The notes under the pieces are model-generated. The model saw nothing but the letters and a program-made list of their open reading frames with translations. It did no database searches and was not told where the DNA came from. This document shows, one piece after another, positions 1-64,000 of a stretch of 64,000 bases of DNA. The DNA is taken from positions 82,988 to 146,987 of the forward strand of contig JAKLFF010000002.1 in NCBI GenBank assembly GCA_022711335.1, in the 5' to 3' direction. The first letter of the stretch is position 1. The number at the start of each line of letters is the position of its first letter. The DNA comes from Patescibacteria group bacterium (GTDB lineage: Bacteria; Patescibacteriota; Minisyncoccia; Moranbacterales; UBA2206). The position numbers and the translations under genes are program-made.

Positions 1-1413
<1,413 letters not shown>

Positions 1414-1433
1414 TTATTTTGCTGGCTTAAAAT

Positions 1434-1724
1434 TTATTCCAAAACAGCCAGAATATCGCTTTCGCTTATTAGCAAATATTCTTTGCCGTCGATTTTTATT
1501 TCATCCGGAGAATATTTCTTAAACAGCACTTTGTCTCCAGCTTTCACGCCCATTGGCAAAATTTGCCCATTTTCCGAACGCTTTCCCGGACCGACTGCCA
1601 GAACTTCCCCTTTTTCAGGTTTCTCCTTATCGGCAGTTTCGGGCAAAACAATGCCTGACTTCGTAGTTTTTTCAGCGTCAAGCGGTTCTAAGACAACATT
1701 GTCATGCAGAGGTTTTATATCCAT
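1434..1724 (-). CDS. groES: Co-chaperonin GroES (Cpn10)
   Basis: MDIKPLHDNVVLEPL...GEVLAVGPGKR...GDKVLFKKY matches GroES. I chose the internal Met start (ORF-track start is 1760) to give the usual ~96 aa. It sits upstream of groEL. Confidence 0.88.
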   Translation of the reverse strand: MDIKPLHDNVVLEPLDAEKTTKSGIVLPETADKEKPEKGEVLAVGPGKRSENGQILPMGVKAGDKVLFKKYSPDEIKIDGKEYLLISESDILAVLE

Positions 1725-1936
1725 ATTTATAATTCCTGGCTTTAACTTGGAAAAATTCAAGCTAAAACCGGAAAAATTAATAATTAATTAGCACTCAAGC
1801 AGAAAGACTGCTAATTTGTATTCTAAAAAAATTATATTTTTTGTCAAGGAAGAAACATACAAAAATTTAATTTTGGATCCTTTAATGACTCAAAAAAGCC
1901 ATTTTTTGACTTTTAATATAGCTCCATTTTCCAAAG

Positions 1937-2023
1937 CGGAAGAGGTGGGATTCGAACCCACGGACCCCTTTCGAGGTCAACACATTAGCAGTGTGCTGCT
2001 TTCGACCACTCAGCCACTCTTCC
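1937..2023 (-). tRNA. tRNA-Ser (anticodon GCT), long variable arm
   Basis: The reverse complement reads GGAAGAGTGGCTGAGTGGTCGAAAGCAGCACACTGCTAATGTGTTGACCTCGAAAGGGGTCCGTGGGTTCGAATCCCACCTCTTCCG. It has a 7-bp acceptor stem, the T-arm GGTTCGAATCC, the anticodon loop TGCTAAT and a class II variable arm. Confidence 0.8.
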
Positions 2024-2079
2024 AAAATTTCGTTATAAGGCTTATTTTTACTAGTTTATCTTATCAGCAATGGACGCAA

Positions 2080-2113
2080 TTGTAAACATTGCCCGATATG
2101 CTACAATGCAGTC
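2080..2113 (+). promoter_or_regulatory. Sigma70-like promoter TTGTAA-16nt-TACAAT ending 6 nt before the ATG, so the transcript is probably leaderless
   Basis: TTGTAA at 2080-2085 and TACAAT at 2102-2107, then gcagtc and the ATG at 2114. I see no Shine-Dalgarno sequence. Confidence 0.4.
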
Positions 2114-2719
2114 ATGTATATTGGAGATTCCAACCAAAAAAATATCGATGAAGACAAGCTTTTGAGAATTGAAAAGCTGATGAGAGAGCCGGAAGATATT
2201 GAGGATGAAGACCGGATGCTTTCCGAGCCGGAAGATATTATGATTCCGGAACATTCTATGGATGTTTTGGCTCATTGGCGCGCGCCGGAATACGAAACGT
2301 ATGCTCGTGACAAAAAATGGTATTTGTATATAACGCTGGCCCTTGCGGCGATAGTCGGCTATGCGATATGTAGCAACGGAGTTATAATGGCGATTACTTT
2401 CATCCTCATCGGCGTTGTTGGATACATCCACATCAATAAGGATCCGAGAGTTTTGGATTTTTTGATAACCCCCGAAGGAGTTCTGGCCGGACGCGAACTT
2501 TATGAATTTGAAAACCTTCTTTCTTTTTGGATTTTCTATGAGCCGGACGGAAAAAAAGCGATAAGTCTCCGCACTAAAAGCCGCCTGGTTCCCTATGTCC
2601 ATATTCCGGTTCACAAGGAAAATCCCGTGGAGCTTCGGGAAATTCTGGTGCAATATATTCCGGAAGAAAAACAGGAGGAAGGAATCGTCGAAATCGCGGA
2701 AAGGGTTTTGAGGATATAA
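2114..2719 (+). CDS. Hypothetical membrane protein with an acidic N-terminus and two predicted TM helices
   Basis: The 201-aa ORF has an acidic repeat region (EDIEDEDRMLSEPEDIM) and then hydrophobic helices (YLYITLALAAIVGYAICSNGVIMAITFILIGVVGYI). The overlapping minus-strand ORF 2051-2872 is R/F/N-rich and looks like a low-complexity antisense artefact. Confidence 0.5.
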   Translation: MYIGDSNQKNIDEDKLLRIEKLMREPEDIEDEDRMLSEPEDIMIPEHSMDVLAHWRAPEYETYARDKKWYLYITLALAAIVGYAICSNGVIMAITFILIGVVGYIHINKDPRVLDFLITPEGVLAGRELYEFENLLSFWIFYEPDGKKAISLRTKSRLVPYVHIPVHKENPVELREILVQYIPEEKQEEGIVEIAERVLRI

Positions 2720-2753
2720 AAACAGTTCTTTGGACTGAAAAAGGAGGGGAAAA

Positions 2754-2996
2754 ATGCTAACTATGGAAGAGATTCTGAAATGCTTAAGAAAATTTGGCCA
2801 TAATCCGCGTGATAGAATAATCCATCCGCGAACAGTTTTTTCCAAATCGCACCGGCATGGAGAAAAGATCATTATTCTTTTCCGTCCGTACGGAAACTTT
2901 TTTTCTTCCAGCCTCGTCGTAGCTTCATTCTGGAAACCGCCAGAAGAAAGGAGTGAGATAGAAAAGATTACCTGTCCCTGGCAAAAACCTTTTTGA
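2754..2996 (+). CDS. Small hypothetical protein of 80 aa
   Basis: An ORF with a plausible start after the upstream gene, followed by the hairpin terminator at 3034-3068. I recognise no domain. Confidence 0.3.
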   Translation: MLTMEEILKCLRKFGHNPRDRIIHPRTVFSKSHRHGEKIIILFRPYGNFFSSSLVVASFWKPPEERSEIEKITCPWQKPF

Positions 2997-3033
2997 ACTT
3001 ATGTTCCGCAGGATTAGTTAATCCCCGATCAAA

Positions 3034-3068
3034 AAACACGCGCTAACAAGGGCGTGTTTGTTTTTTGT
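3034..3068. terminator. Bidirectional rho-independent terminator between two convergent transcripts
   Basis: ACACGC at 3036-3041 pairs with GCGTGT at 3052-3057 around a 10-nt loop. An A-tract lies upstream and the T-tract tttgttttttg lies downstream. Confidence 0.5.
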
Positions 3069-3141
3069 GTCCCCGAGAGGACTTGAACCTCTGACCTCAA
3101 GCTCCGCAAGCTTGCGCTCTATCCAACTGAGCTACGAGGAC
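3068..3141 (-). tRNA. tRNA-Arg (anticodon reads GCG)
   Basis: The reverse complement reads GTCCTCGTAGCTCAGTTGGATAGAGCGCAAGCTTGCGGAGCTTGAGGTCAGAGGTTCAAGTCCTCTCGGGGACA. It folds as a cloverleaf with anticodon loop TTGCGGA. Confidence 0.75.
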
Positions 3142-3165
3142 AATTTATTTTTTATTACATAGCGT

Positions 3166-3210
3166 GATACCTGCCTGCCGGCAGGCAGGTATCCACTGAG
3201 CTACAAGGAC
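3166..3210 (-). pseudogene. tRNA 5'-half fragment (21 nt, nearly identical to the 5' end of the adjacent tRNA-Arg) fused to a 28-bp perfect palindrome
   Basis: The minus strand reads GTCCTTGTAGCTCAGTGGATA and then CCTGCCTGCCGGCAGGCAGGTATC. The palindrome GATACCTGCCTGCCGGCAGGCAGGTATC occupies 3166-3193. The intact tRNA begins about 50 nt further on. Confidence 0.6.
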
Positions 3211-3241
3211 ATATAAACACACTAATACAACTGGCTATTTC

Positions 3242-4078
3242 TTACAAATCCGCCTTTTTCGCTTTTATTTTTTCTCCAAAAAATTTACTTCCCAAAATTT
3301 CAAAATTTTTAGTCAGATCCGTTGAATAAAAAAAATTTTTACGCTTTTTCGAAAGTTTTTTTTCTATCTCCGGATGCTTTTTGAGATATTTTTTCAGTTT
3401 TTTTCCTATTATTTTTGATTCGGAAATTATTTTTATATTCTTGCCGGTTATTTTTCTAATCTTTTTTTCCAAAATTCCATAATGGGTGCAACCTAGAATC
3501 AGCGTGTCTATTTTCTTGCTGGTTAGCGGTTTTAGATATTTTTTTAAAACTGCATTCGTAGATTTTTCATCCTGCTCTCCTATTTCTACAATTTTAACCA
3601 GAAGCGGACAGGCTTTCTGGAATGCTTTTATTTCCTGATTTACTTTTCGAAGCTCTCTTACAAAAGCTTCCGATTCCACTGTTCTTTCGGTAGCAATAAT
3701 TCCTACTCTTTTATTTTTAGTTTTGGAGGCGGCAATTTCCGCTGCCGGGATAAGAACTCCCAACACTTTTCTATCAGAGTAACATTTGGGAATATATTCC
3801 TGTTGGATTCGGCGTAATGCTTCGCTCGAGGCAGTATTGCAAGCTAAAATAATCAAACCGCAATTTTTATTAACAAGAAAATTAATTGCTTGTTTTGCAA
3901 ATCTATATATAGCCTCTCTCGGTTTGGTTCCGTAAGGCACACGCGCGCTGTCGCCCAGATATACATAATTATATTCCGGCAAATCTTTCACGATTCCCCG
4001 CATTACGCTCAAACCGCCAAAACCCGAGTCGAATATTCCGATTGATTTATTTCTTAGCATAAATTGCAACTTATACAT
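3242..4078 (-). CDS. murI: Glutamate racemase
   Basis: Carries the motifs IGIFDSGFGGLSV, LACNTAS and LGCTHYG. Length 278 aa. Confidence 0.88.
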   Translation of the reverse strand: MYKLQFMLRNKSIGIFDSGFGGLSVMRGIVKDLPEYNYVYLGDSARVPYGTKPREAIYRFAKQAINFLVNKNCGLIILACNTASSEALRRIQQEYIPKCYSDRKVLGVLIPAAEIAASKTKNKRVGIIATERTVESEAFVRELRKVNQEIKAFQKACPLLVKIVEIGEQDEKSTNAVLKKYLKPLTSKKIDTLILGCTHYGILEKKIRKITGKNIKIISESKIIGKKLKKYLKKHPEIEKKLSKKRKNFFYSTDLTKNFEILGSKFFGEKIKAKKADL

Positions 4079-4097
4079 AATACATTATACTTTATAC

Positions 4098-6275
4098 ATG
4101 ATACATTTGGATACCCCTCTTAAAAACATTTCTAAAATCACCCCTAAATACGCCAAAGTTTTGGAAAAAATGGGCCTCGTTACTGTCCAGGATTTTTTGT
4201 TGTATTTCCCTTTCCGCTATGATGATTTTTCAAAAACCGTGGAATTGGGTCAGAATTATCTGGGTGAAACTATAACGGTCGAAGGAACAATTATAAAAGC
4301 CAAGAATATCAGAATTTTCAGGCGAAAAATGACAATCACGGAAATTGTCATTCAAGATAAAAACAACACCCCGTTAAAAACAGTTTGGTTTAATCAGCCC
4401 TATATTTTAGAAAATTTAAAAGAGGGCGAGTCAATCAGATTGTCCGGAAAATTGGCAATCGATAAAAAGATTTTTTCCATGGCTAATCCCGCCTGGGAAA
4501 AAGCTTCGCGCGATGCGACCAATACTGGAAGACTGGTCCCAGTTTACAGCGAAACTGCCGGCATTTCTTCCAAGTGGATCCGCTGGCAGATAAAGCCGCT
4601 TCTTCGATTTGCCAAAGATATTCCGGATATTTTACCAGAAGAAACAAGAAAAAAATTTAATCTCTATGATCTCCGCACAGCCATAACCCAGATTCATTTT
4701 CCGGATTCCCGCGAAAAACTGGTACGTGCCCAAAAAAGAATGGCTTTTCAAGAAATGTTTTTGGTCCAGCTCAAATCTTTGCAAGTTAAAAAACAATGGG
4801 AGAAAAATAACTCTATTGATATCAAATTCGATGAGAAATTAATCAAGGAATTTGTAGAAAAACTTCCATTCAAATTGACTAACGCGCAAAGAAAAGCCTC
4901 TTTTGAAATTCTAAAAGACCTCGAAAAATCAAAGCCGATGAACCGGCTGCTTGAAGGCGACGTCGGATCGGGAAAAACAGTCGTCGCGGCTATCTCCACG
5001 CTACAATCTATCTCGGCAGGTTATCAAGTAGCCATTATGGCGCCGACAGAAGTCTTGGCGCGGCAGCACTTTGAAAGTTTTTGCAAGTTATTTGAGAATT
5101 ACGGAATAAACATAGCCCTGTTGACAAATTCTTACCAAGAGATTAACAATTTTCAATTTTCAATTTTCAATTTTCAATCAATTTTCAATGACAAAATTTT
5201 AAAAAATAAAAAAAATAGCAGAGAATATTTATTAAAAAGTACAGCAGATGGAAAAATAAATTTAATAGTAGGAACACATGCTCTTATTCAAAAAGACGTA
5301 AGATTCAAGAATTTGGCTTTAATTATTATCGACGAACAGCATCGCTTCGGAGTGGCGCAACGTGCAACTTTGCAACAAGAAACGATGAGTATAAAAGACC
5401 CCGTAAAGTCGCCTAACGGCGACCACGGGGCAAGCGGCGAGATTAAAACTATCTCCCATCTTCTCACTATGACTGCTACGCCTATCCCGAGAACTTTAGC
5501 CATCGCTTTTTTTGGCAGCCTGGGTCTTTCAATTCTTGACGAAATGCCTAAAAACCGAAAGCCGATTGTCACTAAAATTGTCCCGCCCTCTGCCAGAAAT
5601 CAAAATTATAATTTCATCCGGCAGGAAATTGGATCCGGACGGCAGGTTTTTGTCATTTTCCCGCTAATTGAAGAATCAAAGGCTCTCTCGGAAGTGAAAG
5701 CGGCCGCAGAAGAATATAAAAAACTGCAGGATATATTTCCGGATTTTGAAATCGGACTTTTGCATGGACGAATGAAGCCAAAAGAAAAAGAAGAAACTAT
5801 GCAATTTTTTAAAGAGCAAAAAACTAAAATCCTTGTTTCCACTTCTGTTATTGAAGTCGGCATTGATATCCCGAACGCCACAGTTATGATCATTGAAAAT
5901 GCCGAAAGATTCGGGCTTTCCCAGCTTCATCAATTCCGCGGCCGTGTTGGCCGGGGCGAGCATCAGTCGTATTGTTTCCTTTTCACTGAAAGTAACACTC
6001 AAAAATCCATTGAAAGACTAAAAGCCCTTGAAAAAACCAATGACGGATTCGAGATCTCCAAAATCGATCTGGAACTGCGCGGTCCCGGACAATTTTTCGG
6101 CACAATTCAATCCGGCCTTCCAGACATCACCATGGAGAATCTGAGCAATGTGAAACTCATTAAATTCGCCCGCGAGGAAGCCACTAATTTGTTAAAAGTT
6201 GACCCCCGACTAAAAAAGCACCCGCTTTTGGCAGATGCTCTTTTGAGATTTTCAGAGAAGATTCACTTGGAATGA
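4098..6275 (+). CDS. recG: ATP-dependent DNA helicase RecG
   Basis: Has a wedge/OB N-terminal region, helicase motif I GDVGSGKT, motif II DEQHRFG, TATPIPRT and the downstream RecG signature. It also carries two internal insertions (features 5147-5190 and 5399-5430). Confidence 0.9.
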   Translation: MIHLDTPLKNISKITPKYAKVLEKMGLVTVQDFLLYFPFRYDDFSKTVELGQNYLGETITVEGTIIKAKNIRIFRRKMTITEIVIQDKNNTPLKTVWFNQPYILENLKEGESIRLSGKLAIDKKIFSMANPAWEKASRDATNTGRLVPVYSETAGISSKWIRWQIKPLLRFAKDIPDILPEETRKKFNLYDLRTAITQIHFPDSREKLVRAQKRMAFQEMFLVQLKSLQVKKQWEKNNSIDIKFDEKLIKEFVEKLPFKLTNAQRKASFEILKDLEKSKPMNRLLEGDVGSGKTVVAAISTLQSISAGYQVAIMAPTEVLARQHFESFCKLFENYGINIALLTNSYQEINNFQFSIFNFQSIFNDKILKNKKNSREYLLKSTADGKINLIVGTHALIQKDVRFKNLALIIIDEQHRFGVAQRATLQQETMSIKDPVKSPNGDHGASGEIKTISHLLTMTATPIPRTLAIAFFGSLGLSILDEMPKNRKPIVTKIVPPSARNQNYNFIRQEIGSGRQVFVIFPLIEESKALSEVKAAAEEYKKLQDIFPDFEIGLLHGRMKPKEKEETMQFFKEQKTKILVSTSVIEVGIDIPNATVMIIENAERFGLSQLHQFRGRVGRGEHQSYCFLFTESNTQKSIERLKALEKTNDGFEISKIDLELRGPGQFFGTIQSGLPDITMENLSNVKLIKFAREEATNLLKVDPRLKKHPLLADALLRFSEKIHLE
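5147..5190. repeat. Microsatellite (AATTTTC)n of about 6 units inside the recG reading frame
   Basis: caattttcaattttcaattttcaattttcaatcaattttcaatg encodes NNFQFSIFNFQSIFN, in-frame between helicase motifs I and II. Confidence 0.8.
5399..5430. repeat. 32-bp palindromic element inserted in-frame in recG
   Basis: CCCCGTAAAGTCGCCTAACGGCGACCACGGGG encodes PVKSPNGDHGA. It reappears in reverse orientation at 36089-36121 as ccccgtggtcgccgttgaggcgactttacgggg. Confidence 0.75.
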
Positions 6276-7474
6276 TTCTCTATTGCTTTTTCATATACCA
6301 CCAGCATTTTTTTGGCGCAAACTGACGCCGTGAAATTTTCTCTGGCAATTCGCGCAGATTCTTCACCGGTTTTTTCCCTGAGTTTTTTATCCAAAATAAG
6401 TTTTGTGATCATATAGGCAAATTCCTTTTCTCCGGTTACGCAAGTCAGAAATCCGTTTCTGTTGTTTTGGACGAGACTAATCACGCCTGTCGCGCAGACA
6501 GCCACAACCGGAAGCCCCATATACATAGCCTCCGTAAGAACCATCCCTTGAGTTTCTGACTTAGAACCATAAACAAAAATATCTCCAGCCGCGTAGCAGT
6601 CTTTTATCTCCGATCTCGGAATTATTCCGGAAAAAACGACCTGCTCATAAATTCCATTGTCTTTGCAATATTTTTTAAGCTCCGGAAGGAGATATCCGTC
6701 TCCGGAAACCAAAAATTTCACATTTTTTCTTTCTTTGAGTATTTCCCTCACCGAGCGAAAAACAAATTCAATATTTTTTTCCGCCGTAAGCCGCGTTGCC
6801 AGGAACAAAAGAACTTCATTCTCTTTTATTCCATATTTATCACGAGCTTTTTTCCTGTCGGGATTTTTGAATTCTTCCTCGATTACTCCGGTAGGCACCA
6901 CATAGATTTCTTTTTTCACCCTGTTAAATACGCCTTCGGCGTCCCCGCCTTGCGGGGATTTAACAGGATGAACTCCCCAATTTTTGAGAATCGGAATGAC
7001 TGAATCTGTGGGAACCACGACCGCATCCGCCTGATTGGCAAATTTAACTGCTTTCTTGATCATATAGCCGGCAACAAATTTTTTTGGCAGAAACGGAACA
7101 AAATTCGCATAATAATCATAAAGAGTGTGCCAGGTAAAGACCAGCGGAACTTTTTTCCTTTTTGCCCACTTTCGGGCCGCTGATCCTAGAAGATTTGGAT
7201 GCTGGGAGTGGATTACATCGATTTTCAATTCGTTTAAAATTTTGCTAATTTTCCTCGAATATGGAATAACCAAAGGAAATTTTATTTTTATTTCAAGATT
7301 AATGGATGGGTAGCGGAAAATATTCGGATCTTTATCTGCATAGCCCGGAAAGTGCGGCGCGAAAATATATACAGTATGGCCAAGTTTTTCAAATTCCCTC
7401 CGAAAAGTTTCAATTGATGTCGAAACGCCATAGGGATTAGGAAGATAATTGTTCGTAAAAATTGCAATATTCAC
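6263..7474 (-). CDS. Glycosyltransferase family 4 (GT-B fold)
   Basis: Has the N-terminal IAIFTNNYLPNPYGVSTS motif and a C-terminal EXXXXXXXE-like region typical of GT4. The start is ambiguous. The ORF track uses TTG at 7507, but I favour GTG at 7474, which gives MNIAIF and directly abuts the element terminus. Confidence 0.75.
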   Translation of the reverse strand: MNIAIFTNNYLPNPYGVSTSIETFRREFEKLGHTVYIFAPHFPGYADKDPNIFRYPSINLEIKIKFPLVIPYSRKISKILNELKIDVIHSQHPNLLGSAARKWAKRKKVPLVFTWHTLYDYYANFVPFLPKKFVAGYMIKKAVKFANQADAVVVPTDSVIPILKNWGVHPVKSPQGGDAEGVFNRVKKEIYVVPTGVIEEEFKNPDRKKARDKYGIKENEVLLFLATRLTAEKNIEFVFRSVREILKERKNVKFLVSGDGYLLPELKKYCKDNGIYEQVVFSGIIPRSEIKDCYAAGDIFVYGSKSETQGMVLTEAMYMGLPVVAVCATGVISLVQNNRNGFLTCVTGEKEFAYMITKLILDKKLREKTGEESARIARENFTASVCAKKMLVVYEKAIENHSK

Positions 7475-7604
7475 CCGGTAGTGAAATTTTGACTGGCCTT
7501 CCGTCAATAAAGCATAGATGGCTCAGAAAAAATTTTATTAAAAATTATTCTAAATAAAAATTTTTGTAACCCGGGTTCTTTAATGTCAAAATTCTACTAC
7601 CGGG
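7474..7604. mobile_element. Inverted-repeat (MITE-like) element copy 1, 131 bp with 20-bp terminal inverted repeats and a 4-bp target duplication TTCA
   Basis: The left end is cccggtagtgaaattttgac at 7474-7493 and the right end is gtcaaaattctactaccggg at 7585-7604. ttca at 7470-7473 is repeated at 7605-8608 region start, namely 7605-7608. The interior is AT-rich. The glycosyltransferase GTG start overlaps the element terminus. Confidence 0.7.
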
Positions 7605-7611
7605 TTCATAA

Positions 7612-8496
7612 TTAATTTTTGTCGATAAAATTTAAAATTTCCTCAAATACGCTCTCGTTTTTGATATCAGAAATAAAAGTATGATATGCTCTTTTAATAT
7701 ATTTTTTTTCTTTAATTTTCGATCCTACCTGATCATAGATCTTTTCCAAGCTTTTTTTAGTGACAATATGGTCGCTTTTGGATTGAATCACGAAACAGGG
7801 CTGCACAACTTTAGTAACATATTTTCTGGCAATTTCAACCAGCTTGAAAGTTTCAATAGCACTTGAAATCGGATAGGCTTGATAAGCAATTAGCCTGGTT
7901 ATCGTCGTGGAAATTCCAAAAGTCGGCGGATAATATTTTTTGTTATATTCCTTAAAGAAGCTCATGAATTTGGCAAAACGCAGAGCGATTTTTTCATACT
8001 TCAATTTGTACGGCATAGCCATGAGAATAAGTCCGGCTATATCCGTTTTTTTGCCGGCTAAAATTACAGCCAGGCACGCCCCGATTGAAGTTCCAGCCAC
8101 ATACACCTTGTCATGATCTTTCTTAAGCTCATCATAACTTTTCTTTATATCCTCAAGCCAATCGGTCCAATGCACATTTTTAAGATCGCTCTGAACAGTT
8201 CCGTGCCCTCGAAGCATCGGCCCGGAAGCCGTATAGCCGTTTTCATTAAGATATCTTCCGAGCCGCCTTAATTCATAGGGAACTGCTGTCCATCCATGAA
8301 CCAGCAAAACTGCCCTTCCATTTTTTCCTTTAAAATAAAAAGGCTGATTGATCAAATGCTTTTCTTCTTCAAGAAGGAGATCTGGATCAGCAAACAAAAC
8401 ACCTTTTACTGTTTTCAGTATTTTTTTTACCCCGTTAAGCTGTGCTGGTTTTACTCTGCCGCCGACAGCTCCAACGGAGAAGCTTCTCTTTTTCAT
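7612..8496 (-). CDS. Alpha/beta-fold hydrolase (esterase/lipase-like)
   Basis: Has the nucleophile elbow GTSIGA (GxSxG) and HGW near the N-terminus. Length 294 aa. Confidence 0.7.
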   Translation of the reverse strand: MKKRSFSVGAVGGRVKPAQLNGVKKILKTVKGVLFADPDLLLEEEKHLINQPFYFKGKNGRAVLLVHGWTAVPYELRRLGRYLNENGYTASGPMLRGHGTVQSDLKNVHWTDWLEDIKKSYDELKKDHDKVYVAGTSIGACLAVILAGKKTDIAGLILMAMPYKLKYEKIALRFAKFMSFFKEYNKKYYPPTFGISTTITRLIAYQAYPISSAIETFKLVEIARKYVTKVVQPCFVIQSKSDHIVTKKSLEKIYDQVGSKIKEKKYIKRAYHTFISDIKNESVFEEILNFIDKN

Positions 8497-8592
8497 AAAT
8501 AAATTCTAAGGCTAATCCCCTTTTTAGGCAAATTAAAAGGGCTTGCGTATTTTGCTCCTTTTCCATGCGCAAACCCCAGCCAACGTCGAATC

Positions 8593-8682
8593 TTACCATC
8601 TCAAAAGGAGAAGCAAGCTTGTTACAGCAAGCGCTATAACAAAGCTCAACATCATTAATTTGGCTTCCGTGCTTATTTTCAT
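8593..8682 (-). CDS. Possible 29-aa hydrophobic micropeptide
   Basis: Encodes MKISTEAKLMMLSFVIALAVTSLLLLLRW. It is preceded by a strong Shine-Dalgarno sequence, AGGAGGCATTAG then ATG. It falls below the 60-aa cutoff of the ORF track. Confidence 0.3.
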   Translation of the reverse strand: MKISTEAKLMMLSFVIALAVTSLLLLLRW

Positions 8683-8735
8683 CTAATGCCTCCTTGTTCG
8701 GTTATTTTGCAGCCTCTATTTAATAATACAAACAA

Positions 8736-9350
8736 CTAATCGTGTTCTTGATTATTTTCCCTTAATAGCTTCTTGGCCTGCCTATTTTTGTAAACTGTAA
8801 TTGTCAAAAAAGTAATAACTGCCAAAAAAGTTATCGCCCATCCGACCCATTTTATATAATCCCTGATCTCCCGCCAAAGATATCCGTAAAAATACCCCAT
8901 AAAAACCAGAAATCCGCTCCAGATTATACCACCATAAATAGAATATTTAATGAATTTTTTGAAATCCATTTTCACGATTCCCGCCGCAGTAAACGCCGCC
9001 CAGCAAAGACCCGTTGTTGATTTTACCGCAAAAATGGTTTTTCCGCCATGACGCTCGAAATATCTTTCCATTTTCAGAACTAGTTTTTCCGTGATGCCTA
9101 TGTATTTTCCAACTCGCCGCACAAAGCCCATGCCATAATGATATCCAAGACCGAAAAGGATTACATCGCCAACCATATCCCCAATTATGGATAAAATCAA
9201 GACTATCCAGACATTAAAAGCTCCTAGAGACGCCAGGATAGCAGCAGCCAAAGTAGCTACCGGGCCTTCCAAAATCATAAGCGGCAGCATGATTGCATAT
9301 CCATAGCTTTGTAAAAATTGAAATGCGCTTTGTCCAAGCTGTTCCATCAT
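8736..9350 (-). CDS. DedA/SNARE-associated (VTT domain) membrane protein
   Basis: A multi-TM protein with the G-x-x-x-(F/Y) region typical of DedA. Length 204 aa. Confidence 0.7.
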   Translation of the reverse strand: MMEQLGQSAFQFLQSYGYAIMLPLMILEGPVATLAAAILASLGAFNVWIVLILSIIGDMVGDVILFGLGYHYGMGFVRRVGKYIGITEKLVLKMERYFERHGGKTIFAVKSTTGLCWAAFTAAGIVKMDFKKFIKYSIYGGIIWSGFLVFMGYFYGYLWREIRDYIKWVGWAITFLAVITFLTITVYKNRQAKKLLRENNQEHD

Positions 9351-9379
9351 AATTTATATTTTACTATTATTTGGGAAAT

Positions 9380-9403
9380 TATAAAAGCGGCGTAAGATGC
9401 CGC
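9380..9403 (-). terminator. Hairpin terminator separating the tRNA-Glu island from dedA
   Basis: GCGGC-gtaagat-GCCGC at 9387-9403, followed by a T-tract when read on the minus strand. Confidence 0.4.
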
Positions 9404-9414
9404 TTCTCTATTCA

Positions 9415-9485
9415 GTAGCCCTGTTTACAGGATGCCACCCGGAGGGTGGTCAGCCTCTGGCTGAAAAACCGGAAAGTTTTAAAAT
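9415..9485 (-). repeat. Copy W: degenerate tRNA-Glu 3'-half copy carrying the 30-nt insert
   Basis: gtagcc, then an 18-nt T-arm deletion, then cctgtttacaggatg, ccacccggagggtggtcagcctctggctga, aaaaccggaaagttttaaaat. It is a 66-bp perfect direct repeat of 10600-10665. Confidence 0.7.
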
Positions 9486-9671
9486 AGTAGACTACTTGCT
9501 CAATAGTTGGAACTAAGTTATCAAAAAATTGAAAGCGTGGCAAGAATTGAAAATAATTGCAACGGCGGATTTTATTAATTAAACCATATATTTTTCTTTA
9601 AATATAGGGAGTGAATCAAAAAATGTTCTTTGTAGAATTATATCTGCGACGGCCTGTTTGGTATGGAGCAA

Positions 9672-10388
9672 TTAAACTTTAAACTGCCTCTTCCAGTCTC
9701 CGGTGGACTTGTGAATACTTGGGTGGATAGCGCCAACACTCTTTAAGTTTTCAAGTGCTCGATTAATGATATGTCGAGCTCTGCTTTCAGCATCGGAAGC
9801 TTCAAAATCATCCGCTTCGCTGAAAGGCTGATATCCGTACTTTGCGAATATGTTTAGAACTTCACTTTGACGTTTTACAACCCCGACTCTGTCGCTAGGA
9901 TCCTGAAGTTTGCAAAGCCAGTCCAGAACCGAAGCAAAGTTAGTAAAATCCAGATTAGGTAACTGTTGCATCAATTTGTCGTATTCCTGTTGAGCTTTTT
10001 CTATATTTTTTTTGCCCTCGAGAACCCTGCGTTTATTCTCCCGTTTCTTCGTTTCTTTCTGTTTTTTAATTTCAAGAGCTGCGCGCTTCCCTTCAGGCGA
10101 GTTAAGATATCGATCATAACTTTCTTCAACTTTTCTTCTGTAATCATCAATGATATCTTGTGGATTTGATTTCTCATCGGCTGTGAGCATAATTCCATTA
10201 AACTCTTTCTCCACTTTTCCTTTTGTTTTCGCAAGAGCAACCATTCGCTCAGCAAGAATTGTTATATGATTAGCAAGATCTAGTTCATCCATATTCTCTG
10301 GTTTCATTGGTTTCATTCTTTCCATATCTTTTTCACAATAATTATAGCTTATTTTAATTAATTCCCGTTTTTTACTTGAATAAGCCAC
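9672..10388 (-). CDS. Hypothetical coiled-coil protein of 238 aa, the only gene in the repeat-bounded 1.1-kb segment
   Basis: The ORF is K/E-rich and has no recognisable domain. It lies between the direct repeats at 9420-9485 and 10600-10665. Confidence 0.5.
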   Translation of the reverse strand: MAYSSKKRELIKISYNYCEKDMERMKPMKPENMDELDLANHITILAERMVALAKTKGKVEKEFNGIMLTADEKSNPQDIIDDYRRKVEESYDRYLNSPEGKRAALEIKKQKETKKRENKRRVLEGKKNIEKAQQEYDKLMQQLPNLDFTNFASVLDWLCKLQDPSDRVGVVKRQSEVLNIFAKYGYQPFSEADDFEASDAESRARHIINRALENLKSVGAIHPSIHKSTGDWKRQFKV

Positions 10389-10395
10389 TATATGA

Positions 10396-10468
10396 ATTCC
10401 CGCGAAGGCAGGAATCTAGTGTGGTATTTTAGCTTATTTTCTGGATTCCCGGTCAAGCCGGGAATGAC
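10396..10468. repeat. Degenerate copy of the double-hairpin palindromic element seen downstream of trpS
   Basis: attcccgcgaaggcaggaatctag ... ctggattcccggtcaagccgggaatgac, compared with gtcattcccgcgaaagcgggaatcca ... tagattcccgctttcgcgggaatgac at 49559-49635. Confidence 0.55.
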
Positions 10469-10575
10469 AAAATAGGGTTAATGTTAAGTGAGCTCTTATG
10501 TTTATATTTTATCATAAAAAGTTCCAACTGTCCCAAGAGGTACAAAAAACAAGACCTTTGGCCTTATTTTTTCTG

Positions 10576-10665
10576 TGTAGCCCTAAGGGGAATCGAACCC
10601 CTGTTTACAGGATGCCACCCGGAGGGTGGTCAGCCTCTGGCTGAAAAACCGGAAAGTTTTAAAAT
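10576..10665 (-). repeat. Copy Z: tRNA-Glu 3' half carrying the 30-nt insert in the anticodon, preceded by a non-tRNA 17-mer
   Basis: The minus strand reads ATTTTAAAACTTTCCGG, TTTT, [TCAGCCAGAGGCTGACCACCCTCCGGGTGG], CATCCTGTAAACAGGGGTTCGATTCCCCTTAGGGCTACA. It ends immediately before the intact tRNA. Confidence 0.75.
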
Positions 10666-10667
10666 TG

Positions 10668-10739
10668 TAGCCCTAAGGGGAATCGAACCCCTGTTTACAG
10701 GATGAAAACCTGCTGTCCTAACCACTAGACGATAGGGCC
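10668..10739 (-). tRNA. tRNA-Glu (anticodon TTC), intact
   Basis: The reverse complement reads GGCCCTATCGTCTAGTGGTTAGGACAGCAGGTTTTCATCCTGTAAACAGGGGTTCGATTCCCCTTAGGGCTA. It folds as a full cloverleaf with anticodon loop TTTTCAT. Confidence 0.85.
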
Positions 10740-10816
10740 AGTAATTATTCTTCTATATAATAGTATTTTTTAATTTTACTTTTAATGACGTAAACATAAT
10801 TCATAAATTTAAAGTT

Positions 10817-10896
10817 CCTGTTTACAGGATGCCACCCGGAGGGTGGTCAGCCTCTGGCTGAAAAACCTGCTGTCCTAACCACTAGACGATAGGGCC
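10817..10896 (-). pseudogene. Copy X: tRNA-Glu 5' half, the 30-nt insert and the anticodon 3' stem, truncated before the T-arm
   Basis: The minus strand reads GGCCCTATCGTCTAGTGGTTAGGACAGCAGG, TTTT, the same 30-nt insert, CATCCTGTAAACAGG, and then unrelated AT-rich sequence. Confidence 0.75.
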
Positions 10897-10975
10897 GCTT
10901 AACCAAAAGAAAGTGCCCTAAGGCACAATCTGACAGGCTAAATCAAATAGATTCTAACATGGAATTATTGCCTGG

Positions 10976-11665
10976 TCAATCATTATCGCAGCATAAAACG
11001 TTTTGTGCATGAAAAAAACGGCTATTTTGGGGATCTCGGATTCCGACTGCCCTTAGATGCTTCCCCAAAATATCTTCCGCTTTTCCGTCAATACGCGCAC
11101 TGCCATCAAGCTTGAGCTCTACGATTTGCCCATCCTCTTCTTCAATAACTATTTTTTCGAGAGATATGCTTTTTATCCTTCCGTCAATTGCTATTTCCTT
11201 GGGAATTTTACTTATTCCCAATCCTTTAAACATCAACTTATAAATATCTGCTAAAATAAAAACAACCATCAGAAATACGACAACACCAACAAGCGCCAGT
11301 ATGATTAGATTTGGAGACATCCCGGTCTGATAGCACAAATCAAGCTTTTTGGAAAAATAAAGCGTAAGCATCAAAATTCCGATAAAAAGGGCTACTTTTC
11401 CATAAGGGATAGTCAGAAGAAAAACTTTAAGCCCAGGAAAACCGAGAAGCAAAAATTTCATCACCCCTGTCTTTTTTAGGACAAAAAAGAAGATACTCAT
11501 TAGGAAAGCTCCTCCCAAAAGACCAGCAACCATCGCGCATTCCAGTCCCAGTTTCTTAGCTAAAACTGCCGACGGACTGGAAATACAAATCCTCTTTTTC
11601 TTGATTTCATTCATTACTCTGCTTTTCATGTCTATTTGCGATTTCTTAAGTTGTTCTTCTTCCAT
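10976..11665 (-). CDS. Membrane protein immediately downstream of the ECF sigma factor; candidate anti-sigma factor
   Basis: It has a cytoplasmic N-terminal segment of about 45 aa, then several TM helices and a C-terminal soluble domain. It is probably in the same operon as the sigma factor (its start is at 11665 and the sigma gene ends at 11690). The call rests on gene order only. Confidence 0.4.
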   Translation of the reverse strand: MEEEQLKKSQIDMKSRVMNEIKKKRICISSPSAVLAKKLGLECAMVAGLLGGAFLMSIFFFVLKKTGVMKFLLLGFPGLKVFLLTIPYGKVALFIGILMLTLYFSKKLDLCYQTGMSPNLIILALVGVVVFLMVVFILADIYKLMFKGLGISKIPKEIAIDGRIKSISLEKIVIEEEDGQIVELKLDGSARIDGKAEDILGKHLRAVGIRDPQNSRFFHAQNVLCCDND

Positions 11666-11689
11666 TATTTTGCAGATAATTTAAATTTT

Positions 11690-12280
11690 TTATCGCCTTT
11701 TAATTTCTTCCGCAAGCTTCTTTTTGGCGCGGTTGATAAGCGTTCCCACGGTATTAACCGGGCGTCCCAGAATTTCCGCTATCTCCTCGTAGGATTGGTC
11801 CGAATAATATCTAAGCGTCAGGACCTGCTTGTACTTAAAAGGAAGTTTCCCAATTGCTTCATTCACTTCCTTGCTCACTTCTTTCCTTATCCAGGCTTTG
11901 TCGGCCCCTTCTTCTTCGCTTGAAGAATCCAGCTTGTCTTTAGTTGAAACGATTGTTTCCCAAGATATGAATTTTTTGAGAGATTTTCTTTTTATGTAAT
12001 TAACGGATTCATTATGAGCAATCCGATAAATCCAGGAAGAAAATTTCCGGCTGGTATCGTAGCTGTTAAGATTTTTATAGGCTTTCACAAAAACATCCTG
12101 GAGCAAATCCTCAGCTTCTTCCCGATTTCCAATAAGCCGGTATATATAAACGAAAAGCTTTTTTTGATATCGTTCGACGATTTCTGAATACCGCTCCTGG
12201 TTTTTTTTCCTGATTATTTCGACAAGATCGTTGTCGGAAAGTTCCTTGGTTGTTTTTATTTCCTTGTTTTTATCCATCAT
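11690..12280 (-). CDS. ECF-type RNA polymerase sigma factor (sigma-70 regions 2 and 4)
   Basis: Region 2 reads LLQDVFVKAYKNL...SWIYRIAHNESVNYIRK. Region 4 reads LPFKYKQVLTLRYYSDQSYEEIAEILGRPVNTVGTLINRAKKKL. Confidence 0.8.
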   Translation of the reverse strand: MMDKNKEIKTTKELSDNDLVEIIRKKNQERYSEIVERYQKKLFVYIYRLIGNREEAEDLLQDVFVKAYKNLNSYDTSRKFSSWIYRIAHNESVNYIKRKSLKKFISWETIVSTKDKLDSSSEEEGADKAWIRKEVSKEVNEAIGKLPFKYKQVLTLRYYSDQSYEEIAEILGRPVNTVGTLINRAKKKLAEEIKRR

Positions 12281-12437
12281 CTATTACTCCGGATTTGATT
12301 TTAATATTTCATTCCTCTTTTGATTTGCCCGCGCAGTTGCCCGCATCAAATCCGGATATCGCGATTAAACCAGATAAAACTCGCTTTTCGACGCAGGACA
12401 AGCTATAGTGCTATAATAGTAGCATAATTGGAATTTT

Positions 12438-13538
12438 ATGATAATACTGGGCATAGAAACAACTTGTGATGAAACTGCCGCTTCCATAATCAAAGCGGAA
12501 AAGGGCAAAATTGATATTTTATCCAATATCGTTTCCTCCCAAATCGAATTACACGCCAAATGGGGAGGCGTAGTTCCAAATCTTGCAGCCAGAGAACATC
12601 TGAAAAATATCATCCCCGTCCTGAAAGAAGCGTTGGAAAAGTCGAAGAAAACGCCCGGGCAAATCGATCTGATTTCTGTCGCCAATGGACCGGGGCTTAT
12701 TCCCGCTCTTCTTATCGGAGTAAATGCTGCCAAAACATTAAGTTATATTTGGGAAAAACCGCTTATCGGAGTGCATCACATTGAAGGGCACATATACGCC
12801 AATTTCATAAATGAAATTCGTTCAATTCCCAATCCGCAATTGCCAGTTTCCAAGAAATTATTGATTAAATTTCCAGTGTTATGCCTGGTGGTTTCAGGGG
12901 GACATACTCAATTAGTCCTTATAAAAAAACATTTGGATTATCAAATCATCGGAGAAACTTTAGATGATGCGGCAGGAGAAGCTTTTGATAAAGTCGCCAG
13001 AATTTTGGGTCTAAGTTATCCTGGAGGACCAGCCGTAGCTGCTTATGCCAGTGCTTGGACATCGGATGTCCGAAAAGGACATGTGATGTCCATCGACCTG
13101 CCAAGGCCGATGATCAATTCTAAAGATTTTAATTTCTCTTTCTCCGGATTAAAAACTGCCGTGCTTTATGAAACTAAAAAACACCCTGAATTTCTTAAAA
13201 ACAAAAATTACATATCAGGGATATGCCATGAATTCCAGCAATCGGTCTGCGATGTCCTTATTTCAAAAACCATAAAAGCGGCAGCAGAATACAGGCCAAA
13301 AACCATAATGCTGGCTGGCGGAGTAAGCGCTAATCGGGAGCTGAGGAATCAACTCGGCACAACAATTGAAAAAAAACTGGGGAAAACTCTTTATAGGATT
13401 CCGGAAATAAAATATTGCGCTGACAATGCCGCCATGATTGCCGCCGCCGGATTCTACCGCTGGAAAAAAATAGGAAATAGAAAAAAGCTTCATGATAATT
13501 GGAAGACTTTGTCTGCCGATGCTAATTTAAAATTATGA
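12438..13538 (+). CDS. tsaD: tRNA N6-adenosine threonylcarbamoyltransferase TsaD (Kae1/Gcp family)
   Basis: Starts MIILGIETTCDETAASI. It has HxEGH metal-binding (GVHHIEGH) and VSGGVSAN. Confidence 0.9.
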   Translation: MIILGIETTCDETAASIIKAEKGKIDILSNIVSSQIELHAKWGGVVPNLAAREHLKNIIPVLKEALEKSKKTPGQIDLISVANGPGLIPALLIGVNAAKTLSYIWEKPLIGVHHIEGHIYANFINEIRSIPNPQLPVSKKLLIKFPVLCLVVSGGHTQLVLIKKHLDYQIIGETLDDAAGEAFDKVARILGLSYPGGPAVAAYASAWTSDVRKGHVMSIDLPRPMINSKDFNFSFSGLKTAVLYETKKHPEFLKNKNYISGICHEFQQSVCDVLISKTIKAAAEYRPKTIMLAGGVSANRELRNQLGTTIEKKLGKTLYRIPEIKYCADNAAMIAAAGFYRWKKIGNRKKLHDNWKTLSADANLKL

Positions 13539-14107
13539 AAATAATAAATTGTTTTTTTTGGGGAGCAGTAGCTGCATCTTTTGCTCTGGTTATAGAGATT
13601 GCCATTTCAGCGATAGTTCCTGAAAAATATGATGTTCAAACAGTTATTTTTTCAATCAGTTTTTTTTCTGTCATCTTGATATTGGTTGAGGAAATAACTA
13701 AATTCGCGGTCATGTTCAAACTCATCCTGAAAAAAGATCCTAAGGTGTCAATTTTTTTGAAATCTTTTTTCTTCGGGCTGGGGTTCTCTTTTTTCGAAAT
13801 TTTTCTTAATTTGTCAAAATTCGGCTTTAGCTCCATAGAATACTCCCTTCTCTCGTTTCTTTCCGGGATTTTTCTTTTTCATATGCTAACTTCCTGCTAC
13901 ATTGGATATTTTATCGCCATTTCCAGAAATTTTAGAAAGGTTATTTTCGCGCCAATCGTCGCCTTTATGGCTTTTCTGCACCTGGTATACAATCTTGCAA
14001 TTATCCATAATATTTCCTTTTTTATCATATATTCCTTGCTATTTATATTGATAGTTATGCTTTTTGTGCGATATATAGCACTTGATCTTGCTAAATATGA
14101 GAATTGA
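13535..14107 (+). CDS. PrsW-like intramembrane protease-like membrane protein
   Basis: A multi-TM protein with EEITKF (EExxK), LFHML (FxxxH) and HLVYN (HxxxN), arranged as in PrsW/CPBP-type proteases. Confidence 0.45.
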   Translation: MKIINCFFWGAVAASFALVIEIAISAIVPEKYDVQTVIFSISFFSVILILVEEITKFAVMFKLILKKDPKVSIFLKSFFFGLGFSFFEIFLNLSKFGFSSIEYSLLSFLSGIFLFHMLTSCYIGYFIAISRNFRKVIFAPIVAFMAFLHLVYNLAIIHNISFFIIYSLLFILIVMLFVRYIALDLAKYEN

Positions 14108-14129
14108 ATTATAATAGAATTATGATAAG

Positions 14130-14684
14130 TTGTTAAATTTTTTAAATACCATGACCAAAGTAAAAAGATCTTTTTTTGAAAAAATTACCGGTGCTAAGAG
14201 AGTAGACGACAATATCTATGAAAGAGAAGGCGCTATTAATCCCCCCTCCCGCTTCTATGAAGAAGAAAGGAGAGAGGCCTTTATTTCCCCGGAAGTTCCG
14301 CCTGCTGCTCCAATGCCGCCAAGAAATGAAAGCTTTCCGGTCCAGGATGAAAATGAAGGACAGCTGACAATCGATGTTTATCAAACTGAAAATGACATTG
14401 TCATCAAATCCACTATCGCCGGAGTAAAACCGGAAGATTTAGATGTAAGCATAAACAACGATATGATCACTATCCGCGGCGAAAGAAGACAGGATGAGCA
14501 AATCAGTTCCGAAAATTATTATTATCAAGAATGTTATTGGGGAGGATTTTCAAGATCCGTTATCTTGCCAGTTGATGTTCTTCCTGAAAAAATAGAGGCT
14601 TCTATGAAAAACGGCATTCTCACAGTCCGACTCCCGAAAGCTGACACGACAAGAACTAAAAAAATCCAGGTGCGCGGCTTCTGA
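14130..14684 (+). CDS. Small heat-shock protein (Hsp20/alpha-crystallin) with an N-terminal extension
   Basis: Has the alpha-crystallin domain LTIDVYQTENDIVIKSTIAGVKPEDLDVSINNDMITIRGER...GILTVRLPKA. Its start may be the internal Met near 14151. Confidence 0.8.
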   Translation: MLNFLNTMTKVKRSFFEKITGAKRVDDNIYEREGAINPPSRFYEEERREAFISPEVPPAAPMPPRNESFPVQDENEGQLTIDVYQTENDIVIKSTIAGVKPEDLDVSINNDMITIRGERRQDEQISSENYYYQECYWGGFSRSVILPVDVLPEKIEASMKNGILTVRLPKADTTRTKKIQVRGF

Positions 14685-14787
14685 CAATTCTTCCAGATAA
14701 TGAAAAAAGTCGAAAAAGCACGGAATAATTTCTGTGCTTTATTTTCCAATTGTTGATTTCAACTGCATTATATTATATCCTAAGCTT

Positions 14788-16101
14788 ATGGCACTAAGAT
14801 CGACAAAATATTTAATAATATCTGCTTTTTGCTTTTTTTTGGCAAACAGCGCCTGGGGCCAAACCGCGGATTTTTCCGAAAAAATAATTTCCCAGGAAAG
14901 CGCATCTCAAAAAACATCGGTTGATTTAAGATTGAAAGCGGGAGATTACGAATATAAGCTGACCGGTTCTGAAATATCCGCATGGATTCGGGAAGAAACT
15001 GATTTGCTTTTTGCGCCAGATTACCTTTCTGAAATAGAAAATAGCAATTTCTGCGCTTATAAAAAAGAAATTTCCTGCAAAATGACTTTTAGCGAAAAAA
15101 AACAAAATCATATAAAAAAATCTTCGCTGTTTATTTTCGACACAGCTTCAGTTGAAAAATTTGTAGAAAATTTGTCGCAAAAAATCGACAAGGAACCAGA
15201 AGACGCAAAGTTCAAAATAGAAAACGGGAAAGTTTCAGCTTTTTCGCTTAATCAAAAAGGAATAGCTCTTGATAAAGAAAAAAGTCTTGAAATTCTAATT
15301 GATTATCTCGAAAGCAGAGACAAAAAAACTGAAATCGCCCTTCCATACGATTTAATCGACCCGGAAGTATCCATTGATTCTATAGACAGCATGGGAATTG
15401 CCAGTCTTATTGGCGAAGGGCGTTCCAATTTCAAGGGATCGCCTAAAAACAGAGTTTTCAATATTAAAGTTGCTTCCAATCGTTTCGATGGAATTCTGAT
15501 AAAGCCCAAGGAAGAATTTTCTTTCGTAAAAACTCTGGGAGAAGTCGATGGGGAGCACGGCTACCTTCCAGAACTTGTAATAAAAAAGGATAAGACCGAG
15601 CCGGAATTCGGAGGCGGAATCTGCCAGGTTTCCACTACCGCTTTCCGCGCTGCCATAAATTCGGGGCTTGAAATAACTGCCCGAAGAAATCATGCTTATC
15701 CGGTTTCCTACTATAATCCGCAGGGGATGGATGCCACAGTTTATGTCCCCAAGCCCGACTTGAGATTTATAAACAATACTCCGGGATATATTCTGATCCA
15801 AGTTAAAATCGAGGGAACAGAGCTGGTTTTTTATTTCTACGGCGCTGATGACGGAAGAAAAGTGAATATAATTGGCCCAAAAATTACCGAACGAAATTCC
15901 GACGGTTCCATGAAAACAACATTCACCCAGCAAGTTTATAGCAAAGACGGAGATATTGTGAGAGAAGACGTTTTTAAATCCAGTTATGATTCACCATCTA
16001 AATATCCCCATCCAGGATCATCCAATGATATTCTAACTGTAAAGCCCAATGGATGGTCAGATCGAGAATGGAAGGAATATAAAAACAAGCACGGGATCTA
16101 A
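14788..16101 (+). CDS. VanW-family protein, secreted
   Basis: Has a signal-peptide-like start MALRSTKYLIISAFCFFLANSAWG and the VanW core GGGICQVSTTAFRAAINSGLEI. The ORF-track start at 14734 is probably too early. Confidence 0.72.
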   Translation: MALRSTKYLIISAFCFFLANSAWGQTADFSEKIISQESASQKTSVDLRLKAGDYEYKLTGSEISAWIREETDLLFAPDYLSEIENSNFCAYKKEISCKMTFSEKKQNHIKKSSLFIFDTASVEKFVENLSQKIDKEPEDAKFKIENGKVSAFSLNQKGIALDKEKSLEILIDYLESRDKKTEIALPYDLIDPEVSIDSIDSMGIASLIGEGRSNFKGSPKNRVFNIKVASNRFDGILIKPKEEFSFVKTLGEVDGEHGYLPELVIKKDKTEPEFGGGICQVSTTAFRAAINSGLEITARRNHAYPVSYYNPQGMDATVYVPKPDLRFINNTPGYILIQVKIEGTELVFYFYGADDGRKVNIIGPKITERNSDGSMKTTFTQQVYSKDGDIVREDVFKSSYDSPSKYPHPGSSNDILTVKPNGWSDREWKEYKNKHGI

Positions 16102-16190
16102 AAAACGGGCTGTGCGGTTTTTTGGCGTCCCGCATCAGTTTGTTGTTGACCGCAAATTCAATATTTGGTAAGATTTAATTTGTTGTTTTT

Positions 16191-16263
16191 GCGCCGTTAG
16201 CTCAGTCGGTAGAGCAGTTGGCTCTTAACCAAACGGTCGGGGGTTCGAATCCCTCACGGCGCA
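16191..16263 (+). tRNA. tRNA-Lys (anticodon CTT)
   Basis: GCGCCGTTAGCTCAGTCGGTAGAGCAGTTGGCTCTTAACCAAACGGTCGGGGGTTCGAATCCCTCACGGCGCA has anticodon loop CTCTTAA and a layout similar to E. coli tRNA-Lys. Confidence 0.8.
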
Positions 16264-16273
16264 CAAATTAATT

Positions 16274-16345
16274 CTCCCTGTAGTTCAACGGATAGAACAC
16301 CAGCCTTCTAAGCTGGATATGGAGGTTCGATTCCTCCCGGGGAGA
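16274..16345 (+). tRNA. tRNA-Arg (anticodon TCT)
   Basis: CTCCCTGTAGTTCAACGGATAGAACACCAGCCTTCTAAGCTGGATATGGAGGTTCGATTCCTCCCGGGGAGA has anticodon loop CTTCTAA. Confidence 0.78.
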
Positions 16346-16377
16346 CAAAATGAATGATAGAAATAGGATCTCTATAT

Positions 16378-16450
16378 GGCGGTCATCGTCTAGCGGCTAA
16401 GACATCGGTTTGTGGTACCGAGAATCTGGGTTCGATTCCCAGTGACCGCC
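16378..16450 (+). tRNA. tRNA-His (anticodon GTG) with an encoded G-1
   Basis: GGCGGTCATCGTCTAGCGGCTAAGACATCGGTTTGTGGTACCGAGAATCTGGGTTCGATTCCCAGTGACCGCC has anticodon loop TTGTGGT. Confidence 0.82.
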
Positions 16451-16466
16451 CTGTCAGCAAAAAAAT

Positions 16467-16539
16467 GCGCCCTTAGCTCAATGGATAGAGCGTCTGGCTT
16501 CGGACCAGAAGGTTGGGGGTTCGAGTCCCTCAGGGCGCA
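16467..16539 (+). tRNA. tRNA-Arg (anticodon TCG)
   Basis: GCGCCCTTAGCTCAATGGATAGAGCGTCTGGCTTCGGACCAGAAGGTTGGGGGTTCGAGTCCCTCAGGGCGCA has anticodon loop CTTCGGA. Confidence 0.78.
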
Positions 16540-16565
16540 CAATCAATTCTTTTGCTAAATCCAAC

Positions 16566-16907
16566 TTACTCCGGCTTTTTTTCTCCAAGCCTAAAAATAT
16601 CTTCTTCCTTTTCACTTTCTTTTTCAAATTCGGATTTTCTTTTTTCTTGCTGTGAAACGACATTATTAAATCTTTCTTTGTCAAAAAGAACGCCTCTTTC
16701 CTGAGAATTCAAATATTCCTTTTTCGCTTCCTCGCTCCACTCTGAATGATATATATATTTATACCACAAATTTATGCAAAAAAGCGTCATGCAGATAAGA
16801 GAAACAAAAATAATCCAGCGGTTTCCTTCATTCAGCATCCCAAAAAACAGCTCCCTATAATTAACAGAGCGTATTTTTTTAACAATATCTTTTAAATTAA
16901 TTTTCAT
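16566..16907 (-). CDS. Hypothetical small membrane protein at the distal end of the pilus cluster
   Basis: 113 aa with one TM helix and a charged C-terminus. It overlaps the stop of the upstream PilO-like gene, which suggests an operon. Confidence 0.4.
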   Translation of the reverse strand: MKINLKDIVKKIRSVNYRELFFGMLNEGNRWIIFVSLICMTLFCINLWYKYIYHSEWSEEAKKEYLNSQERGVLFDKERFNNVVSQQEKRKSEFEKESEKEEDIFRLGEKKPE

Positions 16908-17599
16908 TTTTTCTTATAAACAATAATTCCAATTTTGCTGGATAAAAAATTTTTTTCTATCTTTTCTTCAACAGACTTTTCATTTGGACGAGGCTGCAAA
17001 ACGGAAAACATGGAAGGGTTTTGGGAAACTGATGGTTTGGGGTTATTTTTAACTTCCGTTTCTTTTTTCAATTCAATAGAAATTATATTTACATAGCTAT
17101 TGAAGTTTTCCAGCTTGCGTACAAAATCAAGCATTTCCTGATAATTCCCCTCCAAACTTATTTCCATAGAAATGTAGGAGTCGTAAGATAAATTTTCCCT
17201 TATTGTCTTTTTCTCGTTCTTTTTTTCGCTCGAACTTTTTTTAGTTTTAACATCGGAGGCCTTTTCCAAATCGTTAATTTTAATAGCCATTTTATTGCCT
17301 GTCGCTTCCGCTATGCCTTCCAGGTCTTCTATAAATTCAACCTCGTCTTCGCTGTCCAGCATTACATCTAATTCATCGCTCTTTGATTGAATTAGCTTGT
17401 CAATTTCCTCCATCTGGGGAATTTTTTCTATTCTTTCTTTGCTAATCTCATTATCAATTTTTTTTCTTTGTATGTTGTCCGCTTTCTCCCTGATCCTTCC
17501 AATAAATGGGCTGACCAGGAAAAACAATGCCAAGAAAACCGCCAGACAATAGCCCGCTGCTATAATAGCTAGTTTGTGATTTTTCCAAATTTCTTTCAT
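16904..17599 (-). CDS. PilO-like pilus assembly protein (bitopic, coiled-coil)
   Basis: Has an N-terminal TM helix and coiled-coil periplasmic region and follows the pilM and pilN homologues. The call is from position and topology, not sequence identity. Confidence 0.45.
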   Translation of the reverse strand: MKEIWKNHKLAIIAAGYCLAVFLALFFLVSPFIGRIREKADNIQRKKIDNEISKERIEKIPQMEEIDKLIQSKSDELDVMLDSEDEVEFIEDLEGIAEATGNKMAIKINDLEKASDVKTKKSSSEKKNEKKTIRENLSYDSYISMEISLEGNYQEMLDFVRKLENFNSYVNIISIELKKETEVKNNPKPSVSQNPSMFSVLQPRPNEKSVEEKIEKNFLSSKIGIIVYKKK

Positions 17600-17638
17600 T
17601 TTTTGGTTTTTTATCGCTGTTTCAAATGTAAAGACTTT

Positions 17639-18202
17639 CTATTTTCTGTTTTTTATCTGAACACATTCTTCCCTTATTTCCAGATCTATTTGGAAATCAA
17701 CGCTTCCCTTGGAAACTAAATTCGAAAGAGGAAGGTTGACGCCGGAAAAACATTCATCTCTTTCTAATTTTTCCTTAAACGCGATGAGGCTTTCACGGCT
17801 GTCCGCTTTACCAACTAAAAATACCGCGTAATCTTTAGTGGCTAAATTTTGAATTGAAACTCCCGGAAGAATCGACTGGCTGAAATGAAAAAACATGTTC
17901 GACCAATAGAGTTGGTCTCCTTTTATTTTGGCAATATCCACAATTTGAGAATTAATTTCTTTGAACCGTTCGTCATAATGCCTGATCTTTTCATATTGTC
18001 CTTTTTCTCTGGAAGCTTCAGCGCCTTGTTCGACAATCTCCATATTTAGATCCAAAATATGACCCAAACCAAGAAGAAAAACAAAAAAAACTATGACAAA
18101 AACGGACAAAATCGCCTCCATCTTAATAATCAATTTCAAGTATTGGGCTTTTTTTATTTCTTCTTTTTTATATGGCGGAATCAGATTAAGTTTTATTTCC
18201 AT
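17639..18202 (-). CDS. PilN-like pilus assembly protein
   Basis: A short cytoplasmic N-terminus, a single TM helix and a periplasmic domain, placed immediately after pilM with overlapping stop and start. Confidence 0.5.
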   Translation of the reverse strand: MEIKLNLIPPYKKEEIKKAQYLKLIIKMEAILSVFVIVFFVFLLGLGHILDLNMEIVEQGAEASREKGQYEKIRHYDERFKEINSQIVDIAKIKGDQLYWSNMFFHFSQSILPGVSIQNLATKDYAVFLVGKADSRESLIAFKEKLERDECFSGVNLPLSNLVSKGSVDFQIDLEIREECVQIKNRK

Positions 18203-19268
18203 AAGTATTCCCTGCTGACGCCAGCCCGATAGCTGTCGCGTAGCAAACGGATTCTTCTTTGTTTATTATCGGCAAATTGTTTCCTAAATTTAAATTGATC
18301 CACGGATCTCCAACAGCCACTTCTTTGCAAAGCCGGGTAGTAAGATACGGAATGAGTCCAAGAAGATTGGCTCCTCCTCCGCACATCACAATCCTTTTTA
18401 TGGAAGCATTTTTTTGCGGCATACTTTGATAAAAATCAATTGTTTTTTCTATTTCCACAGAAAGATTTTCCAACAGCGGTTTTATAGAATTAAAAATCGA
18501 ACTGCTCTCAAAAGAATGTTCTATCCCCTGCGTTTTTTTTATCTTTTCCGCTTCATTTCTGGTTATATTAAAAGATTTGGAAATAGCATCAGTTATCATT
18601 TCGGAAGAAAAAAGCACGCTAGAGGTAAAATAAGGAATACTGCCTTCGGCTACTATAAAACTGGTTTTAGCGGCTCCGAAATCAACCAAAAGGGAAATGT
18701 CATCCCGGCCGATACTTTTTGGAACCAAACTTCTCAGCGTAGCGACAGACTCGATTTCCAATCCATAAACATCCAGTCCAGCCATCGTTAAAACATCCAT
18801 TGTCTCGTCCACCACCTCCTTAGAAACAGCCGCTGTGAGAACATTCTGCTTTCCATCGCAAACATCCAGAAATTGCCAGTCAAAATAAACCTGATCGCAA
18901 GAAAGCGGAATGCTGGCTTCAATTTCCCATCGAACCGCTTCCTGAGCTTCTTCGCTGCTCATCTGAGGAATATTCACAATTCTCAAAAAGGCTTTCGATT
19001 CAGGAAGAGAACAAATTACCTTTTTGGTGTTGATTTTTTTCGGACCGGCCTTTTTTACCGCCTCCATTATCACCCCAGCGACTTTTTCTTTTTCAATTAT
19101 CCTTCCATCGTCAATATAGCCTCTTGGCAATTCCAAGTTGGAATAGCCCCTTATGCTGTCATGTCCGGCTGATTTCTCAATTTGAAAAGCCTTCACCGAA
19201 AGATCGCTTAGATCCAAAGCGAATGTCCGATCTCCCAACCCTATTATTTTTTTATCCAAAAAACCCAC
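18186..19268 (-). CDS. pilM: Type IV pilus assembly protein PilM (actin-like ATPase fold)
   Basis: 360 aa with PilM/FtsA-like N-terminal motifs (IGLGDRTFALDLSDLSVKAFQI...) and an HSP70/actin-fold glycine-rich region VMCGGGANL. Confidence 0.8.
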   Translation of the reverse strand: MGFLDKKIIGLGDRTFALDLSDLSVKAFQIEKSAGHDSIRGYSNLELPRGYIDDGRIIEKEKVAGVIMEAVKKAGPKKINTKKVICSLPESKAFLRIVNIPQMSSEEAQEAVRWEIEASIPLSCDQVYFDWQFLDVCDGKQNVLTAAVSKEVVDETMDVLTMAGLDVYGLEIESVATLRSLVPKSIGRDDISLLVDFGAAKTSFIVAEGSIPYFTSSVLFSSEMITDAISKSFNITRNEAEKIKKTQGIEHSFESSSIFNSIKPLLENLSVEIEKTIDFYQSMPQKNASIKRIVMCGGGANLLGLIPYLTTRLCKEVAVGDPWINLNLGNNLPIINKEESVCYATAIGLASAGNTYGNKT

Positions 19269-19376
19269 AATGTATGGAACGCGGAATATATAATATGTGA
19301 CAGAATCAATAAACTATTTTCATGTTACTCTTTTATTCTTATTTTTATATGTCCCGCATTTTATGTTACATAGTTA

Positions 19377-21005
19377 TTATAGCTCTTCCCACGAATCCAT
19401 GGAATATCCCACTCCGGTCGGGAAAAAGGGAGGAGGATTATAGAGAAGATTATTGTCAAAATTCAAATAGGAGTGCTGATAGCCGACATCTATTGTCGGA
19501 ATTATGCCTTTGCCCACATTAAATTTGCCATTGGTCATAATCGACCCGTAAAAAGTAACTGAATTCCGTGAATCTAAATAATACAAATCTCTTCCCACTC
19601 GGCCATATCTGGCCATAAGCGCTCCATCGATCCTCAAGTTGTCCTGGCTGGCTTTTATAATTTCCACGTTATTCTGTCCCAAAAGACCCAGCATATCGCT
19701 CCCATCATAGCTGGAATAGGTGAGATTATTTTCTCCCAAAAACATGCTTGGTCCCGGGTTTAATGACATGTCTGCCGCCAATATGCTGACTCTTTTATGG
19801 TTTGAAGACGCTCCGAGAGTTCCTCCAAGCCAAACATTATCTTCAACATAAATCACTCCATTATTAGGAATAGCATAAGGCCCTCTGGCAGCGCATTGTC
19901 CGGAACAAGACGAACAAGTTCCAGAAGTTCCATCAGTTCGCTTATAATTAATTATGGAATATTTATTGCAATAATTAGTGCAAATAACACCCAAAATCCA
20001 TGTTCCTTGGCAACATCCCAGATTAAAAGGAAAAGTATAGCCGCCCAAATCAACATTTATCGTTTTACAATTTCCGCAATAAGAATTGACATCGCAGGCG
20101 CTGAAAGTTCCCCCATTCAAGGTTATTTTTCTACCTTCTCCGGTATTATTAAAATAGCATCCATTTGAATCGCAAGGAGTATTAGGAGGAGAAACTCCCT
20201 CCAAAGATTTAGTTCTGGCAAAATTGATATACGGATCTACCGAAGGAAAATCCCAGTGCGTCGCCCCCTGGCTTGTCCCGATTTGTTTTCCCACTTGAAA
20301 GACATCTTTGTTCAGAGTGTTGTTATATTCTCCGGACCAATAGGTCCACACTCCGTTTTTCCATCCCCATTGTCCCCAAGGTATGAGAGCGTCAGAATAA
20401 TAATAGGTATCCGCCTCGCTGGAAACAGTGTTGTAAGCCACGCCGTTGAAATGAATTCCTTCATTGGAATGAAGCCTGCCATGAACCTCTGCCTGGTCAT
20501 TTAAGGTAAACTGTTTATCTCCCACAATCATAAACTCGCTAAAAGACGGCCTTCGAAACCTAGCCTGGATAGTTCTTTTCAAGTTGGAATTTCCTTCAGT
20601 CCAGCCAACCGACCGCACGGTGAAAACAGTCGACCATTCATCTGGAGGATCAACTTCAATGCAATATTGCCCCTTAACATTTCCGGATTCGTAATCGGAA
20701 ATATAGGCGCCAGTTTCGTCACAGTCATAATCAATTCCAATCGGATCGCCATTCCAATAATCCAAAACTTCCTGGGGGGTAGTCAATGTATTCATCTCCT
20801 TGGCCAGATACCATTTATAGAAATTAATTCCCGATTCAGCTATCTGAAGGGATTCTTCTCTGTCGTAGCTATGAAATCCATATCTCATCTGTGAAGAAAT
20901 ATATTGCAGAATAGAAACCAGGATAATGGTAATAGCCGTCATAATAACCAGCATAAAAGCCAGTACCGATCCTTTTCTATTTTTGATATTAATTCTAATT
21001 GCCAT
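19377..21005 (-). CDS. PilX-like N-terminal domain protein, a large minor pilin or tip-associated protein with a Cys-rich C-terminal region
   Basis: The N-terminus KGSVLAFMLVIMTAITIILVSIL matches the PilX N-terminal family, which is pilin-like but lacks Glu5. The 542-aa C-terminal region has many Cys and Gly/Asn/Tyr-rich repeats. Confidence 0.55.
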   Translation of the reverse strand: MAIRINIKNRKGSVLAFMLVIMTAITIILVSILQYISSQMRYGFHSYDREESLQIAESGINFYKWYLAKEMNTLTTPQEVLDYWNGDPIGIDYDCDETGAYISDYESGNVKGQYCIEVDPPDEWSTVFTVRSVGWTEGNSNLKRTIQARFRRPSFSEFMIVGDKQFTLNDQAEVHGRLHSNEGIHFNGVAYNTVSSEADTYYYSDALIPWGQWGWKNGVWTYWSGEYNNTLNKDVFQVGKQIGTSQGATHWDFPSVDPYINFARTKSLEGVSPPNTPCDSNGCYFNNTGEGRKITLNGGTFSACDVNSYCGNCKTINVDLGGYTFPFNLGCCQGTWILGVICTNYCNKYSIINYKRTDGTSGTCSSCSGQCAARGPYAIPNNGVIYVEDNVWLGGTLGASSNHKRVSILAADMSLNPGPSMFLGENNLTYSSYDGSDMLGLLGQNNVEIIKASQDNLRIDGALMARYGRVGRDLYYLDSRNSVTFYGSIMTNGKFNVGKGIIPTIDVGYQHSYLNFDNNLLYNPPPFFPTGVGYSMDSWEEL

Positions 21006-21014
21006 TTTTTTGTT

Positions 21015-21647
21015 TTATAATCCTATATTTCTAAGCTGAGCGAAAGATTCTACAGTGATATGATCCGGGGATTGATAAGGCCTTATGTCAACCCAAAGGC
21101 TGGTTTTGATAATCCTTATGTTTACTATTTCCCCGGAACTGACCGGAGTGCCAAACGGAGTATTGTCAGAAAAATAATTATTTCCAAAATAGCTGAAGAC
21201 AGGATGTTCAGAATCATTGACAACGTGCGCGGCTAAAGTAGAAACTGCATCATCTCCGGAAGGATAAGTTATCGAGGATCCGCTTCCGGACGGATTAGAA
21301 ATTCCCACATTTAATTCATCCTCGCTTTCATCCAAATAATAATGCACTTTTTCAGTTACACTGTCATTGTCAATATCAATATAAATAACTAAATCCATAT
21401 CCGAAGCCGAACTTATAAGATAGTCTCCGTTATCCGCCTGCCTCGCTCTTCTCAAATCATCAACCAATATTCTCACCGCTCGGGAAGCTATGAAAGAATC
21501 CTGTCCGGTTTCAAAAATATAAGAATTCATCTGCCAGCTTTTTACAAATAAAACCGAAAAACCGGCCATAGCTATTGACATAATTCCGATAGCTACCATC
21601 ATTTCCATAAGGCTCATGCCTTTTATTTTTTTATATTTTTTTTCCAT
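21015..21647 (-). CDS. Type IV pilin-like protein (minor pilin) with a prepilin-peptidase-type N-terminus
   Basis: ...KKIKG|MSLMEMMVAIGIMSIAMAG has Glu at +5. I chose the internal Met start; the ORF track starts at 21674. Confidence 0.6.
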   Translation of the reverse strand: MEKKYKKIKGMSLMEMMVAIGIMSIAMAGFSVLFVKSWQMNSYIFETGQDSFIASRAVRILVDDLRRARQADNGDYLISSASDMDLVIYIDIDNDSVTEKVHYYLDESEDELNVGISNPSGSGSSITYPSGDDAVSTLAAHVVNDSEHPVFSYFGNNYFSDNTPFGTPVSSGEIVNIRIIKTSLWVDIRPYQSPDHITVESFAQLRNIGL

Positions 21648-21648
21648 T

Positions 21649-23061
21649 TTATTGGGGATCCAAACTGATATCACTTTTAGTAAGCTTATCTACAATTACT
21701 GTATCATTTTTTGTTTGATATCCGCTTGCCTGGATTTCCAAATCGTAAGTGCCTGCAGCCAGTTCAGGCAGAGACTCCGGAAAATAAACCAGTCCAAAAT
21801 CATCTGAATTCAAGGTTGCGTCATAAGGGGTAGGAAGGGATAAGTTATATAATCTTATCGAAGCATTTTTTATCGGAAGAGAATTGCTGCTGTCTGTTAT
21901 AGCCGCAAGAAAAGAATTTGTATTTTTATTTGCGAAAAGAGCTTTTTCCTCAATATCCGCCCCCGGATCGACACTGAATTTTGCCTTATCGTTGAGAGCC
22001 GCATCGTACGGATACATTTTGACAAATTCATAATCGGCTCCGGGATCAGAAACGGTAATTGTATAGGCTCCATAGCCTATATCGTTAATTTCATTTTTTC
22101 CTTCTGATCCGGAATCTAAATCTTCATCGAAATAAAAAATAGCAACGGGCGGATCATCAAGAGTATCTCCCTTTTTAATTCCCCCTTCCAAATTATACTC
22201 GACACCCGAAACAGCTTCTCCCAGGAAAGTTTCGGTTATAAGATCGATATCCGAAGTCAGGTCAGTCGTAATTGAATATATGTTCCTTTCTCCCTCAGTC
22301 ACTGAAGCATGCACATAGGCTGGATGAAATGAAGTTGTTGGATATGGAGGGAGAGTGTCTATCCCGAAATAATTGGATTTTGAAACTGAAATTTCATAAT
22401 CATTTCCGTCAGCCGGAATTCCGGGCAAAGATACCCCTCCGTTGGAATCTGTGGCATAATTTTCACTTATTCCCAATCCGCTGTTTGCCAGATGAACATT
22501 GAAACCGGAAATTCCATTTGAATCCTTGTCAAAAACTTTGATTACTAAAGTTCCTCCTCCGGCACTCGACTCGACCCCCGGAGGAGCAAAATCGGAAGCG
22601 AGAGAAACTGCCCTATCTGAATTTGCGTCATTTTCCCAAGCGACTTTAACCGTTGCTCTTTTATAGTCAGTCGGCACAGTGTCATCAACAGTTCCGCCTT
22701 CGGTTCCATCATGAGAATCATCAATATAAACAACGCTGTTAAAAACATAAAAAGTTCTGCCCGCTACTGTAATTTGCTCGGAATCAGGAATATCTCCGCC
22801 TATATATCCGCTTCCGGATATTCCTATTTGGCTATAGTCCAGACTTCTTATTATCTCCATTCTTTCGTTGGCCACGGAAATTGCACCCAGGCGATATTTG
22901 GATTCAAGTATATATCTCGCTCCTAACGAAAAAGCTTGATAAAAAGCCACAGTTATAAGGGAAAAAATAAAAAGAACAATAAGGGCTTCGATAATTGTAA
23001 AACCGGCTTTTTTGCATTTATTAGCTGCCGCGAAGCGGCATAAAAATTTTAACTTTTTCAT
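21649..23061 (-). CDS. Large type IV pilin (470 aa) with a classical prepilin leader
   Basis: KKAG|FTIIEALIVLFIFSLITVAF is a canonical class III signal with Glu5. It is followed by a long Gly/Asp/Ser-rich C-terminal domain. Confidence 0.65.
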   Translation of the reverse strand: MKKLKFLCRFAAANKCKKAGFTIIEALIVLFIFSLITVAFYQAFSLGARYILESKYRLGAISVANERMEIIRSLDYSQIGISGSGYIGGDIPDSEQITVAGRTFYVFNSVVYIDDSHDGTEGGTVDDTVPTDYKRATVKVAWENDANSDRAVSLASDFAPPGVESSAGGGTLVIKVFDKDSNGISGFNVHLANSGLGISENYATDSNGGVSLPGIPADGNDYEISVSKSNYFGIDTLPPYPTTSFHPAYVHASVTEGERNIYSITTDLTSDIDLITETFLGEAVSGVEYNLEGGIKKGDTLDDPPVAIFYFDEDLDSGSEGKNEINDIGYGAYTITVSDPGADYEFVKMYPYDAALNDKAKFSVDPGADIEEKALFANKNTNSFLAAITDSSNSLPIKNASIRLYNLSLPTPYDATLNSDDFGLVYFPESLPELAAGTYDLEIQASGYQTKNDTVIVDKLTKSDISLDPQ

Positions 23062-23076
23062 TTTTAATTTTGGCTT

Positions 23077-24297
23077 TTATTTTACATTCTCCATTATGCT
23101 GTACATCGGCTGCATCATAGAAACAGCGAAAAAACCAACAGCTGAGCCGATAAAAAGCATCAGAACTGGCTCAATTATAGAAGATAAATTTTTGCTGATT
23201 TGCAAAACTTCATTTTCATAAAATTCGGCTAGCTTCATGAGGATTTCTTCAGTTTTCCCGGTTTCTTCTCCCACCTCTATCATTTGGGAAACCAAAATTG
23301 GAAAAGCCTGGGTGTTTTGGGCTATAACTCGGCTCAAATTGACTCCCTTTTGAACTTGTTCCATTCCTTCTTCAATTGTCTTTCTATAATAATAGTTGGT
23401 TATAGTTCTGGAAACTATCCTCAATGATTCGATTACCGGCACTCCGCTTTTAAGCAACGAGCTGTAAATTCTTGAGAAGCGAGCGCAGTTTATTTTGACT
23501 ATTATGTTGCTGACCAGGGGGATATTTATCGACAAGTAGCTGATTATTTTCTTCCCCGTTTCGGTTCCAATAAATATTTTTCCCGCTGCTAAAACAAATA
23601 CCAGAATAAAAACCGCTAAAATGCTCCTTTCTCTTAAAAAATCGCTCAAGGCAATCACAAATTGGGTTGATTTGGGAAGTTCTACATTCATATCCTTAAA
23701 AATTCCAGTGAGTTTTGGAAGAACATACGTAAGCATGACGAAGCCGATTCCAATCATCGCTACCAAAATCACCGCTGGATAAGTAAACGCTCCTTTCACT
23801 TTGCTCATAAGCTCATGCTCCTTTTCCAGCTGGTCTGCCAAAATTATTAAAACTTCCTCCAGATTTCCGCTAGTTTCTCCCACCCGTATCATATTGACGA
23901 AAAGTTCGTTGAAATATCCGGGATATTTTGAAAGGCTATCGGCGAAAGTCATGCCTGACTGAATATCATCGAAAATATTGCCCAATATTTGGGCAAATCT
24001 CTTGTTTTTGGTTTGCACAGCAAGATTTTTCACGGCTCTTGAAAGGGAAAGTCCTGAAGCAATCATCACGCTTAGGTTTCGCGTGAACATTAGCTTGTCT
24101 TTTATGCTTAAACCGAAAACGCGATTCAAAAAATTTATTTCTGTTTTCTTTTTTTCCTCGCTCTCTATTTCTTTGCTAGAGGTTAAAACATAACCTTCCT
24201 GGCGGAGCTGCTGTGAAAGTTCTGCCTCGTTTTTGACATCTACTTCTCCGCTTTTTGTTTCTCCTGAATAGCTTTTGGCAGTATAAAATAATTTCAT
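23077..24297 (-). CDS. pilC: Type IV pilus inner-membrane platform protein PilC (GspF family)
   Basis: 406 aa with two repeats of the T2SS-F domain (...GETSGNLEEVL..., ...GEETGKTEEIL...) and 3 TM segments. Confidence 0.85.
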   Translation of the reverse strand: MKLFYTAKSYSGETKSGEVDVKNEAELSQQLRQEGYVLTSSKEIESEEKKKTEINFLNRVFGLSIKDKLMFTRNLSVMIASGLSLSRAVKNLAVQTKNKRFAQILGNIFDDIQSGMTFADSLSKYPGYFNELFVNMIRVGETSGNLEEVLIILADQLEKEHELMSKVKGAFTYPAVILVAMIGIGFVMLTYVLPKLTGIFKDMNVELPKSTQFVIALSDFLRERSILAVFILVFVLAAGKIFIGTETGKKIISYLSINIPLVSNIIVKINCARFSRIYSSLLKSGVPVIESLRIVSRTITNYYYRKTIEEGMEQVQKGVNLSRVIAQNTQAFPILVSQMIEVGEETGKTEEILMKLAEFYENEVLQISKNLSSIIEPVLMLFIGSAVGFFAVSMMQPMYSIMENVK

Positions 24298-24323
24298 CCC
24301 GATTTTAAATTTAGCCTTTAAAA

Positions 24324-26078
24324 TTATTCTTTGGTTACCCTTAAAATTTCTTCAAATGACGTTATTCCCTGAACCGCTTTTATAAATCCGTCTTCCACCA
24401 TAGTGTTCATGCCTTTCTCCCTTGCTTTTTTTTCTAACTCATCAGAAGTTGCTTTTTGGGATATCATTTTCTTGATATCTTCGTCAATTTCAAGAACTTC
24501 AAAAATACCCAGCCTTCCCCGATAGCCTCCGTGGCACTGATCGCACCCTTGGGGCTTGAATAATTTAATATCTTCCCATTTGCTTTTAGATTTAAGGCTT
24601 TTTTCCAAATCCTTGTTTTTCAAAACAATTTTAAGAATTGCATCCATGTCATAATTTTCATAAAAATTCTTCAGCTCTTTTTCTCCCATCTTATATTCTT
24701 TTTTGCAATCCGGGCACAGTTTTCTAACTAACCTCTGGGCAATAATTACATTGGCTGTTGAAGCCACTAAAAAGGGTTCGGCTCCCATATCCAAAAGCCT
24801 GGGCAAAGTTCCAGCCGCGCTGTTGGTATGCAAAGTGGAAAGCACCAGATGTCCGGTCATGGCCGCATTAATCGCCATTCCCATAGTTTCATTATCTCTA
24901 ATTTCTCCAACCATTATGATATCCGGATCCTGGCGAAGAAGCGCCCGAAGCCCATTTGCAAAAGTCAAGCCGACTTTCGGATATATCTGAGTTTGGTTTA
25001 TTCTCGGCATCCTGTATTCAACCGGATCTTCCACAGTGCTTATGTTAACTCCTGGAATATTCAGGATATCCATGATTGTATAGAGAGTCGTAGTCTTTCC
25101 GCTGCCAGTCGGACCAGTAACCAGGATCATTCCGTTGGGCCTTTTTATTTCACGATGGATTATTTCCAAATCCCTGCCGACAAGCCCCATTGCTTCTAAT
25201 GTCATTCCTTTCGAAGATTCATCCAAAAGACGCATGACTATTTTTTCTCCGTCAAAAATAGGAAGAATACTGACGCGAAAAGACATTTTTTTTCCTTCTT
25301 TTTCAATCTTAAACCGGCCGTCTTGCGGAACTCGGTGCTCGTCCAATTTCAAACTTGAAAGCACTTTTATGCGGGCAATTATTCCATCCGCTACCTGCCT
25401 GGGAAGCACCATAGCCTCATGGAGAATTCCATCTATCCTATATCTGACTCTCAACTCCTTCTCATCCGGTTCTATGTGGATATCGCTGGCGCTTTGCAAA
25501 ATAGCGTGTTTTATCAAAGTATCGACTATTCTTATTATCGGCAATCCTTGAGCTATCTTTTCCAAATCCTCCTTTGAATCATTGCCGGAAATTTCTTCGG
25601 AATTTTTGCTTATAATATCGCCGAATTCGGCTTTCAAGCTTTTGCTATATTGCCGCAGAACCGACTCAATACTCTCCTCGGTAGTCAGGCAAGTAATGAT
25701 TTTAAGTCCGGTTTTCTTTCTTATAAAATCAATGGTCTGGATGTCCTCCGGATTGAGCATAGCCACTTTCAGGGTATGCCCGTCCTTTCCAAATGCCACG
25801 ACTTTATATTTCTTGGCAATCGGCTCCGGAACTATCTGGAGAATATCATGTGAAACAATTTCTTTTTTAAGATCAAAAAAGGGGATGCCCAGAATATAGG
25901 CATAGAGTTTTCTAAGCTGCTCGTCATTAATAAGCTTTTTCTCCAAAAGAAGCTCTCCCAGCCTGACTTTTTTGGCCTGCGCCTCAAGAAAAGCTTCTTC
26001 CAGCTGATTCTGATCTATCACCCCCGCGTCCTGGATAAAACTTTTTAATTGATCATTTTCTATTCGCATACTTGTCAA
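24324..26078 (-). CDS. pilB: Type IV pilus assembly ATPase PilB (GspE family)
   Basis: Has Walker A VTGPTGSGKTTTLY, Asp/His boxes and the tetracysteine CPDC...CDQC zinc motif. Length 584 aa. Confidence 0.9.
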   Translation of the reverse strand: MTSMRIENDQLKSFIQDAGVIDQNQLEEAFLEAQAKKVRLGELLLEKKLINDEQLRKLYAYILGIPFFDLKKEIVSHDILQIVPEPIAKKYKVVAFGKDGHTLKVAMLNPEDIQTIDFIRKKTGLKIITCLTTEESIESVLRQYSKSLKAEFGDIISKNSEEISGNDSKEDLEKIAQGLPIIRIVDTLIKHAILQSASDIHIEPDEKELRVRYRIDGILHEAMVLPRQVADGIIARIKVLSSLKLDEHRVPQDGRFKIEKEGKKMSFRVSILPIFDGEKIVMRLLDESSKGMTLEAMGLVGRDLEIIHREIKRPNGMILVTGPTGSGKTTTLYTIMDILNIPGVNISTVEDPVEYRMPRINQTQIYPKVGLTFANGLRALLRQDPDIIMVGEIRDNETMGMAINAAMTGHLVLSTLHTNSAAGTLPRLLDMGAEPFLVASTANVIIAQRLVRKLCPDCKKEYKMGEKELKNFYENYDMDAILKIVLKNKDLEKSLKSKSKWEDIKLFKPQGCDQCHGGYRGRLGIFEVLEIDEDIKKMISQKATSDELEKKAREKGMNTMVEDGFIKAVQGITSFEEILRVTKE

Positions 26079-26449
26079 ATATGAAGCGTTTCTTTTATTT
26101 TTTTAACAACGTCTTCCAACCGATAATTGGATTTCACGAGATAAGTGGTCGCCCCGGCATTGAAAGCCCGTTCTATGTCTTCGGCGCTTTCTAAATTGGT
26201 CAGCAAAATAACTGGGATTTTTTTGGTTTTCTCGTCATTTTTTATCTCTTCTAAAACCTGATAGCCGTCTTTTTTAGGAAGAACTATATCCAAAAGAATT
26301 AGATCGGGTTTTTTAGCTTTGGCAAAAGAAATTCCTTCTTCCCCGTCCATGGCGCTCACGACTTCAAAATTCTCATCTATCAAAAATTCGCTCAACGCCC
26401 GTTGAAGCATCGCTTCATCTTCAATAACTAGAATTTTTTTCTTATCCAT
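26075..26449 (-). CDS. Stand-alone response-regulator receiver (CheY-like)
   Basis: ILVIEDEAMLQRAL...DLILLDIVLPKKDGYQVL...PVILLTNL...TTYLVKS has the conserved Asp pocket and T/K residues. It overlaps the pilB start. Confidence 0.85.
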   Translation of the reverse strand: MDKKKILVIEDEAMLQRALSEFLIDENFEVVSAMDGEEGISFAKAKKPDLILLDIVLPKKDGYQVLEEIKNDEKTKKIPVILLTNLESAEDIERAFNAGATTYLVKSNYRLEDVVKKIKETLHI

Positions 26450-26542
26450 AGGATTTCTCTGCGAATTACGAATTTAGTACAAACGCCGGCAGCGGGCAGG
26501 CAATTTATAGAGAAAGCGCAGTTCGCGATAATTAAATTAATT

Positions 26543-27481
26543 TCAATTTTTAATTGGCAGCGAAAAGCTAAAAATGCTGCCCAAGCCTTCCACTGACTGG
26601 AACCAGATTTCCCCTCCCAGCTGCCCAATGATGTTTTTCGATATATAAAGGCCCAGTCCCGTTCCTTCTGTCTGGTATTTTACAATATTGTCGCTTCGAA
26701 AAAATTTGTCGAAAACCCTGCCTTGCTGTTCTTCAGGTATGCCCACTCCGTTATCTTTTATGCTGAAAACCAGAGAATTATTTTTTTTAATCAGCTTTAT
26801 TTCTATTTTTCCCCTGTTAGTCGTATATTTAATAGCGTTATTAAATAAATTATCCACTACCATTTTCAACCGTCCGGCATCACTTGTAATTTTGGGGATA
26901 TTTTTAGAACAATTGAGAAGAATTTCGACATTTCTCGCATTAGCCAAGGGAAGGATGTCTTCTTTTGCTTCGTACACTATTTTATATAAATCTACCGGAC
27001 TTTTCTTAAAAATCATCCTTCCTTGTTCTATTCTGGCCACATCCAGCAGATCGTTTACCAGTTTTATCATCCGGGTAGTAAGAGAATCGATATTTTCAAT
27101 ATTGATAAGCTGCTTTTTGTTAAGGCCTTTCTTGAATTTTGAAAGCATCAGCTCTGTTTCCCACTTGATGGCAGAAAGCGGGGTGCGCAGCTGGTGAGAA
27201 GCTACGGAAACAAACTCGCTTTTCATTTTGTTAAGCCTTATAATTTGATCAATGAGCCTAATTACTGAATTTCCAATAATTAGTATGATAACTACTACCA
27301 ATGACTCGGAAATTATAATGAACTCGGGACTGTCATAATTTTTGGATATAAAATAGGTAACTGTCATCACAAAGATAGTTATGACTCCGAGGATAATAAA
27401 AAGAAACCCCGGTGTTTGCCAAATTTTAACACCCAATTCTTTGGCTTGTTTTTTCAAATCCAAATCATTAACAAATTGCAT
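26543..27481 (-). CDS. Sensor histidine kinase with two TM helices
   Basis: The H-box is ASHQLRTPL and the N and G boxes are DNLFNNAIKYT...DNGVGIP...GTGLGL. Confidence 0.8.
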   Translation of the reverse strand: MQFVNDLDLKKQAKELGVKIWQTPGFLFIILGVITIFVMTVTYFISKNYDSPEFIIISESLVVVIILIIGNSVIRLIDQIIRLNKMKSEFVSVASHQLRTPLSAIKWETELMLSKFKKGLNKKQLINIENIDSLTTRMIKLVNDLLDVARIEQGRMIFKKSPVDLYKIVYEAKEDILPLANARNVEILLNCSKNIPKITSDAGRLKMVVDNLFNNAIKYTTNRGKIEIKLIKKNNSLVFSIKDNGVGIPEEQQGRVFDKFFRSDNIVKYQTEGTGLGLYISKNIIGQLGGEIWFQSVEGLGSIFSFSLPIKN

Positions 27482-27510
27482 TTTGCTTTTATTTTATTTG
27501 TGTTTGTTCT

Positions 27511-27529
27511 ACAGCTAAATTATACCACA
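27511..27529 (-). promoter_or_regulatory. Extended -10 promoter (TGgTATAAT) for the kinase operon
   Basis: The reverse complement ttgTGGTATAATttagctg lies about 35 nt upstream of the kinase ATG. Confidence 0.4.
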
Positions 27530-27555
27530 AAAAAAACAAAATGAAACAGAGGCAA

Positions 27556-27700
27556 GCCATGCCTACCTCTCGATAAAATGCAATTTACCCCGCACCCAGA
27601 ATACTCCGAGCGCAAACTCGGAGATGAATGGTTCCAAGCGCGAAGCGAATTGCTCCAATGCCCGTGGCGGTCGCCCGTGGGTACGGGGTTTCCGGCATCT
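27556..27700 (-). other. GC-rich structured intergenic element, either a 3' UTR or a small RNA, ending in a U-tract
   Basis: Local GC is far above the surroundings. It contains the hairpins ccgagcgcaaactcgg and gcccgtggcggtcgcccgtggg, with gaggtaggcatggcttgcctctg followed by tttcattttgtttttttt on the minus strand. Confidence 0.3.
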
Positions 27701-27708
27701 TTTTCCGT

Positions 27709-28707
27709 TTAGCCGGAATGCTTTAATTTTTCAAGATATTTTTCTTCTATTTCCAATCCTTGCGGTTTTGGAAAAAAAATTAATTCTTTATCATTAGCGG
27801 TTACGAAGCTTCCTGATTGATGAGTGCGCGAATCGCTCATTATCCTGGCCATTTGCCATTTTTTCAATTTTTTCTCAACAAAGCCGAACCCCAGAATAAA
27901 CTCTCCCATTTTTCTTATGATTGCTGAAACATTCGAATCCTTAATTGTTTTTAGCCCGAAAACTTCATCTTGCCGATAATTTATTTTGTAACTTTTTACC
28001 CATTCATTGGCTTTCTGAAACTTTTGGAACAAATCCCGCCCAAAAACAGGGTAAATAAAAGAATATTCCGAAGAAGCAAAAAGGTGCAGCGCCTGTGAAT
28101 TGTCTGAAGAGAAAAAAAGCTCATCGAGGCCCGATTTCAAATTTTCATCTGCCATAAAATAGTTCAGGCATATTCTGTTTTTAATTTTATTTTCATATCT
28201 TCTGATCCCAAGCACGTGCACCAAAAGAGTGACCAGGACTCTTCCGGTAAAAATTCTTCCGTTTTCCAGCACAATCAGCAAATCCAAATCGCTTTTTTTA
28301 TCGGCGTTTTTCATTGCCATTCTGCCAGTTATCGCAATCATTTTGACATAAGGAACGAAGCGAAGCCACCAAACAGCCCGTTTTATTGTCTTAAATTTTT
28401 TCTCGCTGATTTTATTTTTCTCTATCCTCTGCCTTACAAGATTTTTTCTGCCTTTTAAAAAATAAAAGCCTCGAAATTCATCAAGCTTTTCCCTAAGTTC
28501 CGCGCTTTCCAACTCTTTTATTATATCGCCTAAAGCAGTTTCATCCCCGCTTCCAAATGCCCCGCGCTTTATGTCATGCGGCGTTAGGTATTTCCAGATT
28601 TCAAAAGAAGTCATGGGATAATCCAGGATGTCATAATAAGTTACCGTAGCTAATATATTTTTTAACAGTTTATTTTGCATAAAAAGACCAGGCCATTCAA
28701 TCCCCAA
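27709..28707 (-). CDS. Hypothetical protein with a nucleotidyltransferase-like motif
   Basis: ITGRMAMKNADKKSDLDLLIV resembles the G[SR]x9-13DhD signature of pol-beta-type nucleotidyltransferases. There is no other recognisable domain. Confidence 0.4.
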   Translation of the reverse strand: MGIEWPGLFMQNKLLKNILATVTYYDILDYPMTSFEIWKYLTPHDIKRGAFGSGDETALGDIIKELESAELREKLDEFRGFYFLKGRKNLVRQRIEKNKISEKKFKTIKRAVWWLRFVPYVKMIAITGRMAMKNADKKSDLDLLIVLENGRIFTGRVLVTLLVHVLGIRRYENKIKNRICLNYFMADENLKSGLDELFFSSDNSQALHLFASSEYSFIYPVFGRDLFQKFQKANEWVKSYKINYRQDEVFGLKTIKDSNVSAIIRKMGEFILGFGFVEKKLKKWQMARIMSDSRTHQSGSFVTANDKELIFFPKPQGLEIEEKYLEKLKHSG

Positions 28708-28800
28708 TTACTAATTTTTTGAATATTTGGATTTTGACATTTTTAATTTTTATTAGGAATTAGAAAATAAATATTAGAAATTTCTTTAAATCCTAAGGTT

Positions 28801-31608
28801 TTAAAGGTAGCGCCCTGTCCAGCTTCTTTTGCACTTTTTGAGCCCCGAAGGATTTCCTTCATAAACTATCTCTCCGCCCCTGTTTCCGCCTTCCGGCCCA
28901 AGATCAATCACCCAATCAGAATTTTTAATCACATCTGGATTATGTTCGACAACCAAAACCGTATTGCCTTTTTCGCAAAGCGCATTGAGAACTCCCAGGA
29001 GTTTTTTAACATCCTCAAAGTGAAGCCCGATAGTCGGCTCATCTAAAATATACAAGGTTTTTCCGGCAGAACGCCGCGAAAGCTCCGTCGCCAATTTTAT
29101 CCTCTGTGCCTCTCCTCCGGATAAATTCGTTGCGCTCTGCCCCAGCTTGAGATAGCCCAGGCCTACCTCTTCCAAAGTCTTGAGTTTTTCAAAAATCAAC
29201 GGGGATTTCTTGAAAAAATGGAGCGCGTAAGAAATGCTCATATCGAGAACTTGAGCGATGTTCACTCCTTGATATTCAATATCAAGCGTTTTCTGATTAT
29301 ATCTGGTTCCGCCGCAAGTCTCACAGCGCACATACATGTCAGGAAGCATGTGCATTTCTATTTTTTTGGTCCCGTCCCCCTGGCAATCCTCGCAACGTCC
29401 GCCGCGGATATTGAAACTGAAACGGCTTGAGTCATATCCGCTATTTTTTGATTCGGGAGTTTGAGAAAACAGCTCCCGAATATGGGAAAATACTCCGGTA
29501 TACGTCGCTGCGTTGGATCTGGGAGTTCTTCCGATCGGAGACTGGTTGATGCTGATTACTTTGCCTATGTTTTCAATGCCCCTTATTTCCTTATGTTCTC
29601 CCGGAATATCTTTTGATTTATAAAAATATCTGGAAAGCGCTTTGGACAAAATGTCAGCCACTAAGGTCGATTTTCCTGATCCGGAAAGTCCGGTAATAGC
29701 CACAAAATTTCCCAGCGGTATTTTCACATTGATATTTTTGAGATTATGCTCCGTTGCTCCCCTTATTTCCAAAAACTTCCCGCTTCCTTTGCTCGGTTTC
29801 TTTTTTTTGTTATTTTTTTCCTTCTCAGTCAGGAATTTTGCCGTAAGCGTTCTGGATTTAAGAAGTTTTTTTATGTTTCCCGAAAAAATAATTTCTCCTC
29901 CAGATGTTCCCGCTCCCGGTCCCATATCAATAATCCAATCTGCCTGGCGGATTATATCTTCGTCATGTTCAACAACAATCAGAGAATTGCCGGTGTTTTT
30001 CAATTTAATCAAAGTATTTATCAGTTTCTTGGTGTCGCGGCTATGCAAGCCGATCGAAGGCTCATCGAGAACATAGATAATTCCGGAAAGTTCCGAATCC
30101 AGCTGGGTTGCCAGGCGGATTCTCTGCGCCTCTCCTCCTGAAATCGAATCTGCTCCCCGGGACAGCGATAAATAATCAAGGCCGACATTTTTGAGAGATT
30201 GCGCCCTCAAAATCATTTCTTTTATAAGCGGCGCGACTATTTCTTTTTTGGACTGGCTCAGCTTATTTTTTTCAACTTCTTTGAGAAATGCGATAAAATT
30301 ATCCGCATCCATATTAGAAACATCATCAATTGATTTTTCTGAAACTAAAATAGATAAATAATCCTTTTTCAGCCTTTTCCCGAGGCATTCCGGACAAATC
30401 TTTCTTATCATATATCTTTCCAGGTCACTTCGAACTCCAAGCGTCATGGATTCATCATATTTCTTCTTAAGCGCTGGTATTACCCCCGAAAACTTTCCGG
30501 CCGGCAAGGCAGGATCGTCGCATCCGTAAAAAATCATGTCTAAGTGCTTTCGACTCATTTTTTTGACTGGCACATTTACTGAAAATCCGTGCCTTTCGCC
30601 CAAAGTTTTCAAAATTCCTCCGCTGCCATTTAATCCGCTTTTTCCATTCGATTTTCCCCAGGCTAAAATTGCTCCTTCCGCTATCGTCAGTTTTTTATTG
30701 GGAACCAGAAGATCTTCATCTATCTCTCTTATCATCCCTAACCCAGAACATTTTATACAAGCCCCTTCCGGATTGTTAAAAGAAAAATTTTTCGGCGTTA
30801 CATCGGAAATTTTAAAATAGCATTGGTTGCAGCAAAAATCCCGATTATATAACTTTTCCGTATCATTATCAATTATTACCGACATAAAGCCTTTTCCCAA
30901 ACGAAAAGCTGTTTCCACGGAATCTAAAATTCTTTCTTTATCAGGATTATTTCTTTTGAAAGTCAGCCGGTCGATTACAATTTCAATCGCATTTTCTCCG
31001 ATATCTTTGGCTAGATTTAGAGCTTCCTGGACAGTTATTATTTTTCCGGAAAATCGCACTCTGGCATATCCCAGATGATTGACATTGCGAAGAATTTCAG
31101 CAGTATTCTTTTCTTTCTCTAAAATTCTTGAGAGGATCACTAGCTGCGTATTATCCGGCATTTTTAAAATCTCTTCCAGTATTTCCCGGTTGCTGACTCT
31201 TTTGAGAACATTTCCGCAATTTGGGCAATAGGGCGTTCCGACCTTGGAAAATAAAACGCGGAGATAGTCATATATCTCCGTCAGTGTTCCTACGGTAGAA
31301 CGAGGGCTTTTTGTCACACTTTTTTGGTCTATGGAAATAGTCGGGCTTAAATTTTCAATTTTGTCCACATCCGGCTTGGCCGAAACGTCCATAAATTGGA
31401 GTGCATAGCTCGACATGCCTTCAAGATAGCGGCGGTTGCCTTCCGCATAAATCACGTCGAAGGCCAGCGAAGATTTCCCTGATCCGGAAAGTCCGGTGAT
31501 GACTACTAATTTATTCTTAGGGATAGAAACGTTGATGTTTTTAAGATTGTTCGTACGAGCTCCGTAAACGTTAATGCTTTCCTTGGATTTTAAAATATTT
31601 TTAGGCAT
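28801..31608 (-). CDS. uvrA: Excinuclease ABC subunit A (UvrA), canonical paralogue
   Basis: Has two ABC ATPase modules ([12 protein letters not shown] and [11 protein letters not shown]), [12 protein letters not shown] twice and zinc-finger Cys clusters. The start was chosen at [18 protein letters not shown]. Confidence 0.9.
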
Positions 31609-31708
31609 ATGCGTAAAGAAGCAGCTTTTTAACAAAATGCGCTACTAAAGAAGCATTTTACATTAGTTTTAGAGATTTGTAAAGAAGGCTGTCAGCTTAA
31701 ATTCTGAG

Positions 31709-33043
31709 CTAGTCCAGTATGCTTTTTTTTCTTAATTTTTTATGATAAGTTATTGCAAACCGATGCGCCTCATCACGCACTTGTTCAATTATAGTTTTTG
31801 GAATTTCTGGAACGGTTCCAAAAGAATAAATGTCTAATTTTTTTCGAGACAGTCCTTTGGCCACGGCTACAAGCGGAATTTCCAGATGGAAGTTGCGAAG
31901 AATTTTTCGAGCCATGTTTAAATGCCCTTTTCCGCCGTCAAGGATTATAAGATTAGGTTTCGGCCAGTTATTTTTGAGTCTTCGCGCCAACACCTCTTCC
32001 ATAGCGCCAACATCATTGGCGCCGAAAACAGTTTTAATCCTGAATTTCCGGTATTGGGATTTATTTGGCTTTATTTCGCCTTCCGAATTATCAAAAACCG
32101 CCATCGATCCAACAGAATATTTCCCAGAGATATTGGATATATCATAACCCTCTACTCGGAATTTTTCTTTTTTGTTATATGTTTCATGTTCTATGTTATA
32201 TGACATGAGCGCTATGTCTTGTATGTGCTGCAGCGCAAAAATTTTATTCCTCACCTCTCCTGCTTTTTCAAATTCATGCTTCCGGCTATATTCTTCCATC
32301 TCTTTTTTCATTCTGCTAATCAAACTTTTTTTCTTTCCTTCCAAAATCATCTGGATTCCCCGAATATTTTTCTGATAATCTTCTCTTGTAATTGCCCCAT
32401 CATACGGCCCGGGGCACAATCCTATTTGATAATCCAAGCAGCCCTTTTCCGTTTTTTGCGGCCTGGCGTGATATGGAAAAATTTTCCTTAATATTTTTAG
32501 AGCTGTTTCAATTTGGTGTTTTGACGTGTACGGACCGTAGATTTTTTTATATTGTATTTTTTGTAGGGACAGACCTTGTGTCTGTCCTTTCCGGGCGGAT
32601 GCAAGATCCGCCCCTACGTTTTTATCTAAATCCGTCTTCCTCATCACCACAAATCTTGGCCATTCTTCTTTTGTAACAGCCACGTAACAAAATGACTTAT
32701 CATCTTTCCCGTCTACATTGCATTTCGGCTGGAATTTCTTGATCAGTTCCTGCTCCAAAATATAGGCTTCGAGAACCGTGTCGGTTTTTCTGATTTCCAA
32801 GTCTTTCACTTCAGAAATGAACATTTCAATGGGCCGATTTCCATATCCCATTGATCGTAGGGACAGACCTTGTGTCTGTCCTTTCCGGGCGGATACAAGA
32901 TCCACCCCTACAAAATACGACCCGACCCGATCTTTCAAGCTCCCCGCCTTCCCCACATACAAAATCTTCCCGAATATATCCTTAAAAATATACACGCCAG
33001 GCGAAAATGGAAGATATTTGAGTTTTTTATTCAGATTTAACAT
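31709..33043 (-). CDS. uvrC: Excinuclease ABC subunit C (UvrC), short form lacking the C-terminal HhH, with two in-frame repeat insertions
   Basis: Has the GIY-YIG domain YLPFSPGVYIFKD...LYVGKAGSLKDRVGSYF, a UVR-like region and the C-terminal RNase H-like endonuclease region EGYDISNISG. The inserted peptides VGVDLVSARKGQTQGLSLRSM and VGADLASARKGQTQGLSLQKI derive from the 55-bp repeats. Confidence 0.8.
   Translation of the reverse strand: MLNLNKKLKYLPFSPGVYIFKDIFGKILYVGKAGSLKDRVGSYFVGVDLVSARKGQTQGLSLRSMGYGNRPIEMFISEVKDLEIRKTDTVLEAYILEQELIKKFQPKCNVDGKDDKSFCYVAVTKEEWPRFVVMRKTDLDKNVGADLASARKGQTQGLSLQKIQYKKIYGPYTSKHQIETALKILRKIFPYHARPQKTEKGCLDYQIGLCPGPYDGAITREDYQKNIRGIQMILEGKKKSLISRMKKEMEEYSRKHEFEKAGEVRNKIFALQHIQDIALMSYNIEHETYNKKEKFRVEGYDISNISGKYSVGSMAVFDNSEGEIKPNKSQYRKFRIKTVFGANDVGAMEEVLARRLKNNWPKPNLIILDGGKGHLNMARKILRNFHLEIPLVAVAKGLSRKKLDIYSFGTVPEIPKTIIEQVRDEAHRFAITYHKKLRKKSILD
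32563..32617. repeat. 55-bp double-hairpin repeat, copy 1, in-frame within uvrC
   Basis: GTAGGGACAGACCTTGTGTCTGTCCTTTCCGGGCGGATGCAAGATCCGCCCCTAC. Confidence 0.8.
32857..32911. repeat. 55-bp double-hairpin repeat, copy 2, in-frame within the uvrC GIY-YIG region
   Basis: GTAGGGACAGACCTTGTGTCTGTCCTTTCCGGGCGGATACAAGATCCACCCCTAC. Confidence 0.8.
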
Positions 33044-36000
33044 TATTTTTTATTTTCAAAAATTTCCTCAAATACTTCCCCGTCCAGCTTTCTTTGTGAT
33101 ATTTGACTACTTCTTCCGGCGTGCCGGTTACCACAATTTTTCCGCCGTTTTCTCCGCCTTCCGGTCCAAGGTCGATTATCCAATCGGCAGTTTTTATCAC
33201 ATCCATATTATGCTCGATTACCACTACGCTATTTCCTGAATCAACCAGCCTATTTAGCACATTTAATAATTTTTTTATATCGTCGAAATGAAGTCCGGTG
33301 GTCGGCTCGTCAAGAATATACAGTGTATCGCCGGTAGCACGTCTCGCTAGTTCTGTCGCCAGTTTTATTCTCTGCGCTTCTCCGCCAGAAAGAGTTGTGG
33401 CCGATTGGCCGAGTTTGATATATCCCAGCCCAACTTCATCCAAGATTTTAAGCTTAGCATAGATTTCCGGATAATTTTCAAAAAATATTTTTCCTTCTGC
33501 CACTGTCATTTCAAGAACTTCAGCAATATTTTTGCCCTTATATTTCACTTGGAGCGTTTCGCTATTATATCTCTTTCCGTGGCAGACATCGCACGGCAGA
33601 TAAACATCCGGCATAAATTGCATTTCGATCTTGAGATATCCATCGCCCTTGCAATTATCGCACCGGCCTCCATTCACGTTGAACGAAAATCTTCCCGGCC
33701 CATACCCTTTTCCTTTGGCATCACGCGTAGCAGAAAACAATTCTCTTATCGGCGTAAATAATCCTGTATAAGTAGCTGGATTGGAGCGTGGAGTGCGTCC
33801 GATCGGCGACTGGTCGATCATTATGACTTTATTAATATGATGCATTCCGATAATCTCACTGTGGCTCCCCGGCCTGTCCAAAGAACGCATGATTTTGGAA
33901 GCCAAGGATTTATAAAGAACATCTTCAACCAAAGTGGATTTCCCGGAGCCGGAAACTCCAGTAACACAAGTAAAAACTTTCAGGGGAAATTCAGCCGTAA
34001 TATTTTTCAAATTATTTTCGCGCGCTCCGCGAACAGTTATCCATTTTTTGTTCTTGATTGGACGCCGGAAAGCCGGAATTTCTATTTTCAAATCACCCCG
34101 AAGATAGGCTGCTGTCAAAGATTTTTTGTTTTTTATAACTTCTTTTGGAGAACCTTCGACAATAATTTTTCCGCCTAAATTTCCAGCGCCGAGTCCAATA
34201 TCAACAATGTGATCAGCGGCGCGAATTGTCTCTTCATCATGTTCGACAACAATCACGCTATTGCCAACATTTTTAAGTCTCAAAAGGGTTTCCAATAATT
34301 TAGAATTATCCCTAGCATGAAGCCCAACCGATGGTTCATCTAAAATATATAATACTCCGACTAGTTGCGATCCGATCTGCGAAGCCAAGCGGATTCTTTG
34401 CGTTTCTCCTCCGGCCAAAGTGTTGGCCGCGCGTCCTAAAGTTAGATATCCTAATCCGACATTTTCCAAAAAACCCAGCCGATTTTGAATTTCCTTCAAA
34501 ATTCTTCCAGCAATTATTTCTTCACGCTTGTTTATTTTAAGTTCTTTAAAAAATTTTAAAGTTAGATCAACGCTGTCTCTTGACAGCTCATATATATTTT
34601 TATTCCCAACTGTAACTAATAGCGCTTCTTTTTTATATCTCGACCCATGGCAAACCGAACAGGGGTTTTGCGACATATATTTTTCAATATCTTGCCGCAC
34701 TGCTTCTGAATCCGTTTTTTTATAACGATCTTCAAGATAGCCGATAACACCTCTCCATTCCATATTATATTTCCAAACTGAACCGCTTTTTGACCGCAAA
34801 GAAACAGCGACATCCTCATAATCATATTCGTAGGTCAATTCACCTTTATTTTTATTATTATCATCGGTTTCCGGCCTGCCATGCATCAATAAATTAAAAT
34901 CATCGCTCGATAAATCGCGAAGGCGTATATTTTCAGAAATATGAAAATGATTGGCTACGGATCGCAAAATTGTTCCCTGCCAATTATTCTTTTTATAGCT
35001 CCACGGCATTAGTCCCCCTTGAGATATGGTTTTATTTATGTCCGGAGCCACCAGATCCGGATCAATTTCCCGCTTTGTGCCCAAGCCCTCGCAAGCCGGG
35101 CAAGCGCCATAGGGGCTATTAAAGGAGAAGAGTCTCGATTCGAGCGCTGGAAAAGTTATTTCGTGGATCGGACAGGATAGGTTTTGATTGAAAATTAGAT
35201 CTTCTTTTTTTTGATTTTTTGCCCTACTCAGTAAATTTTGCTCTGCAAAATTATTTTTCTTACTAGAAAAATACTCAACAGGATGAATTTTCACTAAGCC
35301 TTGCGAAAGTTTCAACGCCTTTTCCACATCCTCAAAAATTCTGGAAATATTCCGATCACTGATTTCCACTTCATCAACAACTATATCTATGTCGTGCTTT
35401 TTATACCGTTCTAACTTTATTTTCTCGCTGATTTTAGAATCCAGTTCGATTTTTTTTCCATTCACATAGGCTCCGGAAAATCCGCGCCGGAACATTTCAC
35501 TCATCATCGTGGAATATTCACCTTTCCGACTGCGAACAACCGGAGACAAAATTTCTATCTTACAATTATTTTGTAGGGACAGGCCTTGTGCCTGTCCTTT
35601 TTGGGCGGATACAAGATCCGCCCCTACATTTTTCCCCGTACATAAATCTAAAATCCTATCCACAATTTCATCCACTGACAATTTTTTTATTTCCTGATTG
35701 CATATGGGACAGTGCGGAATTCCGATTTTAGAATAAAGAAGCCGGAGATAATCATGGATTTCTGTCACTGTTCCCACAGTCGATCTGGGATTATGTGAAG
35801 CTGATTTTTGATCAATGGAAATGGCCGGACTCAAACCCTGAATCAGATCCACATCCGGTTTGTCCATCTGGCCCAAAAATTGGCGAGCATAAGATGACAA
35901 ACTTTCTAAATATCTTCTCTGCCCTTCAGCAAAAATGGTATCGAAAGCCAGCGTGCTCTTTCCCGAACCGCTTATGCCTGTAAAAACAATAAACTTGTTA

Positions 36001-36071
36001 CGAGGTAAGTTTAAATTTATATTTTTTAGGTTGTGCTCCCTGGCACCTCGTATAATAATTTCTTCTTCCAT
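33027..36071 (-). CDS. UvrA paralogue (UvrA2, 1014 aa) carrying an in-frame repeat insertion
   Basis: Has the UvrA architecture with two ABC modules ([23 protein letters not shown]), Zn-finger cysteines and ABC signature motifs. It contains the insert GKNVGADLVSAQKGQAQGLSLQ, which comes from the 55-bp repeat. Confidence 0.85.
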   Translation of the reverse strand: MEEEIIIRGAREHNLKNINLNLPRNKFIVFTGISGSGKSTLAFDTIFAEGQRRYLESLSSYARQFLGQMDKPDVDLIQGLSPAISIDQKSASHNPRSTVGTVTEIHDYLRLLYSKIGIPHCPICNQEIKKLSVDEIVDRILDLCTGKNVGADLVSAQKGQAQGLSLQNNCKIEILSPVVRSRKGEYSTMMSEMFRRGFSGAYVNGKKIELDSKISEKIKLERYKKHDIDIVVDEVEISDRNISRIFEDVEKALKLSQGLVKIHPVEYFSSKKNNFAEQNLLSRAKNQKKEDLIFNQNLSCPIHEITFPALESRLFSFNSPYGACPACEGLGTKREIDPDLVAPDINKTISQGGLMPWSYKKNNWQGTILRSVANHFHISENIRLRDLSSDDFNLLMHGRPETDDNNKNKGELTYEYDYEDVAVSLRSKSGSVWKYNMEWRGVIGYLEDRYKKTDSEAVRQDIEKYMSQNPCSVCHGSRYKKEALLVTVGNKNIYELSRDSVDLTLKFFKELKINKREEIIAGRILKEIQNRLGFLENVGLGYLTLGRAANTLAGGETQRIRLASQIGSQLVGVLYILDEPSVGLHARDNSKLLETLLRLKNVGNSVIVVEHDEETIRAADHIVDIGLGAGNLGGKIIVEGSPKEVIKNKKSLTAAYLRGDLKIEIPAFRRPIKNKKWITVRGARENNLKNITAEFPLKVFTCVTGVSGSGKSTLVEDVLYKSLASKIMRSLDRPGSHSEIIGMHHINKVIMIDQSPIGRTPRSNPATYTGLFTPIRELFSATRDAKGKGYGPGRFSFNVNGGRCDNCKGDGYLKIEMQFMPDVYLPCDVCHGKRYNSETLQVKYKGKNIAEVLEMTVAEGKIFFENYPEIYAKLKILDEVGLGYIKLGQSATTLSGGEAQRIKLATELARRATGDTLYILDEPTTGLHFDDIKKLLNVLNRLVDSGNSVVVIEHNMDVIKTADWIIDLGPEGGENGGKIVVTGTPEEVVKYHKESWTGKYLRKFLKIKNNVKSE
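35573..35627. repeat. 55-bp double-hairpin repeat, copy 3, in-frame within uvrA2
   Basis: GTAGGGACAGGCCTTGTGCCTGTCCTTTTTGGGCGGATACAAGATCCGCCCCTAC. Confidence 0.8.
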
Positions 36072-36088
36072 ATTTTTTAAGTTGCCTG

Positions 36089-36165
36089 CCCCGTGGTCGC
36101 CGTTGAGGCGACTTTACGGGGTGTTCTCTCGCACCTCGTATAATTATTTCGTCCATATTCATTCG
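36089..36165. repeat. 32-bp palindromic element, copy 2, followed by a duplicated uvrA2 start region (pseudo-start)
   Basis: ccccgtggtcgccgttgaggcgactttacgggg at 36089-36121. At 36128-36165, ...cgcacctcgtataattatttcgtccat repeats ...gcacctcgtataataatttcttcttccat at 36040-36071, which is the uvrA2 start codon and first 12 codons, with a few mismatches. Confidence 0.7.
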
Positions 36166-36185
36166 TACATTCGTATATTTGTATT

Positions 36186-36222
36186 AGATTCGTAATTCGT
36201 AGAGAAAACCAAAAACATTCCC
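36186..36222. repeat. Direct repeat 1 of AGATTCGTAATTCGTAGAGAA(A/C)(A/C)CAAAAA, with tandem ATTCGTA heptads
   Basis: attcgtacattcgtatatttgtattagattcgtaattcgtagagaaaaccaaaaaca matches 38961-39005 at about 26 of 28 positions. It lies upstream of uvrA2 and downstream of lexA. Confidence 0.6.
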
Positions 36223-36291
36223 CAAATTGGGTACTCTAGTATTCAACTTTTTCTAATACACATTAGTACAACAGAATATTTTAATCAAGTT

Positions 36292-36954
36292 CTATAAGCT
36301 AACATATTTCACCGGTAAAACCTTCTTATACACTCCAGCAACAAGAATAGAGTCTGACTCGTGGATAAAAATCGGCTGATGGAAAGTGTTGGTCGAGTGC
36401 GGGAAAAGACCGATGATATCATCACTGACTTTTTTATATTTTTTAATCGTTGCCATGCCATTTATCACCGCCACCACGATTTTTCCCTCCAGCTCGTCTT
36501 TTCCTTCATATTTTTCAAAAATCACGTAGTCACCGTCATTGATGCTTGATTTGTCCATAGAATCCCCAAGCGCTTTTACGGCAAAGAGATCAGCCGGTTT
36601 GGCATTTCGAAAAAGCGCCTTTGAAATTTGAAGAAATCCATCCACATTGTCTTCCGCATAAGCCAGCGCGTCTCCGCAGGAAGCCAGGCCATAAACCGGA
36701 ATAGAAAAAATATTTTTGAAATTGGAAAAGCTTTGATTTTTAATCAGATAAATTTTTTTGTCATCATCGCGCTTGATTAAGTCTTTTCTTTCTAGAGCTT
36801 CTATTACTTGCATAATTGATTTCAGACAATCTTTCGATCCTCGTTCAGACAAAAATTTATGCAGTCCATAGCTGGTCGGATTTTCTCTTTTTTGATCAAT
36901 GTACTCCTTGATGATTTCAAGGATGCCGTTTTGTTTCGATGTTAATTTTTGCAT
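36292..36954 (-). CDS. lexA: LexA repressor (S24 peptidase, SOS regulator)
   Basis: Has an N-terminal winged-helix region (MQKLTSKQNGILEIIKEY...), the cleavage-site region GLASCGDALAY and catalytic GDSM...K (ALGDSMDKSSINDGD...ATIKKY). The ORF-track start at 37137 reads through an upstream palindromic element and is not credible. Confidence 0.82.
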   Translation of the reverse strand: MQKLTSKQNGILEIIKEYIDQKRENPTSYGLHKFLSERGSKDCLKSIMQVIEALERKDLIKRDDDKKIYLIKNQSFSNFKNIFSIPVYGLASCGDALAYAEDNVDGFLQISKALFRNAKPADLFAVKALGDSMDKSSINDGDYVIFEKYEGKDELEGKIVVAVINGMATIKKYKKVSDDIIGLFPHSTNTFHQPIFIHESDSILVAGVYKKVLPVKYVSL

Positions 36955-36974
36955 AATTTTATCAAGCACGAATA

Positions 36975-37110
36975 ACCAAATCCGAAATTCGAAACAAATT
37001 ATAATTTTCAAAATTATAAATTCAAAACTATTTCGCCTGCCTGCCGGCAAGAATTTTATGTCATTTGAATTTTGATATTGTTTCGAATTTCGCGCTTCGG
37101 ATTTCGAATT
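36975..37110. repeat. Imperfect palindrome of about 135 bp centred on the GC core cgcctgcctgccggcaag, in the lexA 5' region
   Basis: The left arm is ccgaaattcgaaacaaattataattttcaaaattataaattcaaaac. The right arm is gtcatttgaattttgatattgtttcgaatttcgcgcttcggatttcgaattt. TTCGAAT-type heptads occur on both arms. Confidence 0.55.
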
Positions 37111-37241
37111 TAAAAGTTTACAGTGGTATTCTATCACTTATATACTACCACTGTCAACCGCCTGCTGTGGATAACTCTAAAACAAAATCCCGTCTTGCGG
37201 GATTTTGGCTTTATTCTTTATTCTTAATTCTTGCTTCTTTT

Positions 37242-38228
37242 CTAGTTTCCACAACTAGCATCTGAATTAGAACCAGCTACAGTCCCTTCTCCGAATCCCG
37301 GAGAAGGAGAGGCGCTCGACAGCTCTTTTCCGCACTCGACCGGAGGATTATTGAACGCTCCACAAATAGTTTTCAAGATTGAAGCTGAATCGCGTCCAGC
37401 TGAAGCCGCCTGGCCGTTGACCACTAGGGTTGGAGAACCCTGCACTCCATATTTTTGAACATCTGTTTTATCCACATCAAAAGGAGGATAAGTTCCGTTG
37501 CTCCACTTGCTTTTATCGTTATAGCTTTCAGTAATTTTAAGCTGGGTGTCTGTCGCAGAAATACAACTTACAACCTGCGCGGCATTGACTCCCGCTGAAG
37601 TCATACAATCATTTTCTGTTCCTTGTCCTTTTTTGAGAAAACAAGTGAGATAGCTTGCCAATTTTGCCGGTTGATTTTTCTGGATGCAGTACTGGCGCAA
37701 ATTTTCATCAAGCTCTTTCTTGTCATGCATCGCATAATCGACAAATTTCAAAGTAAACTTAATTTTGTTTCCAAGAGTTTCCAAAACCGGCAAAATTCCT
37801 TTTTCTGCCTGCGTTCCATAAGGGCAATAACTCATTACAAACAAATTGACTTCCGGAACATCAGTTTTAGGAACAGCAGCATTCTTCGCCTCCTCTTTCT
37901 TGCCGCTTTCAGCTGCTTGTTTTTCTACTTCAGACATATCCATCGCCTGCGGAAAAAACTTGCTTCCGTCTTTAGTTATATAAGTATCCACGCTCTGTCC
38001 GCCAACTTTGAAAGAAACTTTATAAAGTCCGTTCTCAAGTGATGTGTCAGTCACGTCAACTTTTGTTCCCGGTTGAACCAAATTTTTTTCCACAAATTCC
38101 GTTACTTTGGTTTTGGCTCCTTCAAGACCAATGTCAGTTTGCCTTTTTGGTCCGAATTTTACATACCAGATTCCAGCCGCCAAAACACCGACTACCAATA
38201 TTAAAGCGGCAATATTGTTTTTATTCAT
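37242..38228 (-). CDS. Secreted DsbA-like thioredoxin-fold protein with a degenerate CPYG active-site motif
   Basis: Has an N-terminal signal or TM segment MNKNNIAALILVVGVLAAGIW, then ...FVMSYCPYGTQAE... and GSPTLVVNGQ, which resembles the DsbA cis-Pro loop. The single Cys in the motif is unusual. Confidence 0.5.
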   Translation of the reverse strand: MNKNNIAALILVVGVLAAGIWYVKFGPKRQTDIGLEGAKTKVTEFVEKNLVQPGTKVDVTDTSLENGLYKVSFKVGGQSVDTYITKDGSKFFPQAMDMSEVEKQAAESGKKEEAKNAAVPKTDVPEVNLFVMSYCPYGTQAEKGILPVLETLGNKIKFTLKFVDYAMHDKKELDENLRQYCIQKNQPAKLASYLTCFLKKGQGTENDCMTSAGVNAAQVVSCISATDTQLKITESYNDKSKWSNGTYPPFDVDKTDVQKYGVQGSPTLVVNGQAASAGRDSASILKTICGAFNNPPVECGKELSSASPSPGFGEGTVAGSNSDASCGN

Positions 38229-38235
38229 CTTTTGC

Positions 38236-38282
38236 TTGAGCGCATTCGAGTCATTCGAGTGTCCATTCGAATCATTCGAGTC
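38236..38282. repeat. Tandem repeat of about 9 bp (TCATTCGAG), roughly 5 units
   Basis: gcattcgagtcattcgagtgtccattcgaatcattcgagtcgcg. Confidence 0.7.
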
Positions 38283-38419
38283 GCGTTAAAGAAAGTTACT
38301 TGCTTATTTTAGCTTAATAAAAAAATTAAGGCAAGAAAAAAGGGAGCTTGCCGCTATATAAGCCGGCAGCTCCCCAAAGTTGGCGCAGACCAAGCGCATT
38401 CTGGTCTCCTTTAGAAAAT

Positions 38420-38749
38420 TTAGGAAAAATCGATTGAGATTTGACCCTGGCCATAATCAACGTATTTCTCCTGCCTAGCATATCCAGCAGGAAGTTGATT
38501 GAGTTCCGGACCCAGTTCCATAGGAGGTTCGGGTTTCAGGCAAATTTCTCTATATCTGCAATTTGTCTGGTCGCAAAAGCCAGACGCTTTTGCAAAACAA
38601 TCGAAATTGCCTTCGGCCAGTTGCTGTTTTCTGTATGTTCTTGCCAGAGCCTCTTTTGTGCATCGCACGCAGAGACCATGAGAATATCCCTCTACTTCAG
38701 GGTTACCCTCTCCCCATACTCTCCTGCAATTGAAGCACTGATATTTCAT
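38420..38749 (-). CDS. Cys-rich small protein (zinc-ribbon-like), locally GC-rich
   Basis: 109 aa with CFNC...CVRC and then CFAKASGFCDQTNCRYREIC. The coding GC content is visibly higher than in neighbouring genes. Confidence 0.4.
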   Translation of the reverse strand: MKYQCFNCRRVWGEGNPEVEGYSHGLCVRCTKEALARTYRKQQLAEGNFDCFAKASGFCDQTNCRYREICLKPEPPMELGPELNQLPAGYARQEKYVDYGQGQISIDFS

Positions 38750-38786
38750 CCCATCCTCCCTCTGGCTTAGCCAGAATTAAGGTTTA

Positions 38787-38858
38787 AACCAAACCAACAA
38801 GCCTAATTTGATTATTTTTATAATCCTCTTAAGCCTGTTGGTTTGGCTTATTTGTGCG
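38787..38858 (-). promoter_or_regulatory. Long stem-loop (about 17 bp stem) in the 5' region of the Cys-rich gene
   Basis: aaaccaaaccaacaagcc ... ggcttgttggtttggctt. Confidence 0.4.
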
Positions 38859-38960
38859 CCAAGCTATGAAAGAACTATTAAACTATTGAAACTTCTGATT
38901 ATACACCAAAACCGTCAAAAAGTCAATCGTTAATTATCTACAATTCGCCTGCCTGCCGGT

Positions 38961-39005
38961 AGGTAGGTATATTCGTAAAGATTCGTAATTCGTAGAGAAC
39001 AACAA
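38961..39005. repeat. Direct repeat 2 of AGATTCGTAATTCGTAGAGAA..., preceded by a GC palindrome cctgcctgccggtaggtagg
   Basis: cgcctgcctgccggtaggtaggtatattcgtaaagattcgtaattcgtagagaacaacaaaaaaaca. Confidence 0.6.
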
Positions 39006-39227
39006 AAAAACACGCCTAAAGCGTGCTCAACCTGCGATCCTAAAAACAATATGTAACTTGTAATAATTAGAATACAGCATATTATTGGGTCTATTGGGTT
39101 TTATATTTATTTTTGAACCCATTGCTGATTTCAAGATATTTTCAAGATTTTAAGGAATAGCTGACGTGCCTTTATTATATACTTGGCTTATTTAAACGCA
39201 AGCCGAGTTATGCACACCCCGCCATTT

Positions 39228-39279
39228 CCCCTTCTCCCTCCGGGAGAAGGTGGTCCGCCTAGGCGGACCGGATGAGGGA
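39228..39279. repeat. Hairpin element G, copy 2, immediately downstream of the uvrB stop
   Basis: ccccttctccctccgggagaaggtggtccgcctaggcggaccggatgaggga contains the 18-bp perfect palindrome GGTCCGCCTAGGCGGACC. Confidence 0.65.
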
Positions 39280-39284
39280 AAAAT

Positions 39285-41408
39285 TTATTTTATTTGCAAC
39301 TTCCTCAGCTCCCCTATTTCATCCCGAATTATCGCCGCTTTTTCAAATTCCAGATTTCTGACTGCGTCTTTCATTTCTTTTTCCTTCTGTTTCACATATC
39401 CCGCAATATCTTCCAATGATTCCAGCTCCGAAAAATCCCGGATCACCTGCGGATTGATTTCATGATCTACAATAGACTGGATTTTCTTTTTGATGGTCTT
39501 GGGAGTAATATGATTCTTTCTATTATATTCCATCTGCAGCTTTCTTCTTCTTTCAGTTTCCGCAATCGCCCGCTTCATAGAACCGGTAATTTCATCGGCG
39601 TATAAAATTACTTTCCCGCTGACATTTCGAGCTGCCCGCCCGATGGTTTGAATAAGTGATGTTTCGCTTCGTAAAAATCCTTCCTTATCAGCATCAAGTA
39701 TGGCAACTAGCGACACTTCCGGAAGATCCAGTCCTTCGCGAAGCAGATTCACTCCGACCAAAACATCAAACTCTCCTCGCCGCAATTTTTCTAATATTCT
39801 AATCCGATCTAGCGTGTCCACCCCGCTGTGCAGATATTCCGCCTTGATTTTCGACTCTTTTAAGAAATCAGAAAGGTCTTCAGCCATTTTTTTAGTGAGC
39901 GTGGTTATCAGCACTCTTTCTTTCTTTTTCATTACTTCCTTAATTTCTTCCGTCACGTCCTTTACTTGTCCACGAGTCGGCTTGATTTCCAGTTCCGGAT
40001 CAATGAGTCCTGTAGGACGAATAATCTGTTCGACTACATTATTCCCCTTCTCCCTCCGGGAGAAGGTGGCCCGCTTAGCGAGACGGATGAGGGAGGAGTT
40101 CTGTGTTTTATCCCTCTCCTTCCCTTCGGGCATCCTCTCCCTAAGGGAGAGGAGGATTTTTTTAGATTTTTCCAATTCATACTTCCCGGGAGTCGCCGAT
40201 GTAAAAACTACTTGATTTATCTTCTGCTCAAATTCACTAAATTTGAGGGGACGATTGTCATAAGCTGAAGGAAGCCTAAAGCCATTGTCTATAAGAGCTG
40301 TTTTCCGAGCATGATCTCCATTATACATTCCATTTAACTGCGGAATAGTTACATGCGACTCATCTATTACTATTAGAAAGTCCTCCGAAAAATAGTCGAT
40401 AAGAGCATACGGCGGTTCGCCTTTTTTTCTGTCAGTTAAATATAAAGAGTAATTTTCAATTCCATTACAATATCCGATTTCGCGCATCATCTCCAGATCT
40501 TGCCTGGTTCTTCTAGAAAGTCTCTCGGCTTCCAAAATTTTATTGTTATCCTGCAAATATTTGAGCTGTTCTTCCAATTCATTCTCTATTTTCTTAAGCG
40601 CTTCTTCCATCACCGGTTCCGGCACCACGAAATGCTTGGCCGGATAAATCAAAGTTTTTTCCAGCTTTCCCAGCTCTTCGCCTGTCAGAAAATCATACTC
40701 TTGGATTTTAATAATCCTATCTCCTTCAATATTTATTCTAGTCACCACTTCTCTGCCTGGAGTCATAATTTCTAAAGTGTTTCCAGTGAAACGGAATTTT
40801 CCGCGGCTTAATAAATCGCTCCGGTTGTATTGCATGTCAATCAATCTTTTTATCGTCTTTTCACGATCAAATCCTAAGGCGAGGCCTTTGGATTCCAAAG
40901 GCCTCGCCTTAGGATTGACTTTTAATTCCAGCGCGATATCCCGATAATATTCCGGCGATCCCAAGCCATAGATGCAAGAAACTGAAGCGCAGATGATTAC
41001 ATCCCGGCGCGAAAGTAATGCCGCCGTGGAAGCATGGCGCAACCGGTCAATTTCTTCATTAATCTGGGCTTCTTTTTCAATGTAAGTATCAGTTGAAGCA
41101 ATGTAGGCTTCCGGCTGATAATAGTCATAATAAGAAACAAAATACTCCACGGCGTTTTTTGGGAAAAAAGTGCGAAACTCCTGAGCCAGCTGCGCCGCGA
41201 GAGTCTTGTTGGGTGCGATTACCAAAGTCGGTTTTTGCACCTTTTCAATCACATTGGCAATGGTAAAAGTCTTTCCTGACCCTGTCACGCCCAAAAGCGT
41301 CTGAAATTTCTGTCCGGACCGAAGACCTTCCGCCAGTTTTAAAATAGCCTGCGGTTGGTCGCCTTCAGGCTTAAATTTTGAATTTATTTTAAATTTATTA
41401 ACATTCAT
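39285..41408 (-). CDS. uvrB: Excinuclease ABC subunit B (UvrB) with an in-frame insert of about 40 aa
   Basis: Has Walker [11 protein letters not shown], helicase motifs, the UvrB beta-hairpin region and the C-terminal UVR domain. The insert [42 protein letters not shown] lies between SATPG...ELE and [10 protein letters not shown]. Confidence 0.9.
40044..40156. repeat. Hairpin element G, copy 1 (about 113 bp), in-frame inside uvrB
   Basis: ccccttctccctccgggagaaggtggcccgcttagcgagacggatgagggaggag...cctctccctaagggagaggagg shares about 50 nt with 39228-39279. Confidence 0.7.
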
Positions 41409-41419
41409 AACACGGATTT

Positions 41420-42460
41420 TTATAAATACTTGTCTAGCTTTTTAATCTTCATCTCCTTCACAAGCTCTGAAATCCGCACCACATTGTCTTTATGCACCAC
41501 TACAATCGCATCTTCGGTGTTGACTACCACCATGCCCTTAAGATCAACAGTGGCCACCACTTTTTTATTTTCCAGATTATAAATCAAACTATCTGTTGTT
41601 CCTAGATTATATACATTTCCTTTGGTCACATTTCCTTCGCTGGATTCTTCAAGGGCTTCCTTGAGCGCATAAAGCGTTCCCGGATCGCTCCAGCCCATAT
41701 TGGTTTTAAGAATAACCGCGTTTTTGAGATCTACTTTTTCAATAATCGCATTGTCAAAAGAAAGTTTGGGGCACTTATCATATCTTCCGGCCGTTACACA
41801 GTTCCAAATTTCCGGTGCCAGTTTTTTGTAACAACTTGTAATAAATTCCAAAGAAGTAATAAAATAACCGGGATTCCAGAAATAGTCACCTGATTTGAAC
41901 ATTTTGTCACAAAGCGCTTTTTTTGGCTTATATTTCCAGCCTTTGAATTTGAAATATTCCTGTTTATTTATTTCCCCGGCTTTTTCCCCGACATGAATCC
42001 AGCCCAGGTTGTTATTGGCAAACCGGGGACGTTCGGCCATGAAAATAAACAGACGAGAATCTTTTTCAATCAGTTTTTTTCCCATTTTAAGTCCATCTCG
42101 AAATTCACTAACACGATCCATTAAATGGTCCGCCCAGACAATCGCCACTGGGCCAGAGTATTTCATTTTGTTCAACTTATTCACTGCAAAACAGACTGCC
42201 GGGCCAACATCCCGCCGGGCCGGTTCTATAAAAATATTTTTTGGGAGAAGTTTCGGCAACTGCTTCTGGATAATTTTCTGATATAATTTCGTAGTCTGGA
42301 TGTATATATTTTCAGATCCGAAGGCTGGTGCCACCCGGTCCCAAGCCAACTGGATTGTAGATTTTCCGTTAAATATCTGGTCAAATTGCTTGGGCGAATT
42401 TTCCCTTGATAATGGCCACATCCTGGTTCCGATTCCGCCTGCAAATATAACTACTTTCAT
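41420..42460 (-). CDS. Mannose-1-phosphate guanylyltransferase (GDP-mannose pyrophosphorylase)-like nucleotidyltransferase
   Basis: Has the N-terminal [23 protein letters not shown] nucleotidyl-transferase signature and a C-terminal left-handed beta-helix-like region. Confidence 0.75.
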
Positions 42461-42643
42461 AAATTTGAATTAATTATTATTTTCCCATATAATTTAACCA
42501 TATGGGAATAAAAAAGACAAAAGCCGAAATAAGAGAAACGAAAAAGAAAATTAAAATGAAAGTTTCCGGCAAAAGCGTTTTAAAAATAAAAAATATCATT
42601 GATAGCAAAAGCAGCAAAAAATAACCTATTTGAGAGCATGCAA

Positions 42644-42672
42644 TTGACTTTTTATCTTTTTTTTGCTATCAT
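42644..42672 (+). promoter_or_regulatory. Sigma70-like promoter TTGACT-17-TATCAT upstream of secG
   Basis: TTGACT at 42644-42649 and TATCAT at 42667-42672. Confidence 0.4.
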
Positions 42673-42699
42673 GCCTTGAGTTGGAAAAATCTTTTATTT

Positions 42700-42918
42700 A
42701 TGCTAAAAATAATAACTATTGCTGAAATAATAACGGCAATCCTGCTAACCGCTTCCATTCTGCTTCAAAACCGCGGTGCCGGACTTTCTGGGGCTTTTGG
42801 AGGAAATTTTGGCGGATACTATACCAAGAGAGGGATGGAAAAATTCCTGTTTTTTCTTTCAACCTTCCTCTCTTCTCTTTTCATAATTCTAGCCATAGCC
42901 AGTGTCGCTGTTTCTTAG
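42700..42918 (+). CDS. secG: Preprotein translocase subunit SecG
   Basis: ILLQNRGAGLSGAFGGNFGG matches the SecG signature. The protein has two TM helices and the start was chosen at MLKIITIAEII. Confidence 0.7.
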   Translation: MLKIITIAEIITAILLTASILLQNRGAGLSGAFGGNFGGYYTKRGMEKFLFFLSTFLSSLFIILAIASVAVS

Positions 42919-43012
42919 ATAAAATCTTAATAATCAGTAGCGAAAATTTATTAGCGATCAAGATTCTAAAAAGTGGCCGAGGCTAAGCCAATGGCCAAAA
43001 ATAAACAGGATA

Positions 43013-44659
43013 TTGTCTATAAAGGAAAAGTTTGTTTTTTATTTCCTGGTTTTTATTTTTGTTTCTTCTGCCATAGCCTGGGCTTCTATTTTTTATTTTT
43101 CAAAAACCCAGGTTATTCCGAAATATGGAGGCGAATATATCGAAGGAATTGTGGGTCAGCCGACTTACATAAACCCGCTTCTTTCCCAATCTAATGATGT
43201 TGACGGAGATATTTCTCAAATCATCTATAATGGGATTATGAAATATGACGGCCAAGGAGAGGTAATTTCAGATTTAGCTGAAAGCTATGAAATTTCTGAA
43301 GATAAAACCCGCTATACTTTTCACCTGAAACAAAATGTCCTGTGGCACGACGGAGTTCCTTTCAGCGGCCAGGATGTTATCTTCACCATAAACACTCTGT
43401 CTGATCCCTCGTTTAAAAGCCCCTTGAGATCCAACTGGCAGGGAATCCAAACGACTCTTGTCGACGATTACACGCTAGAGTTCAAAATTGAATCCCCTTA
43501 CGCCGGATTCCTTAATAATCTGACTTTCGGAATATTGCCCAAGCATATTTGGGAATCGGTCCAACCGGAGAATTTCCATTTGGCTAAAATGAATTTAGAG
43601 CCTATCGGAACAGGGCCATATAAATTTCTTGCGCCTGTCCAAAAAGATTCTAAGGGAAACGTTTTGTCATACAAGTTGATTGCCAATCCTAATTATTTCG
43701 AAGGAAAGCCGTACATTTCAAAAATTACTTTCAATTTTTATTCCGATGAAGATTCAGTTCTCCAAGCCTATAACCGCAAGGAGGTAATGGGGATATCCAA
43801 TCTTTCTTCGCAAAAAATTTCGGAAATAAAAAATACCCAGAGCACAGATGTCCGCAAATTCAACATCCCTAGATATTTTTCCGTTTTTTTCAATCAAACT
43901 AAAAGCGTTCCTCTGGCCAATGATGAAGTGCGTGAAGCTTTGTCCTATGCGACAAACCGGGATGAAATAATCGAAAAAGTCCTTTTCGGAAATGGCAGTC
44001 CGGCTTATTCCCCTTTTCTTCCTGGAATGCTCGGCTATTTGGAAAACTCCGATAAAAAAGAATTCAACCTGGATAAAGCCAATGAGATTTTAGAAAAAAA
44101 AGATTGGAAAAGGGGCGATGACGGGATACGAACAAAAAATAACATCCCGCTAAAAGTAAGCCTGGTCACTACCGATTGGGACGAGCTTAACAAAACGGCT
44201 CAAATTCTGAAAGCGCAGTGGGAAAAAGCGGGAGCGCAAATTGATATCAATACCTATTCGATATCAGACATCCAGCAAAATTATATCCGCCCGCGGGAAT
44301 ATGAGGCTCTTCTTTTCGGACAAGTTTCCGGAGGCGATCCTGATCCATATTCTTTCTGGCACTCAACTCAGAAAAAAGATCCCGGGCTCAATCTTTCCCT
44401 TTTCGGAACCAGCGACACCGACAAACTCATCGAGAATGGCAGGGTTGAATTTGAAAAAAATAAAAGAGCTTCGCTTTATGAAGAATTTCAGAAAAAGCTC
44501 AATGAGGAAGTCCCGGCTGTTTTTCTTTATACGCCAAGCTACATCTATCCGCTTAACAAAAGTTTGAAAGGCATTAATATCGAAACCCTAATTGCTCCCT
44601 CGGAACGATTTTTTGACATTAGCCGCTGGTATATCAAAACTAAAAGGATTTGGAAATAA
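43013..44659 (+). CDS. ABC transporter substrate-binding protein, family 5 (peptide/nickel type)
   Basis: 548 aa with an N-terminal signal or TM and the SBP_bac_5 layout (..ESYEISEDKTRYTFHLKQNVLWHDG.., ..ILPKHIWESV..). Confidence 0.78.
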   Translation: MSIKEKFVFYFLVFIFVSSAIAWASIFYFSKTQVIPKYGGEYIEGIVGQPTYINPLLSQSNDVDGDISQIIYNGIMKYDGQGEVISDLAESYEISEDKTRYTFHLKQNVLWHDGVPFSGQDVIFTINTLSDPSFKSPLRSNWQGIQTTLVDDYTLEFKIESPYAGFLNNLTFGILPKHIWESVQPENFHLAKMNLEPIGTGPYKFLAPVQKDSKGNVLSYKLIANPNYFEGKPYISKITFNFYSDEDSVLQAYNRKEVMGISNLSSQKISEIKNTQSTDVRKFNIPRYFSVFFNQTKSVPLANDEVREALSYATNRDEIIEKVLFGNGSPAYSPFLPGMLGYLENSDKKEFNLDKANEILEKKDWKRGDDGIRTKNNIPLKVSLVTTDWDELNKTAQILKAQWEKAGAQIDINTYSISDIQQNYIRPREYEALLFGQVSGGDPDPYSFWHSTQKKDPGLNLSLFGTSDTDKLIENGRVEFEKNKRASLYEEFQKKLNEEVPAVFLYTPSYIYPLNKSLKGINIETLIAPSERFFDISRWYIKTKRIWK

Positions 44660-44675
44660 TAACTTTAATAAAAAA

Positions 44676-45698
44676 ATGAACAACCAACAAAACATTGACA
44701 AGGAAAATCTGCGTCAAGTCATTATTGATTCCCCGCTTCAATTTAAAAAAGGATTAGAAATTGCAAAAAACATAAAAGCCGATGGGAATTTTAGATTTTT
44801 AGAAATTTCCGGCATGGGAGGCTCGTCCTTGCCAGCCAATATCTTGAGGATATATATCAGTTCCATAACTAAAAATATTCCTAAAGACCAAAAAAAAATA
44901 AGTATCTTTCAAAATAGATTTTATTCTCTGCCGCATGAGGCTTATCAGAATTGCCTTAATTTTTTTGCATCATATTCAGGAAATACCGAAGAAACCATCG
45001 AGTCGCTTATGACAGCCGTGGAACACAAGCTGCCCAGCATAGGCTTTGCCACCGGAGGAAAACTTCTTTCTATCTGCAGAGAAAACAACATTCCCTGCGT
45101 TCTTCTGCCTTCAGGAATTCAACCGCGATTCGCTACCGGATATTTTTTCGCTTCTATGTATCAGGTATTGGTAAATTCGGGGCTTTTGGAGGACCATGCA
45201 CACCAGATATTGAAGCTAGCCGACAAGCTGAAAGATAACGCGCTCCATCTTGAAGAAAAAGGGAAAATGCTAGCCAAAAAATTAGTAGGCAAAACTCCAA
45301 TCATATATTCATCAACAAATTTCAAATCACTGGCTATGATTTGGAAAATAAAAATAAACGAGAATGCCAAAACTCCCGCTTTTTGGAATTTTTTCCCAGA
45401 ACTAAACCATAATGAAATGGTCGGATATACTCTTCCTCAAGAAAAATTTCATATTCTAACCCTCTTGGATAAGAATGATCATCCTCAAAATATCAAAAGA
45501 ATGAGAGTAACCGCCAAGCTTCTCGAAGAAAAAGGGATTAAAACAGACATAATCGAAATGGCCGATGATGATGTTTTTAACACAATTTTTGATACTCTGC
45601 TTTTGGGAGACTGGGTCGCTTACTATCTGGCGCTGGAATATGGCCAGGATCCAACGCCGGTAGATATGGTAGAGGACCTAAAAAAATTACTGGTGTAA
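44676..45698 (+). CDS. SIS-domain bifunctional phosphoglucose/phosphomannose isomerase-like protein
   Basis: EISGMGGSSL is a SIS phosphosugar-binding motif, and the C-terminal region resembles archaeal-type PGI/PMI. The start was chosen at MNNQQNID, after the stop of the upstream gene. Confidence 0.65.
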   Translation: MNNQQNIDKENLRQVIIDSPLQFKKGLEIAKNIKADGNFRFLEISGMGGSSLPANILRIYISSITKNIPKDQKKISIFQNRFYSLPHEAYQNCLNFFASYSGNTEETIESLMTAVEHKLPSIGFATGGKLLSICRENNIPCVLLPSGIQPRFATGYFFASMYQVLVNSGLLEDHAHQILKLADKLKDNALHLEEKGKMLAKKLVGKTPIIYSSTNFKSLAMIWKIKINENAKTPAFWNFFPELNHNEMVGYTLPQEKFHILTLLDKNDHPQNIKRMRVTAKLLEEKGIKTDIIEMADDDVFNTIFDTLLLGDWVAYYLALEYGQDPTPVDMVEDLKKLLV

Positions 45699-45780
45699 TC
45701 TTTCAAACTTCAAAAATAAAAATGACAGTGTAAAATTTAAAAAGAATTGAGACATTTTTCATTTTGATTTGTCATTTTTC

Positions 45781-45803
45781 ATTTTCCTGCCTACCGGTAG
45801 GCA
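45781..45803. repeat. Degenerate copy of the GC palindrome family (cctgcctaccggtaggcatgg)
   Basis: Related to the palindromes at 3166-3193, 37033-37050 and 38944-38965. Confidence 0.5.
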
Positions 45804-45901
45804 TGGGATATTTATATTTTAATATAATATTATTTTTAATTAACTTTTTTAATTTTTAACCAACCTGCTTATAATCAATAAGCATCTTGCTTGATAAATT
45901 T

Positions 45902-47677
45902 ATGTTTAGAAAAACTTCAGCGGTTTCCGGACTGGCACAGACCTTTCCGGGCGTAGCCGTAACACCGAAAACCGCCGAAAAAAAGGCGCCTTCTTTCCGT
46001 CCGGCCGGAAAAAGCAACCTTAAAATTATCCCTCTCGGAGGATTAGAAGAAGTCGGACGCAATATGACCATATTTGAATACGGCCATGATATTATTATTG
46101 TCGATATGGGCCTCCAATTCCCTGACGAAGACATGCCGGGAATTGACTACATCATTCCCGATGTGTCCTATCTCAAAGGAAAAGAAAAAAATATTTTGGG
46201 AGTCATCATTACTCATGGACATTACGACCACATCGGAGCTATTCCGCACATTATGGAAAAAATCGGCAACCCGCCGATTTATATGACGGAACTTACCCGC
46301 GGGATTGTAATGAAAAGGCAAGAAGAATTCAAAGATAAATCCCCGCTCAACATCCATACTGTAAAAAAAATAGACCGCATGCGATTGGGATCTTTTAATA
46401 TTGAATTTTTTCATGTCAATCATACTATTCCTGACGCGGTTGGATTGTCGATATCAACCCCGGTTGGAACCATAATTCATACCGGTGATTTTAAATTCGA
46501 TCATTCTCCGATATCCGACGCTCCAGCCGATATTGCCAAAATTGCGCGGCTGGGAAGCGAAAATATTCTGGCTCTCATGAGCGATTCGACTGACTCGCGC
46601 ACTCCCGGATATTCCCTCTCCGAATCGAGAATTTCCAAAACTTTGGAAGAAATATTCGAACACACCGAAGGACGGCTGATTATCGCCACTTTTTCCGCCC
46701 TTATTTCCCGTATCCAGTCAGTAGTAAATGCCGCGGAAAAATATGGAAGAAAACTGGCAGTCGACGGATATTCCATGAAAACCAACGTTGAAATCGCGAG
46801 AACCTTGGGATATATCCAGGCCAGAAAAGGAACTTTCATCCCTATTGGAAAAGTCAATGAATATCAGGACAACAAGGTGGCAATAATCTGCACCGGAGCG
46901 CAAGGAGAATCCAACGCTGTTCTTATGCGGATCGTAAACGGAGAACACCGATTCGTGAAAGTCCATAAAGACGACACCTTTGTGCTTTCCTCTTCGGTCA
47001 TTCCGGGAAATGAACGAACTGTCCAGGCCATTATGGACACGATTTATAGAAAGGACGCTAAAGTGATAAATTACAAAATGATGGATGTCCATGCCGGAGG
47101 GCACGCCCGACAGGAAGATCTCAAAATGATGATCAATCTCGTCCGTCCAAAATACCTGATCCCCATTCACGGAAACTATTTTATGCTAAAGCTCCATGGT
47201 GAACTGGGTACATCAGTGGGCATGGATCCGAAAAATATCTTGATTGGAGAAAATGGAAAAGTGATTGAATTCGATTATCGCGGAAACGGAAAGGTGACAA
47301 ACGAAAAAGTCCCAACCAATCATGTCATGGTGGACGGATTGGGCGTTGGCGACATCGGGCAAGTTGTTCTTCGCGACCGCCAGGTTCTGGCCAAAGACGG
47401 CATGTTTGTAATCACAACTATTGTTGACGGGAAAACAAACAAAATCATCGGAAAGCCGCAAGTAACCTCGAGAGGTTTCATATTCGTCAAGGAAAATTTC
47501 GACCTGGTTAATGCCACGAAAAAGAAAGTGGAAGAAGTCATTACCCAGAAAACCACGCCTAACGAACCGGCCAATTGGGATTATGTAAAAAACAACATTA
47601 GGGAAGTCGTCGGACAATTCCTCTATGCCAAAACCCAACGAAGACCGATGGTGCTGCCTGTTATCATAGAAGTTTAA
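45902..47677 (+). CDS. rnj: Ribonuclease J (metallo-beta-lactamase / beta-CASP RNase)
   Basis: Has the HxHxDH motif IITHGHYDHIGAIP and beta-CASP motifs. The N-terminal extension is unusual and the alternative TTG start at 45887 is possible. Confidence 0.85.
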   Translation: MFRKTSAVSGLAQTFPGVAVTPKTAEKKAPSFRPAGKSNLKIIPLGGLEEVGRNMTIFEYGHDIIIVDMGLQFPDEDMPGIDYIIPDVSYLKGKEKNILGVIITHGHYDHIGAIPHIMEKIGNPPIYMTELTRGIVMKRQEEFKDKSPLNIHTVKKIDRMRLGSFNIEFFHVNHTIPDAVGLSISTPVGTIIHTGDFKFDHSPISDAPADIAKIARLGSENILALMSDSTDSRTPGYSLSESRISKTLEEIFEHTEGRLIIATFSALISRIQSVVNAAEKYGRKLAVDGYSMKTNVEIARTLGYIQARKGTFIPIGKVNEYQDNKVAIICTGAQGESNAVLMRIVNGEHRFVKVHKDDTFVLSSSVIPGNERTVQAIMDTIYRKDAKVINYKMMDVHAGGHARQEDLKMMINLVRPKYLIPIHGNYFMLKLHGELGTSVGMDPKNILIGENGKVIEFDYRGNGKVTNEKVPTNHVMVDGLGVGDIGQVVLRDRQVLAKDGMFVITTIVDGKTNKIIGKPQVTSRGFIFVKENFDLVNATKKKVEEVITQKTTPNEPANWDYVKNNIREVVGQFLYAKTQRRPMVLPVIIEV

Positions 47678-47695
47678 AATCTGATTGTATTGTAG

Positions 47696-47722
47696 AGACG
47701 CCCCAATGGGGCGTCTTTTTTG
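47696..47722. terminator. Bidirectional rho-independent terminator
   Basis: agacgcccc-aat-ggggcgtct followed by ttttttg. A convergent gene ends on each side. Confidence 0.7.
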
Positions 47723-47731
47723 TTCTATGTT

Positions 47732-48085
47732 TTATGTTATTCTCCGAAAAGTTATCTTATAAACCGGCTCGTAGGAATTGTCATATTGGTCTTTGACGGC
47801 CACCGTTTTTCCGTCCATAAGCGTGCTCATGGCGACATCCGTTATCATCTCGTTCAGTTCCTTGGCTCTGGCCTTCAGTTTTTCAAATTCATCCCATCTT
47901 CCGCCCATTCTTGACTGGGTTATGCTTTCGATTTGCTTCTTTTTTTCTTTTAACTCTTTAAGTTTTTCTTCAGTTTCTGGAAACTCGTTGGCATTGCCCA
48001 GCGCGTCTTTATATTCCTTTCTTATTTCCTTTTGCTGCTTTTTATTTTCTTCGAGTTCGCTATAAATCTCCTGGATGTCTCGCAT
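47732..48085 (-). CDS. Hypothetical coiled-coil protein of 117 aa
   Basis: K/E-rich with no recognisable domain. Its ATG lies inside the 4-bp target duplication of inverted-repeat element copy 2. Confidence 0.5.
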   Translation of the reverse strand: MRDIQEIYSELEENKKQQKEIRKEYKDALGNANEFPETEEKLKELKEKKKQIESITQSRMGGRWDEFEKLKARAKELNEMITDVAMSTLMDGKTVAVKDQYDNSYEPVYKITFRRIT

Positions 48086-48087
48086 AC

Positions 48088-48214
48088 CCGGTAGTAGAAT
48101 TTTGACTTTTGAATATAAAAATCAAAATCCCATGTTATTATTTAATTAATTATTTTTAACCACGTTTAACCTCAAAACACTGACTCCCGGATCAGTCAAA
48201 ATTCTACTACCGGG
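48088..48214. mobile_element. Inverted-repeat (MITE-like) element copy 2, 127 bp with perfect 20-bp terminal inverted repeats and target duplication CATA
   Basis: cccggtagtagaattttgac ... gtcaaaattctactaccggg. cata lies immediately outside both ends; on the minus strand it reads TATG and supplies the start codon of the gene at 47732-48085. Confidence 0.7.
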
Positions 48215-48363
48215 CATAATCTAAATTTTAAAAAATTAAAATATAGCCGGATCGGCTACAGAAATATTTTAGCATGAATTTAAAATGTAGGGAACGCATA
48301 TATGCGTTCCCTGATACTTGATACTTGATACTTTATGCCCATTACTTTATACTAAAACCATGA

Positions 48364-48504
48364 CCCGGTAGTGAAATTTTGACTGGCTTTTCTACAGAAA
48401 AGCCAACAACCGGGCTAATGTTTTTTTGCAAAAAATAATTATTTTGTGCATAAATAAAAATTTTGGCTTTTATAAGCAATAGATGTCAAAATTCTACTAC
48501 CGGG
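48364..48504. mobile_element. Inverted-repeat (MITE-like) element copy 3, 141 bp with 20-bp terminal inverted repeats and target duplication ATGA
   Basis: cccggtagtgaaattttgac(tggc) ... gtcaaaattctactaccggg. atga at 48360-48363 is repeated at 48505-48508, and the right-hand copy is the trpS ATG. Confidence 0.72.
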
Positions 48505-49506
48505 ATGAGCAAACAGCGCATCTTTTCCGGCGTTGCGCCGTCCGGAAACATACATATAGGCAACTATCTTGGAGCCATTAAAAACTGGGTTAAGCTTCAA
48601 GACGAATGCGACTCTATTTTTTGCGTGGTTGATATGCATGCTATTACCCTGCCAAGAGATCCGGAGGAGCTTAGAAAAAAAACTATCGAAGTAGCTAAAA
48701 TTTATCTGGCTAGCGGAATCGACTTAGAAAAATCGACTTTATTTATACAATCTCATATACCCGAACACGCGGAATTATCCTGGATATTAAACACAATCGC
48801 CCGAACCGGCGAAATGTCCCGCATGACCCAATTCAAGGATAAAGCTGAACTTCACAGTGGAAATAGCAGCACCATGGAAAGTGTGCCGCTTGGAATATTT
48901 AATTATCCGGTATTAATGGCCGCTGATATTTTACTCTACGACACGCAAGTGGTTCCTGTCGGAAAAGACCAGCTGCAGCATATTGAAATTACCAGAACCC
49001 TGGCTAATAGATTTAACAAAAGATTCGGCAATACCTTTATTGTTCCTGAACCTTATATCACAAAAGAAGGAGCTAATATCATGGGCCTCGACGATCCAAC
49101 TAAGAAAATGTCAAAATCCGCTAAATCTGACTACAATTACATTGCTCTTAATGACTCCGAAGAAGATGTCCGGAGAAAAATCAAAAAAGCTGTCACTGAC
49201 AGCGGATCGGAAATAGTTTATAGAGATGATAAACCGGCGCTGATGAATCTGATTAATATTTATTCCCTACTCTCAGATAAACCCGCCAAAGAGATTGAAA
49301 AACAATATAAAGGTAAAGGCTACGCTGAATTCAAAACAGATTTAGCTGAAGTTATTATAAAATTTATGAATCCTTTTCAGGAAAAAATGAATGATCTTTC
49401 GGATGAAAAAGTTCTTGAAATCCTTCGCGAAGGCGCCGAAAAAGTCCGCCCGATCGCCAAAAATAAGCTTGATGAAGTCAAAAAAAAAATCGGCTTTGTA
49501 TTGTAA
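48505..49506 (+). CDS. trpS: Tryptophan--tRNA ligase
   Basis: MSKQRIFSGVAPSGNIHIGNYLGA has the HIGH-class motif and KKMSKSAKS is the KMSKS motif. The start was chosen at the ATG abutting the element; the ORF-track TTG at 48463 reads through the element. Confidence 0.9.
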   Translation: MSKQRIFSGVAPSGNIHIGNYLGAIKNWVKLQDECDSIFCVVDMHAITLPRDPEELRKKTIEVAKIYLASGIDLEKSTLFIQSHIPEHAELSWILNTIARTGEMSRMTQFKDKAELHSGNSSTMESVPLGIFNYPVLMAADILLYDTQVVPVGKDQLQHIEITRTLANRFNKRFGNTFIVPEPYITKEGANIMGLDDPTKKMSKSAKSDYNYIALNDSEEDVRRKIKKAVTDSGSEIVYRDDKPALMNLINIYSLLSDKPAKEIEKQYKGKGYAEFKTDLAEVIIKFMNPFQEKMNDLSDEKVLEILREGAEKVRPIAKNKLDEVKKKIGFVL

Positions 49507-49558
49507 AAAATACGTGTTAAAATATAACCAACTGAACTCATATCCAATTTCTTTTTTT

Positions 49559-49635
49559 GTCATTCCCGCGAAAGCGGGAATCCAGTGGATAAGCTGTAAA
49601 ATTTAAGGCTAGATTCCCGCTTTCGCGGGAATGAC
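49559..49635. repeat. 77-bp double-hairpin palindromic element downstream of trpS
   Basis: gtcattcccgcgaaagcgggaatc ... gattcccgctttcgcgggaatgac has perfect 24-bp inverted arms, and each arm contains its own palindrome TCCCGC-GAAA-GCGGGA. Confidence 0.7.
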
Positions 49636-49719
49636 CCGGTCAATAGTTTTGTCTTAGTATGAGCTTATTTAAAATAAAAATTAGGATTAATTAAGTATCA
49701 GCTAACTAAAATAAAATCT

Positions 49720-50547
49720 ATGCAAATAAGAGAAATAATGACACGTGATGTCATTTATGCATCACCTGACACAAACATTTCTGACGTGGCTGACATTATT
49801 TTTCGCAATAAGTTTCATGCCATACCTATCGTGGAAAATAATAAGGCAGTCGGGATAATTACCGAAGATGATTTTTTCTTGAAAGGGCACAATGACATGT
49901 ATTTGCCTTCCTTCATCCGGTCTATCCAGCAAAATAAAGTTGCCGAAAGAATCCCCCGGGATATAAAAGACAATATAAAAAAGCTCCTGGATGCCAAAGC
50001 CAGTGATCTTATGACAAAAGATCCGGTTTGCGTTCCCGAAGATCTTCCTGTTTCGGAGCTTATGGAACTTATCCGAAAGACAAAATTCACTACCTTTCCA
50101 GTAGCCGATCGAGACAACAATATTTTGGGAATTGTCACTTTAGTTGATGTTATCGGAACCGTAAGCGACGGATCAAAGGAAATACGAAAAATAATTTCCC
50201 AAAATGGCGAAATAAGAGAAATCGACAAACTGGTCCAGGCAGTCCATCCCTACTGGCGCGATACCTTTGTTCTTATGAACAAAAAGAAGGTACAGAGCTG
50301 GAAAGGCATGGCTTATATAGGCATTGTAACTGCAGCAGTTGCAATTATGGCTTCCGTGTTTATATTGAAAAACAAAAGCGCTTGCGAGCTGGATAATCAA
50401 AAAGATGCGCCGATAAGTTGTCTGCGGTTCACTTACACGGATTGGAGTCCATGCAATGACTTAGGGACGCAAACCAGAGAAGTCGTTGAAAAATTGCCCC
50501 AGGGATGCACTGGAGGATATCCGGAAATTTCTAGAAAATGCCAATAA
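49720..50547 (+). CDS. CBS-pair domain protein with a TM segment and a Cys-containing C-terminus
   Basis: Has two CBS motifs (IMTRDVIYASPD...HAIPIV and LMTKDPVCVPED...TTFPVAD), a TM helix MAYIGIVTAAVAIMASVFIL and a C-terminal domain with 5 Cys. Confidence 0.65.
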   Translation: MQIREIMTRDVIYASPDTNISDVADIIFRNKFHAIPIVENNKAVGIITEDDFFLKGHNDMYLPSFIRSIQQNKVAERIPRDIKDNIKKLLDAKASDLMTKDPVCVPEDLPVSELMELIRKTKFTTFPVADRDNNILGIVTLVDVIGTVSDGSKEIRKIISQNGEIREIDKLVQAVHPYWRDTFVLMNKKKVQSWKGMAYIGIVTAAVAIMASVFILKNKSACELDNQKDAPISCLRFTYTDWSPCNDLGTQTREVVEKLPQGCTGGYPEISRKCQ

Positions 50548-50574
50548 CCGGCAAATATATCTTAAAAATACCAA

Positions 50575-50606
50575 AAAACTCCCATATGGGGAGTTTTATT
50601 TTTTCT
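50575..50606. terminator. Bidirectional rho-independent terminator
   Basis: aaaactccc-atat-ggggagtttt followed by a T-tract. Confidence 0.6.
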
Positions 50607-50625
50607 CGCTAAACAAAATAATTTG

Positions 50626-51117
50626 CTAAAAACCTTCTTTCTTGCATCCGGTGTTAGTGCACCAGATGTGTTTTGTATCTTTTATAAGACCGTAGCAGAA
50701 CTGTCCGGTTTCGGAACTTCCTCCGCAAGAACCATTATTATATGCCCCGCAAGGAGCTGGAAAGGAATTGTTATTGTAGCTTGGATTACACCAAATAAAA
50801 TCAGGATTATTATAGCTCCATCCATCTCTTGATATATCAGGCCAATCAGAATATGCCCCGACGGAACACATACTGGTTGAAGCACCAGCAGGACTCGTCA
50901 GCTGGGGAGTCCCTCCATCCGTGAGACACATGTAAGCCGCTGAAGCCGTGCTTTTTAAGGAAGTAAGGGCTGCATTGTTGGCTGCTTTTTCCCGAGAAGA
51001 GCCGATGCTAACCAAAATAACTGAAGCCAAAATCCCAATAATACATATTACTACCAATATTTCTATCACTGTAAAACCCCTCTTCTCAAAAAAAACATTT
51101 TTTTTGTTTTTTCCCAT
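50626..51117 (-). CDS. Type IV pilin (major-pilin candidate, 163 aa) with a Cys-rich C-terminal domain
   Basis: The classical prepilin N-terminus is KRG|FTVIEILVVICIIGILASVILVSI. The C-terminus has 10 Cys. Confidence 0.72.
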   Translation of the reverse strand: MGKNKKNVFFEKRGFTVIEILVVICIIGILASVILVSIGSSREKAANNAALTSLKSTASAAYMCLTDGGTPQLTSPAGASTSMCSVGAYSDWPDISRDGWSYNNPDFIWCNPSYNNNSFPAPCGAYNNGSCGGSSETGQFCYGLIKDTKHIWCTNTGCKKEGF

Positions 51118-51179
51118 AAATAATCTTTTAACTTATTCTGACTTCATTTTATCTTACTTTATAAAAAAAGCCAAACTGT

Positions 51180-52526
51180 CTAACTTCTGATTATTTTCAA
51201 AACCTCATCTCTTTTTTCTTCCATAAGCTCTTTTGTCTTTGCTTCAAGATTCATTCGCAGTTTTGGTTCAGTATTGCTTGGCCGGACATTGAACCACCAG
51301 TCCGGAAAGTCAATTCGAATTCCATCCAGCTCGTCTAGTTTTCCGTCGCTGTATTTTTCCTTGAGCTTATTCATAACCGCTGTCTTGTCAGCAACATCGG
51401 AATTAATTTCCCCGCTATGAAAATATCTTTTAAGTTCCCCAGCTAGTTCCGACATTTTTTTTCCAGTTTCGCCCATAAGATTGAGAACGGTAAGCACTGC
51501 AAGTGTTGTCATTTCTGTTTTTTTGTTTTCTTCGAAAAAATAATGTCCGGAAAGCTCTCCGGCAAAAATAGCCCCCTCATCGCGCATTTGCTTCTTTATA
51601 AGCGAATGTCCCACCCGGCAGTTATGCACTTTTCCACCCGCTTCCAGGATAACTTCTCTAACAGCATTGGAAGAACGAAGATCCATCAGAACTAGTCCGC
51701 CTGGATTTTCTGCAAGAATCTCCTTGGCCAAAATAGCAATCAAATAATCCATCGGCACTATCTCCCCTTTTTCATCAACAAAACCGACTCTGTCCGCATC
51801 GCCGTCATAAGCCACTCCCAGATCGGCTTTTTCCGAAATTACTTTTTCCTGCAATTTTTTCAAAGTTTCCAGCTTTATCGGATTGGCCTCATGATTCGGA
51901 AAAGATCCGTCCAGCGTATCATACATATAGACAGCTTCTATAAATTCTGGAAATTTTTCATAAATTTTCTTATCCAAAATGCCTGCAGCATTAGCAAAGT
52001 CGATAACAATTCTCTTTTTTCCTTTTTTTTCAAAAAAACCGGAAACATATTCAACATATTCATCCCGAAGCTTTTCATTTTCTGAAACACTGCCTTTTTT
52101 TTCAACGCTTGGAAAACTGCCTTCAACCGCTAAATCCCTAATTTCTTCCATCCCATCTCCTTCTCCGATCGGAATGGCGTTTTTCCTGCAAAGTTTGAAG
52201 CCATTATACTGAGCCGGGTTGTGCGAGGCTGTAATCATAACTGCTGCATCCACATCCATTTTCCAGGAAGCGAAATAGAGCATAGGAGTTGTGGAAAGGC
52301 CTATTTTTACCACATCAGCTCCCTGACCAGCCAATCCTCTTGTTAAACTTTTTTCCAGCTCCAATGAAGAACCTCGCATATCAAATCCAACGGCTACTTT
52401 TTTGGCTCCTGTATAAGCAATAAGCGCTCGTCCGATATTATAGGCGGCGTTTTTATTTATTTCTTCCGGATAAATTCCTCGAATATCATAAGCCTTAAAA
52501 ACGACTGGATTTATTGTTTTTTCCAT
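51180..52526 (-). CDS. Phosphoglucomutase/phosphomannomutase family protein
   Basis: Has the active-site Ser motif TASHNPAQYNGFK and the metal-binding DGDADR. Confidence 0.85.
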   Translation of the reverse strand: MEKTINPVVFKAYDIRGIYPEEINKNAAYNIGRALIAYTGAKKVAVGFDMRGSSLELEKSLTRGLAGQGADVVKIGLSTTPMLYFASWKMDVDAAVMITASHNPAQYNGFKLCRKNAIPIGEGDGMEEIRDLAVEGSFPSVEKKGSVSENEKLRDEYVEYVSGFFEKKGKKRIVIDFANAAGILDKKIYEKFPEFIEAVYMYDTLDGSFPNHEANPIKLETLKKLQEKVISEKADLGVAYDGDADRVGFVDEKGEIVPMDYLIAILAKEILAENPGGLVLMDLRSSNAVREVILEAGGKVHNCRVGHSLIKKQMRDEGAIFAGELSGHYFFEENKKTEMTTLAVLTVLNLMGETGKKMSELAGELKRYFHSGEINSDVADKTAVMNKLKEKYSDGKLDELDGIRIDFPDWWFNVRPSNTEPKLRMNLEAKTKELMEEKRDEVLKIIRS

Positions 52527-52722
52527 AAAATAAGTTAATGATTATTGCCTTTATAATAACAAATAAACCGCTATTTTTCCACTTTTTTACAAAAATCTTA
52601 TTTATACACTATATATAGTATGAAAATAAGAAATTCAATTGTTTGCTGTTAGATCTGCGGACTATTGCTTTAGCTTTGATAATATTATATGTTAGTAACA
52701 CTGGAATAAAAAAAATAATCGT

Positions 52723-53772
52723 ATGAAGATAGGAATTGTCGGCCTTCCTAACGTCGGAAAGTCTACCCTTTTCAAGGCTCTTACCAAAAATCCGGTGGAT
52801 ATTCAAAATTATCCTTTTTGCACCATAGAACCGAATGTCGGAATTGTTAAGGTACCTGACGAAAGACTCCAGAAACTGGCTGAGATGTCGAAATCTAAAA
52901 AAATTATTCCGACCGTCATCGAATTTGTCGACATCGCCGGACTTGTTAAAGGCGCTTCGACCGGAGAGGGCTTGGGCAACAAATTTCTGGCCAATATCCG
53001 CGAAGTGGATGCCATTGCGCAAGTGGTCAGGGCCTTTGACAATGATAAAATCATCCATGTTCACAACAAAATAGATCCCGCGTCTGATATTGAGATTATT
53101 AACACTGAACTGATTCTGGCTGATCTTGAAACCGTAAGGAAAGTTAGAACGAGATTAGAAAAAGATGTGCGTGGGATGAAAAAAGATGCCAAGAAACAAT
53201 TATCAATTTTAGAAAAAATTCAAAAAACACTCGAGGAAGGAAAATTGGCCGTAGAGACGCAATTTATTGCGTCTTCCGATGAAATTACACGGCAAATCGT
53301 CCGCGAATTATCTCTTTTGACTGCAAAACCATTTTTATATGTATATAACGTCAGTGATATTGATAATAAGCTGACTGATGCGCTTGAAGATAGAAGCCAT
53401 GTCAAGCTCGATATTAAAATCGAAGAAGAACTGATTGAAATGTCGAAAAAAGAAGCCCAGGAGCTGGGAATTAGATCAAATTTAGATGAGTTGGTTTTGA
53501 AAGCTTATGAAATCCTTGGCTTAATCACCTTTCTAACCACCGGTGAAGACGAAAGCCGCGCCTGGACGATTAAAAAAGATTCTACCGCTCCCCAGGCTGG
53601 AGCTGCTATTCATACCGACTTTCAAGAAAAATTCATCCGGGCGGAAGTGATAAATTGGGAAGAATTATTAAATTGCGGCTCCTGGAGCAAAGCCCGAGAA
53701 ATGGGAAAATTAAGATTGGAAGGAAAGGAATATGTTGTTCAAGACGGCGATGTAGTAGAATTTAAAATCTAA
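52723..53772 (+). CDS. ychF: Ribosome-binding ATPase YchF (Obg-like GTPase family)
   Basis: Has the G1 motif MKIGIVGLPNVGKSTLF, G4 NKID and a C-terminal TGS domain. Confidence 0.9.
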   Translation: MKIGIVGLPNVGKSTLFKALTKNPVDIQNYPFCTIEPNVGIVKVPDERLQKLAEMSKSKKIIPTVIEFVDIAGLVKGASTGEGLGNKFLANIREVDAIAQVVRAFDNDKIIHVHNKIDPASDIEIINTELILADLETVRKVRTRLEKDVRGMKKDAKKQLSILEKIQKTLEEGKLAVETQFIASSDEITRQIVRELSLLTAKPFLYVYNVSDIDNKLTDALEDRSHVKLDIKIEEELIEMSKKEAQELGIRSNLDELVLKAYEILGLITFLTTGEDESRAWTIKKDSTAPQAGAAIHTDFQEKFIRAEVINWEELLNCGSWSKAREMGKLRLEGKEYVVQDGDVVEFKI

Positions 53773-53789
53773 AAACCATTTGATTTATA

Positions 53790-53819
53790 AAAAAGGCCAG
53801 GGAAATCCCTGGCTTTATC
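53790..53819. terminator. Bidirectional terminator hairpin
   Basis: ggccaggg-aaa-tccctggc followed by tttat. Confidence 0.55.
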
Positions 53820-54240
53820 ACTGGTAAAAAAGTTCAATGCAACGATCCGTGTCTGCTATTATATCGAATATTTCGATTTTGTCCGGATCGACAAATTTCC
53901 ATTTGACATGCTCTTTGGAAAGCTGGATTTTAATCCTTCGTCCGTCCAGATCATGGCGGTATACATAATAAACGAAACTCAGTCTGGGAAATATCAGATA
54001 AACCTTACCCAGTGAATCAAGGTTATCCGTTCTGATTCCAGTTTCCTCTTCAAGTTCCCGACGTATTGCATCATCGGGTTTTTCATCTGCCTCTATCTTG
54101 CCTGAAGGAATTCCCCATTTGTTGGGATAAAGATCATCTTCCGGTCTTTTAAGAAGAAGGATTTTCTTCTTGCAAACGACCAGGCACCCAACAGCTTCCA
54201 AATCCGGTTCAAATTCCGGCGGTTTTTCAAGGTATAGCAT
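53818..54240 (-). CDS. NUDIX hydrolase
   Basis: The Nudix box is GKIEADEKPDDAIRRELEEETGI. The start was chosen at the internal Met (MLYLEKPPEF); the longer ORF begins at 54354. Confidence 0.68.
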   Translation of the reverse strand: MLYLEKPPEFEPDLEAVGCLVVCKKKILLLKRPEDDLYPNKWGIPSGKIEADEKPDDAIRRELEEETGIRTDNLDSLGKVYLIFPRLSFVYYVYRHDLDGRRIKIQLSKEHVKWKFVDPDKIEIFDIIADTDRCIELFYQ

Positions 54241-54250
54241 ACTTAGCTCC

Positions 54251-55468
54251 TTATCCTTTCTGAGGAGGGGGTGGAAAAAAACCAGCCCATTTCTTATATT
54301 CCCGAGACCGGCGCCCTGCTGGACGAAATGAAATAACTTTAGTAATTGCTTCAAAGCAATATTTTTCCCGAATCGCAGGATCTTTGATATCTACTTCATC
54401 CCACGATCCCCCTTCTTCCAGTTTCCGAGTGGGAATCTCCTTGCCGATAACAACCTTGAAAAAATATTCTTCCATAGTCGAAATCGCAGGATTTGGATTG
54501 AACTCGACTTGATATTCGTCCTTAAACCCACTTTTTGTTTGAAGGGTTACCCAATACATTCCCCCTTTATGGGGTTTTTTCTTATCAGCCGGTTTCCACT
54601 GGATGATTATTTTATCGCCGTTAGCGCAAATAACTTCCTCTGAATCAGAAGTGCCGGATACGACCGTTTTGACCTTGTCCAGAACCATTTGTGCTAACAA
54701 GTTACTACCTTCCAATGGCTGGATATTTTGGGGAACATTAGGATTTCCCGGACCAAGGCGAGTAAACATTCCGTCATGCCAAAGAATAAATTTGACAGGA
54801 CGCTTCACTGAACTGTAATGACCAGTGGATACATAGTCATCAATAGTTTTAATCCCCCAGCATGTCTTGATTTGCGGTACTTCGCCCCAGTAATTCTCCG
54901 GATGGACTACGAATTTACGCCCAAACTGAAAAATTCCATATTCCTCTAACTCGGAAGGAATAACCAGATCGCCTGACACGGCTTGATCTCCGATGGCAAA
55001 AAACCAGGGTTGAAACGGTCCGCAACGTACTCGGCGCTTGCATCCCGGTTCTCTTTCCAGATCTCTTTTTCCATTTTTGTATTTCCCCCAGGCAACAATA
55101 GCTAATTCCTCCGTTTCAAATTCATAGAACGAATTGGCACCGATACGGCCGGCCGGAAAATCATACTCGTCCTGCGCATAGACAATAATTTCCCATTTTC
55201 CTTCTGGAGGATTTTCGATTTTCAACGCTCCCTGAAATCCATCAAAAAGCTTTTTTCCTTCTTTCTCCAGGGGATGAATTATGTATCTCGAAAGACGCTC
55301 GAAACCATCGCCAACCCATCGAGTTGTGGCCGGTTCAATACTGTTAACTTTAGCGCCAAGAACTTGTTTTATTTCTTCAACATCTTCACTCGTAGGACAA
55401 ATAAAATGCACTATTTGTCCGTCTCTTGTCAGGCTTTCTCCCAAACATCCTCCACTTTTCTGTCTCAT
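54251..55468 (-). CDS. Hypothetical protein of 405 aa with no recognisable domain
   Basis: A long ORF with good coding appearance and a W/G/P-rich soluble protein, upstream of and co-oriented with the NUDIX gene. Confidence 0.5.
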   Translation of the reverse strand: MRQKSGGCLGESLTRDGQIVHFICPTSEDVEEIKQVLGAKVNSIEPATTRWVGDGFERLSRYIIHPLEKEGKKLFDGFQGALKIENPPEGKWEIIVYAQDEYDFPAGRIGANSFYEFETEELAIVAWGKYKNGKRDLEREPGCKRRVRCGPFQPWFFAIGDQAVSGDLVIPSELEEYGIFQFGRKFVVHPENYWGEVPQIKTCWGIKTIDDYVSTGHYSSVKRPVKFILWHDGMFTRLGPGNPNVPQNIQPLEGSNLLAQMVLDKVKTVVSGTSDSEEVICANGDKIIIQWKPADKKKPHKGGMYWVTLQTKSGFKDEYQVEFNPNPAISTMEEYFFKVVIGKEIPTRKLEEGGSWDEVDIKDPAIREKYCFEAITKVISFRPAGRRSREYKKWAGFFPPPPQKG

Positions 55469-55724
55469 GGCTTATTGCTCCAATATTTATGGGTTATGGG
55501 TTAACCGAAAAAATTCTATTGTCAAAAAGCTAGACCCATACTATCACCTCAGAAACAAATAAATCAAGTCGAGCATCGCTTGACTTTCTTTCCAAACTTA
55601 TTGTATACTATCCTTAACCTAGAAAGTCCCATGATTTCTCGCTTTGATATCATATCGAAGATAAGAAATCAGATTCCGCTAAAAGGGCTTTCTTTGGCGG
55701 ATTTATTAATTTATAAGAAAATTT

Positions 55725-56192
55725 ATGAAATACGAAATTTTTTATCTGATCGGCGGCACGCGAGAAGCTGACGCGGAAAAAATAAGGAAAGAAGTTTCTG
55801 AAATAATCGCCGGAGCAGGAGGAGTTTTTGAAGAAAAGGAAACTTTAGAAAAAAGAAAGCTTTCCTACAAGATCAAGCACGAGACTCACGGCATCTATAT
55901 CGCCCAAAGGTTTGAGCTGGAAGATAATCAAAAGATTGGCGACATAGTGGGAAAGATGAATCTTAATCATGAAGTTTTACGATTCATCTTAAGCCGGGCT
56001 TCGGAACTTCCGCCCCTCAAGTCGAAAGAAGAAAGGATAGCCGATCAGGAAAAAAGATCAGCTCCGGCTGAAAGAAAAAAGGAAGAAAAAAAACCGATTG
56101 TCCCTGAGGTGAAAAAACCGATAGAGCAAAAATCTGCAGATGTAAATAAGGAAGACATTGACAAAAAATTGGAAGAAATACTTAACATATAA
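55725..56192 (+). CDS. rpsF: 30S ribosomal protein S6 with a K/E-rich C-terminal extension
   Basis: MKYEIFYLIGGTREADAEKIRKEVSEII...GIYIAQRFELEDN is the S6 fold. Confidence 0.85.
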   Translation: MKYEIFYLIGGTREADAEKIRKEVSEIIAGAGGVFEEKETLEKRKLSYKIKHETHGIYIAQRFELEDNQKIGDIVGKMNLNHEVLRFILSRASELPPLKSKEERIADQEKRSAPAERKKEEKKPIVPEVKKPIEQKSADVNKEDIDKKLEEILNI

Positions 56193-56261
56193 CATATAAC
56201 ATGCAACATAAGCAGAAATATTTTGCTCCATGTTCCATGTTTCATGTTTCATGAATTTATG
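56193..56261 (+). promoter_or_regulatory. Triplicated intergenic leader motif, copy 1 (rpsF-ssb spacer)
   Basis: catataacatgcaacata...ttccatgtttcatgtttcatgaattt, then ATG. Confidence 0.5.
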
Positions 56262-56741
56262 AATGTCAACAAAGTCCTCCTGGTGGGCCGCCTCACTCGG
56301 GATCCCGAAATAAGAAACACAGCCACCGGACAAACAGTTGCCTCGATTTCTCTGGCTACCGGATATACCTGGAAAGACAAAAATGGCCAGAAACAGGAAA
56401 AGACAGAATTCCACAATATCGTCCTCTGGGGACGCTTAGCTGAAATAGCGGGACAATACCTCATTAAAGGCCAAGAGGCTTATTTTGAAGGCAGGCTTCA
56501 GACCCGAAAATATACTGACAAAAGCGGCGCAGATCGATATCGAACAGAAATAATCGCTGAAAATATGCAGCTTGGTTCCAAACCAAGAAGTGCTTACGAA
56601 TCGGGGGCGTCATCCGGGTATAGCCAGTCCGCTCCACAATCCCGCCCTGCCGCTCCAAAAACAGAAATGCCGGCTGAAGAAATACCTACCATAAATTTAG
56701 ACGAGGAAGAAGAAGTAAAAATTGAAGACGTGCCGTTTTAA
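56262..56741 (+). CDS. ssb: Single-stranded DNA-binding protein
   Basis: MNVNKVLLVGRLTRDPEIRNTATGQTVASISLA... is the OB fold. There is a Gly/Ser-rich tail and a C-terminal acidic ...EEEVKIEDVPF tip. Confidence 0.9.
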   Translation, partial: NVNKVLLVGRLTRDPEIRNTATGQTVASISLATGYTWKDKNGQKQEKTEFHNIVLWGRLAEIAGQYLIKGQEAYFEGRLQTRKYTDKSGADRYRTEIIAENMQLGSKPRSAYESGASSGYSQSAPQSRPAAPKTEMPAEEIPTINLDEEEEVKIEDVPF

Positions 56742-56815
56742 CCATATAACACATAACATAGAACATATAACAAAAGCTTTGAAAAAAATTGTTCCATGTT
56801 TCATGTTTCATGACA
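56742..56815 (+). promoter_or_regulatory. Triplicated intergenic leader motif, copy 2 (ssb-rpsR spacer)
   Basis: catataacacataacatagaacatataaca...ttgttccatgtttcatgtttcatgacaATG. Confidence 0.5.
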
Positions 56816-57037
56816 ATGAATGAAATTCAACAAGAAAAAAAAGAGTGCTATTTCTGCCAGAACAAAATCAGCAAGATTGATTTTAAGGACGCTTATCTTT
56901 TGCGGCGCTTTATGAATTCCCAGGGGAAGATTTATCCTCCAAAGCGCCATGGCACCTGCGCTAAACATCAGCGAATTTTGGCCAATGCAATCAAAAAAGC
57001 TCGCGTTATGGCCCTTGTGCCTTTCGTAGCCAGATAA
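56816..57037 (+). CDS. rpsR: 30S ribosomal protein S18
   Basis: MNEIQQEKKECYFCQNKISKIDFKDAYLLRRFMNSQGKIYPPKRHGTCAKHQRILANAIKKARVMALVPF. Confidence 0.85.
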   Translation: MNEIQQEKKECYFCQNKISKIDFKDAYLLRRFMNSQGKIYPPKRHGTCAKHQRILANAIKKARVMALVPFVAR

Positions 57038-57114
57038 GATCATACAACACATAACATAAAACATATAACAAATATGTTTTTGTTATTATTAAATTGTTAT
57101 ATATTCCATGTTTT
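57038..57114 (+). promoter_or_regulatory. Triplicated intergenic leader motif, copy 3 (rpsR-efp spacer)
   Basis: catacaacacataacataaaacatataaca...tattccatgttttATG. Confidence 0.45.
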
Positions 57115-57669
57115 ATGAATTTAAACGAAATTAAAGCCGGAAAAAACATAATTCTTGATAGCCTGCCTTTTACTGTTTTATACCATGAACATTCAAAAAC
57201 TGGCCGAGCTGGATCGGTTTTGAGGACGCGCCTCAAAAACCTTGTGACTGGCGCTATCCTGGAAAAAACTTTTCAGGGATCAGACCAAGTCGCAGAAGCC
57301 GATATCCAAAAATCTAAAGCGCAATATATATACAAAGAAGAAAAAAATTATTATTTCATGGACACTGGGAGCTACGAACAGTTTTCTCTTTCTGAAGAAG
57401 CATTGGGAAATGCCGTAAAATATATAAAAGAAGAAATAGAGGTTACCCTTCTTAATTTCAACGGCGAACCGATTAATATCGAGCTCCCAATCAAAATAAA
57501 ACTGAAAGTAACCCAGTCGCCTCCCGGAATAAAAGGCAATACTGTCTCAACTGGAGGAAAGGTGGTAACACTCGAAACCGGACTTCAAGTATCCACCCCT
57601 CTTTTTATCAAAGTCGGAGATGAAATCATAATAAACACCGAAAAAGGAGAATACGTTTCAAGAGCTTAG
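57115..57669 (+). CDS. efp: Elongation factor P
   Basis: MNLNEIKAGKNIILDSLPFTVLYHEHSKTGRAGSVLRTRLKNLVTG has the EF-P KOW-like N-terminal domain with conserved Lys in the loop, plus OB domains. Confidence 0.9.
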   Translation: MNLNEIKAGKNIILDSLPFTVLYHEHSKTGRAGSVLRTRLKNLVTGAILEKTFQGSDQVAEADIQKSKAQYIYKEEKNYYFMDTGSYEQFSLSEEALGNAVKYIKEEIEVTLLNFNGEPINIELPIKIKLKVTQSPPGIKGNTVSTGGKVVTLETGLQVSTPLFIKVGDEIIINTEKGEYVSRA

Positions 57670-57687
57670 CCGGACAGTGCAAAAAAA

Positions 57688-57717
57688 CAAAAACCTTTTT
57701 CTCCAAAAGGTTTTTTT
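57688..57717 (+). terminator. Rho-independent terminator after efp
   Basis: aaaccttttt-ctcc-aaaaggttt followed by ttttt. Confidence 0.6.
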
Positions 57718-57762
57718 AATTCAAATTTGTGTTTAGATAAAAATAAATGCTAAACTTAAGCT

Positions 57763-58209
57763 ATGACAGCCCTAACCATCAACAAACGAGCCCATTTTGA
57801 CTATGAGATCAAAGAGACTTTTGAAGCCGGTTTGGCGCTCAAGGGCTACGAGGTAAAATCTATAAAAACCGGGCATATCAGCCTCAAGGAAAGCTTTGTC
57901 ACCATTAAGGGGAACGAATTGTATCTGACTAATGCCCATATTCCGCTTTATAAGCAAGCTGGGATAGTGTCCAATTATGATCCAGCCGCGCCAAGAAAAC
58001 TGCTTGTTAAAAAATCAGAGATAAGGCAGCTTATCGGGAAAGTAAGAATCCAAGGCTTGACATTAGTGCCGATTAAATTGTATACTAAAAGACGCTTTAT
58101 AAAGCTCAGTTTCGGCCTCGGAAAGGGAAAAAAAGAATATGACAAGCGGGAGAATATCCGGAAAAAAGACGCCAGAAGGAAAATAGATAGGGCACTGAAA
58201 AATTTCTAA
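57763..58209 (+). CDS. smpB: SsrA-binding protein SmpB
   Basis: INKRAHFDYEIKETFEAGLALKGYEVKSIK...LYLTNAHIPLYKQ and the basic C-terminal tail. Confidence 0.9.
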   Translation: MTALTINKRAHFDYEIKETFEAGLALKGYEVKSIKTGHISLKESFVTIKGNELYLTNAHIPLYKQAGIVSNYDPAAPRKLLVKKSEIRQLIGKVRIQGLTLVPIKLYTKRRFIKLSFGLGKGKKEYDKRENIRKKDARRKIDRALKNF

Positions 58210-58329
58210 TTAATGGCCAATGTAAAAATGACCACCTGAAATATTCTATGATTATTTGGTCATTAAAAAATTGGAAATTGTTTAGAAATTAGAAATTAAA
58301 AATTAGAAATTCTCGCCGAAGGCGAGTTT

Positions 58330-58810
58330 GGGGATGTTTTGGTTTCGACAGGTTGTACATTTAAAATAGGCAAGCCGAGCTCGATAGCGCCTCGTTAAAC
58401 CGCTGTCAAAATTACAAGTGCAAACTTCGTAACAAAAGCAAAGAATGCGATTGCGCAAGCTTTCAGCACCAACTTTGCCTACGCTTTAGCCTAATTTTTT
58501 AGGCTTTAGCCATCGAACCGCTGATTTCTAATAAGCGAACTTCGGTGCCAACTATTAGAATAGCGCGTATTGCATTTCCTTGGCAATATGCGTAAAATTT
58601 ACCCCCCACCACTTATTGCTAATTATAAAATAGGAATCTATAATAATAACAAAATAACGGCGGGTTATAAGTGGTGGGGGGTGAACATAGGAATAAATCA
58701 AAGTAATTTTTCTTATTTCTATCTTTGATCGAAAACAATAAATAAGATAAGCTTGTAGATTGTTTTGAATGAATAATTTTGGACGCGAGTTCGATTCTCG
58801 CCATCTCCAC
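58330..58810 (+). ncRNA. ssrA: tmRNA (ssrA), encoded directly downstream of smpB
   Basis: The 5' end GGGGATGTTTTGGTTTCGACAGG pairs with the 3' end GGACGCGAGTTCGATTCTCGCCATCTCCACC to form a tRNA-like acceptor and T-arm. The internal tag frame GCAAACTTCGTAACAAAAGCAAAGAATGCGATTGCGCAAGCTTTCAGCACCAACTTTGCCTACGCTTTAGCCTAA encodes ...NFAYALA and a stop. Pseudoknot-like ccccccaccac / gtggtggggg pairing is present. Confidence 0.7.
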
Positions 58811-58811
58811 C

Positions 58812-58906
58812 GCGTAAAATGAAATTTTTTTGAAAAAAATTTCATCACGCGGTAGGCACGTGGTGAAAAAAATTTAAAGATTTTTTTCACTTTACGTGCC
58901 ACCGTA
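58812..58906 (+). terminator. Two consecutive hairpins after tmRNA
   Basis: cgcgtaaaatgaaattttttt / gaaaaaaatttcatcacgcg, and ggcacgtggtgaaaaaaa...tttttttcactttacgtgcc. Confidence 0.45.
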
Positions 58907-58960
58907 CAAATAAATATTAAGTTAAAAACTATCAGACGAGCATTTTTTAAAAAACCTTTT

Positions 58961-59473
58961 ATTAGAAAAGGTCCAAAAACAAGGATAAACGAACAGATTT
59001 GGGCGCGCGAAATAAGAGTCATCGATGAAGACGGGTCGCAGCTGGGAATTATGCCTCCTTTCAAAGCGCTTGAGATAGCCAGAGGAAAAATGCTGGATCT
59101 TGTTGAAATAGCTCCTAAAGCTGTTCCGCCTGTTTGCAGGATAATGGATCATGGCAAATATCAATATCAAAAATCGCGAGAAGAAAGGCAAAATAAAGCT
59201 AAACAAAAAAAAGTTGATATAAAAGGGATTAGGATCGGAGTCAGAACGGACGAGCATGATTTAGATTTCAAAAAAAATCAGGCCGATAAATTTCTTAAAA
59301 AGGGCCACAAAGTAAAGCTTGAAATAGTTATGCGCGGACGCGAAAAGGCCCACCAGGATCTGGCAAGAAAAAATTTGATTGATTTTATTAAAACGATCTC
59401 TGTTCCTTATAAATTGGAGCAGGAGATAAAGAGATATCCGGGAGGTTTTAATGTAATTATTGCACCTAACTAG
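58961..59473 (+). CDS. infC: Translation initiation factor IF-3, probably with a non-ATG (ATT) start
   Basis: ...INEQIWAREIRVIDEDGSQLGIM...VRIMDHGKYQYQ... is the IF3 N- and C-domains. There is no in-frame ATG upstream of the conserved N-terminus. ATT at 58961 is my proposed start, and infC is known to use AUU. Confidence 0.75.
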   Translation: MRKGPKTRINEQIWAREIRVIDEDGSQLGIMPPFKALEIARGKMLDLVEIAPKAVPPVCRIMDHGKYQYQKSREERQNKAKQKKVDIKGIRIGVRTDEHDLDFKKNQADKFLKKGHKVKLEIVMRGREKAHQDLARKNLIDFIKTISVPYKLEQEIKRYPGGFNVIIAPN

Positions 59474-59559
59474 TAAATATTTACGAATTTAGAAAGAATA
59501 GGCAATTATAAATATTCAAAACTTTATCCGTTCTTATTCGTAATAATTTGCAAATTCCT

Positions 59560-59757
59560 ATGCCGAAACTTAAAACTAAAAAAGCGCTGGTAAAAAAAAT
59601 AAAGATTACCAGGAAAAAAAAGGTAATCAGAAGATTCACCAACCAAAACCATTACAATTCCAAAGAGACTGGGAAAACTGGACGCAACAAAAAAAGAGAC
59701 AGGCGGCTTTTTAGGACTGACGAAAAGAACGTTTTGAAAGCCCTGCCATACTTATAA
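59560..59757 (+). CDS. rpmI: 50S ribosomal protein L35
   Basis: MPKLKTKKALVKKIKITRKKKVIRR... Confidence 0.85.
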   Translation: MPKLKTKKALVKKIKITRKKKVIRRFTNQNHYNSKETGKTGRNKKRDRRLFRTDEKNVLKALPYL

Positions 59758-59907
59758 ATAGTTAAAAATTCAAAATTAAAAGTTAAAAGTTTAGGTGTCG
59801 CTTCGCGACAGATTATATACAAAAAATAATCACGAGTCCCGCTAAGCGGGACAAGTACTAAAATTTTGCACTTTGCACTTTTAACTTTTAACTTGAGCGA
59901 AGCGAAT
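59758..59907 (+). promoter_or_regulatory. Structured rpmI-rplT intergenic region with several hairpins
   Basis: gtcgcttcgcgac, gtcccgctaagcgggac and aagttaaaagt...acttttaactt. Confidence 0.35.
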
Positions 59908-60252
59908 ATGACTAGAGTAAAACGCGGAGTTTCTGCATCAAAAAGAAGAAAAAATTTATTAAAAGACGCCAAAGGATACCGCTGGAAAAGGAAATCCCAC
60001 TATCGCGCCGCCAAACAAGCCGTGATAAAAGCCGGAAGTTATGCGCTTCGCGACAGGCGCGCTAAAAAAAGAACCTTTCGGGCGCTTTGGATAACCAGAC
60101 TCAATATCGCATGTCGAGAGATGGGACTCAAATATAGCCAGTTGATAAAAATTCTTTCTGACAAAAAAATTGTCCTTGATCGAAAGATACTTTCTCAAAT
60201 GGCTTTGGAAAATCCGACTATTTTCAAAAAATTCATTGAAAGCGTAAAATAG
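59908..60252 (+). CDS. rplT: 50S ribosomal protein L20
   Basis: MTRVKRGVSASKRRKNLLKDAKGYRWKRKSHYRAAKQAVIKAGSYALRDRRAKKRTFRALWITRLNIA... Confidence 0.9.
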   Translation: MTRVKRGVSASKRRKNLLKDAKGYRWKRKSHYRAAKQAVIKAGSYALRDRRAKKRTFRALWITRLNIACREMGLKYSQLIKILSDKKIVLDRKILSQMALENPTIFKKFIESVK

Positions 60253-60278
60253 CCGCTTGCAGGAGCCAGCCCACGTAA

Positions 60279-60307
60279 AAAAACTGCCAAAAAGGCAGTT
60301 TTTTTTG
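60279..60307. terminator. Bidirectional rho-independent terminator
   Basis: aaactgcc-aaaaa-ggcagttt followed by tttttt. Confidence 0.65.
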
Positions 60308-60327
60308 GATCACTTGTTTGAAATATC

Positions 60328-60516
60328 TTATTTTTTATCGAAAAACATCTCCCTTACCAGCCGCCGCAAAGCATAAAATGGCAGCCAAAGCCAAAGCGTT
60401 TTCTTGACCCACTTGTCGAGAAAAGCGTTGAGATTGGAACTCGCCAAATCATAAACCAAGTAAAGTATGAAAAAAAATAAAAATATTGACACTCCCAAAA
60501 TAATATAACCAGCCAT
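60328..60516 (-). CDS. Small hypothetical membrane protein of 62 aa
   Basis: One TM helix and a basic C-terminus. No recognisable family. Confidence 0.3.
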   Translation of the reverse strand: MAGYIILGVSIFLFFFILYLVYDLASSNLNAFLDKWVKKTLWLWLPFYALRRLVREMFFDKK

Positions 60517-60549
60517 AGTTTTATTATCAAGCGATTAATTCAGCTATCT

Positions 60550-61242
60550 TTAACAATTTATTTCATAAATAACATCTTTTTTTTCCACGACAATCTTCCA
60601 TCCTCTCTCTTCGGCAATCTTTTTGAGATTAAGATTGGGATTGAATGCGATTGGATTTTCAACTATTTCTAAAAATTTAGCATCTGATTCCGTATCCCCG
60701 ACTCCGTATGATTCCGAAAGCGTCAGGTTATTTTCCACTACATACTGTTTGACAACATGGCCCTTGTGAAGCGTCGGCTCAAAAACCGCTTTTCCAGTAT
60801 AAATTCCATGATCGTCAATTTCATAAACCGAACCAAAAGCAGCATTAAACCCGAGGTATTTGTTATACTCTTGAACAATTTCCGAAGGTGAGCCAGAAAC
60901 GGCGACTATATGATATCCTTCTTTTTTAAGCTTACTTACAAGTTCGCTGGTGAAAATATAGGATCTGTTTTTATAAAACGGAACTACTTCTTTGCTAGCT
61001 TCTAAAATTTGCTCTTTTTTGCATCCTTTTATATTTTCCGCATAAAGCGCCACCAAAGCTTTTCTGTATTCTTCGTAAGTCCCCTCATGATTAAGCCACT
61101 TAGTATAAAGCGAAACTAAGGTATTTCTTACTTCTTTTTTAAATATTCTCATCCACGCCAACTCGTCAATCAGCTCAAAAGCCAAATTTTTACGAAATAT
61201 CGTTCCGTCTATGTCAAAGACGGCAATTTTTTGTTGCTGCAT
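60550..61242 (-). CDS. HAD-superfamily hydrolase (subfamily IB-like)
   Basis: Motif I reads IAVFDIDGTIF, with motif II/III-like regions downstream. Confidence 0.68.
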   Translation of the reverse strand: MQQQKIAVFDIDGTIFRKNLAFELIDELAWMRIFKKEVRNTLVSLYTKWLNHEGTYEEYRKALVALYAENIKGCKKEQILEASKEVVPFYKNRSYIFTSELVSKLKKEGYHIVAVSGSPSEIVQEYNKYLGFNAAFGSVYEIDDHGIYTGKAVFEPTLHKGHVVKQYVVENNLTLSESYGVGDTESDAKFLEIVENPIAFNPNLNLKKIAEERGWKIVVEKKDVIYEINC

Positions 61243-61258
61243 ATATCGATTGCGCAAA

Positions 61259-61450
61259 TTAACCAACCTTTTCTTCTCTCATCTTGAGATACATTGCATA
61301 CATTCCCAGCACTATTCCAATGAGTATCAATTGGGTTCCGGCTAGTCCGAAGAGGCCGTTTTTTACATCCATAACATTAACATATCCCGCAGCTAAAACT
61401 GTAACGACCGACAACCCCGCCAAAATATCAGGTATTTTTTTCATATCCAT
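61259..61450 (-). CDS. Small hypothetical membrane protein of 63 aa
   Basis: Two predicted TM helices. It overlaps the start of the HAD gene by 8 nt. Confidence 0.3.
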   Translation of the reverse strand: MDMKKIPDILAGLSVVTVLAAGYVNVMDVKNGLFGLAGTQLILIGIVLGMYAMYLKMREEKVG

Positions 61451-61506
61451 AATATCACCTTCTTTCTAGTTTCTATTTTTTATTTCGATATTTCTATTAT
61501 ATCATA

Positions 61507-62301
61507 TTATTCCAGAACTATCATAGCTTTTCTGCCTTTTTCAATATTTTCCGGTTTTCCCGGAAAATCATGAATAGCGCCATATAGAATATTCATATCG
61601 TATTTATATCCTTCGCCTTTTCGCGTTCCAGGATCATTGGCGATTATAATATTGCCGTCATATCCGACCAAAACCAGGTTATGATAAAGGGGCCCGGGCG
61701 GAGTAAAATTGGGATTGCCCAATTTTCTTCCAGCCGCTGGAACAACAATCGGTTTTCCCTTGGCCAGATATTTTTTAATGTCATCCGGTTTGAAATCATA
61801 AACTACTTTGAGATTTTTTATCCCGTAATAATCTTCGGCCAGCCGGGCAGTTTCTTCGGCGTCAGTATCTTTGTAATCCCCGTATTTTTTTATTTCAAAT
61901 TTTATCATATCCTGAATTTCTTTTTCTGCAATATCTTTGTTTAATATTTTTTTGTCTAAATAATATTTAACCATAATAAGCGACGCCTCTTCGCAGGCTT
62001 CCTCGTGATATTCGTCCCATTTAGAAAAAGGGGCTTGCGAGGTAAAGGGAACTTTAATGAATATTTTATCCGGAGTTTTTTCTTTTTTCGGTTCTTTTAT
62101 TTTTTCTTCATTGCTGGCTTGAGAAATATTAATTTCTTCTTTTGGAGTCGCGCTATTTTGGTTATCAGCAATTTCTTGATTTTTTACTTCTATTTTTATC
62201 GGAGTCGTTTTGTTTTTATAGCAGGCAAAGCAAAAAACAAGACCTGCTAAGGTCGCAATTATGATATAAATTAATTTTCTGCTATTTAAAAATTTAATCA
62301 T
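61507..62301 (-). CDS. Peptidase C39-like domain protein with an N-terminal membrane anchor
   Basis: An N-terminal TM helix, then VPFTSQAPFSKWDEYHEEACEEASLIMV and ...YHNLVLVGYDGN..., which fit the C39-like/BtrH-like papain-fold family. Confidence 0.5.
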   Translation of the reverse strand: MIKFLNSRKLIYIIIATLAGLVFCFACYKNKTTPIKIEVKNQEIADNQNSATPKEEINISQASNEEKIKEPKKEKTPDKIFIKVPFTSQAPFSKWDEYHEEACEEASLIMVKYYLDKKILNKDIAEKEIQDMIKFEIKKYGDYKDTDAEETARLAEDYYGIKNLKVVYDFKPDDIKKYLAKGKPIVVPAAGRKLGNPNFTPPGPLYHNLVLVGYDGNIIIANDPGTRKGEGYKYDMNILYGAIHDFPGKPENIEKGRKAMIVLE

Positions 62302-62397
62302 TAAAAATTGGAAATTTAAAAATTTAAAATTTGAGCAGTTAATGGTTGTTACATAAATTCACCAAAGAATCGAGGCTCGCATTTATAAAATTATACT

Positions 62398-63561
62398 TTA
62401 ATAAATGACAACAGGCGTTCCGATTTCCGCCCATTCATAAGTAATTTTAGCCGAACCTACCCCCAGCCGCACGCATCCGTGAGACACAGGTGTTCCCAAA
62501 TGAGCAGCACCTTCTTTGTAGCCTCCCGGCCATTCCGGAAGCTCATGAATTCCATGCCCCTGTCCGGTAAAAAGCATAAACCAAGGCATATAAAGAGCGT
62601 ATTTTTTTGACCAGGGACGGGTTCTTTTTTCTAAAATCTTAAATGTTCCCTTGGGAGTATCCATCCCTCTCTTGCCAGTGGAAATTAGATAGGAATCCAG
62701 GATCTTTCCATCTTGAAAAGTTGAAAGGATCTGCTGGGATAAATTAATATCGATATATTTTCCGCTGGCAATCTGCGCCGGCGTGAATTTTCTGGCTTGT
62801 TCAATCCGAGCGGTGAAATCTCTTTCCCAAGTTTTTGGTGGAGGCGCTTTTGTCCTGAAGCTGCTGGAGATAATTTCTTTTTTATTTTTTGCACTGTCGT
62901 TTTTATATCTGATGTAAACTTTGAGGCTATAAGCAGTGCCTTCCTCGAGTTTTTCCCCTGGAAGCAGCTTGAACTCAGTCTTTTTATCGTTGCTTTGGTA
63001 AGTCAGATCAGTTTTGGGTTCCAGTGAAAAATCAACTAAGAAATCCTGGGTTGATTTATCAAAAATGATGACTATCGGATCTTCAATCTCCACCATTACG
63101 TCTTTTGCTCCGTCAGCAGGCAATACGCTTTTAACTTTTGGAAATTTGGCTGTAGCAAATTCAAGTTTTTCAGAATTTACCGCAGCAAACATCTTATTTT
63201 TCCCTTCTGGAAGATATATTTCATATCGGCTTTCTGCTTTCCAGAAATTTTCCGGATAAATTAACAATCTGCGGTTCGAATTTTCCCACTTTAATATCGT
63301 TTTTTCCTCTTCGCCAAGATCTTTATTGACCACCCTTATTTTTGAATATCCGCCTTCAAAAACAGGATTGGAAAAAGTAATAACCAAGGGTTCTTCGGGA
63401 TTTATTTCTGCGGTTTTTTCGATAAAAATTCCCGTTTTAAAAACTTCCGGATAAGCCTGGATGCTGTAGGCCATGCCAAAAACCCCGCCAATGATTATAG
63501 CTAAAGTAAAAAATAAATGCTTGGGATGGTTTATATAATGGAGCCCGATATGACGCCTCAT
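62398..63561 (-). CDS. L,D-transpeptidase (YkuD domain) with an N-terminal anchor and Ig-like region
   Basis: The catalytic region is ...LYMPWFMLFTGQGHGIHELP...GTPVSHGCVRL. Confidence 0.75.
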   Translation of the reverse strand: MRRHIGLHYINHPKHLFFTLAIIIGGVFGMAYSIQAYPEVFKTGIFIEKTAEINPEEPLVITFSNPVFEGGYSKIRVVNKDLGEEEKTILKWENSNRRLLIYPENFWKAESRYEIYLPEGKNKMFAAVNSEKLEFATAKFPKVKSVLPADGAKDVMVEIEDPIVIIFDKSTQDFLVDFSLEPKTDLTYQSNDKKTEFKLLPGEKLEEGTAYSLKVYIRYKNDSAKNKKEIISSSFRTKAPPPKTWERDFTARIEQARKFTPAQIASGKYIDINLSQQILSTFQDGKILDSYLISTGKRGMDTPKGTFKILEKRTRPWSKKYALYMPWFMLFTGQGHGIHELPEWPGGYKEGAAHLGTPVSHGCVRLGVGSAKITYEWAEIGTPVVIY

Positions 63562-63584
63562 AAATTTAAAAATTAGAAAATAAA

Positions 63585-64000
63585 TTATCTCATTTTTTGC
63601 CGACTATCAAATAAATCTCTGGCCGTGTTCCATAGTTCCGGATATCCTTGATTGATTCTCAGCCAATACCACCATTCCGCTCCCCAAAGATAAATTTCAG
63701 GAAAACCTGCCTTTCTGGCAAATGAAACGTTGTTCCTAAGCTTCTCGGCATCCATGGATTTGAATTGTTCATCCAGCGGTTGCTCTGTGGTATACCCGGA
63801 AATCCACGGTTCTCCCTGAAGCTCGATAACTATGTTATTTTCCTGATGAGCCAGAATTTTATTGAAATATGCTTTGAACTGAAAAAAACGTGGCCCAATC
63901 GGGTAATCAAAATATCCCAGTCCTTTTTTGTATATTGTCCGATACATTGTCGTTCCAAATACATCTGCTCGCGATGCGGCGCGCACCCAAAGACTGAGCT
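63585..64000 (-). CDS. Hypothetical protein, possibly N-terminally truncated by the window edge
   Basis: An ORF of at least 133 aa (..EIYLWGAEWWYWLRINQGYPELW..). The frame stays open up to the window end. Confidence 0.35.
   Translation of the reverse strand, partial: LSLWVRAASRADVFGTTMYRTIYKKGLGYFDYPIGPRFFQFKAYFNKILAHQENNIVIELQGEPWISGYTTEQPLDEQFKSMDAEKLRNNVSFARKAGFPEIYLWGAEWWYWLRINQGYPELWNTARDLFDSRQKMR

Follow-up and report, generated by a model that had tools for sequence, protein, structure and literature searches.

A short hairpin element within a doubled uvrA start in a candidate-phylum bacterium, and the same layout at other gene ends

On the minus strand of a 64-kb stretch of Patescibacteria DNA (64,000 nt, 39% G+C; hereafter the window), uvrA is preceded by a palindrome and, beyond it, by a second version of its own start. 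Which of the two starts is native, which is in use, and how could the second copy have arisen? The gene belongs to a minus-strand operon, in the order lexA-like, uvrA, uvrC-like and a second uvrA; the first of these matches TIGR00498 at 88.5 bits, which is under the curated cutoff. The NCBI source name for the identical UvrA protein is Candidatus Moranbacteria (Patescibacteria/CPR). The ATG at 36071, taken as the real start in an earlier reading of the sequence alone, does open the 1014-aa UvrA ORF and was picked by gene callers in all 10 other assemblies with an identical UvrA protein. The protein read from it is complete and collinear with UvrA orthologs. A scan of genome contigs for the UvrA N-terminus returned only two distant Patescibacteria loci, the rest being generic UvrA patterns.

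Table 1. Features of the uvrA locus, the second copy of element E in the window, and the further sites at which E is flanked by repeats (positions are those of the window; L numbers denote contigs)
Feature	Position	Strand	Contigs	Remark
uvrA, 1014 aa	33027..36071	-		NCBIfam NF001503 (1422 bits) and TIGR00630; gene calls in L001-L010
lexA-like repressor gene, directly upstream of uvrA, same strand	36292..36954	-		TIGR00498; Peptidase_S24 in gene calls
TACGAAT block, 46 nt, four TACGAAT copies; native 5' leader adjoining the original start	36161..36206	-		identical in L091
A1, remnant of native uvrA codons 1-12 (MDEIIIRGAREH; DNA ATGGACGAAATAATTATACGAGGTGCGAGAGAACAC)	36121..36156	-		uninterrupted in L091
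E, 37-nt GC-rich hairpin element, CCCGTAAAGTCGCCTCAACGGCGACCACGGGGCAGGC	36084..36120	-		fold, sequence, empty sites in relatives
B1, native codons 13-16, AAC TTA AAA AAT = NLKN (AACTTAAAAAAT)	36072..36083	-		severed from A1 by E
A2-B2, intact second start copy (MEEEIIIRGAREHNLKN; DNA ATGGAAGAAGAAATTATTATACGAGGTGCCAGGGAGCACAACCTAAAAAAT)	36021..36071	-		working 5' end of uvrA
Upstream ORF through A1 and E, out of frame, overlapping the uvrA start	35998..36162	-		54 codons, or 52 from ATG 36156
Second window copy of E, 36 nt, in frame in recG, read PVKSPNGDHGAS	5400..5435	+		clean insertion
lepA-like GTPase, 5' end			L119	flank repeat around E
miaB-type methylthiotransferase, 5' end			L121, L130, L140-146	flank repeat around E
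H+-pyrophosphatase (hppA), 3' end			L113, L124	flank repeat around E
RNase J, 3' end			L108	flank repeat around E
Ribosomal protein L3 (rplC), 3' end			L110	flank repeat around E
Ribosomal protein L11 (rplK), 3' end			L101, L111	flank repeat around E
GT2 glycosyltransferase, inside gene			L114	perfect 14-mer repeat on both sides of E

The order upstream copy, palindrome, real start, described in the sequence-only reading, is present on the minus strand, with revised boundaries. The upstream copy occupies 36156-36121 (ATGGACGAA...GAACAC), about 9 nt from the 36165-36128 first given, and the palindrome is an imperfect hairpin whose 33-nt core (36121-36089) is longer than the 32 bp reported and sits within a 37-nt insert (36120-36084). 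The duplication is real, and its reported length of 38 bp was too short, since the 12 nt of B1 copy the next four codons. Once the 37-nt E is taken out, two units of 48 + 51 nt read on in frame as a tandem repeat, MDEIIIRGAREHNLKN/MEEEIIIRGAREHNLKN/INL.... E interrupts the first unit, with 12 nt of that unit still to come, and does not lie between the units. B1 matches the repeat at 36033-36019 in 14 of 15 nt and has the same TTA Leu codon as L091, a relative discussed below. Only 49 nt (E plus this stub) separate A1 from the second copy, which begins 12 nt past E and covers codons 1-17 completely. The junction of the two units, AAAAAAT/ATGGAA, falls inside a shared pentamer, AATAT. A1 and A2-B2 differ by six substitutions, in line with the "about 6" positions first counted, and by the indel of one GAA codon; five of the substitutions are synonymous and the sixth is a conservative D/E change. 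Alignment of the uvrA flanks gave z = 10.4, a value reached by none of 100 shuffles.

The upstream copy leads out of frame to a stop after some 52 codons, as had been noted: 52 from ATG 36156 and 54 from 36162, with the stop at 35998 lying 73 nt inside uvrA. This ORF was called as a gene in 0 of 10 contigs. Together with the strong hairpin it is contained in a uvrA leader that is ~85 nt longer than the leaders of relatives, and the remnant may possibly act as an upstream ORF, as proposed earlier. No Shine-Dalgarno motif is present in the clade's native leaders (L091-L093) or in the new uvrA leader. For the working start, the AT-rich leader is now B1, which resembles the native leaders.

Comparison with relatives distinguishes the native start from the one in use. 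L091 is a related species whose genes are ~75-83% identical in DNA. Here the TACGAAT block, identical over its full length, runs straight into a single start, ATGGATGAG...CACAACTTAAAAAAC, with neither hairpin nor repeat. The empty site CAC/AAC is seen in L091, L092 and L093, and an element was indeed inserted into the uvrA start region, as had been suggested from the sequence. Single uvrA starts are also found in L092, L093 and L135, all three of which lack the TACGAAT block. A relative in which the upstream copy is the sole start and no palindrome is present had earlier been listed as speaking against an insertion; L091 is such a relative, and it supports the insertion because it represents the expected ancestral empty site. 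Both N-terminus spellings are used as real starts among orthologs (MDE in P0004 and P0009, MEEE in P0002). When a 39-nt core is compared with four outgroups, A1 is nearer than A2, by 3 nt, to three of them, and the two copies are equidistant from the fourth. Together, the single start of L091 and the starts of the orthologs indicate that A1 and B1 are the native start split by E, while A2-B2 is the start now used. A1 is accordingly the displaced native start, a dead remnant now lying in the 5' leader of uvrA, and the second complete start copy downstream of E keeps the gene intact. This agrees with the earlier suggestion of a repaired insertion, with the gene start re-created downstream. A paralogous source for the upstream copy was rejected, as the second uvrA in the window starts MPKNILKS... 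and has unrelated DNA at its 5' end. In strains L007-L009, which belong to the window's own species, the TACGAAT block is replaced by a different palindrome-bearing segment; the leader and first codons are swapped (MEDE type) and the sequence is otherwise identical. To judge from these strains, short patches have clearly been exchanged between alleles at the uvrA locus.

Folded as DNA, the core of E forms two 6-bp stems with a 3x1 internal loop and a 5-nt loop (-12.1 kcal/mol, z = -4.1), and the complementary strand folds better (-14.5 kcal/mol). The hairpin begins on the last base of a CAC codon, the codon that is repeated downstream. Such a hairpin pattern has 0.00 expected occurrences in the window, and Rfam gave no match to E at the uvrA locus. 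E has no T-run and is therefore not an intrinsic terminator. At uvrA it measures 37 nt, one base more than the 36-nt in-frame form, and shifts the frame. The same division is found among the copies at large: those of 36 nt (3n) lie in frame inside genes, and those of 35 or 37 nt would shift the frame.

The window holds two copies of E, one at uvrA and the other, with one base fewer in the loop, in recG. The recG copy adds exactly 12 residues between D and G in five of 118 RecG orthologs, most of which read ...D-G...; three others carry decayed versions of E and one has two tandem copies. No flanking duplication accompanies E in recG, and this clean insertion also defines the two ends of the element. 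The 36-nt form is hosted by recG, bipA, a 523-aa protein and two shorter ORFs, in all five on the coding strand and in the frame PVKSPxGDHGA, with the peptide PVKSP(N/S/G)GDHGA across these independent ORFs. With three open frames among the six of E, the probability of finding all five in one frame is ~0.004 by our arithmetic. A metagenome scan for the core returned 39 contigs, with ~30 true copies on AT-rich contigs at ~20 distinct sites. Two further, variant copies (L110 and L124+) show compensatory stem changes. Among the proteins neighboring E, the named case is a MiaB whose source is a "Candidatus ..." MAG. Two scans of viral contigs gave no match to E, and no UvrA allele with E in frame in its N-terminus turned up when proteins were searched with a synthetic sequence of that design. 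From these distributions, E is an element of candidate-phylum metagenome contigs that is mobile between genes and lineages. Other perfect GC-rich hairpins in the window mostly lack flank duplication, with an exception at tRNA-Arg. At tRNA-Glu, also in the window, identical partial copies flank a hairpin element other than E.

Several known families resemble E in part. REP/BIME elements are dispersed GC-rich imperfect palindromes of 20-40 nt that are mobilized by RAYT transposases; REPs are extragenic and number hundreds per genome. E is likewise a short GC-rich imperfect palindrome, with a 33-nt core and compensatory stem changes, but it has copies inside genes and only two in the 64-kb window. 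Unlike MITEs or insertion sequences with target-site duplications, it lacks fixed-length direct repeats abutting both ends. Rickettsia palindromic elements (RPEs) are palindromic selfish DNA, inserted in frame in unrelated housekeeping genes and encoding a conserved peptide (PMC10969869). E is similar in being in frame in unrelated ORFs, to which it adds the peptide PVKSPxGDHGA; however, RPEs span ~100-150 nt compared with 35-37 nt for E, and the host of E is Patescibacteria rather than Rickettsia. Frame-shifting length variants at gene ends, accompanied by a regenerated gene end, are particular to E and are unmentioned in PMC10969869. The literature searched contained no description of such elements in candidate-phylum bacteria. 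We know of no account of RPE-like frame-shifting variants with a regenerated gene end.

The uvrA layout is not confined to that gene. For each copy of E, the two flanks were aligned with one another, shuffled sequences serving as controls, and the adjoining genes were identified by Pfam and by reading of their termini. Significant flank repeats were found at uvrA and at seven further independent sites (Table 1). Read in the orientation of E, the order at all eight sites is long copy (the remnant), E, stub, and intact second copy. The long copy lies 0-8 nt from the 5' (CCCC) end of E in every case. The stub of 0-13 nt that follows E continues the unit of the first copy, except in rplK, which instead has a 48-nt terminator-like hairpin; the second copy starts 5-23 nt past the E hairpin at seven of the eight sites and 52 nt past it in rplK. 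A sign test of this polarity over the eight sites gives ~0.008 (our arithmetic). The intact copy is the one joined to the gene body, rplK again excepted. Where the repeat is terminal (seven cases), a start or stop codon lies 0-10 nt away from the unit's outer edge, and in uvrA, lepA, miaB, hppA and RNase J, E is inside unit 1 with a 6-12-nt stub after it. Repeat length ranges from 14 to 51 nt across loci. Duplication was seen at none of six sites with an E of 3n length vs eight of 14 with a non-3n E (hypergeometric p ~0.02, calculated by hand), and every repeat-flanked E measures 35 or 37 nt and breaks the frame.

The two copies differ in a specific manner. Pooling of the eight loci gives 47 synonymous and five non-synonymous differences (pS 0.80, pN 0.025, pN/pS 0.03), and third codon positions hold 41 of the 52. 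Copy identity is 76-88% across loci. Neutral decay of a duplicate made in situ was rejected, as a binomial test of the model in which one copy decays neutrally and the other accepts only silent changes gives p ~1e-15. Codons for the same residue are spelled differently between copies at a fraction of ~0.55 (our tally); the corresponding value between UvrA orthologs of different species is 0.45-0.49, and full saturation would be 0.62. In synonymous divergence, the copies are as far apart as species. Stop codons are retained in the remnants, as TAG vs TAA. This synonymous-only pattern makes the copies look like alleles from different genomes.

The hppA locus allows a direct comparison, as L124 has a close relative without E, L136 (95% protein identity). 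The single hppA end of L136 differs at five of 33 nt from the L124 remnant and at nine of 33 nt from the L124 working unit, compared with a difference of ~12% over the preceding 600 nt. L136 is nearer to the remnant, which implies that the working unit of L124 is the newcomer. A long foreign tract was rejected here, as unusual divergence between L124 and L136 is confined to the final ~33 nt. The hppA architecture is present in L113 and L124 and absent in L136, although L136 is the closer to L124. L113 and L124 have their junction position in common, yet the remnant in each matches the residue of its own gene (M vs L).

Taken with these differences, the layout suggests that the second copy was not made by insertion of E and that the two copies are different alleles. 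The reading that we favor, with confidence that is evenly balanced, is that two alleles, one with E and one without, became illegitimately joined immediately 3' of the hairpin and so gave the layout. E, a mobile hairpin, split the native uvrA start between codons 12 and 13. Within a few bases 3' of E, the interrupted allele would then have been linked to an E-free version of that gene end, at an illegitimate joint guided by microhomology (AATAT in uvrA). Poor anchoring of a DNA 3' end or nascent strand that stops just beyond the folded hairpin may have let it re-pair nearby. Only products whose duplicated unit extends to the ORF boundary would keep the gene whole and be retained by selection, and short diverged repeats would resist deletion by recombination, leaving the scar to persist.

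Two known processes come close to such a joining. Homology-facilitated illegitimate recombination is reportedly found in naturally transformable bacteria (de Vries and Wackernagel 2002; Prudhomme et al. 2002). It has one homologous side, one microhomology joint and foreign beside resident sequence; uvrA may be comparable, with AATAT at its joint and copies that look like different alleles, but here the joint is always 4-17 nt 3' of a specific hairpin and duplicates a gene end. Nothing in the literature searched linked illegitimate recombination to hairpins and duplications. Integrative islands at tRNA genes or dusA are kilobase-sized and carry an integrase between the displaced and the replacement gene end. 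There, too, the displaced native end and the working replacement differ like alleles; in uvrA, by contrast, only the 37-nt hairpin and the 12-nt stub lie between the copies, and E has many genes as targets.

Several observations weigh against allele joining. The "new" segment of hppA, ~33 nt, appears very short for foreign DNA, and recombination between alleles that are 75-85% identical should be rare. The one-sided polarity is not accounted for, since the complementary strand of E is the one that folds better. Junction microhomology is clear only for uvrA and weak at the other loci. The sequences searched contained no donor allele, E-only allele or recombination intermediate. A single old event explains the M/L match in hppA less well than independent events or selection on the remnant would.

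An in-situ origin in one step is a possibility that we consider unlikely, though well worth weighing. A nascent strand would have copied E elsewhere, returned to uvrA, slipped back and re-copied an E-free template; the slip-back could be due to the new hairpin loosening the primer end. The copies would have been identical at birth and would have diverged later by patchy homologous exchange with relatives, of the kind visible in L007-L009. This sequence of events accounts for the A1-E-stub-A2 layout, the fixed polarity and a minimal repeat that ends at an ORF boundary. The identical partial copies around the hairpin at tRNA-Glu would also fit, except that identity is uninformative there, tRNAs being conserved between species. 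However, perfect repeats of 35-50 nt should be lost quickly, and a later allele replacement would be needed at each of the eight loci to give the synonymous-only pattern. The geometry is explained equally well by the in-situ origin and by allele joining; the former needs the extra event per locus.

That both copies are kept by selection, as a functional arrangement, we regard as improbable. It could take the form of a uvrA leader that tunes the SOS response, a ribosome hop to a matching codon, or reversible excision of E via the repeats. The remnants do keep frame, start or stop codon and amino acids despite near-saturated synonymous change, each hppA remnant matches the M or L of its own gene, and uvrA lies directly downstream of lexA. 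That the hairpin starts on the last base of a CAC codon repeated downstream recalls translational bypass, known from T4 gene 60 and from the GC-rich mitochondrial "byp" inserts of Magnusiomyces. Like the bypass elements, E is a short GC-rich hairpin within a coding sequence in an AT-rich genome, and matching codons (CAC in uvrA) flank it. However, the codons after the would-be take-off site are CCC GTA, with no stop codon, and the uvrA insert is followed by a normal, intact ATG and an ortholog-like N-terminus. This downstream ATG already gives a complete protein collinear with orthologs. In the 3'-end cases, unlike in bypass elements, the remnant follows the stop codon and so cannot be selected through translation. 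Close relatives (L136 for hppA, L091-L093 for uvrA) manage without the arrangement.

The sequence-only reading had proposed an unusually long target duplication. On this view, staggered cuts ~50 nt apart, made at the transposition of E, would have doubled the uvrA start. Direct repeats do flank E at eight loci, including the perfect 14-mer on both sides of E in L114. Such a duplication places E exactly between the units, however, and E is inside unit 1 at five loci, while recG has a clean 36-nt insertion without duplication. True duplicates start out identical, and a dead copy is expected to decay at all codon positions, whereas the copies are 76-88% identical with nearly all differences synonymous, and thus differ like alleles. 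A target duplication therefore falls among the least probable explanations. Assembly artefact, by which two co-occurring strains would have been fused into chimeric contigs at a repeated hairpin, can practically be dismissed even though all data are metagenome assemblies and E is repeated: the run from upstream copy through hairpin to start is identical in all 11 independent uvrA sequences from four archives (NCBI, JGI, ENA, Logan), the miaB sequence is identical in nine contigs, samples and assemblers differ, and the junction from stub to second copy must be present in reads to be assembled.

E and the gene-end duplication linked to its hairpin are undescribed in the literature searched, and they point to an undescribed insertion or recombination process. 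A bolder extension of allele joining, which we hold to be rather doubtful, is that E hairpins are polar end-points of DNA exchange in CPR bacteria. Transferred or new strands would terminate within a few bases on the 3' side of the hairpin, owing to a nuclease barrier, a nick signal or release of the primer end, and would then join illegitimately; E would spread in this way and leave two-allele duplications at gene ends. Equally doubtful is the related idea that the remnants are under protein-level selection for a novel function. If true, polar end-points or selected remnants would represent a new kind of interplay between ultra-small mobile elements and recombination. For annotation, gene callers silently pass over such scars in candidate-phylum bacteria, and pseudo-starts, upstream ORFs and 12-residue inserts in conserved proteins (RecG, BipA, UvrA) go unnoticed as a result. 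If the hairpin sets the position of the joint, this would be testable in transformable model bacteria. A mobile 35-37-nt hairpin together with a polar, allele-mixing duplication of gene ends may thus provide a sequence-level handle on DNA exchange and repair in uncultured organisms.

A gene end is also duplicated around a palindrome at tRNA-Arg(gcg), in the layout found at sites of E, the GC-rich mobile hairpin of the uvrA leader and recG, and here the element is a different one. A 21-nt remnant copy of the tRNA 5' end (GTCCTTGTAGCTCAGTGGATA) continues into the perfect palindrome GATACCTGCCTGCCGGCAGGCAGGTATC (3166-3193, minus strand), and the intact tRNA lies 24 nt downstream of this palindrome. 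The gene for tRNA-Glu(ttc) is preceded by its own 5' half (35 nt), a 30-nt double hairpin, TCAGCCAGAGGCTGACCACCCTCCGGGTGG, positioned within the anticodon, and then 15 nt. Downstream, 6 nt separate the gene from an identical 30-nt TCAGCCAGAGGCTGACCACCCTCCGGGTGG sequence, which is followed by the 39-nt 3' half. Each of the partial copies matches the tRNA itself at 100% identity, and an additional 72-nt copy of the tRNA-Glu-associated unit is located at 9419-9490.

Positions of tRNA, uvrC-like and palindromic features, in window coordinates unless a locus is named
Feature	Position	Strand	Description
tRNA-Arg(gcg) region	3067-3215	minus	Partial tRNA copy, palindrome and intact tRNA
tRNA-Glu(ttc)	10667-10739		Own partial copies on both sides, within 10576-10896
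uvrC-like gene	31709-33043		Between two uvrA genes; only 444 aa
CCCTCATCCGG-type palindromic element	39215-39279		Directly past the stop codon of ORF 39285-41408
CCCTCATCCGG-type palindromic element	40043-40086		Inside ORF 39285-41408
CCCTCATCCGG-type palindromic element	L135 1441-1490		uvrA leader of another species

The tabulated CCCTCATCCGG-type copies represent another GC-rich palindromic element, of the form CCCTCATCCGG...CCTTCTCCC(N)GGGAGAAGG.

Repeat blocks of TACGAAT/TACGAAA occur at several locations, including 36161-36206 and 38971-39000 of the window, 2957-3002 of the related locus L091, and downstream of hppA in locus L113, where a similar block adjoins the hppA remnant. The 46-nt block upstream of uvrA (36161-36206) is 100% identical to that of L091, whereas the genes are only ~78% identical. 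This block is missing from the relatives L092, L093 and L135 and is replaced in L007-L009, strains of the window's own species. A partial copy of such a block is found upstream of the lexA-containing operon. The block could be a LexA operator or else another small mobile repeat.

Unlike several related species, the window carries no PF05635 gene, encoding a 23S-rRNA-intervening-sequence-type protein, between lexA and uvrA; the gene occupies this position in L091, L093, L135 and the locus of the UvrA ortholog P0004. The first 17 nt of the uvrC-like gene lie within the end of uvrA. Gene callers differ on where the uvrC-like gene begins, giving lengths of 444, 432 or 409 aa, and its match to GIY-YIG is only a faint one.

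RecG orthologs share a hotspot for insertions at the D|G site, which falls between helicase motifs II and III and is equivalent to window 5399/5400. Inserts there include E, decayed E and a tandem double E (P0342), as well as the repeat peptide PRESASSPRESA (P0267, P0268, P0290, P0358 and P0360) and an insertion of ~140 residues in P0346 and P0347, both of which have a PF13366 match. UvrA orthologs, among them P0004, P0010 and P0011, range from 944 to 1073 aa in length because of short lineage-specific inserts. The 13-residue core ASTRGDDRSSTRG appears at three different positions in three of these orthologs, in P0004 and P0011 as the 15-residue form PASTRGDDRSSTRGG, and further insert peptides common to UvrA orthologs recur, such as PHPxR...SPYKGEG. 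These recurrent peptides look like additional families of in-frame mobile inserts.

Follow-up and report, generated by a model that had tools for sequence, protein, structure and literature searches.

BoxC, PIT, and TMECO are intrastrand-triplex repeats (Bachellier; Hoyne & Maher 2000; Holder et al. 2015, PMC4666352). Their units have a class II pyrimidine-purine-mirror layout with 9-nt G/C-rich arms and occur singly and as inverted pairs, of which E. coli has five ("palindromic TMECO"). The loops are less conserved than the arms, and changes between close strains are concentrated in the element. A stable triplex was demonstrated in vitro for TMECO oligonucleotides, and local instability was reported, but the triplex of E. 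coli PIT/TMECO was undetected in vivo (PMC4666352). Since the 1990s, no function or means of spread has been known for the family, and in its best-studied host, E. coli MG1655, it was described from intergenic DNA only. RPEs (Ogata et al. 2000; review PMC10969869) are small palindromic repeats of ~150 bp, restricted to Rickettsia, that lie in-frame in conserved genes of a reduced, gene-dense genome; each has a family-conserved peptide, and the host protein presumably tolerates the insertions at permissive sites. REP/REPIN units, which are mobilized by RAYT, are short G+C-rich palindromes found as singlets and as inverted doublets that fold into one long hairpin. MITEs (Correia, Nezha, and ERIC) are non-autonomous small repeats that may land in genes, sometimes as in-frame fusions.

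Here, we propose, with a probability of roughly 0.8, that the repeat element in the uvrB gene of an uncultivated, ultra-small Patescibacteria group bacterium is a variant of the BoxC/PIT/TMECO repeats, a non-coding and structure-defined element that is now part of the uvrB frame. In the 64-kb stretch of DNA that was analyzed (the window), it occurs as TMECO does, in a doublet (40046-40153) and a singlet (39230-39278). It differs from TMECO in its host, a CPR bacterium of 40% GC, and in its second loop, which is a self-folding hairpin of 12-19 nt in place of 3 nt. TMECO of E. coli MG1655 is always intergenic, whereas two of the three units in the window lie in the uvrB ORF and are translated. 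As with RPEs, the element is inserted in-frame into a conserved gene and is absent from orthologues, but it is of a cross-phylum triplex type whose frames differ and whose peptide is not conserved. The mirror-symmetric third arm is foreign to REP; moreover, the triplex units lack the GTAG-type 5' tetranucleotide, and the unit is found across phyla, whereas REP is species-specific. Unlike MITEs, the element has no transposase-matching terminal inverted repeats, and no target-site duplication was seen when eight filled junctions, with A-rich flanks, were compared with one empty site. The triplex family is unlinked to transposons or phages.

Triplex-motif units in uvrB and past its stop codon

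The features of the locus are listed below with the strand, where one applies, and the basis of the assignment.

39008-39028, minus strand: terminator-like hairpin with T-run, the better candidate for the uvrB terminator (terminator scan)
39230-39278, plus strand: downstream single unit of the U1 type, CCTTCTCCC TCC GGGAGAAGG TG-GGTCCGCCTAGGCGGACC GGATGAGGG (repeat alignment and triplex scan)
39252-39269: perfect 18-nt palindrome, equal to loop 2 of the downstream unit (palindrome scan)
39285-41408, minus strand: uvrB CDS, the host gene, 707 aa (ORF list, Pfam, and PDB matches)
40044-40157: repeat element in the uvrB frame, two triplex-motif units that form an inverted pair (doublet) (sequence, triplex scan, and orthologue comparison)
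40046-40093, plus strand (uvrB template strand): unit U1, class II triplex motif (triplex-motif scan)
40046-40054, plus strand: Y arm of U1, CCTTCTCCC, followed by the loop TCC
40058-40066, plus strand: R arm of U1, GGGAGAAGG
40067-40084, plus strand: loop 2 of U1, with its own small hairpin
40085-40093, plus strand: mirror (reverse-Hoogsteen) arm of U1, GGATGAGGG
40094-40111: A/T-rich spacer between U1 and U2 (sequence)
40112-40153, minus strand (coding strand): unit U2, class II triplex motif, TCCTCTCCC TTA GGGAGAGGA TGCCCGAAGGGA AGGAGAGGG (triplex-motif scan)
40870-40916: second in-frame uvrB insert, a perfect 47-bp palindrome with 23-nt arms that are 100% complementary, unrelated to the triplex units

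The domain search of the 707-aa ORF gave the Pfam domains ResIII, UvrB_inter, Helicase_C, UvrB, and UVR, and the best PDB matches were UvrB (E=1e-242). The alignment with the solved structures consists of two blocks, residues 5-415 and 457-702, and the ~40 residues between them are unaligned. The region from SATP to EQIIRPTG is 40 aa longer than in the relative P0006 (655 aa), whose site is empty. Both comparisons confirm the original prediction that ~40 residues are added between conserved UvrB blocks. The element (about 113 bp) is translated within the ORF as a 42-letter peptide. Its predicted kinship with a copy past the stop codon also held: a direct repeat of 37 nt (39226-39262 and 40042-40078) has 95% identity, and in the gapped alignment of 39226-39279 with 40042-40094, the similarity runs on through GGATGAGGGA. 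Exactly two instances of the core CTTCTCCCTCCGGGAGAAG are present in the window, against an expectation of 0 from shuffles. The perfect palindrome claimed for the downstream copy was found as GGTCCGCCTAGGCGGACC.

In each unit, a single strand provides three arms of 9 nt: one of pyrimidines, its Watson-Crick purine partner, and a G/A/T arm that mirrors the latter. A class II intrastrand triplex has these three arms on one strand with at least 6-8 triads. The window contains three such motifs only (39230-39278, 40046-40093, and 40112-40153), with 9-10 perfect triads, and none was found in 30 shuffles. U1 has no mismatched triad, and the triplex-motif scan gave no match in 30 dinucleotide shuffles. 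The downstream unit ends 6 nt from the uvrB stop codon. Loop 1 has 3 nt, but loop 2, with 12 nt in U2 and 18-19 nt in the U1-type units, exceeds the ITxF limit of 1-6 nt for both loops; the long loop folds into its own hairpin. Judging from its sequence, a single-stranded unit can fold back twice to give a purine-motif (class II) triplex of G*G.C, A*A.T, and T*A.T triads. As one strand, the in-gene doublet is predicted to form a single long hairpin of -62.9 kcal/mol (z=-5.4), a ViennaRNA energy, triplexes being outside the model of that program. At CPR loci, a perfect mirror arm flanks 20 of the 22 pyrimidine/purine hairpins on one side, compared with 5% when arms of other hairpins served as the control.

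The identical 707-aa UvrB is encoded on 14 contigs from NCBI, ENA, and JGI assemblies, and two independent assemblies show one difference from the window in 4124 nt. Because these contigs and assemblies agree, the arrangement of the insert is not an assembly artefact. The near-identical strain L001 has seven differences that are unique among the assemblies, and all seven are within the two triplex elements, as would fit local instability; elsewhere, it has one difference in 2124 nt, common to two other assemblies. The A/T-rich spacer holds two of six L001 differences, and four of six changes alter the amino acid, with L to P and E to K among them.

Searches with the translated product gave little. 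The 42-aa peptide had no match in a word-indexed search and one weak repetitive match in an exhaustive HMMER search, for which it is too short and too variable, and a literature search for the FSRREKG peptide returned nothing. A permissive Rfam search of 38800-41500 yielded just chance hairpin matches to miRNA models. AlphaFold2 on a 31-sequence alignment gave a mean pLDDT of 48.6, which is too poor to place the insert as a surface loop. An integron attC site, a hammerhead-type ribozyme, and a CRISPR repeat were also considered and judged not to fit the sequence of the element.

Occurrence across phyla and conservation in relatives

The element had been claimed as a private "third repeat family". 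This did not stand, as near-identical units are present in many phyla and the element reads as a BoxC/PIT/TMECO variant. The exact hairpin 21-mer was found in at least 120 stretches from species genomes of many phyla (~1 expected by chance), and the genomes having both the 21-mer and the third arm are mostly of 61-72% GC. The third arm is located within 45 nt in 119 of 125 cross-phylum copies and is exactly GGATGAGGG in 108, against a control rate of 5%. Loop 2 is TTA, ACA, or CCG in many of the copies, which fits TMECO types A and B; 52 copies have a loop 2 of 3-5 nt, and 55 have one of 11-14 nt. The arms of the window units (CCTTCTCCC/GGGAGAAGG/GGATGAGGG) differ from those of TMECO (CCCTCNCCC/GGGNGAGGG/GGGNGAGGG), and the strict TMECO pattern, CCCTCNCCC N3-6 GGGNGAGGG N3 GGGNGAGGG, has no match in the window. 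The exact hairpin of the window resembles the family in that it occurs with TTA/CCG second loops and in pairs with consensus-matching units, a strict TMECO unit being paired with 9 of 128 cross-phylum copies. One strict match was found inside uvrB of the relative L123, at the corresponding place and adjoining the U2 orthologue.

The loop-2 hairpin GCCCGCNTAGCGGGY is conserved in metagenome contigs of 61-72% GC. The metagenome scan for the exact loop-2 variant returned high-GC bacteria almost exclusively and no other low-GC contig. In BLAST searches with the downstream unit, E. coli genomes had no counterpart and the phage collection no copy, and the plasmid matches were seven large rhizobial or xanthomonad replicons. 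Among the papers covered by a literature search, none linked CPR with MITE, REP, or triplex repeats. The BoxC/PIT/TMECO family would extend to CPR/Patescibacteria, and what is new there is that units are in-frame and translated in a highly conserved repair enzyme, in an RPE-like manner, and that the three arms are identical across a divergence that saturates synonymous sites.

Alignment of orthologues indicates a lineage-specific insert. It is absent from the PDB UvrB proteins, from diverse UvrB, and from 34 of 107 close homologues, and neither site is filled in 35 of 107 close UvrB proteins. Close Moranbacteria-like UvrB proteins either miss the insert or have other small structured repeats at the two equivalent sites, with insert lengths from 0 to 61 aa and unrelated sequences. 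The repeats at shared sites vary in orientation and in reading frame (SLIR... versus PHPP...; FSRREKVAEGRMRG versus ...ATFSRREKG), and hence the DNA rather than the peptide is the conserved unit. The amino-acid identity of UvrB with its relatives is 79%, whereas four-fold sites are 41% identical, which points to purifying selection on UvrB. The U2 copies of L123 and L125, located at the equivalent junction, are nevertheless identical in 27 of 27 arm nucleotides, and their loops differ. At the nucleotide level, the triplex arms stay unchanged while the loops and the spacer drift. Either the structure of the DNA may be under selection, or other copies may continually renew the arms; judged by sequence, identical arms across diverged genomes would suit a purely selfish element and a functional constraint equally well. 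Close relatives, with filled and with empty alleles of one site, constitute a natural test bed for triplex selection, local mutation rate, and interaction with NER proteins.

Possible origin and roles of the repeats

The element most likely arrived by copying or recombination at single-stranded DNA in A/T-rich sites. Selection would then spare only in-frame copies at permissive loops, and the gene-dense CPR genome would make such copies visible inside genes. The insert probably persists because it is a whole number of codons long, the frame in use is free of stop codons, and the junction of the two UvrB helicase halves may tolerate extra residues. It would be translated as a charged, low-complexity loop, with the remaining UvrB under strong purifying selection. 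Excision from the mRNA or translational bypass is unlikely from sequence alone, since every insert in the relatives is in-frame and stop-free.

The original prediction also named UvrA2, UvrC, and RecG as carriers of in-frame structured repeats beside UvrB. All three were found to have them, with two copies in UvrC. For the related suggestion that elements target repair genes or are tolerated in them, the support is suggestive. In a sliding fold-energy scan of the window, repair genes, with 22% of the ORF length, held 6 of the 10 in-ORF islands that fold strongly (p=0.011). Exclusivity was contradicted, as TsaD, a GT4 glycosyltransferase, and two further ORFs also have in-frame structured inserts. 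The fold-energy scan replaced a GC-island scan, which was dropped as an insert detector because many ordinary coding segments exceeded its threshold. In the relatives, nine hypervariable indel sites were found in UvrA/UvrB/UvrC and one in RNase J, LexA, SBP5, and SecG combined, and 19 of ~21 triplex motifs are in uvrA/uvrB/uvrC or just after uvrB, with none in a non-NER ORF, at loci that were chosen through UvrB. Outside CPR, a uvr gene is present at 3 of 182 element-bearing loci, where ~1 would be expected by a rough, uncomputed estimate.

Several other readings of the locus were weighed. That the filled sites go back to a single ancient insertion, which gene conversion, nested insertions, and precise deletions later overwrote, is possible but less probable than many independent insertions. 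The left junction, orientation, and frame of U2 are common to the window, L123, and L125, and the right junction of U1 is shared with L126, where a palindrome is nested inside the unit; partial deletions are also frequent at E. coli TMECO loci. However, one site can hold elements that differ in orientation or belong to unrelated families, empty sites are dispersed over the closest relatives (P0006 and P0007, 82% identical to the window protein), and L124 carries one and the same 50-nt unit at the two hot spots, a sign of a recent copy event. It is highly improbable that the 40 residues are an adaptive, lineage-specific UvrB loop with a new interaction or regulatory surface, to which the similarity of the DNA repeats would be secondary. 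The insert is in-frame and stop-free, is located at a domain junction, and is identical in the 14 contigs, which come from different samples. Against these points, relatives read the equivalent DNA element in other frames and orientations, the inserts vary from none at all to unrelated sequences, conservation is at the nucleotide level and includes third codon positions of the arms, the L001 changes are largely non-synonymous, and a non-coding copy lies outside the gene.

A functional role of the DNA itself in repair genes is also unlikely, although less so than an adaptive loop. Here, the element would be a cis-acting nucleic-acid signal, and triplex repeats would be preferentially kept in CPR NER genes with their arms under nucleotide-level selection. 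The folded DNA might mimic damage and couple uvr expression, or local mutation and recombination, to UvrA/UvrB availability. Such a signal might act as a DNA structure during transcription or replication, where it would be sensed by UvrA/UvrB or stall polymerases and so tune uvr expression, or as a fold in the mRNA that affects its translation or stability. If this were true, a 50-nt unit that is near-identical in CPR of 40% GC and Proteobacteria of 65-70% GC would represent an element that spreads horizontally and whose interaction with a host factor is conserved. The identical U2 arms in three genomes, the covariation of all three arms, the location of the relatives' motifs, and the enrichment among folding islands agree with a signal. 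On the other hand, structurally unrelated repeats occupy equivalent sites elsewhere, both sites can be empty, genes such as TsaD have structured inserts as well, the counts are biased by the choice of loci through UvrB, and the non-CPR loci have no clear NER link. RNA does not form purine-motif triplexes. According to Holder 2015 citing Maher (PMC4666352), E. coli members of the family have neither promoter nor terminator activity, and their triplex was unseen in vivo. The former statement also bears on the original prediction that the downstream 52-bp copy serves as the intrinsic uvrB terminator, which we consider very unlikely. Two G+C-rich hairpins immediately past the stop codon (-33 kcal/mol) are in line with it, but an intrinsic terminator has a G+C-rich hairpin directly followed by a T-run, and the sense strand, which reads GGGGAAATGGCGGGG, has no T/U run after either hairpin. 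The consensus scan was blank at the repeat, and its sole site within 38700-39400 was at 39028-39008, ~260 nt downstream. Furthermore, a unit of the same type is located within the uvrB ORF, where termination would be harmful. In the relative L127, a triplex unit is also present 6 nt past the uvrB stop codon, in the opposite orientation.

Other repeats in the window

The 47-bp palindrome at 40870-40916, which the original prediction had overlooked, is located at the start of the UvrA-interaction domain and is translated as a 16-letter peptide. Its minimum free energy is -43.9 kcal/mol (z=-9.9). At this site, ~12 aa are missing from the PDB UvrB proteins, and peptides related to its product were found at the equivalent site in three relatives (P0012, P0020, and P0024). 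Annotators should note that a variable "insertion" in a CPR protein may be a repeat that is translated and not a new domain. A different repeat family in the window (32544, 32838, and 35554) is flanked by GTAGGG...CCCTAC.

Three-arm units within and beside uvrB

The 707-aa UvrB contains ResIII, UvrB_inter, Helicase_C, UvrB, and UVR domains (Pfam), and its top PDB matches were UvrB chains (E = 1e-242). Judging from the names of homologues, the source organism is probably a Moranbacteria/Parcubacteria-like CPR bacterium; the DNA around uvrB has a G+C content of ~41%. The original prediction of a repeat shared between the gene and its downstream region was borne out. Positions 39226-39262 and 40042-40078 form a 37-nt direct repeat with 95% identity, the match extends through GGATGAGGGA in a gapped alignment, and its 19-nt core is confined to this pair of sites (expected 0). 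The predicted addition of ~40 residues was also confirmed, as the alignment of UvrB with solved UvrB structures is split into residues 5-415 and residues 457-702, leaving ~40 residues between them unaligned, and the segment adds 40 aa relative to an orthologue whose site is empty. The insert-bearing UvrB was found unchanged on 14 contigs (NCBI, ENA, and JGI), and the window differed from two independent assemblies by 1 base in 4124. A second in-frame insert, a perfect palindrome, was missing from the original prediction.

Features of the uvrB region
39285-41408, minus strand, uvrB ORF (707-aa UvrB)
39230-39278, plus strand, triplex unit, singlet downstream of uvrB
40046-40093, plus strand, triplex unit U1 in uvrB
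40112-40153, minus strand, triplex unit U2 in uvrB
40870-40916, second in-frame uvrB insert, perfect 47-bp palindrome with 23-nt arms, start of the UvrA-interaction domain

The three-arm scan of the 64-kb window detected exactly these three triplex units, with 9-10 perfect triads each, and none in 30 dinucleotide shuffles of the sequence. U1 and U2 lie on opposite strands, so that the copy inside the gene constitutes an inverted pair; the copy downstream is a singlet. The presence of the third (mirror) arm is diagnostic, since neither of the other two arms can form Watson-Crick pairs with it. Of the 22 pyrimidine/purine hairpins in the window and in seven related loci, 20 were accompanied by a perfect mirror arm of their own purine arm, whereas the match fell to 5% when arms were swapped between hairpins. 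Where the purine arm is GGGAGAGGG instead of GGGAGAAGG, both remaining arms covary. In single-stranded DNA, the unit would fold as a triplex. The GILT-like ORF 37242-38228 has another pyrimidine/purine hairpin (CCTTCTCCGAATCCCGGAGAAGG, 37285-37307; peptide SPSPGFGEG) close to its 3' end; no mirror arm matches this hairpin, which is possibly a decayed triplex unit.

Relationship to BoxC/PIT/TMECO

The uvrB repeat is a BoxC/PIT/TMECO-type repeat in a CPR bacterium, and its behavior in this genome is like that of a Rickettsia palindromic element. BoxC/PIT/TMECO consists of a pyrimidine arm, loop, purine arm, loop, and reverse-Hoogsteen arm, forming a class II purine-motif intrastrand triplex; TMECO oligonucleotides adopt a stable triplex in vitro, whereas none was detected in vivo (Holder et al. 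2015, PMC4666352). In E. coli MG1655, these repeats are exclusively intergenic; the family is frequently found as inverted pairs and has no link to transposons or phages (Holder et al. 2015, PMC4666352). The window units do not match the strict TMECO pattern, as their arm variant differs, and their second loop, between the purine and mirror arms, is distinct in being 12-19 nt long and self-folding. Nevertheless, the link to the family is direct: the same hairpin is found elsewhere with TTA, ACA, or CCG as the second loop, it is paired with a strict TMECO unit in nine cases among the matches listed, and uvrB of a related locus (L123) contains a strict TMECO unit adjoining the U2 orthologue. Rfam contained no family matching the element.

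The family crosses phyla. The 21-mer CCTTCTCCCTCCGGGAGAAGG, searched in one genome per species (chance expectation ~1), matched at least 120 stretches, and the hosts among the matches listed include Xanthomonadales, Rhizobiales, Geobacter, Methylomonas, Planctomycetota, Acidobacteriota, Spirochaetes, and a Pseudobutyrivibrio. Among these listed matches, a mirror-compatible 9-mer follows within 45 nt of the hairpin in 119 of 125 copies (control, 5%), and the third arm is exactly that of the window, GGATGAGGG, in 108 of 125. The long-loop form, including the loop hairpin GCCCGCNTAGCGGGY, is common in metagenome contigs of 61-72% GC; the CPR copy is thus approximately the same 50-nt unit as that of high-GC Proteobacteria.

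The downstream unit had been proposed to serve as the uvrB terminator, which is very improbable. It is a hairpin-bearing element directly past the gene, but the sense strand continues with GGGGAAATGGCGGGG and has no T-run after the unit, and a consensus scan placed the sole terminator-like site at 39028-39008. Moreover, the E. coli BoxC/PIT/TMECO relatives have neither promoter nor terminator activity (Holder et al. 2015, PMC4666352).

Occupancy, conservation, and arrival of the inserts

In a set of 107 close UvrB homologues (≥72% identity), 62 have 8 or more additional residues at the site after YExEKS, and 34 have no more than 3 there; a further site, which follows LELxV, is filled in 39, and both sites are unfilled in 35. 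The insert is derived, in-frame, and polymorphic. The sites are occupied by triplex units that vary in orientation and frame (for example, SLIR...PSPYKGEG and FSRREKVAEGRMRG), by members of the 47-bp palindrome family, by further hairpin repeats, and by a palindrome nested in a triplex unit; one relative has an identical 50-nt unit at both sites. This variety of inserts, frames, and orientations indicates that the peptide is not the conserved entity.

Several related occurrences were observed. Peptides related to the 47-bp palindrome insert (NPKVEPLESKGSTLGF) occupy the equivalent site in three homologues (P0012, P0020, and P0024). Within the window, the CCTGCCTGCCGGCAGGCAGG palindrome family lies between genes (3166-3193, 38948-38970, and 45786-45808; partial at 37036-37058); in locus L126, it is nested in triplex units at both hot spots of uvrB. 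In the uvrB hot spots of locus L127 and in the homologues P0005, P0010, P0039, and P0060, the same sites are filled by other, widespread hairpin repeats translated as ETQNFASL / DAINRVST and VIASETKQS...PRNDK, peptide strings that probably also turn up in spurious ORFs of many phyla. In locus L125, a diversity-generating-retroelement-like pair (bAvd and reverse transcriptase, 9872-11314) lies 2 kb downstream of uvrB.

Between the window and L123 and L125, UvrB shows 79% amino-acid identity with only 41% identity at four-fold sites; the host gene is therefore clearly functional, and its protein is under purifying selection. U2 is present at the same junction in both loci, where its arm nucleotides are identical (27/27) and its loops vary in length and sequence. 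This arm-specific conservation at the nucleotide level may result from selection on DNA structure or from renewal by other copies. In L001, a near-identical strain, all seven further differences fall within the two triplex elements, which fits the local sequence instability among strains that goes with BoxC/PIT/TMECO (Holder et al. 2015, PMC4666352); they could instead be a consensus artefact, the contig being short.

No target duplication was found at the insert junctions, which argues for arrival by a route other than classical transposition. The most likely route is copying or recombination where A-rich DNA is single-stranded. The insert would be translated into a tolerated loop in UvrB, and survivorship would explain the recurrent insertion sites.

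Structured repeats in repair genes and other ORFs

The original prediction that UvrC, UvrA2, and RecG also carry in-frame structured repeats held. Its suggestion of a bias to repair genes is unproven: they appear over-represented, and non-repair ORFs are also affected.

Structured repeats elsewhere in the window
32544-32617 and 32838-32911, uvrC, in-frame GTAGGG...CCCTAC double-hairpin repeat (74 nt, REP-like)
35554-35627, uvrA2, in-frame copy of the same 74-nt REP-like repeat
5396-5455, recG (~aa 433), in-frame nested-hairpin repeat CCCCGTAAAGTCGCC-loop-GGCGACCACGGGG
36080-36128, intergenic, upstream of uvrA2, second copy of the nested-hairpin repeat
6911-6980, GT4 glycosyltransferase (~aa 176-197), in-frame multi-hairpin segment (-30 to -36 kcal/mol)
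13031-13115, TsaD (~aa 198), in-frame multi-hairpin segment (-30 to -36 kcal/mol)

Pfam did not detect a GIY-YIG domain in the window UvrC, possibly because of the repeat copy at ~aa 44-69. The nested-hairpin position of RecG is missing from T. maritima RecG, and a second RecG insert of ~30 aa (345-374) contains a CAATTTT tandem tract (5146-5174). The GT4 segment lies in the interdomain linker, exactly between the two Pfam domains, and the Pfam match of TsaD is ~47 residues longer than the profile.

In the seven relatives' loci, which were selected via UvrB, about 19 of 21 triplex matches fall within uvrA, uvrB, or uvrC or immediately 3' of uvrB, and none in any other ORF. Across genomes, the same positions of UvrA (~aa 148) and UvrC (~aa 50 and ~aa 140) hold different repeat families. 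Among proteins of similar conservation, hypervariable indel sites numbered four in UvrA, three in UvrB, and two in UvrC, versus one in RNase J and none in LexA, SBP5, and SecG. When the window was scanned for fold energy without reference to any motif, 10 strongly folding islands emerged in ORFs. Six belong to repair genes, whose share of ORF length is 22% (p = 0.011, post hoc test); the others are in TsaD, the GT4 glycosyltransferase, and two small ORFs. Outside CPR, no clear link of the element to uvr genes was seen, as 3 of 182 loci had a uvr gene against ~1 expected by a rough estimate (not significant). Our reading is that colonization of this gene-dense genome by small structured repeats is general and that the repeats persist at linkers that tolerate them.

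In two non-CPR genomes, the same triplex unit lies within ~250 nt of uvrA (L052, 7922; L139, 797). The repair cluster of the window (28801-41408, one strand) comprises uvrA, uvrC, uvrA2, a LexA-like S24 peptidase, a GILT-like protein, and uvrB, and the relatives L126-L128 have the same neighborhood. Elsewhere in the window, three copies of a 72-nt segment (9419-9490, 10599-10670, and 10816-10887) overlap or adjoin tRNA-Glu (10667-10739), whose 3' part has a 39-nt duplicate at 10576-10614; the arrangement looks like tRNA-fragment duplications, for example, an integration scar.

Follow-up and report, generated by a model that had tools for sequence, protein, structure and literature searches.

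The 128-nt inverted-repeat element c2 (48087-48214), which lies directly at the start codon of a gene for a 117-aa protein, is shown here to have been inserted into the TATG of this gene with duplication of 4 bp, and insertion at start codons is furthermore found to be a rule of the whole family to which the element belongs. c2 was noticed in a 64,000-nt stretch of a contig from a Patescibacteria group bacterium (the window hereafter, in which all coordinates are given); the mobile-element reading of c2 is right, and in form it is an ordinary MITE. Taken as a whole, we consider it likely that c2 is a non-autonomous, MITE-like member of a Patescibacteria family with terminal inverted repeats (TIRs), the members of which integrate at or within one base of start codons and are mobilised by a nuclease. 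The family is widespread in the ultra-small Patescibacteria and is apparently undescribed.

An inverted-repeat insertion at the start codon of a 117-aa gene

The ends of c2, CCCGGTAGTAGAATTTTGAC and GTCAAAATTCTACTACCGGG, were confirmed in the sequence and by a repeat finder to be exact reverse complements; they match in 20/20 positions with 88 nt in between, and CATA is found outside both of them (Table 1). On the minus strand, the CATA on the gene side reads TATG, the ATG of which (48085..48083) opens the ORF of 117 aa. This ATG is the true start codon, as homologues begin at the same MRDIQE..., the start of the protein being kept in 75 of them. In the initial annotation, the exact reverse-complement ends and the flanking CATA supplying the ATG of the gene had already been described, and both descriptions held; the start given for the element, 48084, is off by one base, within the left CATA, which is of no consequence.

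Two types of arm are distinguished by a swapped dinucleotide, namely A (..GTAGTAGAATT..) and B (..GTAGTGAAATT..), and c2 in the window is atypical in having two A arms. In a contig of the same population (L060), the distal arm of c2 is of the usual B type, GTCAAAATTTCACTACCGGG, with an asymmetry of 2 nt, and a normal A/B pair is seen there. As RNA, c2 is predicted to fold with -51.5 kcal/mol (z = -8.0 versus shuffles), and the 20-bp stem formed by the arms ends at the host AUG and covers part of it. The only ORF reading into c2 has 23 codons, MPGSRILTDPGVSVLRLNVVKNN; neither a transposase ORF nor a convincing internal promoter was found in c2. An Rfam scan of 47500-48800 at E <= 10 gave sub-threshold hits only, which were generic long-hairpin (miRNA precursor) matches with at best 26.9 bits against a threshold of 140. 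In the native 5' region of the gene, a TAAAAT -10-like box (48230..48225) is located 7 nt before the distal ATG, together with a terminator-like hairpin (48260..48242).

Table 1. Positions in the window of c2, its host gene, and the two further copies c1 and c3
Feature	Position	Strand	Remark
Host gene of c2	47732..48085	-	conserved 117-aa hypothetical protein, ORF intact
Gene-proximal target duplication	48083..48086	-	TATG on minus; holds the working start codon; relatives without the element have a single (T)ATG here
c2 gene-side arm, A type	48087..48106		CCCGGTAGTAGAATTTTGAC on plus; on the gene strand GTCAAAATTCTACTACCGGG, directly 5' of TATG
c2 interior	48107..48194		88 nt, AT-rich; poorly conserved versus c1 and c3; CCCGG-like motif at 48187-48191
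c2 distal arm	48195..48214		GTCAAAATTCTACTACCGGG; A type in the window, hence 20/20
Distal duplication copy	48215..48218	-	TATG on minus; original start codon, still joined to the native upstream region
Native 5' region of the 117-aa gene	48219..48262	-	now cut off from the gene; also abuts ATG, identical, in L063
Native trpS promoter-like site	48325..48353	+	TTGATA-17-TATACT; ends 6 nt before the upstream ATG copy at 48360
c3 with ATGA duplications	48360..48508	+	141 nt; ATGA at 48360-48363 and 48505-48508
c3 B arm	48364..48383	+
c3 GC hairpin	48385..48406	+
c3 A arm	48485..48504	+
c1 with TTCA duplications	7470..7608	-	131 nt (7474-7604); TTCA at 7470-7473 and 7605-7608
c1 B arm	7474..7493		inverted relative to host gene
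c1 A arm	7585..7604		inverted relative to host gene

When the 20-mer was searched for in the window with up to three mismatches, six matches were obtained, which make up three inverted pairs (c1, c2, and c3), while the number expected from 100 shuffles was 0.00. All three pairs are flanked by a 4-nt direct duplication (TTCA, CATA, and ATGA for c1, c2, and c3, respectively), and all three copies are in contact with a start codon. Conservation among them is limited to the 20-nt arms, the AT-rich interiors being hardly alignable. In c3, the fold of which amounts to -50.1 kcal/mol, the A arm is directly followed by the ATG of trpS (48505), and the layout of the native trpS promoter and its ATG would, as inferred from sequence alone, be an arrangement of the leaderless type. 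The host of c1 is a glycosyltransferase ORF, the ATG of which was split by a TGAA duplication; the original ATG remains at 7609..7607, and the ORF now opens with a GTG (7474..7472) composed of the terminal G of the arm and the duplicated TG.

The insertion of c2 was established by comparison with relatives. In L063, where the orthologue is 96% identical, the same upstream DNA (...gtagccgatccggctatattttaattttttaaaattta..) runs straight into a single TATGCGAGAC without any element, and c2 is therefore an insertion with a 4-bp duplication. Also in L064/L065 (87%) and L066 (86%), the site is empty and the upstream DNA is joined to one (T)ATG. The window allele exceeds the empty allele by exactly 128 + 4 nt, and after the insertion one ATG has remained with the native upstream region and the other with the ORF. 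trpS is likewise without the element in L066. A mobile inverted-repeat element with a target duplication had been proposed in the initial annotation, and this held in the comparison of filled and empty sites as well as at 99 sites with variable duplications described below; of the two checks suggested there, namely for an uninterrupted 5' region in metagenomic relatives and for presence/absence variation in the source population, the former was met in L063-L066, and the latter revealed no empty allele, every same-population contig examined carrying both c2 and c3. L060 was considered as an empty site for c3 and was rejected, the apparent absence being a synteny change there.

As for the age of c2, it is absent from the lineage with 96% identity and present in every contig of the same population that was examined. 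The perfect repeats had initially been taken as a sign of recent insertion, and this claim has only weak support, given that old orthologous insertions retain almost perfect arms: in 26 pairs of orthologous insertions from different species-level genomes, the arms were 96-97% identical, and the first 150 nt of the coding sequence, the interior, and the upstream flank were 80, 72, and 69% identical, respectively. The identity of the arms is inflated, given that the loci were fetched via exact arm matches; the other arm, on which the search pattern placed no demand, was equally conserved. Perfect repeats are, furthermore, not usable as a clock because the arms of c2 are A/A in the window but normal A/B in L060.

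Start-codon insertion as a family-wide rule

When one genome per species was scanned with an exact pattern, 35 loci were obtained, and at least 116 more came from metagenomes. By pairing of the arms, 134 elements were identified at 99 distinct sites; they fall into two size classes (64-89 nt and 110-149 nt), and nearly all of the paired copies belong to Patescibacteria, namely Moranbacteria, Parcubacteria, and Saccharibacteria. Several candidates for a wider distribution were rejected. In viral contigs, 12 matches represent one and the same phage coding sequence, which was hit by a single arm by chance, and no paired element was found there. The single-arm matches L001, L004, and L023 in MAGs labelled as non-Patescibacteria are at the level of chance (18 specified bases in 596 Gb), and the paired copies in MAGs labelled as Delta-/Pseudomonadota/Bdellovibrionales are orthologous to CPR loci or apparently mis-binned.

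At 67 of the 99 sites, a start codon that opens an ORF (63 ATG and 4 GTG) is located 0 or 1 nt after the A arm. The duplications on the gene strand were TATG (36), ATG (17), ATGA (3), TGAA (3), and AATG (1), and 57 of the 60 ATG-containing duplications are at real ORF starts. For comparison, the window contains 538 TATG sites, only 36 of which are crudely called gene starts and 81 intergenic non-starts; if TATG were hit randomly and gene-disrupting copies were purged, about 31% would be expected at starts, and the observed 57/60 is far higher. The orientation is also fixed: of 61 oriented sites, 59 have the B arm upstream and the A arm next to the gene, and only two have the reverse. Copies at trpS were found with different duplications and lengths, namely c3 (ATGA, 141 nt), L025 (TATG, 76 nt), and L020 (TATG, 88 nt); this gene was struck independently at least twice and probably three times. 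Neither the rule on start codons nor the link to a GIY-YIG nuclease described below had been part of the initial annotation.

As an observation in its own right, approximately 32 sites lie off start codons, mostly those of a 72-85-nt subfamily with two internal hairpins, and some of these off-start sites resemble -35 boxes (e.g., L027, TTGACA-17-GATAAT). The duplications in the 72-85-nt subfamily are (C)TTG(A) or TCAA(G), with a flanking consensus near GGGG(C)TTGAC, and both orientations occur. The target preference differs between subfamilies with the same arms.

Variants of the arms are matched on both sides of an element (e.g., CCCAG/CTGGG, CCCCG/CGGGG, and TTTGGAC/GTCCAAA), and a small hairpin after the B arm, often with a loop of the UUCG type, shows many compensatory changes (TGGCC/GGCCA, TAGCC/GGCTA, TGGAC/GTCCG, and TGGGC/GCCCG). 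Perfect pairing itself is not selected, because an A·C mismatch and a G·U pair are conserved in the middle of the stem between B and A arms. According to the initial annotation, conservation of the same arrangement in distant lineages with compensatory substitutions in the arms would have refuted mobility. This was partly met, in that orthologous copies are kept across lineages and both arms and internal hairpins co-vary; the covariation does not overturn mobility, and it possibly points to a constraint on the arms besides mobility.

When 57 native upstream flanks were aligned on the upstream ATG, a TATAAT-like signal was seen at -12..-7 together with a T at -1, a geometry that, as far as can be inferred from sequence alone, is that of leaderless genes with transcription starting at the A of ATG. 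TANNNT was present at the exact position in 19/57 targets versus 6/57 crudely called genes of the window (Fisher p = 0.006), and Shine-Dalgarno-like motifs were rare in both (4/57 targets and 5/57 in the background). The enrichment of leaderless starts is only suggestive because the start calls of the background are crude. Also, a mechanism based on the transcription start cannot be the whole story, because operon-internal starts are hit as well (c1, L036, and L185).

Full-length relatives and their GIY-YIG nuclease

Relatives of 300-350 bp carry, as their sole ORF, a nuclease of the GIY-YIG type (UPF0213-like) with approximately 95 aa. In L017, for example, an element of 345 nt has the arms CCCGGTAGTACAATTTCGAA and TTCGAAGTTGTACTACCGGG and a TATG duplication, and its ORF matches GIY-YIG (PF01541) with E = 3.6e-15; such a match applies to the full-length relatives only and not to the window copies. 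The full-length arm of L017 is identical to the A arm of the window in 17/20 positions. On the same contig, an ORF-less copy of 143 nt is located 1.5 kb from the full-length element and has 19/20 positions in common with the window arm; by way of this copy, the full-length arms match in 18-19/20. A subterminal hairpin followed by AACCGGGC is furthermore found both in a full-length element (L036) and in ORF-less copies including c3.

Having no start codon of its own, the nuclease ORF uses the frame of the upstream host ATG and extends from there across the left arm (ATG|CCC GGT AGT ACA... = MPGST...); the in-frame fusion to a captured host ATG is shown by these sequences. The layout of (T)ATG, left arm, GIY-YIG ORF, right arm, and (T)ATG of the host gene is shared by L017, L036, L183, L184, and L185, the five hosts being unrelated (an unnamed gene, a PrgI-like gene, a Wzy_C ligase, AbiEii, and adenylate kinase). 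L185 departs from this in that its upstream duplication copy is now a decayed ATT. In L036, L183, and L185, the nuclease ORF ends with a TAA that directly adjoins the right arm, and in L017 a gap of 8 nt separates the two; in these four elements, about 21-30 nt lie between the stop and the regenerated host ATG. In the fifth, L184, which has degenerate arms, the ORF continues across the right arm, with its stop shortly downstream of the host ATG.

A protein search retrieved 120 homologues (about 95 aa), the majority of which come from metagenomes of Patescibacteria, and the arm-encoded N-terminus MP[GS]xT, with variants such as MPGSTTSN, MPGRTNSN, and MPSSTTS..., was found in 82 of them (78 at the start and 4 behind an over-long gene call). 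Among solved structures, 1YWL and 1ZG2, single-domain proteins of UPF0213, come closest. In a library of 50%-identity representatives, the arm-fused protein P0070 had 621 relatives at E <= 1e-10, and the arm-fused proteins are a narrow clade of a large family because most of these relatives have ordinary N-termini, starting with MFYTYVL... and not with MPGST....

Among the 35 genome loci and the at least 116 metagenome loci, no full-length element with the exact window arms was found, and the window itself contains no GIY-YIG gene. No transposase was present within any of the 134 arm pairs; the GIY-YIG gene is the only ORF found between arms. The GIY-YIG nuclease is the only candidate for the mobilising enzyme, and its cleavage and mobilisation of the elements are inferred without biochemical data.

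In filled sites, the native promoter and the first ATG now precede the read-in ORF, which is the nuclease in full-length elements and a peptide in short copies (MPGSEILT..., MPGSRILTDPGVSVLRLNVVKNN for c2, and MTR for c3). How the host gene is expressed remains unresolved. Reinitiation or unmasking at the host ATG is plausible for the full-length elements, on the ground that the stop is close by in 4/5 of them. In long ORF-less copies, the read-in ORF mostly ends 50-100 nt short of the host ATG; for these copies, a general mechanism of expression by translational coupling was therefore rejected. It was also considered whether the arm might serve as the -10 box of a newly arising leaderless transcript, and this was rejected, since its TCTACT is without the critical A at -11. 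Routes that may be considered are ribosomes crossing the B arm and thereby melting the stem, RNase processing, and an unrecognised promoter; by analogy with Correia TIRs, processing of the stem by an RNase could conceivably even recreate a leaderless 5'-AUG.

Proposed explanation, rival readings, and significance

In the explanation that we propose, a full-length element would exploit the promoter, the transcription start, and the initiation codon of the host for expression of its nuclease, about a third of the targets looking leaderless. The nuclease, alone or with repair functions of the host, would make cuts with a stagger of 3-4 nt, and these cuts would mobilise full-length and ORF-less copies alike, the window copies being ORF-less derivatives that would have been moved in trans. 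The host gene would stay expressed from read-through transcripts; translation of the short read-in ORF (MPGSRILT...) may melt the 20-bp arm stem over the host AUG, or, alternatively, RNA processing at the stem or an internal promoter may serve. Several caveats apply to this explanation. The GIY-YIG domain of 95 aa has no obvious DNA-binding domain, and to our knowledge no GIY-YIG enzyme acts as a transposase. Cuts by known GIY-YIG enzymes leave 3' overhangs of 1-2 nt, as opposed to the stagger of 3-4 nt implied here. The orientation bias and the start-codon location of ORF-less copies might partly reflect selection at the level of the host, and about one site in three lies away from a start codon.

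A bolder reading is also conceivable, for and against which we see the evidence as balanced: the elements would constitute an undescribed class of mobile elements, the sole protein of which is a minimal GIY-YIG nuclease without an initiation codon and which integrate exactly at the host start codon. The target would often be the +1 of a leaderless promoter, so that promoter, transcription start, and ATG are captured, and the duplication of 3-4 bp would return a fresh ATG to the host. ORF-less copies would keep the target and the orientation, be fixed before essential genes (trpS), and become expression signals of the host, which would explain the exceptional conservation of the arms.

With its size below about 300 bp, the absence of a transposase ORF, TIRs, a target duplication with empty sites, and dispersed copies, c2 meets the descriptive criteria for a MITE. 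As for an autonomous parent with the same ends, the nearest are the GIY-YIG elements described above, with 17/20 in the arms and the same target, and their enzyme is not a known transposase. Among known systems, the Correia elements (CREE, nemis) of Neisseria are similar in having about 100-150 bp, TIRs of about 20-26 nt, a short target duplication, and many copies directly upstream of genes that are transcribed into long hairpins; the TIR stem of Correia is a substrate of RNase III, and a Correia element can supply promoters (PMC10969869). Correia, however, duplicates TA and has no tie to start codons, no orientation rule, and no known autonomous partner, whereas here the host ATG is part of the duplication, the start codon adjoins the A arm, and a GIY-YIG nuclease is encoded by relatives. 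Identity with Correia/CREE was rejected; there is no sequence similarity, and the 26-nt TIR sequence, the TA duplication, and the Neisseria host are all unmatched.

GIY-YIG homing endonuclease genes (I-TevI and the Seg proteins of T4) are alike in being selfish, with the nuclease as the sole product, and in being located beside or inside host genes, to which minimal damage is done. Homing enzymes have an extra DNA-binding domain and one cognate site and are spread by double-strand-break repair, without TIRs or duplications (cf. PMC2988022); here, in contrast, a protein of about 95 aa with only the catalytic domain is found at many unrelated genes together with TIRs and duplications of 3-4 bp. 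The UPF0213/YhbQ-type proteins (1YWL and 1ZG2), the closest relatives with solved structures, have the same size and single-domain architecture, but their genes are chromosomal, begin with start codons of their own, and have not been described as mobile. IS200/IS605 elements and PATEs are also small and have hairpin ends, a specific target of 4-5 nt abutting one end, and a fixed orientation, and the target here apparently varies with the subfamily (TATG vs CTTGA) as in those elements. IS200/IS605 elements have no TIRs or target duplication and use an HUH Y1 transposase. Identity with IS200/IS605/PATE was rejected, a perfect TIR and a target duplication being present here and no HUH ORF being found. 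A structured insert between identical codons (here ATG...ATG) is reminiscent of translational bypass (byp; the hop in T4 gene 60), but the resemblance is formal only, since the insert precedes the ORF instead of interrupting it, and nothing points to ribosome hopping. An integron attC reading was rejected on anatomy.

It might alternatively be argued that c2 is a MITE of a conventional, as-yet-unidentified insertion sequence of the DDE type, with the GIY-YIG ORF as passenger cargo. A combination of TIRs and a short target duplication classically marks DDE transposition, the GIY-YIG protein is very small, with nothing but the catalytic domain, and no autonomous partner with identical arms was found among the scanned loci. 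We nonetheless regard this reading as unlikely: none of the 134 arm pairs encloses a transposase (0/134), with the GIY-YIG gene being the only ORF there, and the start-less ORF is fused in frame to the arm in 82/120 homologues from many lineages, which would be unexpected for occasional cargo. Also, the term "start codon" does not occur in a review on prokaryotic MITEs (PMC10969869).

Less likely still is that the arms are mainly under selection as a cis-acting structure for regulation of the host gene, be it a hairpin in an RNA leader or a pair of protein operators, and are not mobile DNA. In favour of such a structure are the conservation of the arms in orthologous insertions (about 97%, versus about 80% in the coding sequence and 72% in the interior), the matched arm variants, the co-varying hairpin after the B arm, the fixed orientation, and the very stable fold. 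Close relatives, however, have empty sites, the target duplications are variable, the host genes are unrelated, and there are relatives that encode a nuclease; the conservation of the arms is inflated by ascertainment through the exact-arm fetch, and matched variants would likewise be expected if a single protein recognised both ends of a transposon. Co-option as a secondary step after insertion is possible and would be compatible with the explanation that we prefer. An invertible promoter (inverton) flipped by a site-specific invertase might be suspected as well, given that the repeats flank an AT-rich segment directly upstream of genes and that c1 is oppositely oriented. This is practically ruled out, because the orientation is 59:2 with c1 inverted as a whole including its arms, target duplications and empty sites point to insertion, neither an adjacent recombinase nor a convincing promoter in c2 is present, and a single orientation is seen in all 17 contigs of the same population.

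In the literature that was searched, we found no description of such elements; most subscription journals were outside the search, and a prior description is not excluded. More specifically, the searched literature contained no bacterial TIR element with a GIY-YIG nuclease as the only gene, no element that borrows the start codon of the host for want of its own, and no MITE family defined by insertion at start codons, which are unmentioned in the 2024 review (PMC10969869). If the proposed explanation is true, GIY-YIG would join the short list of enzyme classes that move DNA transposons, and the elements would pursue a parasitic strategy undescribed for bacterial elements, in which the initiation codon and the promoter are captured and the damage is repaired via the duplication. 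Recognition of start codons or transcription starts by a nuclease or an integration system would, in addition, be attractive for biotechnology. For annotation, systematic errors in CPR genomes are implied, namely spurious small proteins beginning with MPGS..., wrong starts, and GTG starts derived from the terminal G of the element. The findings furthermore bear on gene expression in Patescibacteria, where Shine-Dalgarno sites are few and many promoters are apparently leaderless, and essential genes such as trpS evidently tolerate a hairpin of -50 kcal/mol directly on the start codon.

Start codons and the reversed copy c1

Among the 61 family members that could be oriented, two were found in the orientation opposite to the host gene, and one of these is c1, the copy at the glycosyltransferase gene. 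Here the original ATG has been split by the TGAA duplication, and the open reading frame (ORF) of the glycosyltransferase now starts with GTG, the first G of which is the terminal G of the c1 arm. Such ATG-to-GTG conversion was also seen at further TGAA sites, namely in L007 and L106 (L-numbers denote loci from public genomes, metagenomes and viral contigs). Across the whole window, Shine-Dalgarno-like motifs were upstream of only about five of the 57 ORF starts, and the commonest start context was T at position -1 (i.e., TATG; 33/57); these counts rest on crude gene calls, which numbered 57-61.

Positions of c1, of the features between the 117-aa gene and trpS, and of the related arms
Feature	Source	Position	Sequence	Strand or orientation
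c1 including duplications	window	7470-7608		opposite to host gene
Terminator-like hairpin, then T-run	window	48242-48260		minus strand
Perfect 12+12 palindrome	window	48289-48312	AGGGAACGCATA/TATGCGTTCCCT	
-35 of native trpS promoter	window	48325-48330	TTGATA	
Related arm	L014	3775, 4392	CCCYGTAGTAGATTTTCGGC	
Related arm	L024	1342	CCCYGTAGTAGATTTTCGGC	
Related arm	L025	3958, 6948	CCCYGTAGTAGATTTTCGGC	

A probable rearrangement beside c2

L060, a contig of the same population that carries c2 (the copy at the 117-aa gene), encodes an identical 117-aa protein, but its sequence (100-300) diverges completely from that of the window (48260-48360) about 45 nt past c2, and the position of trpS is taken by a different neighbouring gene. 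A rearrangement breakpoint is therefore likely to lie near the elements.

Relatives without the element also keep the terminator-like hairpin, which sits within the 117-aa gene's 5' region. As a separate observation, this hairpin and the perfect palindrome are both placed between two divergent genes, where terminators are unexpected. Also, GATACTT occurs three times in tandem (48313-48333), overlapping the -35 region of the native trpS promoter.

Other targets, composite and decayed copies

A subfamily of 72-85 nt with two hairpins and the same arms (L003, L027, L085, L102, L122, L132, L141, L158, L160 and others) targets (C)TTG(A)/TCAA(G) and not ATG; its copies lie in either orientation, the consensus of their flanks is close to GGGG(C)TTGAC, and some of its sites resemble promoter -35 boxes. 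The related arm sequence in the table is preceded by TCAA or TTGA at every occurrence noted, and might represent a further family branch with a different target.

In L108 (1652-2103), a composite was found in which an ORF-less copy of the window type is followed, after a 26-nt gap, by a GIY-YIG ORF that has an ATG of its own; next comes a right arm (TTCGAAATTTCTACCACCGG), 4 nt upstream of the host ATG. In L137 (1066-1133), one copy is nested within another. The full-length element of L185, whose host is adenylate kinase, has mismatches in its arms, and of the two copies of the captured start codon the upstream one has decayed to ATT (498-503). The element is probably old and inactivated, and it is still annotated as a protein.

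Viral matches and armless nuclease genes

All 12 arm-pattern matches in viral contigs (L186-L197) correspond to one conserved phage coding sequence, in which a lone arm-like 20-mer occurs each time and the partner arm is absent in all 12; these matches were thus rejected as coincidental.

Small GIY-YIG genes without the arms were found in L070, L090, L114, L160, L164 (two genes) and L179. They directly adjoin, or sit between, tRNA-like sequences, except that of L179, which is flanked by direct repeats (AAATTTAYCCTGCACYTTT). These settings suggest that this nuclease family may have additional mobile lifestyles in Patescibacteria.
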